Source of the DNA: Lentisphaerota bacterium
GTDB taxonomy: Bacteria > Verrucomicrobiota > Kiritimatiellia > UBA8416 > JAFGTH01
DNA length: 32,924 nucleotides
Assembly (NCBI GenBank): GCA_016934225.1
Contig: JAFGTH010000202.1
Span: 1-32,924 of the forward strand
Reading direction: 5' to 3'
In this document: positions 1-32,924 of the stretch, one piece after another
How positions within the stretch are numbered: position 1 is the stretch's first letter
How the letters are laid out: each line of letters opens with the position of its first letter
Position numbers and translations under genes: made by a program
The notes under the pieces: model-generated
What the model was told of the DNA's origin: nothing
The model's database searches: none
What the model saw: only the letters and a program-made list of their open reading frames with translations

Positions 1-1410
1 AAATTGGAAGGCAAGAATGCCGCAAGCACTGGCAGCAAACTGGGTATAGATAAATTCTCGCTCAGCCTCAGTGACAGCCCGAGGGAGGGCGAGCATTATT
101 ATGAGGGCGCAGGCTACGGTTACTACACCTACGCGTATTTGAACGGAGCCGTGACTGTAGAGGAAATGACCAACAGCATCGAATGGAGCGGCGAAAAGCA
201 GTTATTGTTCACTCCGTCGGCAAATATGGCTGGAGTAAGTTTGGATGTGTACAACGATCTCTGGCTCGACTCCGAATTCGATACCGTGGACGGGACCATG
301 CGCATCAATTCAACCATCGTCTCGAACGATTACGCTTCAATGCTCAAGGGTACGACATGGGAAGCCTCAAAGGTTATGGGCGCCGAGACCAACCACACGG
401 AAACAGGGCTTGGCGGAAAGCGAATCGCCGTCATGCTTTACGGCGAACAGATGAACGGATCGCCGTCGTTGGATCATCTGGCCATCAACGGCAACGCCGT
501 CCGTGTCAAGTTCGCCGGCCCATCCGACACCAACAAACTGGCGATAACTTCGGCTGGAATATTCAATGTTGACTCGGGATTTGGCGTTCCGCTGCTCTTT
601 GCCGGCGGCGCGAGCGTTACGATCAACAACGGCACGACTGCCTGGAGCGACTGGGTAGAGTTTCCTCTGTACTGCGACAGATACGCGGATCTCGAAGGCG
701 GAGATCATAATCATACAACCTATGCTGTCTGGTTCGATGTGGCTCCCTCGCCGCCGCCAAACAGGGATTCATGTTTGGCATGGGAATGGTATTCAACTAA
801 AACAAATATTATGACTTATATCGGAGGATATCCGGCCGGCATTCCGACTAACAAGGTCTACGTAGTGCAGGAAGTGGAAGTGGGTTATCCAAAGCAGGCA
901 TGGTTTCAGTCCGGGTTCTTCGATACTAGAATACCCGACCCCGATTACAAATTCCTCAACTTTACCGTTACCAACCAGACCGTAAATTGCGATGTGGACG
1001 TAAGACTCGGCAACACAGATGATCGCGTAACTCAATCCGACCTTCAGTTGTGGCCGTTGACTTACTTCGAGAACGGTGTCAACAACAGCCTGGCCGGGAT
1101 GAATCAGGGTCAGTATGTCAAATATGACGCTCTGTTTACCGCCACCGCCGGCGCCGTTCCGCCCCCGTATGACGAGGCGTCTCAACTGTCGCACGTCATG
1201 GTGGAATGGGAACCACCTATAGGTATCGTTGATCTGAATATGGATCTCTGTATGGGTCCGGATTTCGGTATATACAGCGCTACTGTTGACGACAAGGCAT
1301 TAGCCCGAGGCATAGAAATCAACATGACAATTTTCGAGGATTCGATTATGGGAAAACGGCATCAGACTTTGGGCTCAATGAAGATTGTGCCTCTGAATAC
1401 CGGAAAATAA
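1..1410 (+). CDS. hypothetical protein, 5'-partial (frame open to window edge)
   Basis: The frame is open from base 1 (aaa precedes the TTG at 4, with no upstream stop) to TAA at 1408-1410. Amino-acid composition looks coding. I recognise no family motif. The next gene, a PilX-like pseudopilin, starts 42 nt downstream on the same strand. Confidence 0.6.
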   Translation, partial: KLEGKNAASTGSKLGIDKFSLSLSDSPREGEHYYEGAGYGYYTYAYLNGAVTVEEMTNSIEWSGEKQLLFTPSANMAGVSLDVYNDLWLDSEFDTVDGTMRINSTIVSNDYASMLKGTTWEASKVMGAETNHTETGLGGKRIAVMLYGEQMNGSPSLDHLAINGNAVRVKFAGPSDTNKLAITSAGIFNVDSGFGVPLLFAGGASVTINNGTTAWSDWVEFPLYCDRYADLEGGDHNHTTYAVWFDVAPSPPPNRDSCLAWEWYSTKTNIMTYIGGYPAGIPTNKVYVVQEVEVGYPKQAWFQSGFFDTRIPDPDYKFLNFTVTNQTVNCDVDVRLGNTDDRVTQSDLQLWPLTYFENGVNNSLAGMNQGQYVKYDALFTATAGAVPPPYDEASQLSHVMVEWEPPIGIVDLNMDLCMGPDFGIYSATVDDKALARGIEINMTIFEDSIMGKRHQTLGSMKIVPLNTGK

Positions 1411-1452
1411 TATTTCGATCGTCATGACGGTCCGGGAAAGGAGCTCTGAACA

Positions 1453-2607
1453 ATGAAAACACGCAAAACAGCCAACAAAGACATCTCAAATAAAAGCGGA
1501 TCGGCGCTTGTTCTGGTGATCTGCTTATCGCTTATCTTGCTTCTGGCAATAGGAACAATGCTGACGATGTCGTCACAACAGGCATTTACCGTAAGCCGAT
1601 ATAGCCGCAGCGCAACAGCCCTTTCAATTGCAGAAGCAGGTATTGCGGATATGTTGAAAAAACTGGCTCTGGATTTCAACACGTACAAGCAGGCGGCCAT
1701 AACCAATAACTTCAACGATGGTTGCTACATTGTGACATCTACGACAAACGGGCAGACTGGCGCAATTCTGCGCTCGACGGCAACATATCTTGGCGTTACT
1801 AAAAGGACAGCGGTTGAAACGCTGGGTGTGTGGCAAACAATCTGGGATACAAATATGTTCGGGACTTTTGGCATACTAAGCGAGGGCCTTGTAGACTGTA
1901 ACGGACAAGGTGTTCTTAAAGGTAGTGTGTATGCCGGGGACAATATCGAAATTGCGCCAGGAACAACAGTTGAAGGTGACGCATATGCCGTTGGAGAAAT
2001 CAAGGACCAGGGCGATATCCAGGGATCCGTCAATCCTGGCGCCGCACCACAGGACGTGCCGTATCTGGACGTGAATTATTACAGGAATCTGGCCCAAAAT
2101 TGTGGTGGCGTGTACATTAACCACAGTCTTCTGCCCCCTAATGCCATTGACTATGATACCGGCGATCCGGCAAACATTGGCGAGGATGCCTATATTGGCA
2201 ACGCACCATTGAAATTGATCTTCGTGGAAGGCGATGTCTTGATCAAGAACGGCGGAATAATAACGGGTTGCATTGCCGCCACGGGCGACATAGACATGCA
2301 AGGCGGAAATGTAATACACAACGGATTCATAGATCCGCTTTCAGGTAAACAGCTTCCCTCGCTGATGTCGTTCGGCGGTAGCGTGGAAGTGCGCGCCGGA
2401 CAGGAGCTGTACGGCATGATTTATGCCGTCGGCGACGTGATGCTGAATGGAGGCGATATCGTGCATGGCGGCATAATATGTCATGGCATTGTTGATGCGC
2501 GAGCGGATTGGACGGTACATCGCGGCGGATACGAAGTGCCGCCCGGTGTTATGCCGGGAAAAGAAGGCAATGTGTACAACGTTCGGATTGGCGCCTGGCT
2601 GGAATAA
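1453..2607 (+). CDS. PilX_N/GspK-like minor pseudopilin with Gly-rich repeat (putative beta-helix) C-terminal region
   Basis: ATG 1453 is preceded by AAGGAG (1438-1443). The N-terminus SGSALVLVICLSLILLLAIGTMLTMSSQQAFTVSRYSRSATALSIAEAGIADML shows the hydrophobic pseudopilin helix plus the AEAG signature typical of PilX N-terminal domains. There is no Glu at +5, as in GspK/PilX. The C-terminal part carries repeats such as GDNIEIAPGTTVEGDAYAVGEI, GDVLIKNGGIITGCIAATGDIDMQGGNV and GDVMLNGGDIVHGGIICHG. Confidence 0.7.
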   Translation: MKTRKTANKDISNKSGSALVLVICLSLILLLAIGTMLTMSSQQAFTVSRYSRSATALSIAEAGIADMLKKLALDFNTYKQAAITNNFNDGCYIVTSTTNGQTGAILRSTATYLGVTKRTAVETLGVWQTIWDTNMFGTFGILSEGLVDCNGQGVLKGSVYAGDNIEIAPGTTVEGDAYAVGEIKDQGDIQGSVNPGAAPQDVPYLDVNYYRNLAQNCGGVYINHSLLPPNAIDYDTGDPANIGEDAYIGNAPLKLIFVEGDVLIKNGGIITGCIAATGDIDMQGGNVIHNGFIDPLSGKQLPSLMSFGGSVEVRAGQELYGMIYAVGDVMLNGGDIVHGGIICHGIVDARADWTVHRGGYEVPPGVMPGKEGNVYNVRIGAWLE

Positions 2608-2820
2608 ATTTATCAGCCCAAAGAAAATATTCGAGACAAGATAATTGCTCCGGAAAATCAACCGGTTGAGCTGAAGAAGATTGCCAACATAAGTCCTTGC
2701 CGGATATCGCGTTTCCCCGTCAACAATGCTTTGAAGTATTGAATTCAGGGACAGTCAGAATCGCTCAAAAATGTCCACCACGCAGGTTACGGTCGCGCTG
2801 AAGTAGTTCCATGCGAAACC

Positions 2821-4014
2821 TCACCTTCGCCCGTGGCGAAATCGCTCCGGCGGCGCCATCTTCACAAGTTTGGGCTCGAACTTAGCCATGATTTCAACAA
2901 GATCCGCCTGCGCAGCCATAACGCGGTCAATATTCTTGTATGCCATCGGTATCTCATCCAAATCGGCCGAAAGCAATTCAACTCCCTGTTTTTCCAGATA
3001 TGCGTTCATATCCTGCCTTGAGAACTGCCGCTTTGCCGCTGCGCGACTCATCTTCCTGCCCGCCCCATGCGCCGCCGAATTCAGTGATTCATCATTCCCC
3101 TTACCCCGCACAACGTATGCCGGCGTGGCCATAGAACCGGGTATAACCCCAATCGCGCCCTTACCGGCCGGAGTTGCGCCCTTACGATGCACAATAATTT
3201 TCTGCCCGTCAGCGAGTGTCTCGCGCCACGCAAAGTTGTGATGATTCTCAATGCCCAGCAGCGCGCTAACATCCAAATGACGCGCAATGGCTTCATGGAT
3301 CAGTTCATGATTCGCTGCGGCATATTTGCCCATCAGCTCCATTGCCGCCCAATATTCCTGTCCTTCATGGCTCTGAAGATTCAACCATGCAAGATCGGCC
3401 ATTTCGTGCGGCAAATCCGGTCTCTTTCTTTTGGCCAACTTACTGTAATAGGTCGCTACTTCAGCGCCCGTCCCCCTGCTGCCGCCGTGCGTTAACAAGG
3501 CCATGTACAGACCGGTATCAAGACCGAGATCCCGAGACCGGACCGTCAATATCCCGAACTCGCAGAAATGGTTGCCGCTTCCGCTCGATCCCAATTGATG
3601 CCAGGCTTTGTCTTTAAATTGGGATGTAACCGGGCTGACCGACCAGTCTTCATCCATCACCTTGTGCTGTTTCCGCGGCTGAAAACCGTTGCCTATTCCG
3701 AAACATGTTTCTTTTTCCAAAGCATCAATCAGTTTGTCACGTTCTTTTGTAAGTGCGTCTATCGGCATATCGAACACGGTTAATTTCATGCGGCAGGCAA
3801 TATCCATTCCGACTGCGAAAGGAATAATCGCTTCCTGCGTTGCTAAAACTCCGCCAATAGGCATTCCATAGCCTGTATGCGCGTCCGGCATCAACGCGCC
3901 ACGGATTGCAACGGGCAGGCGACAGGCGTTCTTCATCTGTTCGATCGCGCCCGGATCAAGGTCCGTTCCCCATTGTCGCCAAGGCGCCATGTATGTGTAA
4001 TGATCCGATGTCAT
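2821..4014 (-). CDS. rtcB: RNA 3'-phosphate ligase RtcB
   Basis: The 397-aa product carries RtcB signatures: MPDAHTGYGMPIGGV, GSSGSGNHFCEFG, ENHHNFAW and GSMATPAYVVRG. Confidence 0.93.
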   Translation of the reverse strand: MTSDHYTYMAPWRQWGTDLDPGAIEQMKNACRLPVAIRGALMPDAHTGYGMPIGGVLATQEAIIPFAVGMDIACRMKLTVFDMPIDALTKERDKLIDALEKETCFGIGNGFQPRKQHKVMDEDWSVSPVTSQFKDKAWHQLGSSGSGNHFCEFGILTVRSRDLGLDTGLYMALLTHGGSRGTGAEVATYYSKLAKRKRPDLPHEMADLAWLNLQSHEGQEYWAAMELMGKYAAANHELIHEAIARHLDVSALLGIENHHNFAWRETLADGQKIIVHRKGATPAGKGAIGVIPGSMATPAYVVRGKGNDESLNSAAHGAGRKMSRAAAKRQFSRQDMNAYLEKQGVELLSADLDEIPMAYKNIDRVMAAQADLVEIMAKFEPKLVKMAPPERFRHGRR

Positions 4015-4197
4015 CTCGGCTACATACTACCATAGCCGACGGTTGTAACGACAGATAAACACGGAATATCAAGCGTTCTTTCCGTGTGATCTGTGCGCTC
4101 CATGTCTTTTTTGCGATCCCTTATAATATTCCGTCTCGCCTGTCAACCGTCCGATCCAAGGGGTACAACTTTTGCGTTTGATCTTCCATTCACACTC

Positions 4198-4213
4198 TGC
4201 CATGCTTTTGCCA
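4198..4213 (-). promoter_or_regulatory. candidate sigma-54 (-24/-12) promoter upstream of rtcB (weak)
   Basis: The minus strand reads TTGGCAAAAGCATGGCAG, with GG (4212-4211), 10 nt, then GC (4200-4199). Against TGGCAC-N5-TTGCA, the -24 box is good and the -12 box is TGGCA rather than TTGCA. It lies about 185 nt upstream of the rtcB ATG and 32 nt upstream of the lon ATG. Confidence 0.25.
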
Positions 4214-4244
4214 AGACTAAACTCCTGCAAACAAAGGCAATAAA

Positions 4245-6671
4245 ATGGCGGATAAAGAAAAACCGGAAAAGCCGCAAAATGTTGAGATTCTCAAAGACAA
4301 GGTAAGCGCCGGCGATAAAAATTTGGTGCTCGCGCGAGATGTCTTTCCCCAAGAACTGCCAGTCGTCCCTATTCGGGGCAGACCCCTTTTCCCAAAAATG
4401 ACTGTCCCAATGATTATTGAGAACGAGAACCTGCGCAAGATGATTATCCAAACCGACGAAGCACATACCAAGTTCATCGGATTGGCATTAATTCGCGACG
4501 AAGGCAGTAACACGCAGGAAAATATTTCCAGCAAGGACTTGTATAATGTCGGCGTTGTTGCCGAAATATTGCAAGTTGCCCAGGTTTCTCCGGATATGCC
4601 GGCGCAAATGCTGCTTGGCTCGCTGGAACGTTTCAAAATCAAGGCAATTATTCAGGAAAATCCCCATATCATTGCCAAGGTTGATTACATGCACGAGACC
4701 GAGATGACGCACAATGATGAACTCAGGGCCTATGCCATCTCGGTGGTTAAGGCAATTAAGGAACTCATTCAGCTCAATCCGCTGCACAAAGAGGAGCTAA
4801 ATTTGTTTGCGTCCAGATCAAGCCTCGCGGACCCGGGCAGACTAGCCGACTTCGCAGCAGCTCTTACGACCGCATCCGGCAAACAAATGCAGGAAATTCT
4901 GGAAACCATCAGCATACGCGCGAGGCTCAAAAAGGTTCTACATTTGCTCCAGAAAGAAATGGATATCTCCAAAATCCAGGTACAAATTACCAAGCAGATA
5001 GAAGAAAAGCTGTCCAAGCAACAACGTGAATTTTTCCTCAAGGAACAGCTAAAGGCAATTAAGAAAGAACTCGGTCTAAGCAAGGAAGGCAAAGAATCGG
5101 AAGTCGAAAAATTCACCGAGCGACTCCAGAATCTGAAACTTACGGATGAAGCGCAGGAACGCGTCAACGAGGAAATAGAAAAACTCAAGCTTATTGAACC
5201 AACTTCGCCCGAATTTAACGTGTCCCGGACATATGTAGATTGGCTCACCATCCTTCCGTGGGGCGTGTTTACAGCCGATAATTACGATATAGACAAAGCC
5301 GCCAAGATCCTTAATCGGGATCATTACGGGCTTGCCGATGTAAAAGAACGCATTTTGGAATTCCTCTCTGTCGGCATTATGAAGGGCAATATCTCCGGGT
5401 CCATTCTATGTTTCGTCGGACCGCCAGGTGTCGGAAAAACATCACTCGGCCAATCCATCGCTCGAAGCATGGGCAGGAACTTCTACAGATTCTCCGTCGG
5501 CGGAATAAGAGACGAGGCCGAGATCAAGGGGCACAGGAGAACATATATCGGAGCTCTTCCTGGTAAATTTATACAAACCATGAAAGTGTGCAAAAGTGCC
5601 AACCCTGTAATAATGCTGGATGAAATAGATAAAATCGGCGCCAGCTATCAGGGGGATCCTGCTTCAGCGTTGTTGGAAGTGCTTGATTCCGAACAGAACA
5701 AAGATTTCCTGGATCATTACCTGGACGTTCGATTTGATCTGTCCAATGTGTTCTTCATCTGCACGGCAAACCAATTGGATACTATTCCAGCCCCATTACT
5801 CGACCGCATGGAAGTAATAAAACTGGCCGGTTATATCCTTCAGGAGAAAATGGAAATAGCGCGCAGATATCTGGTCCCAAAGCAATTAAAAGCTCATGGA
5901 GTGAAACGCGAACAGGTTACAATCACAAGCGAGGCAATCAGAGATATTATAGACGGATATGCGCGTGAACCCGGTGTGCGCGGTTTGGAAAATAATATTA
6001 AAAAAACAATAAGAAAGTCGGTCAAGAAGATCGTGGAGAAGAAGGTTAAAAAAGTCCGGATCAGCAAAGCAAATATCCACGATCTCCTCGGTAAAAGGAT
6101 TTTCACGGATGAAAGTCTCTACAAACAACCCACTCCGGGCGTTGTAATGGGTTTGGCCTGGACGAGCATGGGCGGAGACACTCTTTTCATTGAGGCAACA
6201 AAGGTTTTAACAGGCAAAAGCGGATTTAAACAAACAGGGCAGCTCGGCGACGTAATGATAGAATCATCCGAAATAGCCTACACATATGTTCGAGCATTGT
6301 TGAGCAACGATGAAAACGCGAGGAAATTTTTTGCTCAGAATTTCATCCATCTCCATGTGCCCGCCGGCGCAACTCGGAAAGACGGCCCATCGGCCGGTGT
6401 AACCATGGCAACCGCTTTGTATTCGCTGGTCAAAAACAAAGCCATCAAAAAGAATTTCGCTATGACCGGCGAGTTGAGTTTAACCGGACTTGTAATGCCA
6501 ATAGGCGGAGTAAAAGAAAAGACGATAGCCGCCAAACGGGCGAAGGTTGTAAATCTGATTTTCCCCACTGAGAACAAGCGCGATTTTGATGACTTGCCGG
6601 CCCATGTAAAAAAGGGTCTGAAACCGAGGTTTGTAAGCAAGTTTGAACAGATTGTTAAAATTTGTTTTTAG
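4245..6671 (+). CDS. lon: ATP-dependent Lon protease (LonA type)
   Basis: The 808-aa product has an N-terminal LON substrate-binding domain (LPVVPIRGRPLFPKMTVPMII). The AAA+ Walker A is GPPGVGKTSLGQSIA and Walker B is VIMLDEIDK. The protease domain shows DGPSAGVTMATAL (catalytic Ser) and GGVKEKTIAAKRA (Lys). Confidence 0.97.
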   Translation: MADKEKPEKPQNVEILKDKVSAGDKNLVLARDVFPQELPVVPIRGRPLFPKMTVPMIIENENLRKMIIQTDEAHTKFIGLALIRDEGSNTQENISSKDLYNVGVVAEILQVAQVSPDMPAQMLLGSLERFKIKAIIQENPHIIAKVDYMHETEMTHNDELRAYAISVVKAIKELIQLNPLHKEELNLFASRSSLADPGRLADFAAALTTASGKQMQEILETISIRARLKKVLHLLQKEMDISKIQVQITKQIEEKLSKQQREFFLKEQLKAIKKELGLSKEGKESEVEKFTERLQNLKLTDEAQERVNEEIEKLKLIEPTSPEFNVSRTYVDWLTILPWGVFTADNYDIDKAAKILNRDHYGLADVKERILEFLSVGIMKGNISGSILCFVGPPGVGKTSLGQSIARSMGRNFYRFSVGGIRDEAEIKGHRRTYIGALPGKFIQTMKVCKSANPVIMLDEIDKIGASYQGDPASALLEVLDSEQNKDFLDHYLDVRFDLSNVFFICTANQLDTIPAPLLDRMEVIKLAGYILQEKMEIARRYLVPKQLKAHGVKREQVTITSEAIRDIIDGYAREPGVRGLENNIKKTIRKSVKKIVEKKVKKVRISKANIHDLLGKRIFTDESLYKQPTPGVVMGLAWTSMGGDTLFIEATKVLTGKSGFKQTGQLGDVMIESSEIAYTYVRALLSNDENARKFFAQNFIHLHVPAGATRKDGPSAGVTMATALYSLVKNKAIKKNFAMTGELSLTGLVMPIGGVKEKTIAAKRAKVVNLIFPTENKRDFDDLPAHVKKGLKPRFVSKFEQIVKICF

Positions 6672-7012
6672 TCCTATAAACAGTTTTTGAGTTTACAGCG
6701 GCAACCCACCCTTTGGCGCGTTGGGAAAGACAAAGAGGTTGTCGAAAGAACAAGGTTGCTGCTGGCTCAATCTCGAGATTTGGTTCAATATGCCAAAGAG
6801 GCATAAAGATATTTACTATCCGTTTCCCAGCAGTGGATTGACCGTTCTCTTTTGCCTTTCATTCGGCGCGAAATAGTCGGCTTTGGGGCCGGGCATGCTC
6901 CGCTTGATGCTGCCTTGTATCCCGGAGAAGTTGCTTGCATTTAGATTTTCGTTATTGTACAAATCTACCTATTGTCATCATGTTCATATATGTATATCAG
7001 GGAGACAAGTAG

Positions 7013-7204
7013 ATGGCAGAAAAGAAACAGAAACCGGTACGCCGAAAGATCCATGTTGATTTGCCCGAAGACGTGCATCAACGCCTACGCGTAAAGGCCG
7101 CAATGTTAGATATGTCTATGCAGGGCTTCGTGACCGACCTGGTCAGACGAGAGGTTGCCGATATGGAACTGCCAAAAATAAAGGGGAGTAGGCGACGTGA
7201 CTGA
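7013..7204 (+). CDS. ribbon-helix-helix (CopG/Arc/ParG-like) small DNA-binding protein
   Basis: The 63-aa product has GGGAGA 8 nt upstream of the ATG. RKIHVDLPEDVHQRLRVKAAMLDMSMQGFVTDLVRREV fits the strand-helix-helix RHH pattern. It overlaps the next gene by 8 nt. Confidence 0.7.
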   Translation: MAEKKQKPVRRKIHVDLPEDVHQRLRVKAAMLDMSMQGFVTDLVRREVADMELPKIKGSRRRD

Positions 7205-7856
7205 ATCGCTGGCAAAATATGATGCTGATACGGTTCGTCAACAAATCTTCACAATTCGCGGCGAAAAGGTCATTCTCGACCATGACCTGGCTGCTGTCTA
7301 TGGAGTCGAAACAAAGGCCCTGAATCAGGCAGTCAAAAGAAATGCAGCAAAGTTCCCAGACGATTTTATGTTTCGCCTTACAGCGCAGGAACTTACAGCT
7401 TTGAGGTCACAAATTGTGACCTCAAAACAAGAAGGTATGCGGTCACAATCTGTGACCGGTTCAGGTAAAGGCGGCAGGCGCTATCTGCCTTACGCATTCA
7501 CTGAACATGGCGCGATCATGGCCGCCACGGTGCTGAACAGCCCCCGGGCCGTTCAAATGAGTGTTTTCGTTGTTCGTGCCTTTGTCCGTATGCGTGCGGC
7601 ACTCACCGGCTCTCGCGAACTGGCACGCAAACTGGCCGCCTTGGAAAAGGAAGTAAAGGCAAGGCTGGACACACATGATGCGGCGATTGTCGATGTTCTT
7701 AGCCGCATTATGGATTTGATTGATCCGCCAGAACTGCCGCCAGAACCACCCAAGAAACAGATCGGATTTAGCGTCAAAGAAAAGCGCGCGAAGTACGGCA
7801 CTGGTACCAAGAAGAAGGTGCCTGCTGTAAAAAGAAAATCAAAGAAGGGCTCGTGA
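7197..7856 (+). CDS. ORF6N-domain (KilA-N-related) DNA-binding protein
   Basis: The gene has a GTG start overlapping the RHH gene. IFTIRGEKVILDHDLAAVYGVETKALNQAVKRNAAKFPDDFMFRLTAQE and RYLPYAFTEHGAIMAATVLNSPRAVQMSVFVVRAFVRMR match the ORF6N domain consensus. The C-terminal tail is Lys-rich. Confidence 0.85.
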   Translation: MTESLAKYDADTVRQQIFTIRGEKVILDHDLAAVYGVETKALNQAVKRNAAKFPDDFMFRLTAQELTALRSQIVTSKQEGMRSQSVTGSGKGGRRYLPYAFTEHGAIMAATVLNSPRAVQMSVFVVRAFVRMRAALTGSRELARKLAALEKEVKARLDTHDAAIVDVLSRIMDLIDPPELPPEPPKKQIGFSVKEKRAKYGTGTKKKVPAVKRKSKKGS

Positions 7857-7857
7857 T

Positions 7858-8038
7858 ATGCCAAGACTAACGGAACAGGAACAGCAGGAGATTATCCGCT
7901 ACATTGAAGCGGACAAACCTCTGCCGGATAAATACCGGTTTCTCTTGTTCGACGAGAAGCGTGAAGTTGAACTGGTCTGGAACGGTAAGACCGGTGAGGT
8001 CTGCAACATAGTACTTCCGTTTCAGGTTATCGAACAAT
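7858..8038 (+). pseudogene. N-terminal ~60-codon remnant of a site-specific (N6/N4, type III Mod-like) DNA methyltransferase
   Basis: MPRLTEQEQQEIIRYIEADKPLPDKYRFLLFDEKREVELVWNGKTGEVCNIVLPFQVIEQ is the conserved N-terminus of a widespread DNA methyltransferase family. The expected continuation (VDEPR and the catalytic motifs) is absent. The frame runs into unrelated sequence and stops at 8124. Confidence 0.7.
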
Positions 8039-8239
8039 ATCGGCAAGACCGCTCTTATGGAGGCGATCTACCTCGTTCTGGGGGGAGCGTCCCGCTGTTC
8101 GCCGGACGTTATCACGGAGAATGATTTCTATCTCAGACAGTATTTGCCGCTGGAGTCCATGCCGCCGCCGAAGGCTATGACGGGACAGATCTCCGCGAGG
8201 AGGACAGTCTATCCTGCTATTCTGATCCGTGATTATTGA
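8033..8239 (+). pseudogene. fragment of a P-loop ATPase (OLD/AAA_15-like) beginning inside the Walker A motif
   Basis: The frame of ORF 8057-8239, extended upstream, reads NNIGKTALMEAIYLVLGG...DVITENDFY. That is the GKT end of a Walker A followed by the (L)EAI helix typical of OLD-family/abortive-infection ATPases. There is no N-terminal part (in-frame TAG at 8009-8011). Only about 65 codons remain before the stop at 8239, 52 nt from the tRNA. Confidence 0.55.
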
Positions 8240-8270
8240 TGAAATGGGTTAGTATTAAGTTATAGGTTTT

Positions 8271-8385
<115 letters not shown>

Positions 8386-8581
8386 ACAAAGTTGTGCGCG
8401 TCAAGATAACGCGTATCACTTAACAGCTCAAGTTAAAGATGCCAATAGACGCAAAAATACACAGCCAGAATGATTAACGAACATATTCCAGATCAAAAAG
8501 TTCTCTTGCCATACCGGCAGGCCCTGGAGTAAGTTCTGTTTTTTTTACCGAACCAATCAAGGCGCAAGGAGACTCAGTATC

Positions 8582-9745
8582 ATGACAGAAACAAAGAAAA
8601 GCCCCAACATTGTGCGTTTCGGCATTATAGGTGTCGGCGGAATGGGACAAGGGCATTGCAACGGCATTAAAGACGTTGAAGAAGCCGTCTTAACCGCAGT
8701 TTGCGACACGGATCCTGTTACAGCCGAAAAGGTCGGCACACAACATAACGTGCCGTACTTCACACATCATAAACAAATGATTGACGCCGGTCTTTGCGAT
8801 GCTGTCATTGTGGCAACACCACACCCGGAACGACCCGTTCCCGCCATTGATGCAATGAAAGCCGGCTTGCACTTGATCAGCGAGAAACCACTTTCCGAGC
8901 GAGTGAGCACAGCGGATCAAATGATCGCAACCGCCAAAGAAACGGGCGTCACGTTCGCAATTATGTTCCAGCGACGAATGGAGCCGGCCGCCGCCAAAGC
9001 CATAGAACTTGTGCATAACGGCGCGATCGGAACTATAAGGCGCGCAACATTGATCTCGCCCGAATATCGAAACCAATCTTACTATGACTCCGGAGGCTGG
9101 CGCGCGACATGGAAAGGTGAAGGAGGCGGTGTAATGATGAACCAGTCGCCTCATGTTCTTGATTTGTTCGTCCAGATCGCAGGAATGCCCTCATTGGTCT
9201 ATGGAAATATCGAGACCGCCTTGCACAATATTGAGGTCGAAGATGTTGCCAGCGCCATGCTCAAGTATCCTGAAGGAGGAACCGGTTTCTTCTACTGCTC
9301 CACAAATGAAGCAGGCCCCGGCCAAATGATCGAGATCTTCGGCGATAAAGGAAAACTCGTTTTACGCGACGGACAATTGAAGGTTTACGAATTCCCGGTG
9401 TCTATCCCCGAATTTACAGCCGGCGAACATGACATGTGGGACGGACCTGAATGCAAAGAGGTTCCCATTACGTTAGAAGGCAAAGCGCCGGGACACAGAG
9501 GCGTTATTAGAAACGTTGCACGGCATATTCTCTACGGAGAACCTTTGGTCAGTCCGGGAGAAGAGGGCCTTTATTCGCTAGAATTGGCAAACGCGGTAAT
9601 GCTGTCTTCCTATACCAAGAAACCGGTCAGTCTGCCAATTAACCGAAAAGAATACGACGATTTCCTGCAAGAAATGCGCTCCAAGTCCACATTTGTCAAA
9701 CAAGTCAAACAGATTAAGCGTAAAACCGATCCAAGGCATAAGTAA
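8582..9745 (+). CDS. Gfo/Idh/MocA family NAD(P)-dependent oxidoreductase
   Basis: AAGGAG lies 9 nt upstream of the start. The Rossmann N-terminus is VRFGIIGVGGMGQGH, and the family EKP motif is present (LISEKPLS). Length is 387 aa. Confidence 0.88.
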   Translation: MTETKKSPNIVRFGIIGVGGMGQGHCNGIKDVEEAVLTAVCDTDPVTAEKVGTQHNVPYFTHHKQMIDAGLCDAVIVATPHPERPVPAIDAMKAGLHLISEKPLSERVSTADQMIATAKETGVTFAIMFQRRMEPAAAKAIELVHNGAIGTIRRATLISPEYRNQSYYDSGGWRATWKGEGGGVMMNQSPHVLDLFVQIAGMPSLVYGNIETALHNIEVEDVASAMLKYPEGGTGFFYCSTNEAGPGQMIEIFGDKGKLVLRDGQLKVYEFPVSIPEFTAGEHDMWDGPECKEVPITLEGKAPGHRGVIRNVARHILYGEPLVSPGEEGLYSLELANAVMLSSYTKKPVSLPINRKEYDDFLQEMRSKSTFVKQVKQIKRKTDPRHK

Positions 9746-9835
9746 ACTGCTATATGTCGAGAAGACATAAACGCCGCGTATGACAAATTGCATGCGCGGC
9801 GCATGGTTTGACGGTATGCGAGTTACGTCTTCGAT

Positions 9836-10903
9836 TCAGCGGACCTTCTCACCATGAACTTCGATCTCAAACAACGAAAAACCCCAGGCCGGATTTATTC
9901 TCTTTAACAACCCCAATTTAATGTAACGAGCCTTTGCGCCTTTCATTTCCAGCGCATCCACGCGCTCAGGAAACCCTTCAGAAACCATGACATTCATACG
10001 ACGTATGTTTTTCCAGCTTTTCCCATCGTTCGATATTGACAATGTGTATTGAAGCGCGGAGGCGGCCTCCCAATGAAGCCGCAAATTGGTTAATTTTAAG
10101 TTCTTCTTCAAATCCACTGTTACAACCTGGGGCTCGGAATATTCGCTGGACCATCTAGTCTTTAAATCGCCATCAACCAACATGCTCGGCTCGCCCTCCT
10201 CGCCTGCGCCCTGGTGTGTCGAAGAGACGGATATTCCGGCGCCTATAGCACTGTGAACAACATGGGTCGGATCATCATCTTCAATCGCTGCAACTTCAGG
10301 AATCTCCTTGACCAAATCGCGAAGCGCCTGCTCCGCTTTCTCCGATATCGGGCCGTCCGGAAGCGCATCTCCACCCGGCACGGCAACTTTCTCCGGCATG
10401 TCAGCAGAAACAGATCTTGCTTCCTCATCAGTCTTTGCAACAGGCGTCATACAATCCATATCCACAGTCACAACCGCTTTATACTTGCCGTACTTGTAAA
10501 CTACATTATACTTTCGGCCCAGGGCGACGGCTGAATAAACCGTTCCAGCTGTGAGTACGATCGGGCCTGGACGTATCTTTGTCGGTATTTTTATTCTGAT
10601 AATCCCATCAGGAATTTTCAGCCTGTGATCGGATGTCTCGGCCGAAACATGGCCCCATTCGTCTCTGAACGGAATCAATCCGATATGCATATCATCGTCA
10701 ACCGGAACCAGAATACTGTAACCGGATTTCGTGCGACCCATACACTGGAACTCATCGCCCGGCATTGCCCAACCCAAATAGGCCTTGCAAACAACCGGAA
10801 TCACAATATCACGAAGCGGAGTCAGATTTTTAACAGGCGCGTCACCTGCTCCAAATGTCATGGAACATTGCATAAGGCATAACAGAAAAGCGAAGTTTTT
10901 CAT
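9836..10903 (-). CDS. secreted protein with C-terminal discoidin (F5/8 type C) domain
   Basis: The N-terminal signal peptide is MKNFAFLLCLMQCSMTFGAG. The C-terminus LVDGDLKTRWSSEYSEPQVVTVDLKK...LRLHWEAASALQYTLSISNDGKSWKNI matches the discoidin/F5_F8_type_C pattern. The N-terminal ~200 aa match nothing I recognise. Confidence 0.8.
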   Translation of the reverse strand: MKNFAFLLCLMQCSMTFGAGDAPVKNLTPLRDIVIPVVCKAYLGWAMPGDEFQCMGRTKSGYSILVPVDDDMHIGLIPFRDEWGHVSAETSDHRLKIPDGIIRIKIPTKIRPGPIVLTAGTVYSAVALGRKYNVVYKYGKYKAVVTVDMDCMTPVAKTDEEARSVSADMPEKVAVPGGDALPDGPISEKAEQALRDLVKEIPEVAAIEDDDPTHVVHSAIGAGISVSSTHQGAGEEGEPSMLVDGDLKTRWSSEYSEPQVVTVDLKKNLKLTNLRLHWEAASALQYTLSISNDGKSWKNIRRMNVMVSEGFPERVDALEMKGAKARYIKLGLLKRINPAWGFSLFEIEVHGEKVR

Positions 10904-11085
10904 GCTAAACAGATAAAATCATACGGATCGTTTCTGATCAAGGCCTGAATGACCGAATTTTGCATTTTCGAATGCTATTTCGTCTTGGTTCTTGCGCATA
11001 TACACGGTTGATTGATATCGTATTCCTGATTATAAAATCGGCTTCAGTAAATGTAACAGCTTTTAAGTAAAATTCGGTGGAAAGA

Positions 11086-12150
11086 ATGAAAAAGGTGTTT
11101 GTTTCCGGCTGTTATGACATACTTCATGGCGGTCATATCGAATTCTTCAACCAAGCCAAGGCGCTGGGCGACTACCTCATAATATGCCTGCCTGGAGACG
11201 AATCCCTGTTCCTGCATAAAAGACGACGCCCGTTCATCCCTCTCGAACACAAGGTTCATTTAACAAGCTCGCTGAAAATGGTGGATGAGGTTGTAATCGG
11301 TAATGATCTTGAAATAGGCTTAAATTTCCGCAGCGAGTTCATGCGCATAAAACCACAAATCCTTGCGGTAACCGAGGATGACAAATTTGCTCAGGCGAAA
11401 AAGAAGCTTTGCGCTGAAGTCGGGGCGGAATATGTGCGCCTGCCCAAAAATCTCAGTTATCAACAAATATCCACAACTGAAATATTTCAGAGGCTCCATG
11501 CGCCGCCCGAAGCGCCTGTTCGAATTGATTTCGCAGGCGGATGGTTAGATGTGCCGCGATTCGCCCGACCGGACAGCTATATAATTAACTGTGCGATATC
11601 GCCACTCGTAAGCCTGTATAACTGGGGTTATGAAACCTGTTCCGGATTGGGCGGATCCGGCGCTTATGCGCTCTTGACCGCCAAAGACGGAATTAAGACG
11701 GAACTTGGCAACGATGTCGGATGGCAGGATCCGGCAATAATTCAGGAAACCGGTTTATGCGTCTGGCGATCCGGAAAATTGCCTGTTCTCGATTTCAAAA
11801 CCAATCCGGACTTTTTACGCGGTAAAATGGCTATATATTGGACCGGCAAACCTCATGTAACCAGAAACCTCGCCAATCTTGCGCGCGACTATGACCTGCT
11901 AATAGAAGGAAGCAAAATCGGCCGAGTTGCCGCCCTGACTTCCGATTACAACAAGTTGTGCGAAGCCGTCCGTATTACATACAAGGTGCAGCTCAAAGAA
12001 GGCATGAAAGAGTTGCCGACCTTCGGCGAAAAAGCGAAGAAATATTGCGGCGGTGGACATGGCGGATACGCCGTGTACCTGTTCGATGAACGTCCTTACC
12101 ACAAAGACCTTATACATGTAGAGCCGTACATGAAATCCTTTTTCGGCTGA
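11086..12150 (+). CDS. fusion protein: cytidylyltransferase-like nucleotidyltransferase (N-terminal) + compact GHMP-type sugar kinase (C-terminal)
   Basis: The N-terminus KKVFVSGCYDILHGGHIEFFNQAKALGDYLI has the HxGH motif of the TagD/RfaE-domain-II family. The C-terminal half carries GHMP-like motifs: VRIDFAGGWLDVP, CSGLGGSGAYALL, GWQDPAII and CGGGHGGYAVYLF. The frame is also open from GTG 11077, but ATG 11086 is preferred. Confidence 0.75.
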   Translation: MKKVFVSGCYDILHGGHIEFFNQAKALGDYLIICLPGDESLFLHKRRRPFIPLEHKVHLTSSLKMVDEVVIGNDLEIGLNFRSEFMRIKPQILAVTEDDKFAQAKKKLCAEVGAEYVRLPKNLSYQQISTTEIFQRLHAPPEAPVRIDFAGGWLDVPRFARPDSYIINCAISPLVSLYNWGYETCSGLGGSGAYALLTAKDGIKTELGNDVGWQDPAIIQETGLCVWRSGKLPVLDFKTNPDFLRGKMAIYWTGKPHVTRNLANLARDYDLLIEGSKIGRVAALTSDYNKLCEAVRITYKVQLKEGMKELPTFGEKAKKYCGGGHGGYAVYLFDERPYHKDLIHVEPYMKSFFG

Positions 12151-12212
12151 ACATATCCGGGCGCTTGCCCAACTTCAGTCGCTTTGATTCCAGCTAAAAA
12201 TCACGGTAATTG

Positions 12213-12229
12213 CGGCAATTTCGTTGCCG
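12213..12229 (+). promoter_or_regulatory. candidate sigma-54 promoter / palindromic box CGGCAA-N5-TTGCCG upstream of the NarL-type regulator
   Basis: The sequence is cGGCAAtttcgTTGCcg, with GG at 12214-15, 10 nt, then GC at 12226-27, against TGGCAC-N5-TTGCW. It lies 65 nt upstream of ATG 12293. It is also a perfect 6-bp inverted repeat, so orientation and nature (promoter versus operator) are ambiguous. Confidence 0.35.
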
Positions 12230-12292
12230 AATTCGCCGCCTCATGATAAGCTTCAAGCAAATGGGTTCGGAAAACGCCACAAAGCAAAAGCA

Positions 12293-13006
12293 ATGAAAAC
12301 AAACAGTCATTCATTAAACAATCGAACGACATCGGCAAGCGCCGATTCCCCCGGTAGCGCGCCGGCCCGCATACTCATAGTGGACGATCATCCGATCGTG
12401 CGCCGAGCCGTCCATCATATCATTAAGAAAGAGCCTGATTTGGAATTGTCATGGGAAGCGTCCGATGCAAATGAGGCTATGCATATTCTCGAAACGGAAA
12501 AACCGGATCTAGCCATAATTGATATAAGTCTCAAAGGCCGAAGCGGACTGGATCTCATCAAAGATATGCGCGCTCAGGGACTCAAATGCCCTGTTCTTGT
12601 CCTCTCAATGCATGAAGACACTACATATGCGGAACGATCACTTCGTGCAGGCGCACAAGGTTACGTTATGAAAAACGAACCTCCCCAGATAATAATAGAT
12701 GCGTTACGCAAAATTCGTACTGGAGATATCTTTGTATGTGACAGGATCGCTACGCGCCTCCTTTCCCGCTTCGTGGGACACAAACAAGACACCCAAACGA
12801 CCGACCTATTGAATGTTCTCAGTGATAGAGAATTCGATGTTTTCCAACATATCGGACAAGGGCAAAGCACTCGCGAGATAGCCGCCGAATTGAATCTTAG
12901 CGTTAGTACAATCGAAACGCATAAGTCCAATATTAAGCAAAAACTCAATATTCAGACAGCATCCGCGCTCGCTAAATCTGCTGCAGAATGGCTACTCGGC
13001 AAGTAA
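12293..13006 (+). CDS. NarL/FixJ-family response regulator (REC + LuxR-type HTH)
   Basis: REC features are RILIVDDHP, phospho-acceptor PDLAIIDISL, VLVLSMH and GYVMK. The LuxR HTH reads LSDREFDVFQHIGQGQSTREIAAELNLSVSTIETHKSNIKQKL. The frame is open from TTG 12224, but the first ATG (12293) lies downstream of the candidate promoter and is preferred. Confidence 0.9.
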   Translation: MKTNSHSLNNRTTSASADSPGSAPARILIVDDHPIVRRAVHHIIKKEPDLELSWEASDANEAMHILETEKPDLAIIDISLKGRSGLDLIKDMRAQGLKCPVLVLSMHEDTTYAERSLRAGAQGYVMKNEPPQIIIDALRKIRTGDIFVCDRIATRLLSRFVGHKQDTQTTDLLNVLSDREFDVFQHIGQGQSTREIAAELNLSVSTIETHKSNIKQKLNIQTASALAKSAAEWLLGK

Positions 13007-13227
13007 ACAAGACGTTACGGCAAAACGAAAAGCGTTTCTCGCCATGCCTAAAGTAGCGGAATCCGCTATAGCATGGCGGTAAATCACTCCAGGCTATTAT
13101 AATAGCTTTACCATGATACCGGGCATGAAAAAACTGTCTTATGATTATTTGCGTAATTGACGGGGCTTTATGTGTCTTCGCGTATTTTGCTTATTGTTAG
13201 TCAAGATGCAGGCTGATTGGTTGCACG

Positions 13228-13653
13228 GTGAATAAAGCTATTATATTTGTGATTGAGGATGATCCTTTGGCGCAGGCAGGTATTCGTGCGTTGCTCGATG
13301 ATACCCACGATCTTGCTTTCACTAAAGCCCCCGCTGAATCCGATATTGAACAGAGCCTCTGTGACGCCAAACCTGATCTTGTTCTGTTCGGTTTGCATAT
13401 CACCAAGACACGAAATCAGTTTCTTCTCCGTAAAATTGCGCTGCAATTTCGAGTGCTGGTTTTTTCTGATGAAGATGAAACATTGCATGCCGAAGACACG
13501 CTTCGCGCTGGAGCGCGCGGATATATTATGAAAGAAGAATCTCCGGAGATTCTTCTTAAAGCAATCAGGACAACTCTTGCCGGCAATCTTCATCTCAGTG
13601 ATAAAATGAAATCGCATTTTTTCCAACGCATTGCCGCAAACGGATCCGCATAA
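13228..13653 (+). CDS. stand-alone NarL-like receiver domain lacking the phospho-acceptor Asp (pseudo-receiver)
   Basis: The gene has a GTG start and encodes 141 aa. IIFVIEDDP (acidic pocket), VLVFSDED (Ser at the T87 position) and GYIMKEE (conserved Lys) are present. The phospho-acceptor position reads PDLVLFGLHI, compared with PDLAIIDISL in the neighbouring regulator, so Asp is replaced by Gly. There is no output domain. The stop TAA (13651-53) overlaps the ATG of the next gene. Confidence 0.75.
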   Translation: MNKAIIFVIEDDPLAQAGIRALLDDTHDLAFTKAPAESDIEQSLCDAKPDLVLFGLHITKTRNQFLLRKIALQFRVLVFSDEDETLHAEDTLRAGARGYIMKEESPEILLKAIRTTLAGNLHLSDKMKSHFFQRIAANGSA

Positions 13654-15647
13654 TGCAAAAAACAAAACAAAATAAATCCGGTCACCAAAAAGCGCATCAG
13701 GTAAATGCCTGTCACGACGATCTGTATGCCATTACTGCACGTTATGAAGCCGTCTTGGCCGCAATTCCGGATATAGTCATGGAGACGGATCAAAACAAGG
13801 TCTATGTATGGGCTAACGCAGCGGGCATTGAATTTTTTGGAGATGATGTCATAGGCAAGGAGCCAGCCTATTTCTTTGTCGGCGAACAAGACACATATAA
13901 TTTAGTGGACCCCCTGTTTCAAGGAAATGAGAAGGTTGTCTATGTCGAGAGCTGGCAAAGAAGAAAGGACGGACAAGAACGACTTCTCGCATGGTGGTGC
14001 CGTGTCATGAAAAATGCCAACGGCAATGTCACCGGAGTGCTCTCAACAGCCCGCGATATTACCGATCAATACCGCGCACAAATCAAACTTCGGGAATCCG
14101 AAGACCGAATCCGTAAGATCATGGAGGTGGCTCCCGATGCGTTTTATGTAACGGATATTAATGGAACGATTCTGGACGGAAATGCCGCAGCCGAGAAAAT
14201 AGTCGGATATAAACGCGAAGCTCTTATCGGCAAAAACATATTTGAAGCGAATTTGTTGAGGCCGGAGGATACGACCAGGATCGAGGCCCTCATGGCCCAG
14301 GAGGCCTCCGGTAAACCCACCGGGCCGGACATTTTTGTGATTCACCGAGGCGATGGCGCCATGATCACGGTGGAGTTGCGTGGAACACCTACAATTATCA
14401 ACAACGAGGAAGTGGTGGTATGTTCAATGCGCGATATTTCCGAACAAAAAAGGTTGGAACAGGATCTGTTGGATTCGAATTCGCAACTAAATGAAGCACT
14501 GAACAATTTAAGAGAGACGCAAGACCAGATGCTTCATAATGCGCGCCTTAGCGCCTTGGGACAAATGGCAGGGGGAATTGCACACGATTTTAATAATATC
14601 CTTATGCCTATCGTGGGTCTAAGCAATTATCTTTCATCTTATTCGCATGCTTTAGACAACAAGGAGGAGGCGCTTTCCATGCTGAAACAGATCGAGAGAG
14701 CAGCCAACGATGCAAGAAATATTGTTCACAATCTCAGATTGATTTACAAACCGACTGCTATAGAACCGTTCGAGCGAATAGATGCCGATGCGCTTGTGAC
14801 CAGCGCACTGGACATGACAAGCCCAAAGTGGAAAGAAGAGCGTCAGGCCATAGGCAAACCCATTAACACAAAACTGGTTGCCACGGCCAATCGCACGCTC
14901 ATGGGCAATGAAACAGCGCTACGGCAAGCACTTGTCAATCTCATACTCAATGCTATAGATGCTATGCCGGAATCCGGCACGTTAACCGTATCATCGCGTT
15001 CGGATAATGAACATGTTCTATTGGAAATAACAGATACCGGCATCGGAATGACGGAAGACTGCAAGATAAAATGTCTCGAACCTTTCTTCTCGGATAAAGG
15101 GGTCAAGGGCACAGGAATCGGTCTGGCAATGGTAAATATCGTTGTCAAACAGCACAATGGAACCATTGAAATTGACTCCGAATCCGGAAAAGGCACGACG
15201 GTTCGAATCCGGCTTCCTGCGGATAGTAAAAACAAACTTCCAGAGGCTAAGCCACATTTGCGCCAGTCGAAACCGGCGTCTTCGCGTCTACGCATTCTGG
15301 TTATAGACGACGAATATCTCTCTTGTAGCCTGCTCAGTCGGCTTCTCAGAATAGATTCTCATAGCGTTGAAACAGCCTCATCCGGCAAAGAAGGCATCGA
15401 GAAATTCAAAGATGACGATTTCCATTTGGTTTTCACGGACCGATCAATGCCGGATATGCACGGCGACGATGTGGCAGGAATTATCAAAAAGCTCCGCCCC
15501 GATGTTCCAATAATCATGCTTACAGGATTTGGCGACATCATGAACGAGAAGGGCGAATTACCCGTGTCTGTTGACAAGGTAGCGTGCAAGCCTGTTACCT
15601 TACAGGATTTAAGAGGCTTAATTGCTGAAACTATAAAATCGTTATAG
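13653..15647 (+). CDS. cytoplasmic hybrid sensor histidine kinase (PAS-PAS-HisKA-HATPase-REC)
   Basis: There is no TM segment. Two PAS-like blocks end in ARDITDQ and MRDISEQKRLE. The H-box is GIAHDFNNILMPIVG, the N-box LVNLILNAIDAMPESG, G1 DTGIGM and G2 GTGIGLAMV. The C-terminal REC shows LRILVIDDE, LVFTDRSMPDMHG, IIMLTG and CKP. Confidence 0.92.
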   Translation: MQKTKQNKSGHQKAHQVNACHDDLYAITARYEAVLAAIPDIVMETDQNKVYVWANAAGIEFFGDDVIGKEPAYFFVGEQDTYNLVDPLFQGNEKVVYVESWQRRKDGQERLLAWWCRVMKNANGNVTGVLSTARDITDQYRAQIKLRESEDRIRKIMEVAPDAFYVTDINGTILDGNAAAEKIVGYKREALIGKNIFEANLLRPEDTTRIEALMAQEASGKPTGPDIFVIHRGDGAMITVELRGTPTIINNEEVVVCSMRDISEQKRLEQDLLDSNSQLNEALNNLRETQDQMLHNARLSALGQMAGGIAHDFNNILMPIVGLSNYLSSYSHALDNKEEALSMLKQIERAANDARNIVHNLRLIYKPTAIEPFERIDADALVTSALDMTSPKWKEERQAIGKPINTKLVATANRTLMGNETALRQALVNLILNAIDAMPESGTLTVSSRSDNEHVLLEITDTGIGMTEDCKIKCLEPFFSDKGVKGTGIGLAMVNIVVKQHNGTIEIDSESGKGTTVRIRLPADSKNKLPEAKPHLRQSKPASSRLRILVIDDEYLSCSLLSRLLRIDSHSVETASSGKEGIEKFKDDDFHLVFTDRSMPDMHGDDVAGIIKKLRPDVPIIMLTGFGDIMNEKGELPVSVDKVACKPVTLQDLRGLIAETIKSL

Positions 15648-15671
15648 CGTGTAGTCGTATATGAGCAATAA

Positions 15672-17342
15672 ATGCTGACATTTTTCAAAAACATATCGCT
15701 GGAAAAGACAAGCTGGCGCAGCCGAATGATAGTCGTGTTCGCACTGACGTCCATTATCCCTTTGCTTACTCTAGCTCATTTCGTCCTGGCATATGTCATT
15801 CCGAATGCCGTTACTTCTGAAAATATTATTATAATCGGCTTCTGCAATCTCGTCATTGCAATCGGCGGCTTTTTCATTCTACGAAACATGATCATGGCTC
15901 AAACGAATATCAAAGCGTACCTGGAAAGACTGGCAACGGGCGACTTGGAAAATCAGCTCATTACTAAAAACGGACCTGATTCCGACAGTATCGCGAAATC
16001 TACAAATGCAATTGTCGGCCGCATTCGGAACGCTCACACTCAACTGGAAAAACTCGCCAACACACGTACTTCTGAGCTTGCCCAAGCGAACAAACGTCTC
16101 CAAAACGAATTAGCCGAACGCGCAAACATGGAAAAAGCGCTGAGAGAAAGCAATATGAGACTCTCAGATGCGTTGAGAGATCTTCAATACATGCAGCGCG
16201 AACTCATACAACAGGAGCGCGTCAGCGCACTTGGCCAGATGGCCAGCGGTATCGCTCATGATTTCAATAATGCACTCATGCCTATTGTCGGATTGAGCGA
16301 ACTGCTGCTCGATCAATCCGACATGCTCAATGACAAAAAGGAATTGCGCGTAATACTCAACGATATTCACAGCGCAGCGGTTGACGCTAGAGACATTGTG
16401 CGTCGTCTCAAGGAATTCTACAGGAAAGATGCCGAACCAGATTTTGCGCCGGTAGATTTGAATGAAATTGTGGAAAAAACGATGTTGCTCACCAAGCCGC
16501 GCTGGCAGGAAGAAATGAAAGCGCGCGGAACGCTCGTAACCATCAGTAATAAACTTGATAAAATCCCGTTGATCAACGGACACGCCTCACAGCTTCGTGA
16601 ATTGTTTACGAATCTTATTCTCAATTCCATAGATGCCATGCCCAATGGTGGCAATATTCTGGTCAAATTCTCAATCGAAACAAATTCGCTTGTCGTTGAA
16701 GTCATTGACACAGGCGAAGGCATGACATCAGAGGTCAGAAAACACTGCCTGAACCCTCTTTTCTCAACTAAAGGAACCTATGGTTCCGGCATAGGCCTGA
16801 CTGTTGCAGATAATATCGTCAAGAAACACGGAGGTTCCATTGACGTTTTAAGCGAACCTGGACAAGGCACAACTGTTCGGCTTCGATTTCCTCTGCTTCT
16901 TATAAAAACTCCGGCCGGACAACCGACCGGCGACTCTTCGCAACAAGATCTACTGCATCCGCTGCGTATTCTCGTTATAGAGGATGACTCAAGATCAAGC
17001 TCGCTACTGGAGAAATACCTTTCTGCCAATAATCATGTTGCGGTGACGCAAGCAGCCGGCAAAGACGGAATTGCCTGTTTCAAATCGGACCATTTCGATG
17101 TCGTGCTGACCGATCGCGCTTTGCCTGATATGAGCGGCGATAGCGTGGCGCAATCAATCAAAGAAATCAATCCTGACACGCCGATTATCATGCTCACAGG
17201 ATTCGGAGAATTGATGAAGGATAAAGGCGAGATTCCGGATTGCATTGATATACTGCTCAGCAAGCCGGTAACCTTTGACGAGTTGCATGCCGCAATCCGT
17301 GAGGTTGCAACTCGCTTGAAGAAAGAAACTAAACAACCCTAA
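15672..17342 (+). CDS. membrane hybrid sensor histidine kinase (2 TM-HAMP-like-HisKA-HATPase-REC), paralogue of the preceding kinase
   Basis: Two hydrophobic helices (MIVVFALTSIIPLLTLAHFVLAYVI and IIIIGFCNLVIAIGGFFIL) are separated by only about 8 residues. The H-box is GIAHDFNNALMPIVG, the N-box FTNLILNSIDAMPNGG, then DTGEGM and GSGIGLTV. The REC shows LRILVIEDD, VVLTDRALPDMSG, IIMLTG and SKP. Confidence 0.92.
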   Translation: MLTFFKNISLEKTSWRSRMIVVFALTSIIPLLTLAHFVLAYVIPNAVTSENIIIIGFCNLVIAIGGFFILRNMIMAQTNIKAYLERLATGDLENQLITKNGPDSDSIAKSTNAIVGRIRNAHTQLEKLANTRTSELAQANKRLQNELAERANMEKALRESNMRLSDALRDLQYMQRELIQQERVSALGQMASGIAHDFNNALMPIVGLSELLLDQSDMLNDKKELRVILNDIHSAAVDARDIVRRLKEFYRKDAEPDFAPVDLNEIVEKTMLLTKPRWQEEMKARGTLVTISNKLDKIPLINGHASQLRELFTNLILNSIDAMPNGGNILVKFSIETNSLVVEVIDTGEGMTSEVRKHCLNPLFSTKGTYGSGIGLTVADNIVKKHGGSIDVLSEPGQGTTVRLRFPLLLIKTPAGQPTGDSSQQDLLHPLRILVIEDDSRSSSLLEKYLSANNHVAVTQAAGKDGIACFKSDHFDVVLTDRALPDMSGDSVAQSIKEINPDTPIIMLTGFGELMKDKGEIPDCIDILLSKPVTFDELHAAIREVATRLKKETKQP

Positions 17343-17364
17343 GACAGAAGGAAATGACACCGCC

Positions 17365-17742
17365 ATGCCCGAACACCGTAAAGTGCTTGTCGTAGATGAC
17401 GACGAACTGGTACGCGCCGTGATAAACAAAGTCGCCGAACGTCATAATCTCCAGCCTGTTTGGGCAAAAAACGGCAATGAAGCAATAGGACTACTTGCCC
17501 AGAACAATCATTTCTCCGCCATTTTTCTCGATTTGCTGATGCCAAATTGCCCCGGTTGGGATGTTATCGCGTTCATCAAAGATAACGAGCAAACCAAGAA
17601 TCTGCCTATTGTAATCGTTTCCGGAGCGCCTATCTCAGAAAATGAAAAAGAGCGACTTTTGACCAAGGCGACCGCTTTTGTTGATAAAGAGACTTTTAGC
17701 CTTGCGGCATTTGAAAAACTTCTGGAAACGGTACTCACCTGA
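17365..17742 (+). CDS. single-domain (CheY-like) response regulator
   Basis: The 125-aa product shows KVLVVDDDE, the phospho-acceptor region AIFLDLLMPNCPGWD and PIVIVSGA. There is no output domain. It starts 22 nt after the kinase stop. Confidence 0.88.
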   Translation: MPEHRKVLVVDDDELVRAVINKVAERHNLQPVWAKNGNEAIGLLAQNNHFSAIFLDLLMPNCPGWDVIAFIKDNEQTKNLPIVIVSGAPISENEKERLLTKATAFVDKETFSLAAFEKLLETVLT

Positions 17743-18234
17743 ATTGTAACATCTGCTCGTTCTCCCGAACAGAAAGCTATTCTTTATATTTTGCCCGATT
17801 GGCTGTAAAACAGCTTTCATTCATCCGGCAGTTCAGAAGATTTTCGATCTGATTCCAGGTTTTCTCGACTGTCGCATCGCGCCAGTCCCAAAGACGGACA
17901 TCGTTTTATCCCCCGCCTGACACGAAATCGGAAAATGTTCAGGTTTCAGTGATTTGACATGTAGCACATTCTGGAATATCTTTGTGTCTTCAACGGAAAT
18001 TGGGATAGTAAACACGCTCGACTATTAATATTCCTTGGCAATGTGTACTGTAGGATTGTAACACACATTGCCGAAAATAGATCGGGTGAAATCTGAAAAG
18101 AACGGACGGATTGAATGAGCCCGCAAAACCGACGGATTTGGCAACAGGGTTTGGAGAAACAAAATTATATTTCTGAAGATCATGTTTCCCTGCCAAAAAT
18201 TTTTTGACCCGCATGTTTAATTGGAGAAAAAATA

Positions 18235-18603
18235 ATGAAAATTGTAGTGACATCACTTGGCGAAACTCTTGATTCGCCCGTGGACCAGCGGTTCGGACGC
18301 ACCCGCTATTTCATACTCTACGACACTGATACCGAACAATGGTCTGCTTATAACAACAAACAAAATTTGAACGCGATTCAAGGCGCCGGAATCCAATCCG
18401 GTCAGAAGGTCGGCGACTTGGGCGCGGAAATAATAATTACGGGGCATTGCGGACCAAAAGCATTTACCACTCTTGCCGCATTCGGACTTACAGTCTATAC
18501 AGGCGCTTCAGGAACTGTGAAGGAGGCCATAGACGCGTTTCTGGCCAACAAACTTCAAAAGGTTTCCGGAGCGGATGTCGAAGATCACTACGGCAGCGTC
18601 TAG
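18235..18603 (+). CDS. NifB/NifX-family (dinitrogenase FeMo-cofactor-binding fold) small protein
   Basis: The 122-aa product has GGAGA upstream of its ATG. VDQRFGRTRYFILYD, GAGIQSGQKVGDLGAEIIITGHCGPKAFTTLAAFGLTVY fits the Nitro_FeMo-Co domain pattern. Confidence 0.82.
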   Translation: MKIVVTSLGETLDSPVDQRFGRTRYFILYDTDTEQWSAYNNKQNLNAIQGAGIQSGQKVGDLGAEIIITGHCGPKAFTTLAAFGLTVYTGASGTVKEAIDAFLANKLQKVSGADVEDHYGSV

Positions 18604-18692
18604 AAGGCTAATATTGACAGGCTGCTATCTTTTCTTGACTACTCAACAAGAGAAGGGCATGAGTGTATGCAACGAAAGGAAACCAGATATTA

Positions 18693-19931
18693 ATGACCGA
18701 ACATAGCAAATATGATTCCCGTTCCGATACGAATAGTACGGCTCATGCAGCTAAAAAAGAAGACAACGATCCAATGGAAGAACGTCGGCAACTGGCCGAC
18801 CGAATGTCCAAGATTAAACGCAAGATTATCGTGATGTCCGGCAAGGGGGGTGTCGGCAAAAGCACAACCGCTGTGAATTTGGCATTCGCACTTGCAAAGA
18901 AAGGACTGTCTGTGGGTTTGCTTGATGTTGACATACACGGACCCAGTATACCTGCGCTACTCGGCCTTGAAGATCAAAAAATTGCCGGCAACGGCAAGGT
19001 GCTTTTCCCAGTGGATGCTCAAGGATTGAAAGTTATGTCTATCGGGTTTATGCTGCAAAACCGTAATGACGCCATCATCTGGCGCGGCCCAATGAAGCAC
19101 GGTTTAATCAAACAGTTTCTCAAGGACGTTGAATGGGGTTCTCTCGATTATTTGATCGTTGATTCCCCGCCGGGTACAGGCGATGAGCCTCTGACCGTCT
19201 GTCAGTTAATCAACGATCCTTATGGAGCGTTGATTGTTACAACTCCTCAAAAATTGGCGCTTTTGGATGTCCGTAAATCCATTACCTTCTGCCGACAACT
19301 CAATATGCCGGTACTCGGAGTGGTGGAAAATATGAGCGGACTGGTTTGTCCTAAATGCGGAACAGTCGTGGAAGTGTTTAAGACAGAAGGCGCCCGCGCC
19401 ATGGCCGATGAAATGGGCGTGCCGTTCCTCGGCGCCGTACCGTTGGATCCGGACATCGTGTCGGCTTGCGATAACGGCGTTCCATACTTGAGTACATACA
19501 CAAATTCACGTTCAGCGCAGGCGTTCGAGACAATGATACGGTCAGTCATAGAACCCGACGCTCAACCCCCAAACACGATGAGGGAAAACACCATGCGAAT
19601 AGCAATTCCCACTGTTGATGGAAAACTGTCAATGCACTTTGGACACTGTGAACAATTTGCGATTGTTGAGGCAAATATCGCGGCAAAAAAAATCGGGAAT
19701 ATTGAGTTCACGACTCCGCCTCCACATGAACCGGGCGCGCTACCGAAATGGCTGGCCGAACAACAGGCCGATATCATCATCGCCAGCGGTATGGGAACAC
19801 GCGCACAAGGCCTATTTGAGGCACAAAACATCAAAGTGGTCGTGGGAGCTCCGTGTCTTGATCCGATAAGTATCGTCCAGTCTTACATGGATGGCACTTT
19901 GGAAAACGGCGCTAATGTTTGCGATCATTAA
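18693..19931 (+). CDS. Mrp/NBP35 (ApbC-type) Fe-S cluster carrier ATPase fused to a C-terminal NifX-like domain
   Basis: The deviant Walker A is IIVMSGKGGVGKSTTAVNLA, with DSPPGTGDE and the CxxC ligand motif GLVCPKCG. The C-terminus MRIAIPTVDGKLSMHFGHCEQFAIVE...PPPHEPGALPKWLAEQQADIIIASGMGTRAQGLFEAQNIKVVVG is a Nitro_FeMo-Co-type domain. The frame is open from GTG 18663, but ATG 18693 is preferred. Confidence 0.88.
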   Translation: MTEHSKYDSRSDTNSTAHAAKKEDNDPMEERRQLADRMSKIKRKIIVMSGKGGVGKSTTAVNLAFALAKKGLSVGLLDVDIHGPSIPALLGLEDQKIAGNGKVLFPVDAQGLKVMSIGFMLQNRNDAIIWRGPMKHGLIKQFLKDVEWGSLDYLIVDSPPGTGDEPLTVCQLINDPYGALIVTTPQKLALLDVRKSITFCRQLNMPVLGVVENMSGLVCPKCGTVVEVFKTEGARAMADEMGVPFLGAVPLDPDIVSACDNGVPYLSTYTNSRSAQAFETMIRSVIEPDAQPPNTMRENTMRIAIPTVDGKLSMHFGHCEQFAIVEANIAAKKIGNIEFTTPPPHEPGALPKWLAEQQADIIIASGMGTRAQGLFEAQNIKVVVGAPCLDPISIVQSYMDGTLENGANVCDH

Positions 19932-19974
19932 AACCTTGAAAACATAATAAAACACAGAAAGGGCGGAAAGGGAC

Positions 19975-21318
19975 ATGAATAAAAAAGATGTGGTTATCGT
20001 GGGGGGCAGCGCGGCAGGTCTCACGGCCGGAATTACTGTCCGCAGACACTATCCAAATAAAACCATCCTGCTTGTCCGAAGCGAAGAACAAGTGCTCATA
20101 CCTTGCGGTATTCCATACATCTACGGCACTGTCGGCAGCCCGGAAAAGAATCTGATCCCTGATACGCTTCTGGAGAAAAACAAAATAGACCTTCTCATAG
20201 CCAACGCCACAAACATTGATACCAATGCGAAAGTACTGAAAACAGACAAAGGCGATGTAAACTATGACCGTATGATTCTTGCCACAGGCTCCATCCCTTC
20301 GGTTCGACCAATGCCCGGATTTGATATGAATGGTGTTTATCCCATTATCAAAACCGTGCCGCATCTGACAGATCTTCAGAAACAACTTAAATCAGCCAAT
20401 GATGTTGTTGTTATCGGGGGTGGATTCATCGGAATCGAATTCGCCGATGAGATCAAGAAAAGCGGCGTGAAAAACGTCACCATAATCGAAATTATGTCCC
20501 ATTGTCTTAATTTGGCTTACGATACCGAGTTCTGCATTGATATGGAAAAACATATTGCGGCTCGAAATATCAACATTATAACTAATGTCAAGGTAGCATG
20601 TGTAAAAGGAAACGGCAAAGTTGAGGCTGTTGAGTTAGAAAACGGGCGGGAAATACCGGCCAATGTTGTCATTCTCGGCACCGGAGCAATGCCTAATGTT
20701 AAACTCGCCGAGAGCGCGGGACTTTCTTTGGCGCCAGACGGGTCTATTGCCGTGGATCGAATGATGAAAACATCTAATAGTTCAATATTTGCATGCGGCG
20801 ATTGTGCTCAAAAGGTATCATTTTTCGGAGGTGTGCCTTCCACACTAAAACTCGCTTCCATTGCGACATTTGAAGCGCGAATTGCGGGCGCCAATCTCTT
20901 TGCCATTAAAAGAGAAAATATCGGCACTGTCGGTGTATGGTCCACCGCTGTGGGCAACCTTGCCGTCGGAACCGCAGGTTTGACAGAAACAATGGCAACG
21001 AAAAACGGCTATGATATCATCAGTGTTTCCGTCGAAGGACCTAATCGCCATCCCGGCGGAATGCCTGGAAGCACGATGACACGTATGAAACTGGTTTTTG
21101 AAAAGTCTTCCGGAATATTGCTTGGCGGCCAGGTAATCGGCGATTCATCCGTGGGTGAACTCATTAATGCATTGTCGGCGTGTATTCAAAAAAGAATGGT
21201 GGCCGAGGATCTGGCAATGTTTCAAACCGGTACTCATCCGGCCTTGACAGCATCGCCTATTGTATATCCGATTGTCACCGCAGCGGAAATGGCTATAGCT
21301 AAAATGTCGAAGACGTGA
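19975..21318 (+). CDS. FAD-dependent pyridine nucleotide-disulfide oxidoreductase (NADH oxidase / CoA-disulfide reductase-like)
   Basis: The FAD fold is VVIVGGSAAGLTAG. A single redox Cys sits in the Nox/CoADR position (LIPCGIPYIYG). The NAD fold is VVVIGGGFIGIEFA, and IFACGDCA is present. Length is 447 aa. Confidence 0.88.
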   Translation: MNKKDVVIVGGSAAGLTAGITVRRHYPNKTILLVRSEEQVLIPCGIPYIYGTVGSPEKNLIPDTLLEKNKIDLLIANATNIDTNAKVLKTDKGDVNYDRMILATGSIPSVRPMPGFDMNGVYPIIKTVPHLTDLQKQLKSANDVVVIGGGFIGIEFADEIKKSGVKNVTIIEIMSHCLNLAYDTEFCIDMEKHIAARNINIITNVKVACVKGNGKVEAVELENGREIPANVVILGTGAMPNVKLAESAGLSLAPDGSIAVDRMMKTSNSSIFACGDCAQKVSFFGGVPSTLKLASIATFEARIAGANLFAIKRENIGTVGVWSTAVGNLAVGTAGLTETMATKNGYDIISVSVEGPNRHPGGMPGSTMTRMKLVFEKSSGILLGGQVIGDSSVGELINALSACIQKRMVAEDLAMFQTGTHPALTASPIVYPIVTAAEMAIAKMSKT

Positions 21319-21348
21319 CGTCTTAACGCCGTCTATACGCGCCCTGTT

Positions 21349-21380
21349 AAAAAACTCAGAACGCCCGTAGAAGGGTTCTG
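21349..21380 (-). terminator. rho-independent terminator of the acd/GNAT/deacetylase operon
   Basis: Immediately after the stop at 21381-83, the minus strand reads CAGAACCCTTCTACGGGCGTTCTG. This is a 6-bp stem CAGAAC/GTTCTG plus 2-3 further pairs after a bulge. It is followed by AG and TTTTTT (21354-21349). Confidence 0.55.
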
Positions 21381-22541
21381 TCATCCTTTTGCACTGTTGA
21401 GTTCAGGGTCAAGGCCATGATACGGAAATAGTGTTGCCTTGATTCGCCCGACGACGCGTTTGACCTCCCTGTCTATCGCCATACGCGTACCGGCATCACT
21501 AATTAATATTCTGTCTCGAAGACCGCCTGTCCATTCCGTTGTCTCCAACATAACCCCACCCATTCCAAGCCCCAGCTCTCCACCACCCTCTTCGCCGCAG
21601 AGAACACGCCAGGCAAGCGCCCAACCACGAACGGTATTCGGCACGTTATAGCCACCGCCACCAGTCATCAGAATCGGCTTCCCGATTGACATTATCATGG
21701 AGATGATATCGGCATGGACATTATTCGTCAGGTTCAGGTGCGCGAGCGGATCGCCCGCCAAACCGTCCATGCCTAATTCCAGAATTACCACATCCGGATC
21801 ATACGCCTTCAACAAGGGAAATGCCGCATTTTGAAACGCATACTTGTAGGCGCCATCATAAGTCCCGACCGGCAGCGGAATATTAACGTTGTAACCCTCG
21901 CCGGCTCCATGGCCTGTTTCGCTTTCCCAGCCAGTACCCGGGAAAAGCGTCTTGCCGTTTTCATGCAACGAAATTGTTATTACATCGTTGCGATCATAAA
22001 ACGCTTTCTGCACGCCATCACAATGATGTACGTCAAGGTCTATGAACGCAACACGTTTGTGGGACTGTGTCAGTATTATTGCAGCCAATACAACGTCATT
22101 CATGTAACAGAACCCACCTGCTTTTTCCGGCTCAGCATGATGAAAACCGCCGGAAGGGTTGAACGCCATAAAAGCCTCGCCGGCAAGAATCAAACGGGCG
22201 CCGGTAATGGATGCTCCGCAGGCCAACGCTACAAAATCGTACATACCCTTGAACACCGGACAATCAGGAGTGCCAAGCCCGGCTTCAAGCGATTCTACGG
22301 TCAAATTTCCGTTTTCAGCCTCGCGAATGATATTCAAATATCTGGCCGTATGGAATAATTCAAGTTCTTGCCGCACTGCCGGAACCGGCGCGCGTTCTTC
22401 AATGTCGGACCCCGTTAATGCGCCAATGGAAACAAGTTTTTTGCGTGTTAACCCTGCGCGATGCGTATTAAAAGGACAGTCCGGAGGATATCCGCCCCGA
22501 TCCAGATCGGGACAATGCAGGAAATATTTCTTCCGTGTCAT
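21381..22541 (-). CDS. histone-deacetylase-family (AcuC/AphA-type) Zn-dependent deacetylase
   Basis: Motifs present are GGFHHAEPEKAGGFCYMNDVVLA, IDLDVHHCDGVQKAFY, DGLAGDPL and MTGGGGYN. The ATG (22541-22539) overlaps the TAA (22543-22541) of the upstream gene, giving TAATG. Confidence 0.9.
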   Translation of the reverse strand: MTRKKYFLHCPDLDRGGYPPDCPFNTHRAGLTRKKLVSIGALTGSDIEERAPVPAVRQELELFHTARYLNIIREAENGNLTVESLEAGLGTPDCPVFKGMYDFVALACGASITGARLILAGEAFMAFNPSGGFHHAEPEKAGGFCYMNDVVLAAIILTQSHKRVAFIDLDVHHCDGVQKAFYDRNDVITISLHENGKTLFPGTGWESETGHGAGEGYNVNIPLPVGTYDGAYKYAFQNAAFPLLKAYDPDVVILELGMDGLAGDPLAHLNLTNNVHADIISMIMSIGKPILMTGGGGYNVPNTVRGWALAWRVLCGEEGGGELGLGMGGVMLETTEWTGGLRDRILISDAGTRMAIDREVKRVVGRIKATLFPYHGLDPELNSAKG

Positions 22542-24415
22542 TATGCAAATTCCATACGGAAACTGTACGCATCATCGCCTGGTTCGCTGGTAACCCTGAA
22601 CTCGCTCTTGTTAAGAACCGCCTGCATGGCTTTGTTCTCTATCAAAACTTCAGCGGTGAAACCGCCGATACCGTTTCTCTTGGCAATAACGGCAAGATGC
22701 TTTAACAGAAAAGTTCCTATTCCCTGCTTTTGCCATTCGTCCCTGACAACAAAGGCGACTTCGGCAAAGTTTGTCTTTTCGTTCAGATAATAACGACCTA
22801 TAGCTACAATCTCATCCCCGTACGCTTCCGGAATAGTCGCTACAATCGCAATGTCCTTTCTGTGATCAATAAACACGAAATCCTGAATCTGTTTTCGTGG
22901 AATATGTTTGGCCCGCGACATGAACCTATAATAAATAGTCTGTTGCGACAACGCATAGAACAATTCCTTTAATCGGGGCTCGTCTGTCGGATGCATCGGG
23001 CGTATATTTAACTGGGTTCCGTCATCGAGCACGTGACTTGTTCTGAAACTCGGAGATCCCACAACAATTTTCCCCTCCACATCGGCGTAATCCGGGCTGA
23101 GGTATTTCGCCTCCACCGCTTCGCGCGTTAACTGCGCTCTGAAATCCGGATGCGCTATGGCAATGAGAGCAATTGCGCGTTCCTGTATGCTCTTGCCGTG
23201 CAAATAGGCTACTCCATACTCTGTAACAACGTAATGCACGTCGCCTCTGGTCGTAACCACTCCGGCGCCAAGACTGAGATTGGTTGTAATTCTGGAGACA
23301 GTCCCGTTTTTTGCCGTTGACGGCAGGGCAATAATTACCTTGCCGCCACGCGAACGCGCCGCGCCGCGATTAAAATCCACCTGCCCTCCTATGCCGGAAT
23401 AAAACTGCGTTCCCAATGAGTCGGCGCAAATTTGTCCGGTCAAGTCAACTTCCAGCGCAACATTTATCGCAACCTGTTTGTGCTGACTGCTGATGATATA
23501 CGGATCGTTCACATACTCTGTCGGATAAAATGCAAACATGGGATTATTGTCTATATAGTCGTAAAGTTTTCGGCTGCCCATGCAAAAACTGGCCACTATC
23601 TTTCCACGGTCCACAGATTTCATATTGCCGGTAATCACGCCTGATTCAATAATGTTCATGATCGCGTCCGTGAACATTTCAGTGTGTACTCCCAATTCCT
23701 TCTTATCGGCAAGGAACCGTATGACCGATTGCGGTATTGCTCCGATTCCGAATTCCACTGTTGATCCGTTTTCCACAAGCGCCGCCACATATTCTCCTAT
23801 TTTGTCCAAATCTGCCGACGATTCCTGAGGCGAAATTTCAATGATATCAGCTTCCGAGGGCACCAAGAAATCAATGTCGTACACATGAATGCCGTTGCCC
23901 AGTGTGCGCGGCATTTTCGGGTTAACCTGCGCAATAACAAGGCTCGCGTTCTCCGCCGCGCTTTTCACAATATCAACCGACACTCCAAAACTGCACATAC
24001 CCTGATGGTCCGGCGGCGTCACCTGTATCAACGCCACATCCAGCGGAAGTTGCCCGGAAGAGAACAACGTCGGAATATCAGATAAGAAAATAGGGGTATA
24101 GTTTCCAAGCCCTTCCTGAATCACCTCGCGCACATTCTTCGATATGAAAAAACTATTGACTCTAAAATGCTGAATAAGTTCCCGACTGGCGTAAGGAGCA
24201 GTGCCCAGAGTCAACAGATGAACGATCTCAATATCGCGAAGCTCCTTCTTCCGCGCTACTAGCGCGTTCACCAATTCTTCCGGTTGCGCACAGCCCGTAC
24301 CCACAAAAACTCGCTGTCCGGCCACAATATGCCCAACAGCATCAGATAGCGAAACAATTTGATCCGCGTATTTTTCCAGCCAATTCACATCGTAGGACAC
24401 TGTTGTCTTGCTCAT
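22541..24415 (-). CDS. fusion protein: acetyl-CoA hydrolase/transferase (4-hydroxybutyrate CoA-transferase-like) domain + C-terminal Pat-type GNAT acetyltransferase domain
   Basis: The N-terminal ~430 aa show WLEKYADQIVSLSDAVGHIVAGQRVFVGTG, GVHTEMFTD and YSGIGGQVDFNRGA, the family GGQxDF motif. The C-terminal ~190 aa (about 22544-23015) read IRPMHPTDEPRLKELFYALSQQTIYYRFMS...IAIVA...VRDEWQKQGIGTFLLKHL. That is a GNAT with the Q/RxxGxG acetyl-CoA loop, resembling the C-terminal domain of Pat-type lysine acetyltransferases. Confidence 0.85.
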   Translation of the reverse strand: MSKTTVSYDVNWLEKYADQIVSLSDAVGHIVAGQRVFVGTGCAQPEELVNALVARKKELRDIEIVHLLTLGTAPYASRELIQHFRVNSFFISKNVREVIQEGLGNYTPIFLSDIPTLFSSGQLPLDVALIQVTPPDHQGMCSFGVSVDIVKSAAENASLVIAQVNPKMPRTLGNGIHVYDIDFLVPSEADIIEISPQESSADLDKIGEYVAALVENGSTVEFGIGAIPQSVIRFLADKKELGVHTEMFTDAIMNIIESGVITGNMKSVDRGKIVASFCMGSRKLYDYIDNNPMFAFYPTEYVNDPYIISSQHKQVAINVALEVDLTGQICADSLGTQFYSGIGGQVDFNRGAARSRGGKVIIALPSTAKNGTVSRITTNLSLGAGVVTTRGDVHYVVTEYGVAYLHGKSIQERAIALIAIAHPDFRAQLTREAVEAKYLSPDYADVEGKIVVGSPSFRTSHVLDDGTQLNIRPMHPTDEPRLKELFYALSQQTIYYRFMSRAKHIPRKQIQDFVFIDHRKDIAIVATIPEAYGDEIVAIGRYYLNEKTNFAEVAFVVRDEWQKQGIGTFLLKHLAVIAKRNGIGGFTAEVLIENKAMQAVLNKSEFRVTSEPGDDAYSFRMEFA

Positions 24416-26520
24416 CGCTCTTGCTCCAATTTGCCGGCAAGAGTTATTCGAGCATCGGCGGCTATCGAATCCTCGCCCGGTTTGCCGGCAATGAAAGGAT
24501 TGATGTCCATCTCCAGAATTTCCGGGAAATCCGTGACCAGTTGACTTATTCTCTGCAACCCTGTCGCAACCGCATCAAAATCCACCCGCGCTTGTCCGCG
24601 CGCTCCTTTCAACAAGGCAAAAGACTTTGTGCTCTCCAGCATCTTCATGGCCTCGGCGTTGGTTATTGGCGCAATGTGAAACGCAACATCCTTCATCACT
24701 TCAACAAAGATTCCGCCCAGCCCGAACATGAGCATCGGCCCAAACTGAGGATCGCGTGTCATGCCGAGTATGATTTCCCTGCCCCGTTTGCACATCTGCT
24801 CCAAATATACACCGTTAATTCGCGCCTTCGGCATGCGTTCTTTAATTCGCATCGTCATAAGATCAAATGCGTCACGTACAGCGTCTTCCGAATCCAGATT
24901 CAGTTTAACGCCGCCAATGTCGGACTTATGAATAATGTCCGGAGATGCAATTTTCATCGCCACGGGCAAGCCGACTTTCAGCGCAATTTCTATCGCCTCA
25001 TCTGCCGTAGCCGCCAAGCCGCCCAACGGCACATTAAATCCGTACGCACTCAACACTTCTTTGGCATATGCTTCACCCATTTGAAATTGCTCGGTTCGAA
25101 TGTGCCTGTTGATGATCCTTCTTACGCGCCTCCTATTTACAAGGAACCGCGTAAGTATCCTTGGCGGTCGCCGCAACCATTCCGAATACTCGCTCATGGC
25201 CTTTAGAGCGGCAATTGCCCTTTCCGGAGACGGATAATCGGGCAAATTCTGAGACATGAGCGTGTCGCGACCCGTTGACACATCAAGCCCGCCCATAAAC
25301 GAAACCAGTATCGGCTTTTTGTTCCTCGCGCAACCCGCAATGGCTTGTGCGGTTTCCACAGGTTTTGTCATGGCCTGCGGGGTCAATATAACCACTATGG
25401 CATCCACCGAATCGTCGCTCTGCGCCGCCTCAACAGCCATGACATACCGCTCAGGATCGGCATCACCCAATACATCAATCGGATTGCCCACGCTTGCCGC
25501 GGACGGCAACTTGCTTTTGAGCGCAGACGCCGAAGCAGTGGCCAATGTGCATACTTTCATGCCCGAAAGTTCAACAGCATCGGCAGCCATAATTCCGGGA
25601 CCACCGGCATTTGTAATGATCGCCACGTTATTCCCCTTGGGCAACGGCTGCATCGCCAACGCCATGGCATAGTCGAACAACGACTCGAACGTATCCGCGC
25701 GTATGATGCCCGACCGACTAAACGCGGCGCCATAGGCCATATCAGCGCCCGCAAGACTGCCAGTATGCGATGAAGCCGCCTTGCCACCCGCCTGGGTAAC
25801 ACCCGACTTGAACACAACCACAGGTTTCTTAGAAGAAGCGTTCTCTGCAGCTTTCATGAATTCGTCGCCGGATCCGATGCTTTCCAGATAGCCCACAATG
25901 ACTTTCGTCTTGTCGTCTTCCGCAAGCGCATTCAGAAAATCCGTCTCGGACAAATCGGCCTTGTTGCCGACACTAACAAGCTTGGCCAAACCAAGATGCC
26001 GTGACGCAGCCCAGTCCAGTATCGCAGTACAAAGAGCGCCCGATTGGGACACTACAGAAATTCCGCCCTGTAAAGGCATGTGCTTGGCAAACGAAGCGTT
26101 CATCCGATGATGCGCGTTGATCAAACCCAGACAATTCGGACCAAGCAAACGCACTCCCTTTGACAGACACATTTGCGCTATCTCGCGCTCAAGCGCCATG
26201 CCCGCATCGCCGACTTCCTTGAACCCTGCGGTAATCACCGCTATCGCTCCGGCTCCAGCCGTAATGGATGCATCAATCGCATCTCTCACAGCCGCCGTCG
26301 GAATAGCAATGACCGCAAGGTCAATCTTTTTGCCATATGATTCGAGATCCGGGTAACACTTGAGCCCACACACTTCATCAGCTGAAGGATTCACGGGTAC
26401 GATACTCCCGCCAAACCCGCCGTCTTTCAAATTAGCCAATATTTCGTAACCCACCTTGCCCGGCGTTCGTGATGCGCCAATTACAGCTACAGTTTTGGGT
26501 TCCAGTAATGCCTCAAACAT
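24412..26520 (-). CDS. ADP-forming acetyl/acyl-CoA synthetase (fused alpha-beta, acetate--CoA ligase family)
   Basis: The 702-aa product has a CoA-binding N-terminus (TVAVIGASRTPGKVGYEI) and a phosphohistidine loop (AASSHTGSLAGAD). The C-terminal ATP-grasp part reads AKEVLSAYGFNVP...VAMKIASPDIIHKSDIGGVKLNL. Its stop overlaps the next ATG (ATGA at 24415-24412). Confidence 0.9.
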   Translation of the reverse strand: MFEALLEPKTVAVIGASRTPGKVGYEILANLKDGGFGGSIVPVNPSADEVCGLKCYPDLESYGKKIDLAVIAIPTAAVRDAIDASITAGAGAIAVITAGFKEVGDAGMALEREIAQMCLSKGVRLLGPNCLGLINAHHRMNASFAKHMPLQGGISVVSQSGALCTAILDWAASRHLGLAKLVSVGNKADLSETDFLNALAEDDKTKVIVGYLESIGSGDEFMKAAENASSKKPVVVFKSGVTQAGGKAASSHTGSLAGADMAYGAAFSRSGIIRADTFESLFDYAMALAMQPLPKGNNVAIITNAGGPGIMAADAVELSGMKVCTLATASASALKSKLPSAASVGNPIDVLGDADPERYVMAVEAAQSDDSVDAIVVILTPQAMTKPVETAQAIAGCARNKKPILVSFMGGLDVSTGRDTLMSQNLPDYPSPERAIAALKAMSEYSEWLRRPPRILTRFLVNRRRVRRIINRHIRTEQFQMGEAYAKEVLSAYGFNVPLGGLAATADEAIEIALKVGLPVAMKIASPDIIHKSDIGGVKLNLDSEDAVRDAFDLMTMRIKERMPKARINGVYLEQMCKRGREIILGMTRDPQFGPMLMFGLGGIFVEVMKDVAFHIAPITNAEAMKMLESTKSFALLKGARGQARVDFDAVATGLQRISQLVTDFPEILEMDINPFIAGKPGEDSIAADARITLAGKLEQER

Positions 26521-26576
26521 ATTTGACGTCTTTCTCTTGTCAATTCACCGGTTCAACAATCGTAAACAACATCTTC

Positions 26577-26593
26577 CGGCACACGTTTTGCCG
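26577..26593. promoter_or_regulatory. palindromic CGGCA-N7-TGCCG box with sigma-54-like GG-N10-GC spacing in both orientations
   Basis: The plus strand reads cGGCACacgttTTGCcg (GG 26578-79, GC 26590-91), a very good match to TGGCAC-N5-TTGC, but it points antisense into the activator gene. The minus strand reads cGGCAAaacgtGTGCcg and points at the acd operon, whose ATG (26520) lies 57 nt downstream of the box. Confidence 0.3.
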
Positions 26594-26619
26594 CAACCCC
26601 CAGCAGCAATCAACTATTG

Positions 26620-26648
26620 AATATATATCGTGCGGCATCTGCATGCAA
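26620..26648 (-). promoter_or_regulatory. candidate sigma-70 promoter for the acd operon
   Basis: The minus strand reads TTGCAT (26648-26643), a 17-nt spacer, then TATATT (26625-26620). It lies about 100 nt upstream of ATG 26520. Confidence 0.3.
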
Positions 26649-26670
26649 ATTCCAAAACCGGACATCATAA

Positions 26671-28299
26671 TCACCCCGATTTCTCGGCATCCGCTCGTCT
26701 CAATTTCCGCCACAGCGTTGCCGGACTGATTCCAAGGATTTTTGTCGCCGCAGTTTTGTTGCCTCCGACCGACTCCAGAACCGCTTGAATATGATTCTTT
26801 TCCAAATCGCTTAACGTTTGCGGTTTGTCTGTAGGGCCGCCACGCCACCGGGAAGCCATATTGACAACCGAACCGGGTAAATCTTCACGCTTGATCACAT
26901 GATCAGCGCACAAAATAGCCGCTCTTTCGATAACATTCTCCAATTCACGAACATTGCCCGGCCACGAATATGACAACAGAGGATCCAGGCACGATGCGTC
27001 CAGTTGAAGCTTGGGCATTTTTAATTTTCCCGCGACATTTTTCACAAACAAACGCGCCAACGGCAAAATGTCGTCAGTCCTGTCGCGCAACGGAGGCACT
27101 TCGATCTCTATCACGCCAAGCCGATAAAATAAATCCTCTCTGAATGTCCCGTTTTGAACCATATTTTTCAAATCTCTGTTCGTGGCGGCTATGACCCGAA
27201 TGTCCACTTTGCGCGTCTTGCTTTCGCCTACTCGCATAATCTCGTGCTCCTGCAATACGCGAAGAAGACGAAGTTGCATACTTTGCGAAATATCACCGAT
27301 CTCATCCAGGAAAATGGTCCCCTTTTGCGCCTGTTCAAAAAGGCCGACCCTGTCGTCCGTCGCCCCAGTGAACGACCCGCGTTTATGCCCGAACAATTCG
27401 CTTTCAAGAAGATTCTCCGGAAGCGCGCCGCAGTTCACTCCCACAAACGGACCGGCAGATCTTGCCGAAAGACCGTGGATATGCCTGGCCAATACCTCTT
27501 TCCCAACACCGCTTTCGCCTGTAATCAAAACGGATGCGTCATAACCCGCAACACGAATCGCCAGTTCCAACACTTTTCTGAATGCCTCGCTCTTGACCTC
27601 CACCATCCCCAGCGAAGCAATTTCCTCGCTCGCATGCATGGCCAATAAATTCTCCGTCGGCGTCTGTCGTTTAAGAACCTGCGTCAGATCCATAACCTTG
27701 CCGCGAATGTCGTCCGCGCGGAAATAGGGCAAATGCGGTCTTATCTCGTCACCCCATGAGGCCGCATCTTTTCCGGAAGCAATGCATGCTCTGTCGCCGG
27801 CCGCTCGACACTTCCGCTCAATGAAATATATTTCCGTGCCCATGCAGAAGGACGCGTATCCGCTTGCGTATCCTACCAGCATCCAACAAGCCGGTTCGTC
27901 GGAACGACCAAATTCCATCAGGTGCTCCTCAGCCTCGCCGGAATTGTGCCAGATTACCTCCATCTCAAATTTGCCGGACGCTTCATCCATTTTCAAAGAC
28001 TTCGTCACAACACGCGTTACCCCCTGCAACGCATGCATCCGCGGACCGGCTTTTATCCATTCTTTCGTGTTGCGCCATTGGAATATACGCTTCATCGCCG
28101 CCGCGTCGGCGTTCCCCCAGTAATACCCAAATCGCGTGAACATCCGCCTGGCTTCGTTCATTCCAACAGTCTGCACCAGATCATGCCGAAACTGTGCGAA
28201 AGCATGAAGCGAATGCAATACCAGCCGCCTGCCATGTAAATTCAAGGCTCCATCCTCAAAACTCACCAATTCCTCAAGTTTTAGCTCTTCCGCCTTCAT
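26671..28299 (-). CDS. sigma-54-dependent transcriptional activator, XylR/DmpR-like (XylR_N + V4R sensor, AAA+, Fis-type HTH)
   Basis: Walker A is [15 protein letters not shown], followed by [15 protein letters not shown] (a GAFTGA variant) and Walker B IFLDEIGD, then [10 protein letters not shown]. The C-terminal HTH is [22 protein letters not shown]. The N-terminal ~200 aa ([23 protein letters not shown]...[17 protein letters not shown]...[13 protein letters not shown]) fit the XylR_N/V4R small-molecule-sensing module. Confidence 0.9.
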
Positions 28300-28327
28300 A
28301 TCAATTTATGCCAATTTATGCGTTATC

Positions 28328-28346
28328 TTATTTCATTCTGAAATAA
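28328..28346. promoter_or_regulatory. candidate upstream activator sequence: palindrome TTATTTCA-TTC-TGAAATAA
   Basis: The palindrome has perfect 8-bp arms and a 3-nt spacer. It lies about 150 bp upstream of the sigma-54 promoter at 28487. A third TGAAATA half-site occurs at 28359-28365, and an AT-rich tract with an IHF-like ATCAAgtttTT lies between the palindrome and the promoter. Confidence 0.35.
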
Positions 28347-28486
28347 TGTATTGCAGTATGAAATATATAGTATAAACAATCAAGTTTTTTCCATCTGAGG
28401 CTGTCACGGTGAGTATAAGCATAAACGGCCCGTAAATATTGCCTTCTTGCACAATTCCTGAGGATGCATTTGCCCCGTACAAGTGT

Positions 28487-28502
28487 TGGCACGACAACTG
28501 CA
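28487..28502 (+). promoter_or_regulatory. sigma-54 (-24/-12) promoter of the M20 hydrolase / ackA' operon
   Basis: TGGCACGacaaCTGCA matches the consensus TGGCACG-N4-TTGCW with one mismatch. GG is at 28488-89 and GC at 28500-01, with exact 10-nt spacing. It lies 54 nt upstream of ATG 28556 and is divergent from a sigma-54 activator gene. Confidence 0.72.
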
Positions 28503-28555
28503 ATATGAGAATCCGGAAACACACAGCTATAACAACACAGGAAAGAGAGGCTCAT

Positions 28556-29785
28556 ATGTTTGATCTTATGCGACGCAAGGCCAAATTGCTTGAGAAGGAT
28601 GTTGTCGAGTTCGCCGCAAGACTGGTGCGCACTCCCAGTGTTACAACTCACGAAGCTGATGTTGCGGCACTCGTGGAAACGACAATGCGGAATATCGGGT
28701 ATGAGAACGTTTTCCGCGACGATGCCGGAAACGTGGTCAGTGTCATACCGGGACGCCGGAATGCTCCAACCGTTCTGCTGTTGTCTCATATGGATACTGT
28801 CGCACCCGATGAAAAGAACAATTGGACGCATCCGCCTTTTGACGGCGTTATTGAAAACGGGCGTTTGCACGGTGTCGGATCGTCGGATTGCAAATCAGGG
28901 CTGGCTGCCCAAATCTTTGCGGGCGCCTTGCTTAAGCGAACCCTGCTTCCACTTGAGGGCAACATGATAGTCGCCGCCACCGTTTCGGAAGAAAACGGCG
29001 GCAGTCCCGGCGCGCGAGCTCTCATGGAAAACACACTTCCGGCCATGCAAATGAAACCTGATTTTGCCGTTCTGGGTGAGCCGACAGGCCTCGCCCTGTA
29101 TCACGGCCATGACGGCTGGGCCCAATTCGACATATTGGTGTACGGAGCAAATCAGTTCCAGGTTGACGACGCTGCTCGCGCCGTCGAAACCCATCTTTCA
29201 GAACGCAGCCGCTATTCGCGACAAAACCGATACAGTGATCAAACTATCGTAGCCAGACGTCCGACACAACTGGTGGAGGGATTCCACCGCGGCACAATAC
29301 AACTCACCAGGCGCATGAATGAGCGTGAAGACTACCGCGATGTTGCCTCGCAGATACATCATAACGCCGCTCTGGTCGCAGAATCGGTGGGTAGCGCCGA
29401 CGTATCGGTATCCATTCCACAAACCAGACAACGCCTCTATACCAACAGAACCGTCGTGACAAAGAACATTATCGAGGCATGGTCCACAGATCCGTTCAAC
29501 GCTGTAATGGAACGCCCGCGCCAGGCCCTGATGGCCGCGGGATGCAAAGCGCAGGCGGGCAAATGGTCCCTACCGCGCTGCGGAATGGCAACGGCGGGCG
29601 GATTGCTGCTCAAGACCTTCGGCGTGCCCACGATAGGGTACGGACCCGGCAACGAGGAAACCGCGCATTCCGCCAATGAATCGGTGGAAACAACCATGAT
29701 CGAGCAAGCCATGTTCGGCACGGCTGTCATCGTCCACAGTCTTGTCGGAATCCCCGTGTGCGGATGGACGGCCGACGAAATTTGA
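28556..29785 (+). CDS. M20-family metallohydrolase (ArgE/DapE/aminoacylase/CPG2-like)
   Basis: ATG 28556 follows GGAAAGAGAGG. Metal-ligand motifs are LLLSHMDTV, GVGSSDCKSG, VSEENGG and ETAHSANESV. The longer ORF from 28439 would include the sigma-54 promoter and was rejected. Confidence 0.85.
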   Translation: MFDLMRRKAKLLEKDVVEFAARLVRTPSVTTHEADVAALVETTMRNIGYENVFRDDAGNVVSVIPGRRNAPTVLLLSHMDTVAPDEKNNWTHPPFDGVIENGRLHGVGSSDCKSGLAAQIFAGALLKRTLLPLEGNMIVAATVSEENGGSPGARALMENTLPAMQMKPDFAVLGEPTGLALYHGHDGWAQFDILVYGANQFQVDDAARAVETHLSERSRYSRQNRYSDQTIVARRPTQLVEGFHRGTIQLTRRMNEREDYRDVASQIHHNAALVAESVGSADVSVSIPQTRQRLYTNRTVVTKNIIEAWSTDPFNAVMERPRQALMAAGCKAQAGKWSLPRCGMATAGGLLLKTFGVPTIGYGPGNEETAHSANESVETTMIEQAMFGTAVIVHSLVGIPVCGWTADEI

Positions 29786-29811
29786 CGCTATTGAGGAGAA
29801 TATACAGCGCA

Positions 29812-30336
29812 ATGAATATACTTGTCTTTAATTGCGGAAGTTCGTCTCTGAAATTTCGCCTTATCGCCATGCCTGACGAGAAAGAGTTGATCAGCGGTGA
29901 GGCACAGCGCATAGGCCCGCCCACCGCTCTGCCGTCGAAAATAATCTACAGAGTCCGCGACGAGAAATTCGCCACGGAAATACAAATGGCGGATCACGAA
30001 GCCGCATTGCGGCAAATAATGACCATTTTAACGGGAATACCCGATTGTTCGCCTGATCTTGTCGCTCATCGTCTCGTTCACGGCGGTTCGCGAATCACTG
30101 CGACGTCTCCGGTCACAAGCGCCGTGGCTGAAGATTTGCGGATGGTGAGCAGTCTCGCACCTCTGCATAATCCGCCGGCAATTGCGGCGCTGGAGGCATG
30201 CCGCAAACACTTCCCGCATTTGTCTCAAGTCGTCGTGTCCGATACCGCATACCACAACACCATACCGGAACATGCGGCAATATATGCCTTGCCGAAAGAT
30301 TTGCGCACGCAAACAGGCATACGGAAATATGGATTT
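29812..30336 (+). pseudogene. ackA: acetate/propionate-kinase family gene, 5' fragment only (about 175 of ~400 codons)
   Basis: GAGGAG lies 13 nt upstream of the start. The product reads MNILVFNCGSSSLKFRL...HRLVHGG...LAPLHNPP...VVVSDTAYHNTIP...GIRKYGF. Homology stops where the family continues HGTSH. The frame then reads into the inverted repeat of the mobile element and terminates at 30489. Confidence 0.8.
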
Positions 30337-30342
30337 GTATTC

Positions 30343-30371
30343 CAGGGTCAGACCTTGGTTATTGACTTTAG
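30343..30371 (+). repeat. left 29-bp inverted repeat of the element
   Basis: This is an exact reverse-complement match to 31401-31429. It contains the small palindrome GGTC-A-GACC. It overlaps the last 8 codons of the transposase gene. Confidence 0.9.
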
Positions 30372-31376
30372 TTTTAATATTCTTGCTTTCAGGCGATTTA
30401 TACGTTTCGTTAATGTCTTGTCTTCTTCCATTTGCCTTTTAAACCGCTGCCGTAGTTTGGACACCGATGAATCGTTGGTATACCCATAATATTGCCCTAC
30501 GCATCTCTGGCTTCTAGCACTTATTTGACACGATAAATAAACCGCTGTTCTTTTGGCGAGCGACGCTTTGTGACCGTGCTCGTGAAGAACTTCAGGCTTT
30601 ACACCAAATTCTTCAGCAACCGTTTCTTCTATATCTCCCAACTCTGCTATTCGCTCTCTTGGCCGATATATGTCTCCGCCACCGCATGCTTTCGCTAAAT
30701 GCATTTCCTTAAGATCATTTTCAGATTCTTCAATAAATTTATCACCCCCTATCGCATACCGGCTTACTTTTAGCGCTTTCTTGAATTCTTCATCATCTTT
30801 AGCTGTCATCTCCTCCAAATATCGCTTATATGCAGCAGCGTTACCTTTTTTCGTTTTAAGCCCCATTTGATATAACCAGCGATAATCTATTATCTCTTCC
30901 TCTTTTGTTTTATCGATGTAGCCCGGGTAACTGCTCCATCTAAATTGGTTCAAATACCTTATCCGTTCAGAGAAAAGCTCGCTCTGCATCCTACGTGTTT
31001 TAACAGGATTTAGATGTATATATCTCGTCAGCCGAATTATATAATCGTCACCAGCGACAAGCTTAGCTCCATATCTCCCCTGAAAACAGTGCCCTGGTTT
31101 ACCATGTTTGTACCTGAAGTACATGCTATAGGCTGTATTGAGCCTTTGCATGAATCGTTTTACGTTGCCCAGCGGGGTTTCAAGCAGAAGGTGGTAGTGG
31201 TTAGGCATTAATACATAAGCATAAAGAATCACTTCGTCTTTTTCAAGAGCGTCTTTAAGCTGATTAAGAAATCTCTGGTAATCACAATCCTCTATGAATA
31301 TCTGCCGCCGACCATTTCCTCTGGAGGTTATATGATACTTCGCCCCTGAATACGTTACTCTCCATGGCCTTGTCAT
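30348..31376 (-). CDS. Y1 (HUH) tyrosine transposase, RayT/IS200-like, with C-terminal HTH-like extension
   Basis: The 342-aa product shows YHITSRGNGRRQIF and the HUH motif in YAYVLMPNHYHLLLETP. The catalytic-Tyr helix is RLTRYIHLNPV. The C-terminal ~90 aa (LAKRTAVYLSCQISARSQRCVGQYYGYTNDSSVSKLRQRF) resemble a DnaA-C-terminal-type HTH. Confidence 0.88.
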   Translation of the reverse strand: MTRPWRVTYSGAKYHITSRGNGRRQIFIEDCDYQRFLNQLKDALEKDEVILYAYVLMPNHYHLLLETPLGNVKRFMQRLNTAYSMYFRYKHGKPGHCFQGRYGAKLVAGDDYIIRLTRYIHLNPVKTRRMQSELFSERIRYLNQFRWSSYPGYIDKTKEEEIIDYRWLYQMGLKTKKGNAAAYKRYLEEMTAKDDEEFKKALKVSRYAIGGDKFIEESENDLKEMHLAKACGGGDIYRPRERIAELGDIEETVAEEFGVKPEVLHEHGHKASLAKRTAVYLSCQISARSQRCVGQYYGYTNDSSVSKLRQRFKRQMEEDKTLTKRINRLKARILKLKSITKV

Positions 31377-31400
31377 ATAAATAACATATCATCATTCACC

Positions 31401-31429
31401 CTAAAGTCAATAACCAAGGTCTGACCCTG
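31401..31429 (-). repeat. right 29-bp inverted repeat of the element
   Basis: ctaaagtcaataaccaaggtctgaccctg is an exact reverse complement of 30343-30371. It lies 24 nt upstream of the transposase ATG and 7 nt from the stop codon of the next gene. Confidence 0.9.
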
Positions 31430-31436
31430 TGTCCGG

Positions 31437-32924
31437 TCATCCAATCCATATGGGCGAACTCCAAGCGGACTCCCTGTCAATCTGTACAACGCGTATGTAA
31501 TAGGACGCTGGGTCTTTCGGATTGTAATTTTTGTCTTCCCACTCTTCTTGTACTTCCCGCTGGCCATGGCAGGGAATGGTGTATGCGATCCTTCCGTTCT
31601 TGACTATTCGGATGTGATCCAGCCCATTTGTTCCTGTGCAAGATATGCTGAGTTGCGGCACACGGCCGGAAGGCAAGGCATGGATCTCAGACCCCATCAG
31701 CGCATTACCGATCCTGTAGTCCAGTTGGATGGGCGTTCCGGTTGTGGCGTAGCAACGCCGCGCATAGAGCGCATCATATACAGCGGCTCGCGTCAGTTCT
31801 GGGGCCAGAACGACTGCCCGCCCCGATCCGCAGAAATGGAAGATATGGTGGTGCTTGACCAGCGGACTTTGCGCGTTGCCCGGATGACCATCGTGACCGT
31901 CTGAAGAAGCGATGACGCCGTACCGCCGACCACGATGCATGGCGTCATGGAAATCTCCGCTTCGGAACCGGTCCGACACGCCTCGGGGAAAATCGCCGTA
32001 GTATTCGCTCGATCCCCAGCTCGAATAGATCTCGTATAGGCGATCATATCGAGGATCATAAAAATCCAGGTTCAAAGGATGTGATGTGGCCGAAGGATGA
32101 TGCGGAACCGTAAGAAATGGGACGCCAGTCTTCTCCATGGCATTCCATAGATCTTTTGGAGTGTTGCACTTGGATGGATCCAATGTCGGGAAACCCCAGT
32201 CATTATTGTTGTTGAACACGGTTCCACCGCTCTCACGGAAGTAAACATTTCTGTGCCCGTAGAGAAGATTAGTATACTCGAAGGCGGGTAAACACACGAA
32301 ACGACCATCATCGTTGTATGTGTCCGCCATGCCTAGGTATTCATCCGTGTGGTGGGGATCAATTTGCCACTCGTGATCCGTCAGGGCATAGAAGTCAAGA
32401 GCGCCCGGTTCTCGAGCGTATTTATAGTTGTCAACGCGGCTACCTATTCCGCAGCCCTTGTTTTCGCACTGATCCATGACCTGGCCGCTATGCGTATGAA
32501 TATCACCGAAAAAGAGTTGATAGTCACCAGCTTTGGGGCGAGCATTCTGAAAAAGAAGACCTGCAGCGTTCCAAATATCAGAAGTTTGCATGATACTCGC
32601 ACAAGGCTCGATCTGTATCCAACGAGTGGATGGAACATCGGCAATTGGTTCTACACGGATGGTGGCCGCCTTTCCCCTTTGCAGCCAAGATGTTGGGATT
32701 TTCAGCATAGCAGGACCGAACGCAGCGGTACTTTCATCTTTGATTATGGAACTTAGATACAAACCTCCATAAGGGGGAGCGCTTTCAATACGGTTAGCCG
32801 AAAACGCAAATGAGCAGTCATTCCCTCGCCACAACTGAGAGTGATTGACGCCACGGATACGAATTGCGGCGCGGCCATTTACGAAAATCTGCCATGACCC
32901 GGTTGGCTGCGGCAGACGACTGCC
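31437..32924 (-). CDS. DUF3604-like (PHP-fold) metal-dependent hydrolase, 5'-partial
   Basis: Motifs FFGDIHTHSG, FYALTDHEW, AFEYTNLLYGHRNVYF, VPHHPSATSH, SSWGSSEY and IASSDGHDGHPGN fit the DUF3604 pattern. The frame has no stop between the TTG at 32834 and the window end (…GSRLPQPTGSWQIFVNGRAAIRIRGVNHSQ-LWRG…), so the gene probably starts outside the window. Confidence 0.75.
   Translation of the reverse strand, partial: GSRLPQPTGSWQIFVNGRAAIRIRGVNHSQLWRGNDCSFAFSANRIESAPPYGGLYLSSIIKDESTAAFGPAMLKIPTSWLQRGKAATIRVEPIADVPSTRWIQIEPCASIMQTSDIWNAAGLLFQNARPKAGDYQLFFGDIHTHSGQVMDQCENKGCGIGSRVDNYKYAREPGALDFYALTDHEWQIDPHHTDEYLGMADTYNDDGRFVCLPAFEYTNLLYGHRNVYFRESGGTVFNNNNDWGFPTLDPSKCNTPKDLWNAMEKTGVPFLTVPHHPSATSHPLNLDFYDPRYDRLYEIYSSWGSSEYYGDFPRGVSDRFRSGDFHDAMHRGRRYGVIASSDGHDGHPGNAQSPLVKHHHIFHFCGSGRAVVLAPELTRAAVYDALYARRCYATTGTPIQLDYRIGNALMGSEIHALPSGRVPQLSISCTGTNGLDHIRIVKNGRIAYTIPCHGQREVQEEWEDKNYNPKDPASYYIRVVQIDRESAWSSPIWIG

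Follow-up and report, generated by a model that had tools for sequence, protein, structure and literature searches.

A conserved, glycine-bearing pseudo-receiver whose gene overlaps that of a hybrid histidine kinase: a candidate kinase partner in a Lentisphaerota genome

The stretch of DNA analysed here (the window, 32,924 nucleotides of Lentisphaerota contig JAFGTH010000202.1) contains a cluster of two-component genes, within which a short reading frame encodes a receiver-like protein that has neither an acceptor aspartate nor an output domain. What does such a protein, hereafter pREC, do next to a hybrid histidine kinase, and with which of its neighbours does it act? Pseudo-receivers are estimated to account for 4-13% of receiver domains, and according to reviews their mechanisms are largely unknown, most of the cases studied being orphan transcription factors. 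The features of the cluster, including the two hybrid kinases HK1 and HK2, are collected in Table 1.

Table 1. Features of the pREC cluster, with positions in the window.
Feature	Position	Strand	Basis
NarL/FixJ-type response regulator, REC with Asp + GerE HTH, possible alternative partner	12224..13006	+	Pfam, NCBIfam
pREC gene, stand-alone Asp-less receiver, 141 aa	13228..13653	+	ORF, Pfam, AF2 model, Foldseek, orthologue P0023
E10-D11-D12 codons	13255..13263	+	family consensus D/D/H at these columns
Gly55 codon GGT, phospho-acceptor position	13390..13392	+	codon listing, NarL D59 alignment, relatives' Asp
Ser80 codon TCT, retained Ser/Thr position (VFS)	13465..13467	+	alignment
Lys102 codon AAA, conserved pocket Lys (IMK)	13531..13533	+	alignment
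TAATG junction, pREC stop / HK1 start	13651..13655	+	sequence
HK1, soluble PAS-PAS-HisKA-HATPase_c-REC hybrid histidine kinase, 664 aa	13653..15647	+	Pfam domains
HK2, paralogous hybrid histidine kinase, 556 aa	15672..17342	+	Pfam
CheY-like single-domain receiver with Asp, 125 aa	17365..17742	+	Pfam, NCBIfam

The pREC reading frame opens with a GTG start codon, and its product matches the Pfam profile PF00072 (Response_reg) with 42 bits over profile positions 1-111 of 111. This whole-domain score lies above the curated gathering cut-off of Response_reg (30.2) and places the protein in the receiver superfamily; Pfam found no further domain in it. The AF2 model (pLDDT 93.2) predicts the canonical (βα)5 order of strands and helices, five of each, followed by a C-terminal helix α6 at residues 125-138, the chain ending at residue 141. 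When this model was used as a Foldseek query, many solved receivers were recovered with a probability of 1.00, the top matches being receivers of the NarL/LuxR family (ChrA, LiaR, 3cz5 and NarL), with DesR, VraR and RcsB also close. Likewise, in NCBIfam the protein best matches NarL and NarP, each over its N-terminal half, and NarL (PDB 1a04) is the best PDB sequence match in HMMER. By sequence, fold and tree, the pREC receiver is of the NarL/LuxR subtype with the extra helix α6. The preliminary description of this locus had reported that the protein carries no output domain, and indeed the GerE/LuxR helix-turn-helix profile (PF00196) gives no match in pREC. A tblastn search for an HTH or GerE remnant in any frame of the window matched only the HTH of the upstream regulator itself, which rules out both a hidden HTH remnant and an insertion of the kinase genes into a regulator gene. 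Of the features that define a NarL/FixJ transcription factor, pREC has the NarL-subtype receiver, and it has neither the phosphorylatable aspartate nor the GerE output.

The proposed colinear alignment of the protein with the receiver of the upstream NarL-type regulator is borne out (29% identity, E 3e-19), as is the reading of its phospho-acceptor as glycine. In the HMMER alignment with NarL (PDB 1a04), 'pdlvlfGlhit' of pREC lies opposite 'pdlillDlnmp', and G55 matches Asp59; aspartate occupies this column in 9/9 and 26/26 full-length relatives of two MAFFT alignments, and in a further comparison in 169 of 187 relatives. Another acidic residue aligned with the acceptor position, or an aspartate in an orthologue, would speak against this reading. 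We looked for both and found neither: no profile alignment places another acidic residue there, and the only orthologue, P0023, also carries glycine. Profile and structure-based alignments agree that the acceptor residue is other than aspartate, and by sequence pREC can be classed as a genuine aspartate-less pseudo-receiver without an output domain.

The remaining pocket residues are retained in part. An acidic triplet, EDD, had been described as kept; E10-D11 is the retained metal-binding acidic pair, but D12 stands where the family has a near-invariant histidine (DDHP), and P0023 has E-D-N at these columns. The Ser/Thr and lysine positions are present as described, S80 and K102 aligning with the family residues, and Y99, the aromatic residue at K-3, is kept as well. 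S80 is followed by the acidic D81-E82, as against Met-His in the family, and the pocket lysine is replaced by asparagine in P0023, which shows that the constraint on catalysis is relaxed. In both proteins the residues at D, D+4, D+8, T+1 and T+2 deviate from the family consensus, and both are devoid of the proline at D+4, the glycine at D+8 and the small residue at T+1. Loss at D+4, D+8 and T+1 is a published signature of pseudo-receivers (PMC12632262). The glycine in the acceptor site would prevent phosphorylation, and two loops that govern phosphoryl chemistry, β3α3 and β4α4, are remodelled in pREC.

An exhaustive HMMER search of 1.84 billion (1.84e9) representative proteins yielded a single orthologue, P0023, a protein of 142 aa from a different metagenome, ENA ERZ23498357, that is 61% identical to pREC. 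It matches PF00072 likewise with 42 bits and shares with pREC the acceptor glycine, the lack of an output domain and the C-terminal tail. The divergence between the two (pN 0.249 per site versus a saturated pS of 0.80) shows that pREC is under purifying selection. With this one orthologue as the basis, the glycine common to both, the purifying selection and the loop changes describe the loss of the aspartate as a maintained state; since P0023 likewise has glycine, a strain-specific lesion or a sequencing error is excluded. The parts best conserved, both between the orthologues and family-wide, are the α4-β5 block LRAGARGY and the α5-α6 junction AGNLxLSD. Also common to the pair are the pocket loops GL-IT--RN and the acidic S-[DS]-E-D-E, and α6 reads F-[FL]-[QR]-R at residues 131-134. 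The β5α5 loop, which is normally kinase-contacting, is the least conserved element between the orthologues (1/4 identical), and helix α1 is identical at only 6/12 positions; both observations count against kinase docking. The family consists of two members only, and surface conservation cannot be mapped from it.

Further searches returned no additional member. A word-indexed search with pREC recovered the protein itself and full-length regulators only, and the same search with P0023 recovered only the pREC/P0023 pair. The pattern scan of JGI metagenomes matched 423 stretches, 0 of them related to pREC, and a scan of GTDB genomes with pREC gave unrelated receivers only (27-34% identity). Across 40 genomes of the same order, the best match reached 39% and all matches lay in frames of 230-280 aa; those checked proved to be full-length regulators, among them orthologues of the upstream one. 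When orthologues of HK1 were taken as the route, a search with its PAS region and a second metagenome scan gave only promiscuous PAS/HDFNN kinases (at most 50% and at most 35% identity, respectively), and a NarL-type receiver was nearby at 0/80 of those kinase loci.

In the tree, pREC and P0023 form a clade (100/99) that is sister to P0145 (99/89), a full-length REC+GerE regulator of the NarL type that also has glycine at the acceptor position. pREC thus falls among REC+GerE proteins and apart from the neighbouring regulator, which is joined by its own orthologue, found in a different family of the order; this separate clade, together with the 29% identity, rules out pREC as a recent tandem duplicate of the upstream gene. 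Homology to the N-terminal receivers that are fused to the syntenic kinases of relatives is rejected too, given that those domains have aspartate, are not NarL-type and show no BLAST match to pREC. The contigs of the glycine-bearing full-length relatives P0145 and P0167 measure 1-1.7 kb, and their gene context is uninformative. The ancestry of pREC lies in the NarL/LuxR branch of response regulators, and pREC most likely arose from an atypical regulator that was already aspartate-less and glycine-bearing, the GerE domain being lost afterwards.

Turning to the gene order, the overlap with the PAS-PAS hybrid kinase gene that had been noted earlier is confirmed as one shared base: the TAA of pREC occupies 13651-13653 and the ATG of HK1 13653-13655. 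An SD-like GGA lies 8 nt upstream, within the pREC codons for N-G-S. The translation of HK1 contains the H-box AHDFNN and receiver motifs. HK2, 43% identical to the HK1 core, begins 24 nt after HK1, and the CheY-like receiver, 22 nt after HK2, closes the putative operon. Upstream, the NarL-type regulator ends 221 bp before pREC; in genome G025 its orthologue precedes a hybrid kinase. A scan of the cluster for promoters and terminators found such sites no more frequently than in shuffled sequence where it matters. On the contig of P0023 (L038), TGATG at 472-476 forms the same one-base stop/start overlap, with GGGAG just before it, and the ORF that follows begins like HK1 (LHASTTRY against LYAITARY). 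Given that the one-base overlap recurs in front of this HK1-like start, co-expression of pREC with HK1 seems to have been selected for. Overlapping response regulator and histidine kinase genes are the ordinary layout of two-component operons, and the stop/start overlap, being this default, is no proof by itself of a physical complex.

Our reading, which we regard as evenly poised, is that pREC is a functional, conserved pseudo-receiver, co-translated with HK1, that may act by phosphorylation-independent contact with this kinase. Accordingly worded as a model, pREC would be transcribed with HK1 and translationally coupled to it, would dock on the DHp/CA transmitter of HK1 via the usual receiver face, and would tune autophosphorylation or phosphotransfer, as FixT does with FixL and Osp with CckA. 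In this regard, Osp attaches to the transmitter of CckA, which it inhibits at an equimolar ratio while remaining unphosphorylated, and FixT does the same with FixL (PMC9430884, PMC7078487). We infer both the binding partner of pREC and the sign of its effect; the fixed stoichiometry with the kinase and the decoy or allosteric role, by docking on its DHp or its own REC, that the preliminary description put forward are likewise conjectural. The nearest full-length relatives of pREC pair with HisKA_3 kinases and HK1 is a HisKA (HDFNN) kinase, so that an inherited docking face for HK1 is not guaranteed. Set by eye against those of the cluster's other four receivers, the α1 specificity positions of pREC showed no convincing match.

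The partner could instead be a NarL-type regulator, either the one encoded 221 bp upstream or another, with which pREC would form HTH-less heterodimers through the kept dimer surfaces and α6; DNA binding or cooperative phosphorylation would then be damped or re-tuned, in a dominant-negative or co-regulator mode. We consider this unlikely, although pREC is NarL-type in sequence and fold, its best conserved parts are LRAGARGY and AGNLxLSD, the NarL/FixJ family dimerises via receiver surfaces, and a related genome shows synteny of the regulator with hybrid kinases. Heterodimers between a pseudo-receiver and a receiver have also been explicitly proposed for CmrT/CmrR (PMC12632262). Against these points, pREC overlaps HK1 whereas a gap separates it from the regulator, of which it is no close paralogue, as the identity and the separate clade indicate. 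LRAGARGY occurs throughout the family and its role may be structural only, and the P0023 contig is too short to reveal any neighbouring regulator gene. Less probable still is that pREC serves as an input module, its emptied pocket or α6 binding a small molecule such as a cyclic dinucleotide, as the internal pseudo-receiver of ShkA or helix α6 of VpsT does, or pREC itself being modified, with the resulting state passed to HK1. The pocket loops are remodelled yet conserved between pREC and P0023, α6 carries F-[FL]-[QR]-R at 131-134, and in ShkA a c-di-GMP-binding pseudo-receiver is documented to control a hybrid kinase (PMC7010744). Nothing in pREC matched a known ligand motif, however; K102 is not kept in the orthologue, and xxQR in α6 recurs in canonical, aspartate-bearing relatives such as P0002 and P0003, so this motif is no specialisation.

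Finally, pREC might be an artefact or a relic: a decaying regulator fragment, a consensus error of the metagenome-assembled genome (GAT to GGT) or an N-terminal domain of HK1 severed by a frameshift. Such a view can draw on the acceptor codon, GGT being one transition away from the aspartate codon GAT, on the state of the genome (fragmented, 74% complete, 279 contigs) and on related kinases in the order that have an N-terminal receiver fused to the kinase. It is largely refuted, and we hold it to be very improbable, by the independent P0023 with the same glycine, the same length, separate frames and a one-base overlap, by the intact pREC frame with full domain coverage, by a pN far below pS and by the absence of a GerE remnant; the fused receivers of relatives, as stated above, are of another kind.

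Interaction with HK1 remains our preferred reading, and known systems offer parallels to it. pREC resembles the ALR/PsR domains (PMC4395418, PMC12632262), which match PF00072 without the acceptor aspartate, retain at least one acidic residue, the Ser/Thr and the K-3 aromatic residue, have lost the D+4 proline, the D+8 glycine and the small T+1 residue, and are more negatively charged in the β4α4 loop. About 11% of the substitutions in ALRs are to glycine (Maule et al. 2015, PMC4395418; 2025 review PMC12632262), and the glycine class had no characterised representative in the 2015 survey (PMC4395418). pREC has no effector domain, and it lies within a kinase operon, whereas the atypical regulators described are mostly orphans. 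NarL (PDB 1a04), DesR, VraR and LiaR come closest in receiver sequence and predicted fold, sharing LRAGARGYxxK and the linker helix α6 with pREC, yet compared with canonical NarL/FixJ proteins pREC is without the GerE HTH, the acceptor aspartate, the histidine after the acidic pair, the D+8 glycine and the Met-His after the serine.

In function, the nearest analogues may be FixT of S. meliloti and C. crescentus, which inhibits FixL, and Osp of R. sphaeroides, which inhibits the hybrid kinase CckA (PMC7078487, PMC9430884); both are single-domain, receiver-like proteins that are not phosphorylated. Like them, pREC consists of one receiver fold with no output domain attached, and its phosphorylation is not expected. 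The kinases are also alike, being PAS-containing or hybrid HisKA kinases with an HDFNN-type H-box; for pREC, binding of the transmitter at about 1:1 is a proposal. FixT and Osp keep the acceptor aspartate and have no acidic pair (Osp has no lysine either), whereas pREC shows the reverse; their genes have transcripts of their own, being feedback targets of the pathway's regulator, whereas translation of pREC is coupled to that of its kinase; and pREC differs from them in being NarL-type with helix α6. Specific homology beyond the receiver fold is unlikely, as pREC has only NarL-type proteins among its nearest relatives. REC1 of ShkA (PMC7010744) is likewise a non-phosphorylatable receiver fold, and it controls a cytosolic hybrid histidine kinase; REC1 is a domain of the kinase itself and a c-di-GMP sensor, whereas pREC is a separate polypeptide without a match to a known ligand motif. 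CmrT of the C. difficile cmrRST system (PMC12632262) is a pseudo-receiver clustered with a normal kinase and a normal regulator, and the question of kinase or regulator is common to both, but CmrT is OmpR-type with its DNA-binding domain kept and pREC is NarL-type with none.

Since kinase control by non-phosphorylated receiver-like proteins is already established for FixT, Osp and ShkA REC1, pREC overturns no concept. What is unusual is the absence of an output domain, the glycine substitution and the overlap with a hybrid kinase kept across about 40% sequence divergence, and the cluster represents a compact system for how a dead receiver modulates a phosphorelay, with its partner question of kinase versus neighbouring regulator. 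We further propose, more tentatively and with some doubt, that pREC and P0023 represent a very rare glycine-type, output-less, NarL-derived lineage whose members may now serve as a dedicated subunit of a PAS hybrid kinase, co-translated at about 1:1. If true, pREC would correspond to the internal pseudo-receiver of ShkA, but act in trans, or amount to a 'hard-wired' Osp/FixT, and would provide the first functional example of the glycine class of aspartate-less receivers.

The open reading frame that overlaps the PAS-PAS hybrid kinase gene encodes a stand-alone receiver, pREC, that matches Pfam Response_reg over the entire profile (42 bits, cut-off 30.2) and no other domain. In NCBIfam it best matches NarL and NarP, in each case the N-terminal half, NarL is its first match in an HMMER comparison with PDB sequences, and a BLASTP alignment (29% identity, E 3e-19) supports the colinearity, proposed in the preliminary description, with the receiver of the NarL-type (REC+GerE) regulator encoded 221 bp 5′. 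The lack of an output domain was likewise upheld, since tblastn with the GerE domains of the closest relatives found no remnant of one in the window, the sole match being the upstream regulator's own HTH. The HMMER alignment sets PDLVLFGLHIT of pREC opposite PDLILLDLNMP of NarL, with Gly55 in the column of NarL Asp59; MAFFT alignments that include first 9 and later 26 full-length relatives agree, every canonical member having Asp in this column, which confirms the Asp-to-Gly change at the acceptor. The relatives' alignments also show that Ser80 and Lys102 are kept, as had been read from the sequence, together with Tyr99 (K-3). The claim of an intact EDD pocket holds in part: E10-D11 form the acidic pair, but D12 replaces a near-invariant His of the family.

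Positions of pREC, its gene neighborhood and related loci (window numbering unless a locus is named)
Feature	Locus	Position	Strand	Remark
pREC ORF	window	13228-13653	+	GTG start, 141 residues
Gly55 codon GGT	window	13390-13392	+	one transition from GAT
pREC stop TAA	window	13651-13653	+	final base common to HK1 ATG
N-G-S codon region, pREC	window	13636-13652	+	
N-G-S codon region, P0023	L038	457-473		
Interval, CheY-like to NifX-like gene	window	17743-18234		about 490 bp
Promoter-like match	window	17954-17982		TTGACA-17-TATCTT
REC-HisKA-HATPase-REC kinase	L030 (G025:C483)	4784-6442		
REC-HisKA-HATPase-REC kinase	L031 (G029:C7)	4731-6311		
REC-HisKA-HATPase-REC kinase	L033 (G033:C27)	7026-8684		
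Stand-alone NarL-type receiver	L037 (G003:C38)	5402-5824		140 aa

When 1.84 billion representatives were searched exhaustively with phmmer, one clear orthologue emerged, P0023 (142 aa, 61% identity, E 6e-43, aligned end to end), whose sole contig, of 576 bp, belongs to an unrelated ENA metagenome assembly. Its acceptor region, KPDLVLFGLPIT, carries Gly at the acceptor like pREC; its acidic site is E-D-N, the Ser is kept and Asn stands where the pocket Lys is expected. Identity between the two proteins extends across core strands, remodelled loops and the α5-α6 junction, with a minimum in the β5α5 loop, and their C-terminal tails are alike (RIADNGSL vs RIAANGSA). Nei-Gojobori counting gives a pN of 0.249 (dN about 0.30) against a saturated pS of 0.80, which indicates that the protein is under strong purifying selection. 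The preliminary description had named a different acidic residue in the acceptor column, or orthologues bearing Asp, as signs of a misassignment or lesion; the alignments show Gly, in P0023 as well. This independent orthologue excludes both a MAG consensus error at Gly55 and a frameshifted N-terminal kinase domain, and we regard it as very improbable that pREC is an artefact or a relic.

Searches of JGI metagenomes and GTDB representative genomes, and one seeded with P0023, yielded no further orthologue. A word-indexed search of 5.8 billion clusters with pREC yielded no other protein of its kind, returning only full-length REC+GerE regulators of at most 41% identity, all with Asp. Nothing in 40 same-order genomes exceeded 39%; all matches lay in 230-280-aa frames, and the best of them, where checked, fit the upstream regulator better than pREC.

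The one-base overlap of the pREC stop with the start of HK1, a 664-aa PAS-PAS-HisKA-HATPase_c-REC hybrid kinase, agrees with the earlier reading and recurs in the P0023 gene (TGATG). The frame 3′ of the latter encodes a basic tail and then LHASTTRY, HK1 having LYAITARY at almost equal distance, and both receiver genes precede the same kind of kinase gene. Just 5′ of the kinase start, an SD-like GGA (GGGAG in the P0023 gene) lies within the conserved N-G-S codons (AACGGATCC in the window, AACGGGAGC in the orthologue), so that the conservation of the C-terminal tail may in part be accounted for at the RNA level. The paralogous kinase HK2, with a kinase core 43% identical to that of HK1, starts 24 nt past it, and a CheY-like receiver gene follows after 22 nt; the interval from there to a NifX-like gene has no convincing + strand ORF and contains the promoter-like match.

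The AlphaFold2 model of pREC, a confident one (pLDDT 93.2, pTM 0.86; 28-sequence alignment), predicts the canonical order β1-α1 to β5-α5 plus a sixth helix (residues 125-138). Its top Foldseek matches in the PDB are NarL/LuxR-family receivers (ChrA, LiaR, 3cz5, NarL, RcsB, DesR, VraR).

Active-site positions in pREC and P0023 compared with the family consensus, taken from the nearest canonical relatives (D, acceptor Asp; T, Ser/Thr)
Position	Family	pREC	P0023
after acidic pair	His	Asp	Asn
D	Asp	Gly	Gly
D+4	Pro or Lys	Thr	Thr
D+8	Gly (168/187)	Asn	Asn
T+1	Met	Asp	Ser
T+2	His	Glu	Glu

Bacterial pseudo-receivers tend to lose Pro at D+4, Gly at D+8 and small T+1 residues, and their β3α3 and β4α4 loops to gain negative charge (2025 review, PMC12632262). 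The changes in pREC and P0023 fit these trends exactly, and so the active site has long been remodelled rather than hit by a single mutation. Aspartate-less receivers (ALRs), in which Y/T-coupling residues tend to stay, represent some 4% of all receiver domains, or around two in each bacterial genome; Gly is the replacement in about 11% of cases and was in 2015 the sole common class without a characterised example (2015 survey, PMC4395418). For pseudo-receivers in the broader sense the estimate is 6-13% (PMC12632262). Since pREC has the sequence features that define the aspartate-less class and has neither the HTH nor the acceptor Asp, both of which define NarL-type regulators, it is best classed as a NarL-derived stand-alone pseudo-receiver and not as a response regulator. 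The observation itself is solid.

Of the 187 nearest relatives, 169 carry Asp at the acceptor position, 9 Gly, 8 Glu and 1 His. In a maximum-likelihood tree built from 72 receiver regions, pREC and P0023 unite (100/99), and their sister (99/89) is the Gly-bearing P0145 (244 aa), whose sequence includes VFSDGDET but no Gly at D+8; all three are nested, with weak support, among further Gly-bearing proteins. The upstream regulator groups with its own orthologue from the same-order genome G025 (99/91). With its long branches, this tree is only suggestive that the Asp-to-Gly change predates the HTH loss, and that pREC is no recent duplicate of the upstream regulator. In addition, Gly (P0031, P0040, P0061, P0071, P0098, P0111, P0130, P0145, P0167) or Glu (P0048, P0052, P0092, P0108, P0121, P0123, P0143, P0163) occupies the acceptor in about 10% of these relatives, and most of those checked, the Gly-bearing ones against Pfam, keep GerE. 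Their several separate tree groups suggest that Asp-less NarL-type atypical regulators have evolved more than once among environmental bacteria.

In G025, the regulator orthologue (52% identity) is followed directly by a REC-HisKA-HATPase-REC kinase and then a small receiver (131 aa), so that regulator, hybrid kinase and CheY-like protein represent an older arrangement, to which pREC was added in this lineage. In other families of the order, the closest counterparts of HK1 and HK2 among hybrid kinases share the REC-HisKA-HATPase-REC architecture, with a canonical N-terminal receiver as input; these fused receivers carry Asp and do not belong to the NarL type. A stand-alone NarL-type receiver in G003, with Asp present (LALVDLSL), is encoded just 3′ of an 855-aa hybrid kinase, which suggests an independent HTH loss in the same order with the acceptor kept.

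Most likely, pREC would act through phosphorylation-independent contact with HK1, perhaps also HK2, its receiver docking face meeting the DHp/CA transmitter and altering autophosphorylation or phosphotransfer. There are two precedents: Osp, itself not phosphorylated, binds to the transmitter of a hybrid kinase, CckA, whose activity it blocks at an equimolar ratio, and FixT acts likewise on FixL (PMC9430884, PMC7078487). The proposed mode of working most resembles theirs, but the pattern of lost residues is the converse, and pREC has hard-wired co-translation with its kinase where FixT and Osp have feedback transcription; membership in those families is unlikely.

We give partnership with HK1 about an even chance. 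Against it stand the pairing of the nearest full-length relatives with HisKA_3 kinases, whereas HK1 is HisKA, the poor conservation of the β5α5 loop and the fact that overlapping response regulator and kinase genes are the usual arrangement in operons. The 74%-complete genome, with 36 matches to the receiver domain and several hybrid kinases, yielded no Hpt domain (PF01627), and its PF10090 (ChpT-like) matches are weak, the one in the window falling inside HK1; the path linking the hybrid kinases with the NarL-type regulator therefore has room for an accessory protein. Heterodimerisation of pREC with that regulator by way of the receiver surfaces used for dimerisation in the family, of the sort that the review suggests for CmrT/CmrR (PMC12632262), is the main alternative, and a rather unlikely one; a ligand sensor like the internal pseudo-receiver of ShkA appears more doubtful still. 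Contact with HK1 is a proposed mode of action, and the case as a whole would not greatly surprise a specialist; the conserved coupling of pREC to its kinase gives a clean hypothesis.

Follow-up and report, generated by a model that had tools for sequence, protein, structure and literature searches.

Reversible lysine acetylation of acetyl-CoA synthetase (Acs) is the textbook case of metabolic control by acetylation in bacteria, known mainly from Proteobacteria, Firmicutes and Actinobacteria, with five recognised types of acetyltransferase. The AMP-forming Acs is the classical target of Pat and AcuA, and Pat-type enzymes can act on many substrates. In Salmonella and E. coli, Acs is controlled by the type I enzyme Pat/PatZ together with the sirtuin CobB. 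Acs is acetylated by Pat/PatZ, whose regulatory domain is a sensor of acetyl-CoA (PMC12184503). In Bacillus subtilis, the GNAT writer AcuA and the class-I HDAC eraser AcuC control AcsA, and acsA is oriented divergently to acuABC (PMC8556138). The mycobacterial Pat (type III) combines a cAMP-binding domain with a GNAT domain.

The operon analyzed here lies in a 32,924-nt stretch of DNA from a Lentisphaerota bacterium (the window) and consists of three genes on the minus strand: an ADP-forming acyl-CoA synthetase gene (ACD; 24412-26520, 702 aa), a gene coding for a CoA-transferase fused to a GNAT domain (CoAT::GNAT; 22541-24415, 624 aa) and a gene of a deacetylase of the HDAC family, annotated as AcuC (21381-22541, 386 aa). 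The ORF calls and the junctions read from the sequence confirmed the ATGA and TAATG overlaps given in the preliminary description. The TGA stop codon of the ACD gene overlaps the ATG of the fusion at 24415-24412 (...gagcgATGAgc...) and the TAA stop codon of the fusion overlaps the ATG of the HDAC gene at 22543-22539 (...gcaTAATGaca...). The operon was said to end at a hairpin followed by T6, and a probable intrinsic terminator was indeed found in the 62-nt gap before the convergent gene (21349..21380, minus strand), with the HDAC stop codon followed by CAGAACCCUUCUACGGGCGUUCUG, AG and U6. The structure is modest, since the 9-bp bulged hairpin (-10.1 kcal/mol) has a z-score of only -0.77, and a consensus terminator scan did not list it. 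Pfam domains and residue checks agreed with the product identities proposed earlier, i.e., an ACD with an intact SSHTGSLAG loop, a CoA-transferase::GNAT and an HDAC with its catalytic motifs.

The ACD is an alpha-beta fused enzyme with CoA_binding_2, Succ_CoA_lig, Ligase_CoA_2 and ATP-grasp_5 domains covering residues 8-694, which corresponds to the five-subdomain architecture of NDP-forming synthetases. The phosphohistidine H252 within SSHTGSLAG (residues 250-258) was kept in 55/55 partner ACDs and the second histidine, H531 in HKSD, in 54 of the 55. The closest characterized relative is a biosynthetic enzyme, the ADP-forming 4-hydroxybutyrate-CoA ligase of Nitrosopumilus (8wzu; 4e-161, 541 bits). 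The regulatory domain of PatZ (9isq) also aligned end to end with the ACD (8e-102, 345 bits), and the alignment showed that PatZ is without the first, phosphohistidine-loop, His present in the ACD. The NCBIfam substrate models scored below their cut-offs (555.9 versus 567 for AcCoA-syn-alpha, 643 versus 1300 for 4-hydroxybutyrate-CoA ligase). The former label "acyl-CoA maker" is an interpretation and not an observation, the ACD reaction being reversible.

The second protein is, as judged from its sequence, a genuine two-enzyme fusion of a family-I CoA-transferase and a Pat-type GNAT with the catalytic residues intact. Its CoA-transferase domain (23095..24415, minus strand; residues 1-440) is followed by a linker and the GNAT domain (22541..23094, minus strand; residues 441-624 and the stop codon), and the Pfam domains were AcetylCoA_hydro and AcetylCoA_hyd_C, then Acetyltransf_1/3/7. 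The linker was predicted to be flexible (pLDDT <50 at residues 445-454). The first domain shares the fold, the HTEM Glu and the GGQxDF motif with the AbfT/Cat2/RipA-type 4-hydroxybutyrate and butyryl-CoA:acetate CoA-transferases (9vag, 2oas, 3gk7, 3qli), with 41-47% identity in structural alignments, an E-value of 1.8e-137 to 9vag with HTEM aligned, and a superposition of the predicted domain on 2oas with a TM score of 0.94. These enzymes differ in that no solved or characterized member carries a C-terminal GNAT. Both E246 of HTEM, which on the basis of published AbfT and RipA work we take to be the catalytic Glu, and the GGQxDF motif (here GIGGQVDF) were invariant in 73/73 homologues. The preliminary description had missed that the catalytic residues of the CoA-transferase are intact. 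The domain scored 311 bits against TIGR03948, below the equivalog cut-off of 675, and was not assigned to a known substrate pair.

The GNAT domain matched the NCBIfam model of mycobacterial Pat (NF058543) at 1e-27, well above RimI, ArsN or AAC, and its only PDB matches were 4ava, 4nxy, 4orf, 9isq and 3f8k, a set that comprises MtPat, MsPat, SlPatA, PatZ and SsPat. The view of the writer as an enzyme of the lysine acetyltransferase type was therefore borne out by the Pat model and by PDB matches that were all Pat-family lysine acetyltransferases. The best solved-structure match was the mycobacterial Pat (4ava, 4orf; 1e-15), in which a C-terminal GNAT likewise follows an N-terminal regulatory domain. 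E552 of the fusion (AEVAF) aligns with E235 of the Mycobacterium Pat 4ava (AEIAF) and was invariant in 73/73 homologues, and the acetyl-CoA loop WQKQGIG, of the Q/R-x-x-G-x-G/A form, was highly conserved in the same set (Q562 in 72, G565 in 70 and G567 in 72 of the 73). The difference lies in the regulatory part, a CoA-transferase of ~440 residues here versus a cyclic-nucleotide sensor of ~150 residues in mycobacteria. Profile annotation, suggested earlier for all three proteins, supported the domain assignments. A structure search with the whole-chain model of the fusion returned CoA-transferases only, because the larger domain dominates; for this reason, the GNAT assignment rests on the sequence.

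The third protein is predicted to be an intact class-I zinc deacetylase, AcuC-type by annotation. It contains a full-length Hist_deacetyl domain (2e-82, profile positions 2-297 of 298), and the residues H134/H135 of the HH dyad, D170/H172 of the DxH motif, the zinc ligand D259 and Y298 of GGGGY were invariant in 14/14 sequences. The best PDB matches were RPD3, HDAC1/2/3 and HDAC8 (~1e-65 for RPD3, HDAC2 and HDAC8), with HDAC6 of class IIb scoring similarly. These class-I matches, together with the name "acetoin utilization protein AcuC" in the NCBI and JGI sources, upheld the description of the eraser as an AcuC-type HDAC.

Compared with Pat/PatZ, the fusion has a GNAT of the same subfamily (residues 440-609 align to PatZ 691-862) with the catalytic Glu and the acetyl-CoA loop kept, a large N-terminal acyl-CoA-binding domain precedes the C-terminal GNAT in both, and both have a genomic or functional tie to the AMP-forming Acs. 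The N-terminal domain of PatZ, however, is a His-less ACD-like domain, whereas that of the fusion is a CoA-transferase with intact catalytic residues, and an apparently catalytically intact ACD is encoded separately, immediately upstream. The eraser is a zinc HDAC and, in contrast to the CobB system, no sirtuin was present among the immediate flanking genes. The operon resembles acsA/acuABC in that a writer and a zinc-dependent class-I deacetylase annotated as AcuC share one operon, with acs divergent right beside it in many related loci. It differs in that a Pat-type GNAT joined to a CoA-transferase takes the place of the small AcuA, in that neither an AcuA-type gene nor a CBS/ACT AcuB-type gene accompanies the deacetylase, whose partners are the ACD and CoAT::GNAT, and in that the invariant partner of the writer is the ACD while the deacetylase is missing near most loci.

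The type I/II Pat enzymes are GNATs fused to a His-less NDP-forming synthetase-like domain, whereas here the fused domain is AcetylCoA_hydro/AcetylCoA_hyd_C. The published classification of bacterial GNAT acetyltransferases into types I-V does not include the CoAT::GNAT architecture, a full-text literature search (CoA-transferase/acetyl-CoA hydrolase with GNAT, ADP-forming, AcuC) returned nothing on the fusion or the operon, and neither is mentioned in a Kuenenia paper on acetate-activating enzymes. This agrees with the preliminary description, whose author was not aware of a characterized system of such composition. CoAT::GNAT is a previously unclassified further architecture, widespread and diversified. 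Up to 450 species genomes contained relatives. Representatives with this domain order come from Lentisphaerota, Verrucomicrobiota, Kiritimatiellia, Planctomycetota, Myxococcota, Hydrogenedentota and other phyla, and their GNAT domains are only 32-46% identical.

Gene neighborhoods were compared in 80 related loci from many phyla; all of them come from metagenome-assembled genomes and were picked because they hold the query's closest homologues, so that the frequencies could differ in the family at large. The ACD gene was located directly upstream of CoAT::GNAT on the same strand in 68 of the 69 loci with room upstream, with one more partial case, and the gaps between the two genes ranged from -6 to 179 nt. 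In this order, the two genes form a pair that is essentially constant from phylum to phylum, over many phyla. The HDAC gene was found within 10 kb in 14/80 loci, in four arrangements and in several phyla, including the closest relative, L081. Of the triad whose conservation had been in question, the ACD-fusion pair was therefore conserved and the HDAC was not a fixed member; the deacetylase is an accessory, optional eraser outside the fixed unit. A gene for Acs was present within 10 kb in 18/80 loci, and Acs or HDAC in 14 of the 31 loci with full flanks. The Pfam families most frequent in the 115 genes directly next to the pair were AMP-binding/ACAS_N (9 and 8 genes) and Hist_deacetyl (7 genes), and nothing else was specifically recurrent. 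Sir2 was considered as an alternative eraser and was absent from these 115 genes.

The neighboring Acs passed the acetate-CoA ligase equivalog model (1000 bits versus the cut-off of 725) and kept the lysine motif ...PKTRSGKIMRR. Its gene was often divergent from the operon, and a gene of an L-lactate/monocarboxylate transporter (MCT) was recurrently encoded beside it. The gene maps showed Acs, MCT and HDAC transcribed in this order away from a divergent ACD-fusion pair, Acs and MCT divergent from HDAC-ACD-fusion, all four genes Acs-MCT-ACD-fusion in one direction, and ACD-fusion-HDAC in one direction. The HDAC gene was co-transcribed with Acs in L018, L019 and L020. In the window, the writer and the eraser are co-transcribed, as in Bacillus acuABC, whereas in the Victivallales loci the eraser gene is transcribed together with those of Acs and the transporter. 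No Acs gene was found in the 33-kb window, and it was absent from about three quarters of the related loci.

We give an even chance to the locus being a Pat/AcuC-like reversible lysine-acetylation switch in an acetate/short-chain acyl-CoA operon. The gene neighborhood points to Acs rather than ACD as the most likely acetylation target, and the ACD-fusion pair probably switches acetyl-CoA synthetase on and off. The sensor domain of such a switch is best read as a CoA-transferase that, with its catalytic residues intact, would still be catalytic. In the ASCT/SCS cycle, the energy of a thioester is conserved as ATP by a CoA-transferase acting together with a synthetase. In a similar way, the ACD and the CoA-transferase domain would interconvert acyl-CoA, acetyl-CoA and free acids with ATP, both systems pairing a CoA-transferase with an ADP-forming synthetase of the succinyl-CoA synthetase superfamily. 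Here, however, the partner is an ACD and not succinyl-CoA synthetase, the operon is fixed and the transferase carries a protein acetyltransferase domain. The CoA-transferase domain would replace the dead ACD-like sensor of Pat/PatZ, and the tethered GNAT would read the acyl-CoA state through it. The GNAT would then acetylate the active-site lysine of Acs (PKTRSGK), turning Acs off, and the AcuC-type deacetylase would remove the mark and restore Acs. With Acs switched off, the acetate-forming ACD and the ATP-costly activation of acetate by Acs would therefore not run as a futile cycle. The features that stand out are the CoA-transferase in the place of a sensor domain, the ATP-linked ACD alongside it in 68/69 loci and the zinc deacetylase as an optional eraser. 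If the model is true, it explains how these anaerobes, most of them uncultured, keep the formation and activation of acetate from running against each other as a futile cycle, and the fusion would be a natural enzyme-fused acetyltransferase for studying the coupling of acyl-CoA supply and protein acylation. As counterpoints, Acs is missing from the window and most related loci, and the constant presence of the ACD could just as well indicate that it is itself the target or belongs to a complex.

Alternatively, the ACD itself could be under the control of the writer/eraser pair, or could join the fusion in one complex, a "split Pat" with an active ACD as the regulatory domain of Pat. This we regard as rather unlikely. 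No other partner of the fusion is invariant, the two genes are often translationally coupled, and the ACD aligns end to end with the PatZ regulatory domain, which helps to shape the substrate pocket (PMC12184503), but the enrichment of neighboring Acs and deacetylase genes is left unexplained. The idea that the ACD is itself acetylated, raised in the preliminary description, gained no support, as the specifically enriched extra neighbors were Acs and the monocarboxylate transporter. We know of no ADP-forming synthetase regulated by lysine acetylation, and the literature searches found none. An origin as a split Pat has no specific support, because the ACD is closer to true ACDs (541 bits for 8wzu) than to the PatZ regulatory domain (345 bits).

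It is improbable that the operon is a self-feeding acyl-lysine writer, in which the CoA-transferase domain and the ACD make a non-acetyl acyl-CoA (lactyl-, butyryl-, 4-hydroxybutyryl- or propionyl-CoA), the GNAT transfers the acyl group to proteins and the HDAC erases it. The invariant catalytic residues of the CoA-transferase, in contrast to the dead sensor domain of Pat (PMC8556138), the nearest characterized relatives of the ACD and CoA-transferase, which act on 4-hydroxybutyrate or butyrate, and the recurrent L-lactate/monocarboxylate transporter next to the pair speak for it. An unfused precedent exists in E. coli, where lysine lactylation is carried out by the GNAT YiaC and reversed by CobB, with a CoA-transferase also discussed (PMC9636275). 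The NCBIfam equivalog cut-offs for the ACD and CoA-transferase, however, were not reached, Pat-family GNATs are mainly acetyl/propionyl transferases and the flexible linker gives no sign of a channel. The CoA-transferase of the lactylation work is reportedly YdiF, supplying lactyl-CoA. There is likewise only a slim chance that the ACD and CoAT::GNAT form a self-sufficient "acid-to-acyl-lysine" cassette, leading from an imported monocarboxylate through its CoA thioester, made by the ACD and the CoA-transferase domain, to a non-acetyl acyl mark that the GNAT writes on Acs or many proteins and the HDAC erases. Candidate acids are lactate, butyrate, 4-hydroxybutyrate or propionate. If true, which acid is present in the environment would directly determine the mark placed on proteins, and the cassette would be the natural, fused equivalent of a CoA-transferase that supplies a GNAT acyl-lysine writer, as reportedly with YdiF and YiaC in E. 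coli lactylation.

A purely metabolic operon is very unlikely. In such an operon, a small molecule would be the substrate of the GNAT, or the GNAT would only bind acetyl-CoA and thereby regulate the CoA-transferase, and "AcuC" would act on a small acetylated substrate (polyamine, sugar or amino-acid derivative). Small-molecule enzymes exist in both the GNAT and HDAC superfamilies, and an M20 deacylase-type gene and a V4R small-molecule-sensing activator lie nearby in the window. On the other hand, all characterized relatives of the GNAT domain acetylate lysines of proteins, the HDAC has the catalytic Tyr and resembles class I rather than the class-II acetylpolyamine amidohydrolases (judged by best matches only), and the enriched neighbor, Acs, is a protein target.

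In the 150-nt gap upstream of the ACD gene, a sigma-70-like promoter candidate, TTTGCA-18-TATATT (26620..26649, minus strand), matched the consensus at 9/12 positions, by consensus match only; it is an alternative to a weak sigma-54 -24/-12 candidate, CGGCAAAACGTGTGCC (26577..26592, minus strand), with the correct GG and GC spacing, 57 nt before the ACD ATG. The best-scoring sigma-70-like match (26543-26516) was set aside, its -10 element overlapping the ATG. The sigma-54 site is tentative because of 4 mismatches to the consensus; a canonical promoter of this type was also sought, and a scan with <=3 mismatches gave only a plus-strand match in the gap. Genome-wide, such matches were at the chance level (132 observed versus 150 expected). 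When the sequences upstream of the ACD genes were aligned for the four closest loci, no block of convincing promoter conservation emerged. The candidate was kept only because triad loci elsewhere (L040, L043, L044, L045, L064 and L081) carry near-consensus sites, TGGTAC/TGGCAC-N5-TTGC/GTGC with one mismatch each, at a similar distance, ~54-73 nt before the ACD start. A sigma-54 enhancer-binding activator (XylR_N, V4R, AAA+ and HTH_8 domains) is encoded directly upstream of the ACD gene (26671..28299, minus strand) and may regulate the ACD operon, the divergent M20 peptidase gene or both. In L081, a regulator of the same domain type adjoins the ACD-fusion-HDAC operon and is oriented divergently to it.

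The three minus-strand genes of the operon code for an ADP-forming acyl-CoA synthetase (ACD; 24412–26520, 702 aa), a CoA-transferase::GNAT fusion (22541–24415, 624 aa) and an AcuC-type deacetylase (HDAC; 21381–22541, 386 aa). The start/stop overlaps claimed for both gene junctions in the preliminary description were read in the sequence, with the ACD stop overlapping the fusion start in ...gagcgATGAgc... and the fusion stop overlapping the HDAC start in ...gcaTAATGaca.... The hairpin and T6 terminator claimed downstream are also present, as a 9-bp hairpin with a bulge, and U6 after it, lies 3' of the HDAC stop, within the 62-nt gap to the convergent gene. Folding gave −10.1 kcal/mol with a z-score of only −0.77, and the hairpin was not among the hits of a consensus terminator scan; an intrinsic terminator of modest strength is plausible. 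Two plus-strand genes converge on this site, encoding an MrpORP-type iron-sulfur carrier (18663–19931) and a CoA-disulfide-reductase-like flavoprotein (19975–21318; 238 bits, under the 579-bit equivalog cutoff). The position of a CoA-redox enzyme beside a CoA-thioester operon is suggestive; this arrangement was not recurrent in the related loci.

When each GTDB species was scanned through a single genome, 450 stretches encoding a relative were found, an upper bound because some may encode unfused transferases. The best 80 of these, all from metagenome-assembled genomes (as is the window's Lentisphaerae contig) and selected for their closeness to the query, served as the comparison set (loci numbered with the prefix L). 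Their products span the entire fusion with 66–79% identity and represent Lentisphaerota/Victivallales, Kiritimatiellia, Verrucomicrobiota, Planctomycetota, Myxococcota, Hydrogenedentota, Poribacteria, Krumholzibacteriota, Fimbriimonadales, Deinococcota and others. Upstream sequence extended to 2.15 kb or more in 69 loci, of which 68 carried a same-strand ACD gene directly upstream of the fusion gene, at gaps of −6 to 179 nt, and the remaining one gave a partial hit. As a conserved neighbourhood, the proposed triad thus stood for the ACD–fusion pair and did not for the deacetylase, which was encoded within 10 kb of the fusion in just 14 of the 80 loci. Its gene took one of four positions: directly downstream, the window's own order (L008, L040, L043, L044, L045, L064 and L081, the last carrying the closest fusion homologue, 79% identity), directly upstream of the pair (L010, L063), divergent from it (L004, L067) or closing a divergent acs operon (L007, L018, L019, L020). 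A second copy, divergent in sequence, was noticed near the main pair in some genomes, of the ACD in L050 (3683–5755) and L058 (15375–17483), with 33–42% identity, and of the fusion in L070 (5982–7808) and L075 (18100–19923, minus strand), with 46–47% identity; the gene order in L070 is fusion paralogue, ACD, fusion.

A 657-aa neighbour protein was detected in 15 loci by neighbour clustering and in 18 by tblastn. It clears the equivalog model of acetate–CoA ligase (1000 bits; cutoff 725), representing the acetyl-CoA synthetase that forms AMP (Acs), and usually has an SfMCT-type monocarboxylate transporter alongside. Its C-terminal end reads ...PKTRSGKIMRR, the motif whose lysine Pat and AcuA acetylate. 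The 115 genes immediately flanking the ACD–fusion pair were scanned with Pfam; AMP-binding and ACAS_N (in 9 and 8 genes) and Hist_deacetyl (in 7) were the top families, with no sirtuin and no other specifically recurrent family. Where both flanks reached 9 kb or more (31 loci), Acs, a deacetylase or both occurred in 14; no Acs gene was found in the window. Comparison of the loci establishes that Acs, the transporter and the deacetylase are recurrently associated with the pair. The best explanation of the locus, to which we give an even chance, would be a switch based on reversible acetylation of Acs, this target being assigned from gene neighbourhood. With the ACD gene next to the fusion in 68 of 69 loci and Acs in a minority, the ACD could itself be the acetylation target or a complex partner of the fusion, which we consider unlikely.

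The protein identities in the preliminary description were confirmed by profile searches. The ACD contains CoA_binding_2, Succ_CoA_lig, Ligase_CoA_2 and ATP-grasp_5 domains, and among solved structures it best matches the Nitrosopumilus 4-hydroxybutyrate-CoA ligase, an ADP-forming enzyme (8wzu, 4e-161). The PatZ regulatory domain (9isq) also aligns with it end to end (8e-102), but the SHTG phosphohistidine, absent from PatZ, is kept in the ACD, so that the loop described as intact is so; among partner ACDs, H252 is conserved in 55/55 and H531 in 54/55. The deacetylase, named AcuC by NCBI and JGI, contains a full-length Hist_deacetyl domain. Its top PDB matches are mostly class-I enzymes (RPD3, HDAC1/2/3, HDAC8; ~1e-65), HDAC6 scoring similarly, and all the catalytic motifs (HH dyad, DxH, Asp and GGGGY) are conserved in 14/14 homologues.

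In the fusion, AcetylCoA_hydro and AcetylCoA_hyd_C are followed by GNAT models over residues 469–607. Residues 1–440 match 4-hydroxybutyrate CoA-transferases (9vag, 1.8e-137), and both the glutamate of HTEM and the GGQxDF motif align. In the AlphaFold model (pLDDT 80, pTM 0.68), the CoA-transferase domain superposes on 2oas (TM 0.94), confidence being low in the linker (445–454) and the alpha1–alpha2 region (495–516). Neither the ACD nor the CoA-transferase domain reached NCBIfam equivalog cutoffs for substrate. A fusion acting as a self-fed writer of non-acetyl acyl groups is improbable beside the Acs switch. The PDB matches of the GNAT domain alone were exclusively Pat-family lysine acetyltransferases (MtPat, MsPat, SlPatA, PatZ and Sulfolobus Pat), its top GNAT-model match was the NCBIfam mycobacterial Pat (1e-27), and E552 aligns with the catalytic E235 of MtPat; a purely small-molecule pathway is the least probable reading. 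E246, GIGGQVDF and E552 are invariant in 73/73 homologues, and Q562, G565 and G567 of the acetyl-CoA loop are kept in 70–72 of 73. Because the catalytic residues are conserved, both halves look enzymatically competent, whereas the sensor domain of Pat has lost its histidine (PMC8556138). At the level of sequence, the enzyme identities, intact active sites and fixed ACD–fusion pairing are thereby established.

When 1.84 billion cluster representatives were searched with the GNAT domain alone, the matches included many ~605–665-aa proteins whose C-terminal GNAT has just 32–46% identity, alongside ferredoxin–CoAT–GNAT and type II Pat proteins. All five sampled proteins had the CoA-transferase::GNAT architecture, which is therefore judged old and diversified. 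Two matches were larger (P0287, 960 aa; P0384, 965 aa), one combining a 4Fe-4S dicluster domain with CoA-transferase and GNAT, the other extending CoA-transferase and GNAT by ~400 residues without a Pfam match.

In the proposed Acs switch, the ACD and the CoA-transferase would interconvert acetyl-CoA, acyl-CoA and acids with ATP, and the transferase domain would inform the GNAT, replacing the ACD-like sensor of Pat. The GNAT would acetylate and silence Acs, so that the ADP-forming and AMP-forming routes would not cycle acetate at ATP cost, and the AcuC-type enzyme would reverse the modification. The window's arrangement corresponds to that of acuABC, in which writer and eraser are expressed together and the outcome would be set by the level of acetyl-CoA. 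The layout in which the deacetylase gene shares a transcript with the acs and transporter genes, divergent from ACD–fusion, fits the same logic. Such control of Acs would work like Pat/CobB and AcuA/AcuC, but AcuA and AcuB are absent from the window's operon, and the fusion lacks the dead ACD-like domain joined to GNAT that defines type I/II Pat. Published bacterial GNAT types I–V carry an ACD-like, cAMP, ACT or NADP domain, or none besides the GNAT. A CoA-transferase domain is not mentioned in this classification, either in reviews or in the PatZ structure paper of 2025, and literature searches found nothing on the CoA-transferase::GNAT fusion or this operon.

A XylR_N-V4R sigma-54 activator gene is located directly upstream of the ACD gene on the same strand; in L081 an activator of this type adjoins the operon but is divergent. 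L040, L043, L044, L045, L064 and L081, all with the ACD–fusion–HDAC order, have near-consensus sigma-54 promoters with one mismatch each (background 0.03 sites per 300 nt). Their distance to the ACD start is almost constant at ~54–73 nt, and they were identified in 6 of 8 loci of this order, in neither L008 nor the window. This suggests sigma-54 control of this operon form in Myxococcota and other phyla. For the window's operon such dependence is tentative, because its only site, CGGCAAAACGTGTGCC, 57 nt before the ACD start, is degenerate with four mismatches; a sigma-70-like candidate (26649–26620, minus strand) is an alternative. The best sigma-54 match in the window, TGGCACGACAACTGCA (28487–28502, plus strand, one mismatch), lies between the activator gene and a divergent M20/YgeY-like peptidase gene (28439–29785), so that the activator may act on that unit, either in place of the ACD operon or in addition to it. 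A LuxR-type response regulator gene and, after it, a pair of hybrid histidine kinase genes, PAS domains being encoded by one of them (12224–17342, plus strand), are as far as can be seen unrelated.

The peptidase gene is followed by an acetate kinase (ackA) fragment (29758–30489, plus strand) comprising the N-terminal ~190 residues only (Pfam positions 2–177 of 392). The match stops after ...IRKYGF. The fragment leads into a gene for a Y1 (IS200-like) transposase of 342 aa (30348–31376, minus strand), and the C-terminal half of ackA was not found after it. If the truncation is real and not a mis-assembly, the Pta–AckA route would be broken and the ACD may be the organism's acetate/ATP enzyme. 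The transposase gene is flanked by 36-nt inverted repeats (30343–30378 and 31394–31429) that are 92% complementary.

Follow-up and report, generated by a model that had tools for sequence, protein, structure and literature searches.

A XylR/DmpR-type sigma-54 activator and a conserved predicted -24/-12 promoter at a divergent M20 hydrolase operon

Genes and proteins of the divergent locus

Two divergent genes lie in the window, i.e., the whole stretch of 32,924 nt that was analyzed. They encode a sigma-54 activator (26671-28299, minus strand) and an M20 metallohydrolase (28556-29785, plus strand, ATG at 28556), and they are separated by an intergenic spacer of 256 bp (28300-28555). The letters of the window were rechecked, and all sequence features listed in the initial annotation were found at their coordinates; its domain assignments for both proteins were borne out by Pfam scores above the cut-offs. 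The features are compiled in Table 1. An Rfam scan of the region 26400-30400 yielded no matches, indicating that neither a riboswitch nor a leader RNA is present.

Table 1. Observed and predicted features of the activator/M20 locus
Feature	Position	Strand	Basis or remark
Sigma-54 activator (bEBP), XylR/DmpR type, 542 aa	26671..28299	-	Pfam, DmpR match
Exact 10-bp tandem duplication, caatttatgc x2	28302..28321		Between activator ATG and site 1
Predicted binding site 1, TATTTCATTCTGAAATA, perfect TTTCA-N3-TGAAA, core 28331-28343	28329..28345		Family consensus
Predicted binding site 2, TATTGCAGTATGAAATA, core TTGCAgtaTGAAA 28351-28363, one mismatch	28349..28365		Family consensus
Predicted sigma-70 promoter of the activator	28355..28383	-	-35 TTGATT 28383-28378, 17-nt spacer, -10 CATACT 28360-28355 inside site 2
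Predicted sigma-54 promoter, TGGCACGacaaCTGCA	28487..28502	+	GG at 28488-89 (-24), GC at 28500-01 (-12); predicted start near 28512
Ribosome-binding site, GGAAAGAGAGG	28540..28550	+	5 nt before M20 ATG; read from sequence
M20 metallohydrolase, DapE/ArgE/LysK type, 409 aa, intact	28556..29785	+	Pfam, structure alignment, AlphaFold model
Truncated acetate kinase, codons 1-175 of about 405	29812..30336	+	Remnant of conserved second operon gene
Y1 (IS200-like) transposase element, operon end in contig	30343..31429	-	Pfam Y1_Tnp and DnaA_C-like HTH

The locus was compared with related loci from 80 species-representative genomes; 75 spacers were used for counting promoters and sites, and shuffled sequences as well as the reverse strand served as controls. 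The divergent pair of a XylR_N/V4R activator gene and an M20 gene was found in 74 of the 80 relatives, which belong to more than 10 phyla. The carriers are about 75 uncultured species and a few in culture, from many phyla. Most of them belong to the Planctomycetota–Verrucomicrobiota group; the others include Omnitrophota, Spirochaetota and Bacteroidota. The activators form an orthologous group at 53-68 % identity from anaerobic, mostly uncultured bacteria. Searches of the literature yielded no description of a module combining a sigma-54/V4R regulator with M20 and acetate kinase. Reads of the window locus were absent from three metatranscriptomes of the same study, and RNA runs from the study that yielded the Pontiella sulfatireligans genome did not cover the locus in that species.

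The activator consists of XylR_N and V4R sensor domains, an AAA+ domain and a Fis-type HTH, with scores of 86 bits (XylR_N), 35 bits (V4R), 238 bits (Sigma54_activat, PF00158) and 52 bits (HTH_8). The AAA+ sigma-54 interaction domain contains both Walker motifs, A and B (the latter being FLDEIG), as well as a GSFTGA loop of the GAFTGA type. These motifs, the C-terminal HTH with predicted cognate sites upstream of the target gene, and the -24/-12 (GG-N10-GC) promoter at that gene (see below) characterize the protein as a bEBP, and the XylR_N and V4R domains at its N-terminus, which include a structural zinc site, place it in the XylR/DmpR subfamily. Its closest solved relative is DmpR (PDB 6IY8, 358 bits over residues 16-464). 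The score against MobR (NCBIfam NF041906) was 413 bits at a cut-off of 999, and the activator is thus not a MobR orthologue. Among 60 activator orthologues, the zinc ligands C138/E161/C164/C172 were invariant, W117 was present in 98 % and H89 in 77 %. The DmpR pocket residues are His100, Trp128, Tyr155, Tyr159 and Phe170 (PMC7264223), and these positions, together with the zinc ligands, are kept in the activator family. As judged from these residues, the sensor pocket would resemble the phenol-type pocket of DmpR.

The M20 protein matched Peptidase_M20 (PF01546) with 92 bits. Alignment to the structures of DapE and ArgE revealed that the metal ligands H78, D111, E145, E175 and H371 and the catalytic base E144 are intact, i.e., the His/Asp/Glu/Glu/His ligand set and the catalytic Glu that define the family. 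The AlphaFold model had a pLDDT of 91, and its best Foldseek matches were DapE, ArgE and LysK. With 195 bits against YgeY (PRK13004, cut-off 321) and 137 bits against DapE-ArgE (TIGR01910, cut-off 218), the protein stays below both cut-offs and should be placed in a separate, unnamed subfamily. It shares with ArgE, DapE, LysK and YgeY the fold of a catalytic and a lid domain as well as an identical di-metal ligand set and catalytic Glu. In contrast, it is only 18-22 % identical to any solved member, it falls under every NCBIfam equivalog cut-off, it contains the family-specific motifs D-C-K-G-G-L-A-A-Q and, C-terminally, G-I-P-V-C-G-W-T, and its gene is linked with acetate-kinase genes, not with arginine, lysine or purine genes.

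Conserved elements in the spacer

A near-consensus sigma-54 promoter had been proposed before M20, and the element TGGCACGACAACTGCA (TGGCACG-N4-CTGCA, 28487-28502), which ends 53 nt before the M20 ATG, indeed matches 10 of 11 consensus positions. By chance, -24/-12 matches with at most one mismatch are expected 1.5 times per window and about 0.006 times on the plus strand of the spacer, and the match alone is weak evidence. Its conservation in the relatives was decisive for its credibility. With a threshold of at least 9 of 11 positions, 58 of the 75 spacers contained the element on the M20 strand and none contained it on the opposite strand; the frequency in shuffled sequences was 1.3 %. Sigma-54 regulons have been reported in Planctomycetota and Verrucomicrobiota (PMC12316311).

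Further upstream, the initial annotation had described a palindrome and an additional half-site. Both motifs are present, the 8-3-8 palindrome TTATTTCA-TTC-TGAAATAA at 28328-28346 and TGAAATA at 28359-65, but the latter is the right arm of a second palindrome, so that the region really contains two full tandem palindromes. Their cores are offset by 20 bp and lie on the same face of the DNA. They are the only intergenic sites of this type in the window, for which 2.2 chance matches with up to one mismatch are expected. Tandem pairs of TTTCA-N3-TGAAA with a spacing of 20-22 bp were found in 60 of the 75 spacers compared with 0.07 % of the shuffled sequences. In 34 of 53 loci, site 2 lies 89-93 bp from the -24 element; the distance is longer, 102-226 bp, in other relatives, and in the window it is 136 bp. 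Site 1 is located 31 nt from the activator ATG, compared with 7-11 nt in most relatives. The tandem 10-bp repeat noted earlier beside the activator start is real, and no other repeat of this kind occurs in the window (0.045 expected), but it is not conserved (0 of 74 related spacers). It is lineage-specific and probably arose as a duplication by slippage. The left arm of site 2 is complementary to the -12 region over 9 nt, which was judged to be coincidental, because TTGCA belongs to both motifs.

The AT-rich tract between the sites and the promoter had been regarded as IHF-like, and AATCAAgtttTTT at 28377-89 is only one mismatch away from WATCAANNNNTTR. However, the aligned hexamer in the relatives is TGTCAA, which reads TTGACA on the activator strand and lies 17 nt from CATAAT, and in the region from the binding sites to the promoter no IHF-like consensus was conserved among the relatives. 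The IHF reading was therefore abandoned. In 28 of 60 loci, site 2 contains a CATAAT with a TTGACA hexamer (at most one mismatch) 16-18 nt upstream of it; this distance peaks sharply at 17 nt. The tract is thus better read as a putative sigma-70 promoter of the activator gene that overlaps site 2. In the window, the hexamers are weaker, with four of six matches each. As the -10 hexamer lies inside site 2, autorepression of the activator is predicted.

Operon structure, neighbouring genes and state of the locus

The initial annotation had pointed to acetyl- and acyl-handling genes on both sides of the pair. For acetate kinase, an association with the module was confirmed: a homologue was linked in 78 of 82 loci, usually immediately 3′ of M20, and the linkage persists where the gene order has been rearranged. 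In most relatives, a degenerate acetate-kinase paralogue, which is absent from the window, follows 3′ of the kinase. From this arrangement, the true operon is predicted to be M20, acetate kinase and the degenerate paralogue. The kinase orthologues keep N7, S10, S12, K14, R91, H123, D148, H180, R241 and E384, and they pass the cut-off of TIGR00016 (293 bits) with 358-381 bits. The window kinase reaches only 140 bits and does not qualify as full length; its homology to the full-length orthologues stops at GIRKYGF, 6 nt short of the repeat of the transposable element. A unitig from the sequencing run covers 28283-30372, and the junction between kinase and element is therefore real DNA. The read depth at the ends of the element was 8-15 versus 6, indicating that the Y1 element is multi-copy. 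With the kinase gene broken by the element, M20 alone has been left under control in this genome.

The atypical spacings, the weak hexamers and the truncated operon raise the question of whether the circuit in the window is decaying. The elements would then be genuine features of the family, but the loss of the kinase genes would have removed selection, the spacer would have drifted, and a non-functional remnant would be left in this genome. In addition to the kinase truncation at codon 175 and the missing paralogue, this would explain the site-to-promoter distance of 136 bp instead of the tightly kept 89-93 bp, about 21 bp of extra sequence between site 1 and the ATG, including the 10-bp duplication, and the degeneration of site 2 and of the sigma-70 hexamers. 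However, neither the activator ORF nor the M20 ORF is shortened, both have kept every family-invariant residue, the -24/-12 element still matches at 10 of 11 positions, site 1 is perfect, and relatives with the longer spacings also work. Moreover, the assembly may have joined the contig wrongly at the multi-copy element, and the kinase genes could lie elsewhere. We therefore consider a decayed circuit to be unlikely.

A much wider role of the activator had also been suggested, namely that the whole block from 21.4 to 30.3 kb, including the operon of ACD, CoA-transferase::GNAT and deacetylase, is one acyl-metabolism regulon. The products of the block all touch acetate or acyl groups, and the ACD operon follows the activator gene after 150 bp on the same strand without a terminator-like site in between, so that read-through from the activator gene into ACD would be possible. 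However, homologues of ACD, CoA-transferase::GNAT and the HDAC protein were found in none of the 80 related loci, and these three genes, unlike acetate kinase, do not belong with the module. Upstream of the ACD gene, neither a TTTCA-N3-TGAAA site nor a -24/-12 element on the operon strand was detected, and the operon comes with its own sigma-70-like hexamers. The one candidate for a sigma-54 promoter of the ACD operon turned out to be just a CGGCA-N7-TGCCG palindrome that matches better on the wrong strand. From genome to genome, the module has unrelated flanks; among 77 flanking genes no Pfam family recurred, and the context thus gives no hint about the substrate. The unlinked homologues, the missing sites and the unrelated flanks leave the one-regulon proposal unsupported, and control of the whole block by the activator is very improbable.

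In another view, the -24/-12 match and both palindromes arose by chance in an AT-rich spacer, M20 has an ordinary sigma-70 promoter, and the activator regulates something else. This view could appeal to the chance rates per window (1.5 and 2.2, respectively), but it is contradicted by the comparative data, as both elements are position- and strand-specific across the 75 spacers, far above the shuffled and reverse-strand controls, and we regard it as extremely unlikely.

Proposed mechanism and relation to known systems

Taken together, a self-contained, ligand-responsive sigma-54 switch is probably the best explanation of the locus. The earlier proposal that a small-molecule-sensing bEBP controls M20 is upheld by the conservation of the upstream palindromes and the -24/-12 promoter in the relatives, and most likely the activator switches on M20 via these elements. 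We infer the following course of events. The DmpR-like one-component regulator would bind as two dimers to the tandem palindromes (28331-43 and 28351-63) beside its own start codon. A small hydroxylated or aromatic-type effector, bound in the zinc-containing, phenol-pocket-like sensor, would cause the dimers to form the active AAA+ oligomer, which would loop to the -24/-12 promoter at 28487-28502 and drive open-complex formation. Transcription would start near 28512 and proceed into M20 and, in intact operons, on into the genes for acetate kinase and the degenerate paralogue. Both sites would overlap the sigma-70 promoter of the activator, with the -10 hexamer inside site 2, and the activator would thereby repress its own synthesis. 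M20 would hydrolyze an N-acyl (probably N-acetyl) amine or amino acid, and acetate kinase would handle the short-chain acid released.

A bolder idea is that the four-gene cassette of phenol-pocket sigma-54 sensor, unnamed M20, acetate kinase and degenerate paralogue represents an undescribed pathway that is mobile as a unit among anaerobes of more than 10 phyla; we regard this as speculative and rather unlikely. Such a pathway may sense and cleave N-acetylated aromatic amines or amino acids and capture the acetate as acetyl phosphate. In a more radical variant, it may serve ATP-driven amide synthesis, with the kinase pair making an acyl phosphate and M20 condensing it with an amine.

Irrespective of the pathway, the predicted switch is of interest for several reasons. 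The cis-regulatory layout, i.e., site consensus, spacing, promoter and a likely autoregulatory promoter, could be read from comparison alone. The regulon is compact and testable in Pontiella isolates, and a sensor with a defined operator may be reusable as a biosensor part. The module also offers a handle on the substrate of the unnamed M20 subfamily and on the role of the degenerate acetate-kinase paralogue. For this contig, the circuit appears to be real, the operon is truncated, and a relation to the adjacent acetylation operon is not indicated.

The system belongs to the XylR/DmpR kind as a new member. To our knowledge, regulators of this type have been studied almost solely as aromatic-pollutant sensors of aerobic Pseudomonadota, with effectors such as phenols, toluene and xylenes. 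Like the phenol-responsive DmpR, MopR and PoxR (PDB 6IY8, 5KBE and 5FRU), the activator has the order XylR_N-V4R sensor, B-linker, AAA+ and HTH_8; it has the Cys/Glu/Cys/Cys zinc site of DmpR, its His/Trp pair for the phenol hydroxyl and its Tyr/Tyr/Phe pocket wall; and upstream palindromes are combined with a -24/-12 promoter, here predicted from sequence. In contrast to these systems, the sites have a spacing of 21 bp and adjoin the start codon of the regulator gene, the hosts are mostly anaerobic members of the Planctomycetota–Verrucomicrobiota group, Omnitrophota and Spirochaetota instead of aerobic Pseudomonadota, and the module targets an M20 hydrolase together with acetate kinases, not an aromatic oxygenase pathway. 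The TTTCA-N3-TGAAA consensus also presumably differs from the XylR/DmpR-type binding sequence. At Pr/Ps of the TOL plasmid, as reportedly described by Bertoni, Marques and de Lorenzo in 1998, the XylR sites for the divergent sigma-54 promoter overlap the sigma-70 promoter of xylR, and XylR binding is said to activate the target while repressing the regulator. The arrangement found here would be similar, as the regulator's own promoter, which is predicted here from the TTGACA-N17-CATAAT hexamers, overlaps with the sites that serve the divergent sigma-54 promoter. However, whereas the XylR target at TOL Ps is itself a regulator, xylS, the target here is an operon of the catabolic type.

Conservation of the cassette and its proteins

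The window is a complete 32.9-kb contig from a sediment metagenome, and the closest protein relatives of its M20 metallohydrolase and its sigma-54 activator showed 54 % and 68 % identity, respectively. Scanning a single genome for each species yielded 80 loci with M20 orthologues (43–54 % identity), and in 74 of the 80 an activator orthologue (52–66 % identity) was encoded divergently upstream. The main hosts were Planctomycetota, Verrucomicrobiota, Lentisphaerota and Kiritimatiellales, among them the cultured Pontiella sulfatireligans F21; further hosts were Omnitrophota, Sumerlaeota, Spirochaetota, Bacteroidota, Fibrobacterota, Gemmatimonadales, Myxococcota and others. Clustering of all ORFs of the related loci revealed only three recurrent families, i.e. 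the activator, M20 and acetate kinase, the last with 127 copies in 75 loci. The canonical gene order is activator< M20> ack1> ack2>, ack1 and ack2 being the kinase genes. Among 77 flanking genes, no Pfam family recurred, and the four genes thus behave as an autonomous cassette.

The order is rearranged in L001/L005 (the closest relative), L024, L028 and L040, where the kinase pair is located downstream of or beside the activator gene and not after M20; in L001, the kinase genes follow an Rce1-like gene. The kinase genes are still linked despite the rearrangement, which argues for functional coupling. One Myxococcales locus has an additional sigma-54 activator paralogue immediately after the kinase genes (L081:5498-6433); it is more divergent, with 47 % identity across its AAA+ and HTH portion.

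Pfam confirmed the initial domain assignment of the activator (XylR_N, V4R, Sigma54_activat, AAA_lid_14, HTH_8), and its sigma-54-contacting loop is GSFTGA. Among proteins of solved structure, the phenol sensor DmpR is the nearest; its pocket residues include His100, Trp128, Tyr155, Tyr159 and Phe170 (PMC7264223). Among 60 orthologues, the His100 equivalent H89 was found in 77 % (otherwise Gln or Leu) and the Trp128 equivalent W117 in 98 %; the equivalents of the other three residues and the four zinc ligands were kept. The score was far under the MobR cut-off, which sets the activator apart as an orthologous group of its own in the XylR/DmpR subfamily.

The hydrolase was likewise verified as Peptidase_M20, with the complete DapE/ArgE metal-ligand set and the catalytic Glu in the alignment, and a confident model (pLDDT 91) has the two-domain DapE/ArgE/LysK architecture. 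No curated equivalog cut-off was passed by M20. The ack1 products of the relatives score above the cut-off of the acetate/propionate kinase model, with their catalytic residues intact. The shorter ack2, directly 3′ of ack1 in most relatives (e.g. L064:7149-8234; range L003-L082), reaches only 122–150 bits on that model, is devoid of the N-terminal NxGSSS (phosphate loop) and C-terminal GIGEN-type (adenosine) motifs, carries D148→E and has lost the N211 equivalent. Thus, it is a degenerate paralogue, with the appearance of either a conserved pseudo-kinase or a repurposed subunit. A physiology of deacylation plus an acid kinase is proposed tentatively.

Predicted promoters and operators in the divergent spacer

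Re-reading of the sequence recovered every element of the initial annotation in its place.

Coordinates of features in the window; the first six rows were read from the sequence
Feature	Position	Strand	Remark
Activator start codon (as read on the + strand)	28297-99	+	CAT
Tandem repeat	28302-21		caatttatgc x2
Palindrome	28328-46		TTATTTCAttcTGAAATAA
TGAAATA	28359-65		
-24/-12 promoter element	28487-502		TGGCACGacaaCTGCA
M20 RBS	28540-50		GGAAAGAGAGG; M20 ATG at 28556
Site 1	28331-43		perfect
Site 2	28351-63		TTGCAgtaTGAAA; one mismatch
Sigma-70 counterpart	28383-28355	-	TTGATT-17-CATACT
9-nt complementarity, site 2 left arm	28349-28357		TATTGCAGT
9-nt complementarity, -12 region	28497-28505		ACTGCAATA
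ackA′	ATG 29812, to GIRKYGF 30336	+	GAGGAG RBS ahead of ATG
Y1-transposase element	30343-31429		
CGGCA-N7-TGCCG palindrome	26577-26593		between activator stop and ACD start
GG-N10-GC spacing	4198-4213	-	TGGCAAaagcaTGGCA
rtcB	2821-4014	-	RtcB RNA ligase

Within the window alone, matches with at most one mismatch were unremarkable for the -24/-12 element (1 found versus 1.5 expected) and the palindrome core (3 versus 2.2), and therefore, the case for both rests on position and conservation. Spacers of up to 700 bp were analyzed (median about 190 bp). On the M20 strand, 58 of 75 spacers contained a GG-N10-GC element that agrees with the consensus at 9 or more of 11 positions; the opposite strand had it in 0 of 75, and shuffling produced it in 1.3 % of spacers. 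The predicted promoter has the logo TGGCACG-N4-TTGC and starts 38–110 nt, mostly 57–82 nt, before the M20 ATG.

Anchoring of the spacers on this element revealed two tandem copies of tATTTCAtwATGAAATa (core TTTCA-N3-TGAAA), the putative activator-binding sites. Pairs at 20–22 bp spacing occurred in 60 of 75 spacers versus 0.07 % of shuffles, 44 of them at exactly 21 bp, or two helical turns, and site 2 lies 89–93 bp from the -24 T in 34 of 53 loci. In the window, the sites are 20 bp apart, and both 17-mers were recovered independently by a repeat search. The TGAAATA previously described as an extra half-site thus belongs to a complete second site, of which it forms the right arm. The 10-bp tandem duplication is real, but it is unique to this contig. 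The window spacer is atypical, with a length of 256 bp, 31 nt between site 1 and the activator ATG, and 136 bp between site 2 and -24. The site 2 arm and the -12 region are perfectly complementary over 9 nt, which is probably a coincidence because both contain TTGCA. On balance, the activator probably drives the predicted M20 promoter from the tandem palindromes.

In 28 of 60 loci, the activator strand carries TTGACA (up to one mismatch) followed 16–18 nt downstream, with a sharp peak at 17 nt, by a CATAAT-type hexamer that forms the center of site 2. The pair is predicted to be a canonical sigma-70 promoter of the activator gene with which the activator's own operator overlaps, and the window has a counterpart in the same register. 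Autorepression of the activator is thus the reading that we favor, with some reserve. The A+T content is 78 % at 28300-28390 versus 52 % at 28391-28486. This tract had been taken for IHF-like, but no IHF-like consensus is conserved in the related spacers, and the tract aligns with the sigma-70 hexamers, which would account for it better.

The truncated operon and neighboring genes

In the window, ackA′ matches ack1 up to GIRKYGF and then enters the inverted repeat of a Y1-transposase element; ack2 is absent. A single unitig of the source run covers 28283-30372, and the junction is thus real. Unitig depth at the element ends is 8–15 versus about 6 in the flanks, and unitigs break at the inverted repeats, so the element is multi-copy. 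The raised depth means that the join to the sequence beyond could be an assembly choice, and in that case the "lost" kinase half could sit elsewhere. That the window copy of the circuit is decaying is the main alternative to a working regulatory core, and we regard it as unlikely.

The proposal that the ACD operon (ACD, CoA-transferase::GNAT and HDAC genes) belongs to one regulon with M20 was abandoned: the related loci contain no homologues of its genes, and upstream of it the window has neither an activator-binding site nor a -24/-12 element on its own strand. Sigma-70-like hexamers precede the ACD gene. No terminator-like site was found between the activator gene and the operon, and therefore, read-through may occur. 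Read on the + strand, which is antisense to the activator gene, the CGGCA-N7-TGCCG palindrome gives a weak -24/-12 match; on the - strand, it could instead form a small hairpin. A further GG-N10-GC element is located about 185 nt upstream of rtcB; E. coli rtcBA is sigma-54-dependent, and no RtcR-like activator was seen in the window.

Comparison with XylR/DmpR systems

No description of the activator/M20/kinase cassette was found in the searchable literature. The orthologous group of the activator, its operator consensus, its hosts and its target operon are new. The architecture is the same as in XylR/DmpR systems, including the Pr/Ps-type overlap of operator and promoter that is known from them.

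Follow-up and report, generated by a model that had tools for sequence, protein, structure and literature searches.

The window, by which we mean the whole 32,924-nt stretch of DNA analysed here, belongs to a Lentisphaerota bacterium and carries near its right end a transposase gene bracketed by inverted repeats. The bracketed unit (positions 30343 to 31431, ~1.09 kb) holds one intact open reading frame (ORF) between its repeats, which on the reverse strand (30348 to 31376) encodes a protein of 342 residues in which a Y1/HUH nuclease is followed by a helical middle region and then by a helix-turn-helix (HTH) resembling DnaA domain IV. To its left lies a truncated acetate kinase gene (ackA; forward strand, 29812 to 30336) that retains residues 1 to 175 of ~401, and six bases, GTATTC (30337 to 30342), stand between the ackA break and the tip of the repeat. 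To its right, a gene for a DUF3604/CehA-McbA-type metallohydrolase (reverse strand, 31437 to 32924) has a complete 3′ end, with its stop codon 7 nt from the nearer repeat. In both identity and anatomy, this unit is very probably a TIRtron, its gene being a member of the TIRYT class.

The class itself is not new, having been described earlier as TIRtrons and TIRYTs, as TnpA-REP subclass 2.1 and as RAYT group 1. Di Nocera et al. [quoted passage not shown] They noted a common GGGGWSAS motif, fixed short distances between repeat and gene, and, in some species, a moderate abundance of the TIRs, whose copies there are single, dimeric or grouped. Quentin et al. (2018; PMC6006769) defined subclass 2.1 by the motifs NH[YF]H, FQ, Y[IV]HLNP and SS together with a C-terminal Bac_DnaA_C, HTH_23 or HTH_28 domain, found its genes without REP-like structures nearby and at a mean of 1.9 copies per genome with 49% identity between copies, and equated it with the RAYT group 1 of Bertels. 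In that group, 6.3% of the genes have a near-identical duplicate and 1.2% reside on plasmids, and groups 1 and 6 are the most IS-like of the RAYT groups (Bertels et al., 2017). The name of the class dates from 2013 and its phylogenetic placement from 2017-2018, but what a TIRYT does has never been shown at the bench, and we found no experimental work on the class in the literature.

Terminal repeats and protein of the window unit

A scan of the window returned an inverted repeat exact over 29 of 29 nt, between 30343-30371 on the forward strand and 31401-31429 on the reverse, which runs on imperfectly to 36 nt at 92% identity; none of 100 shuffled windows gave an inverted-repeat match. The gene-distal repeat (30343 to 30371, imperfect to 30378) has the tip CAGGGTCAG, and its outer edge coincides exactly with a branch point, at 30343, in the contig graph of the source run, X1. 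The gene-proximal repeat is given as 31401 to 31431, that is, the exact 29 nt plus two bases that are common to a second copy of the element in the same run. Within the 32.9 kb of the window, the 29-mer has no third copy at up to three mismatches, and the core GGTCAGACC is confined to the two terminal repeats. The TGA stop of the transposase gene (30348 to 30350) falls within the distal repeat, and 24 nt separate the proximal repeat from the ATG (31376). The first-pass annotation had already described exact 29-nt ends, a stop codon inside the left one and a 24-nt distance from the right one to the start codon, and its description holds at these coordinates throughout. The repeat motif AGGGTCAG matches GGGGWSAS at seven of eight positions, with an A replacing the first G of GGGG, and relatives carry GGGGTCAG or GGGGTCAA.

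Folding of the ends as single strands gave no significant hairpin (best fold -3.6 kcal/mol, z -1.65), on which ground hairpins of the IS200/IS605 or REP type within the ends were rejected, and the repeats of the window unit lack a GTAG tag. A DnaA box (TTATNCACA) was also sought in the repeat and is absent; TTATTGACT and TTATCCACA agree by eye at six of nine positions, a resemblance that we do not count as evidence. A promoter-like site on the reverse strand (31383 to 31410) has its -35 element, TTGACT, inside the proximal repeat and, after a 16-nt spacer, a TG-TATGTT that ends 6 nt before the ATG; it is a match to consensus only, in a region where such sites are no more numerous than in shuffles.

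The nuclease domain occupies residues 9 to 121 (Y1_Tnp, Pfam E 7.7e-15; 31014 to 31352, reverse strand). Its motifs are NHYH (residues 59-62; 31191 to 31202), FQ (98-99; 31080 to 31085) and YIHLNP, which contains the catalytic tyrosine (119-124; 31005 to 31022), all on the reverse strand and followed by WSS at residues 147-149; H60, H62 and Y119 are invariant across 27 aligned homologues. Other library models score below their thresholds: the best NCBIfam model, REP_Tyr_transpos, scores 65 bits under an equivalog cut-off of 80, transpos_IS200 scores 17 against a cut-off of 55, and Pfam Bac_DnaA_C reaches 20.6 bits over residues 248-307, under a cut-off of 31.5. The tail (residues ~244-336; 30369 to 30647, reverse strand) is brought out by comparison with structures. 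A profile of the 27 homologues searched against the PDB matched DnaA domain IV over positions 223-336 (8btg, E 1.2e-8; 3pvp; 1j1v). In an AlphaFold2 model of the 342-residue protein (mean pLDDT 79.6), Foldseek placed E. coli TnpA-REP first among PDB matches (4er8, TM 0.74 on the target), followed by the TnpA of IS608 and ISDra2 (2vjv, 2xma and others), and it matched the tail to the DNA-binding domain of DnaA (3pvp, TM 0.86, rmsd 1.4 Å; TM 0.82-0.86 over the DnaA structures). The HUH and tyrosine motifs and the HTH-like tail of ~90 residues that had been noted from the letters alone are accordingly all present, the tail being of the DnaA domain IV type. No other record of the exact 342-residue protein was found.

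The fold of the protein effectively refutes one reading of the unit that its terminal inverted repeats, single ORF and IS-like size might otherwise invite, namely that it is an ordinary cut-and-paste insertion sequence. Such an element would carry a DDE or serine enzyme rather than a Y1/HUH nuclease, and the family is low-copy. Moreover, target-site duplications are seen neither at the window copy nor at two relatives (L002 and L003). For the window, where the first-pass annotation had likewise seen none, the sequences abutting the repeats are GTATTC on one side and TGTCCGG on the other; since these flanks do not derive from one target site, the absence of a duplication there says little. Taken together, we regard an ordinary insertion sequence as barely credible.

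The ackA break and a second copy in the source metagenome

Homology to acetate kinase stops at ...KYGF, where a 47%-identical relative goes on with HGTSH, and no other ackA-like sequence is present in the window. At two related loci (L162 and L163), the same genes as at the window locus for a XylR-type sigma-54 activator and an M20 hydrolase are followed by ackA (401 residues) and by a second ackA-like gene, ackA2 (366 residues). Because both loci keep ackA and ackA2, at least about 1.7 kb is missing at the window locus.

The source run X1, a sediment metagenome that contains 0.96 of the sampled words of the window and of whose Logan contigs 56% were read, offers a further view of the element. 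At 30343, two left flanks, one leading to ackA (6.1x) and one elsewhere (3.9x), merge into a 368-nt piece of the element at 8.0x; at 31431, a 166-nt piece of the element with a depth of 14.7x diverges into two right flanks, one leading to the DUF3604 gene (5.8x) and one elsewhere (6.9x). Two flanks at each tip imply that near-identical copies of the element, differing in their flanks, occur at least twice in the sample. The second copy may belong to another strain or species, X1 being a community sample read to 56% of its contigs. In X1, the window's own variant of the element, which has C at 31309 and at 31321, is in the minority. The alternative right flank was considered as a continuation of ackA and rejected, as it does not read HGTSH. 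The locus is absent from the metatranscriptome run X3 and from the sister run X2.

This choice of flanks raises the question of whether the deletion junction is real or was produced when the assembler joined the flanks of two element copies through the repeated element. The assembler did have two options at each tip, and the variant it placed in the window is the rarer one. However, the depths of the two window flanks match (6.1x and 5.8x, as against 3.9x and 6.9x for the alternatives), which argues mildly for their belonging together, and the alternative right flank does not restore ackA. The junction of ackA with the tip, moreover, lies inside a single unitig-based contig of 2090 nt, and the truncation of ackA is therefore real with or without an artefact on the other side. 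We consider a misjoined junction unlikely.

That the unit sits at a gene-disruption and deletion junction, and that this points to recent mobility or to recombination at the repeats, had been proposed from the window alone and is sustained by what surrounds it. Recent mobility or recombination of the window copy is plausible, because ackA is truncated, because the relatives preserve the longer synteny, and because X1 holds a second context. For annotation, the consequence is that the M20-ackA operon of the source genome should be read as truncated by a mobile element.

A two-part repeat with and without its gene

Relatives of the window protein number 5,892 in the metagenomic protein collection, and 566 related loci were found in reference genomes, mainly of PVC phyla (Kiritimatiellia, Lentisphaerota, Planctomycetota and Verrucomicrobiota), Thermodesulfobacteriota, Omnitrophota, Nitrospirota and Elusimicrobiota; among the reference genomes scanned, the best protein match has 53% identity. 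The first-pass annotation had called for a comparison of transposase copies and their flanks. In close relatives (89, 80 and 71% identity), GGGTCAGACCTTGrTTwTTGACTTTA stands at both ends within unrelated flanks, and an ungapped search of 73 loci from many phyla found a bracketing inverted repeat of 17-31 nt in about 60 of them, with a span of ~1.0-1.13 kb; about 50-60 of the 73 share the 1.0-1.1 kb arrangement of the window unit.

When 51 elements are aligned on the tip, the outer boundary of the repeat is sharp, and identity between the two arms of an element is 0.88-1.0 from GGGG to +21 and has dropped to background at +25. At the inner repeat positions, by contrast, the consensus of the family is only 0.4-0.6; the arms are thus near-identical within an element and co-vary from one element to another. 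In 83% of arms, GGGTCA is preceded by a G. Two direct words with a 7-nt offset make up the inner part (identity 0.53 versus 0.29 ± 0.02 in shuffles, z ~11), and the words are unrelated between lineages (TTGAC, CTAGA, GAGAAA, CGGACA, CAGTTT). The family repeat is shown to have two parts, a conserved GGGGTCA tip and lineage-specific inner sub-repeats. The short palindrome GGTC-A-GACC, to which attention had been drawn in the window, does occur in both of its repeats; it forms no significant hairpin there (z -1.65) and is not kept in the family, most relatives having GGGGTCAAGTC or similar. As a separate observation, about one in four to one in three of the ends in the family are accompanied by short tandem 'stutters' of flank plus tip.

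The same type of repeat is also found apart from the gene. When JGI metagenome contigs were scanned with GGGTCAGACCTTGNTTNTTGA, 61 stretches were returned. A TIRYT gene is nearby in only six of them, and each of the other 55 is either a solo end or a short inverted pair (47-131 bp). In metagenome Ga0272440, about 20 contigs have a common consensus, GGGATTTGGGGTCAGACCTTGATTGTTGACTATTGGGT, and several of these copies are near-perfect, REPIN-like palindromes, 68-104 bp long and with a loop of 4 nt. At five loci (L019, L034, L037, L048 and L086), solo or paired repeats are also present at a distance of a few kb from the gene, and tip-to-tip junctions occur in L134/L154. The exact 29-mer of the window had no match in a scan of the genome contig collection.

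Since the repeat type is mostly gene-less in other metagenomes, REPtron-like behaviour is supported at the level of the family. This partly rescues the original reading of the unit as a REPtron-like arrangement with an HTH-extended transposase. A RayT-type Y1 gene between inverted repeats is indeed present, but the repeats are not REPs, with neither a GTAG tag nor a stable hairpin, and the architecture belongs to a sister class that already has a name. A true REPtron, in which the 29-mer would be one of a high-copy REP or REPIN family in the host genome and the single-copy gene would only service the repeats, is in our estimation quite improbable for the window. It draws on the gene-less stretches, including the palindromes in some 20 Ga0272440 contigs, and on the moderately abundant TIR families of some species (PMC3733652). 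Nevertheless, 32.9 kb of sequence contain no further 29-mer within three mismatches and no further GGTCAGACC; the ends have neither tag nor stable fold; the additional distal-tip junction in X1 enters at least 368 nt of identical element sequence and is therefore not a solo repeat; and REP-like sequences were not found around genes of subclass 2.1 (PMC6006769).

A TIRtron could, alternatively, have ceased to move. Four relatives represented by identical sequences (P0004, P0078, P0105 and P0031) always occur in the same context across samples, and identical proteins on several contigs were rejected as evidence of transposition for the reason that their neighbours are always the same. Many relative contigs measure ~1.1 kb, and one (L001, 1081 nt), the only one of them examined for tips at its ends, ends in both; as proof of multiple copies these contigs were downgraded, for short contigs predominate in the collection and no contig under 1.03 kb could contain the full ORF. 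A plasmid search gave only 25 distant matches, mostly to the N-terminal domain and annotated 'transposase'. The single contexts of identical relatives, together with the copy numbers in the literature, make most members of the family look static.

It is therefore fair to ask whether the window gene is a domesticated, immobile RAYT-like gene whose repeats are operator or other regulatory sites, or sites for a host function such as targeting of the replication fork, and whose neighbour ackA was truncated by an unrelated deletion. This would agree with the low copy number and divergence of class 2 Y1 genes, with the constant context of identical relatives, with the -35-like box within the proximal repeat, and with the suggestion of Quentin et al. 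(PMC6006769) that the DnaA-like domain may serve to target the replication fork. An operator, however, would only have to lie upstream, whereas the distal arm stays identical to the proximal in ~50 lineages, even where it overlaps the coding end. Furthermore, the repeat type spreads without the gene, ackA breaks off 6 nt from the repeat tip, and in the second context in X1 the element sequence is identical over at least 368 nt. On this balance we hold domestication of the window copy to be improbable.

A mechanistic model and its place among known systems

The terminal repeats are best explained, from the sequences compared here, as the cognate DNA sites of the protein. Four features of the family underlie the model that we propose as the simplest, namely complementary arms, a domain that binds double-stranded DNA, a strict size of ~1.0-1.1 kb, and short pairs that make perfect hairpins. 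The HTH would dock on a duplex repeat at its inner sub-repeats, and that duplex could be either ordinary double-stranded DNA or a stem formed by pairing of the arms in a single-stranded lagging-strand template, in which case the 1.09-kb unit would form a panhandle and a short pair a hairpin. Once docked, the protein would have its HUH site and Tyr119 in position for a nick in single-stranded DNA at the GGGGTCA tip, after which the flanks might be rejoined without target duplication, as in the 'peel and paste' of IS200/IS605; TnpA of that family is described as working in this manner on single-stranded DNA, with hairpins on one strand (PMC5027513). With TTGACT lying in the proximal repeat, binding of the repeat could also repress the gene's own promoter. 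The present state of the window copy may reflect either insertion into ackA with subsequent loss of neighbouring DNA or recombination between two copies, and both routes would have removed the distal part of a sigma-54-controlled M20-ackA-ackA2 operon. The model as a whole, comprising HTH docking, nicking at the tip and rejoining, is put forward tentatively.

A bolder version, which we find possible but doubtful, holds that the TIRtrons of this lineage would still be autonomous Y1/HUH insertion sequences with true terminal inverted repeats, a type that IS classifications do not list. Here the HTH would read the 7-nt-spaced sub-repeats in an arm-paired duplex and the HUH nuclease would cut the GGGGTCA tip, with the stutters as possible footprints of that activity and the REPIN-like palindromes as its putative minimal substrates.

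The window copy is a clean candidate for the first test of a TIRYT, because its ORF is intact with every invariant residue, its 29-nt ends are perfect, a gene is interrupted right at its tip, and the same sample contains another, near-identical copy. The comparison across the family adds three details, the co-variation of the arms, the 7-nt-spaced inner sub-repeat and the stutters at the tip of some ends, which narrow the hypotheses on how a single-strand HUH nuclease might use inverted repeats.

Set against known systems, the unit stands closest to the TIRtrons and TIRYTs already described, with which it shares a RAYT-like tyrosine transposase gene, TIRs at a fixed short distance from it, a GGGGWSAS-type motif, and repeats that in some genomes also occur singly, as dimers or in clusters. 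Nothing essential separates it from them; the window tip has an A for the first G, and the host is an uncultured PVC-type bacterium from sediment. Within subclass 2.1, the protein can be assigned to 2.1.2, the Bac_DnaA_C branch, an assignment made from its tail and motifs and not from a tree. It has NH[YF]H, FQ, Y[IV]HLNP, SS and the C-terminal HTH, it shares with the subclass a lack of nearby REP-like hairpins and a patchy but broad phyletic distribution, and it differs in its length of 342 residues against a subclass median of 238.

The likeness to REPtrons, such as those of the Pseudomonas REPINs and of E. coli BIME/REP, lies in a homologous catalytic fold (4er8, TM 0.74), in inverted cognate repeats that bracket the gene, and, at the level of the family, in gene-less pairs that form hairpins. 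The window repeats, unlike REPs, are not GTAG-tagged palindromes, the protein has an added domain for binding double-stranded DNA, and it falls under the cut-off of REP_Tyr_transpos (65 versus 80). With IS200/IS605 elements (the TnpA of IS608 and ISDra2), the unit has in common the Y1/HUH fold, compactness and the lack of target duplication. Those elements have subterminal hairpins, a Y---Q motif and many near-identical copies, and are without TIRs or an HTH tail, whereas the window unit has TIRs, a Y---NP motif (YIHLNP) and the HTH tail. That tail, finally, is where the unit meets DnaA, as its ~90 C-terminal residues both align with and superpose on domain IV (1J1V, 3PVP, 8BTG). In contrast to DnaA, the window protein has no AAA+ module, and its repeat presents, in place of a DnaA box, words of 5-6 nt at a 7-nt offset.

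Inner words of the terminal repeat and the window copy

Internal to the GGGGTCA tip, the terminal repeat of the TIRtron (a Y1/HUH transposase gene between inverted repeats) is composed of two direct words of 5-6 nt, offset by 7 nt, in the window (30352-30366 and 31406-31420) and in all aligned elements alike. Across the aligned elements, identity at the 7-nt offset is 0.53, vs. 0.29 in shuffled sequences, and the words themselves vary from lineage to lineage. We found no mention of these offset words in the two publications describing the TIRtron/TIRYT class.

At positions 31309 and 31321 the window carries C, where the one contig read across both positions in X1, a sediment metagenome run holding the window sequence, has T at each (14.7x). 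The assembled copy of the TIRtron therefore seems to be the minor variant in X1.

Tip duplications outside the ends

Directly outside the terminal repeat, short tandem copies can be observed that comprise the tip together with 4-7 bases of outer flank; we term these "stuttered tips." These duplications are often progressively truncated and occur on either side of the element, as at related loci L003 (4820-4870), L013 (1068-1190), L031 (2921-2960 and 3984-4010), L048 (2759-2800), L056 (2803-2880), L077 (2916-2950 and 3957-4070) and L082 (2808-2960), and on the X1 contig past window position 31431. By a loose word test extending up to 70 nt outside each end, an extra tip word accompanies 17/62 proximal and 18/56 distal ends, vs. 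12% of background windows. Stuttered tips may represent the footprint of an end-processing reaction.

The neighboring gene module

Beside the window TIRtron lies a module (26671-30336) with a XylR/V4R-type sigma-54 activator and a divergent M20 hydrolase, ending in a truncated acetate kinase gene. The module is kept in relatives at ~50% identity (L162 4178-9679; L163 585-6086; L160 853-7227), where the hydrolase is followed by two tandem acetate-kinase-family genes, with the exception that both kinase genes of L160 are on the activator side.

Gene-less and paired repeats

One metagenome, Ga0272440, contains a dispersed family of near-perfect palindromes of 68-104 bp, each consisting of two facing repeats of the TIRtron terminal type (facing pairs: L100, L105, L109, L149, L155, L159). 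At L130 (3852-4247) a different palindromic sequence of ~300 bp interrupts one such palindrome; this insert also adjoins the solo end at L126 (11692 onward). Beside one TIRtron, at L059, a different repeat type (GGGGTCAAGTCTTGACATGACAG) occurs as a solo copy (433) and as a second inverted pair ~1 kb apart (1181-2179), which may constitute a second unit in tandem with the TIRtron. Finally, outward-facing repeats abut tip to tip (...GGTCTGACCCC(G)GGGGTCAGACC...) at L134 (2169-2213) and L154 (2856-2900), the layout expected for a circle junction or for two back-to-back elements.
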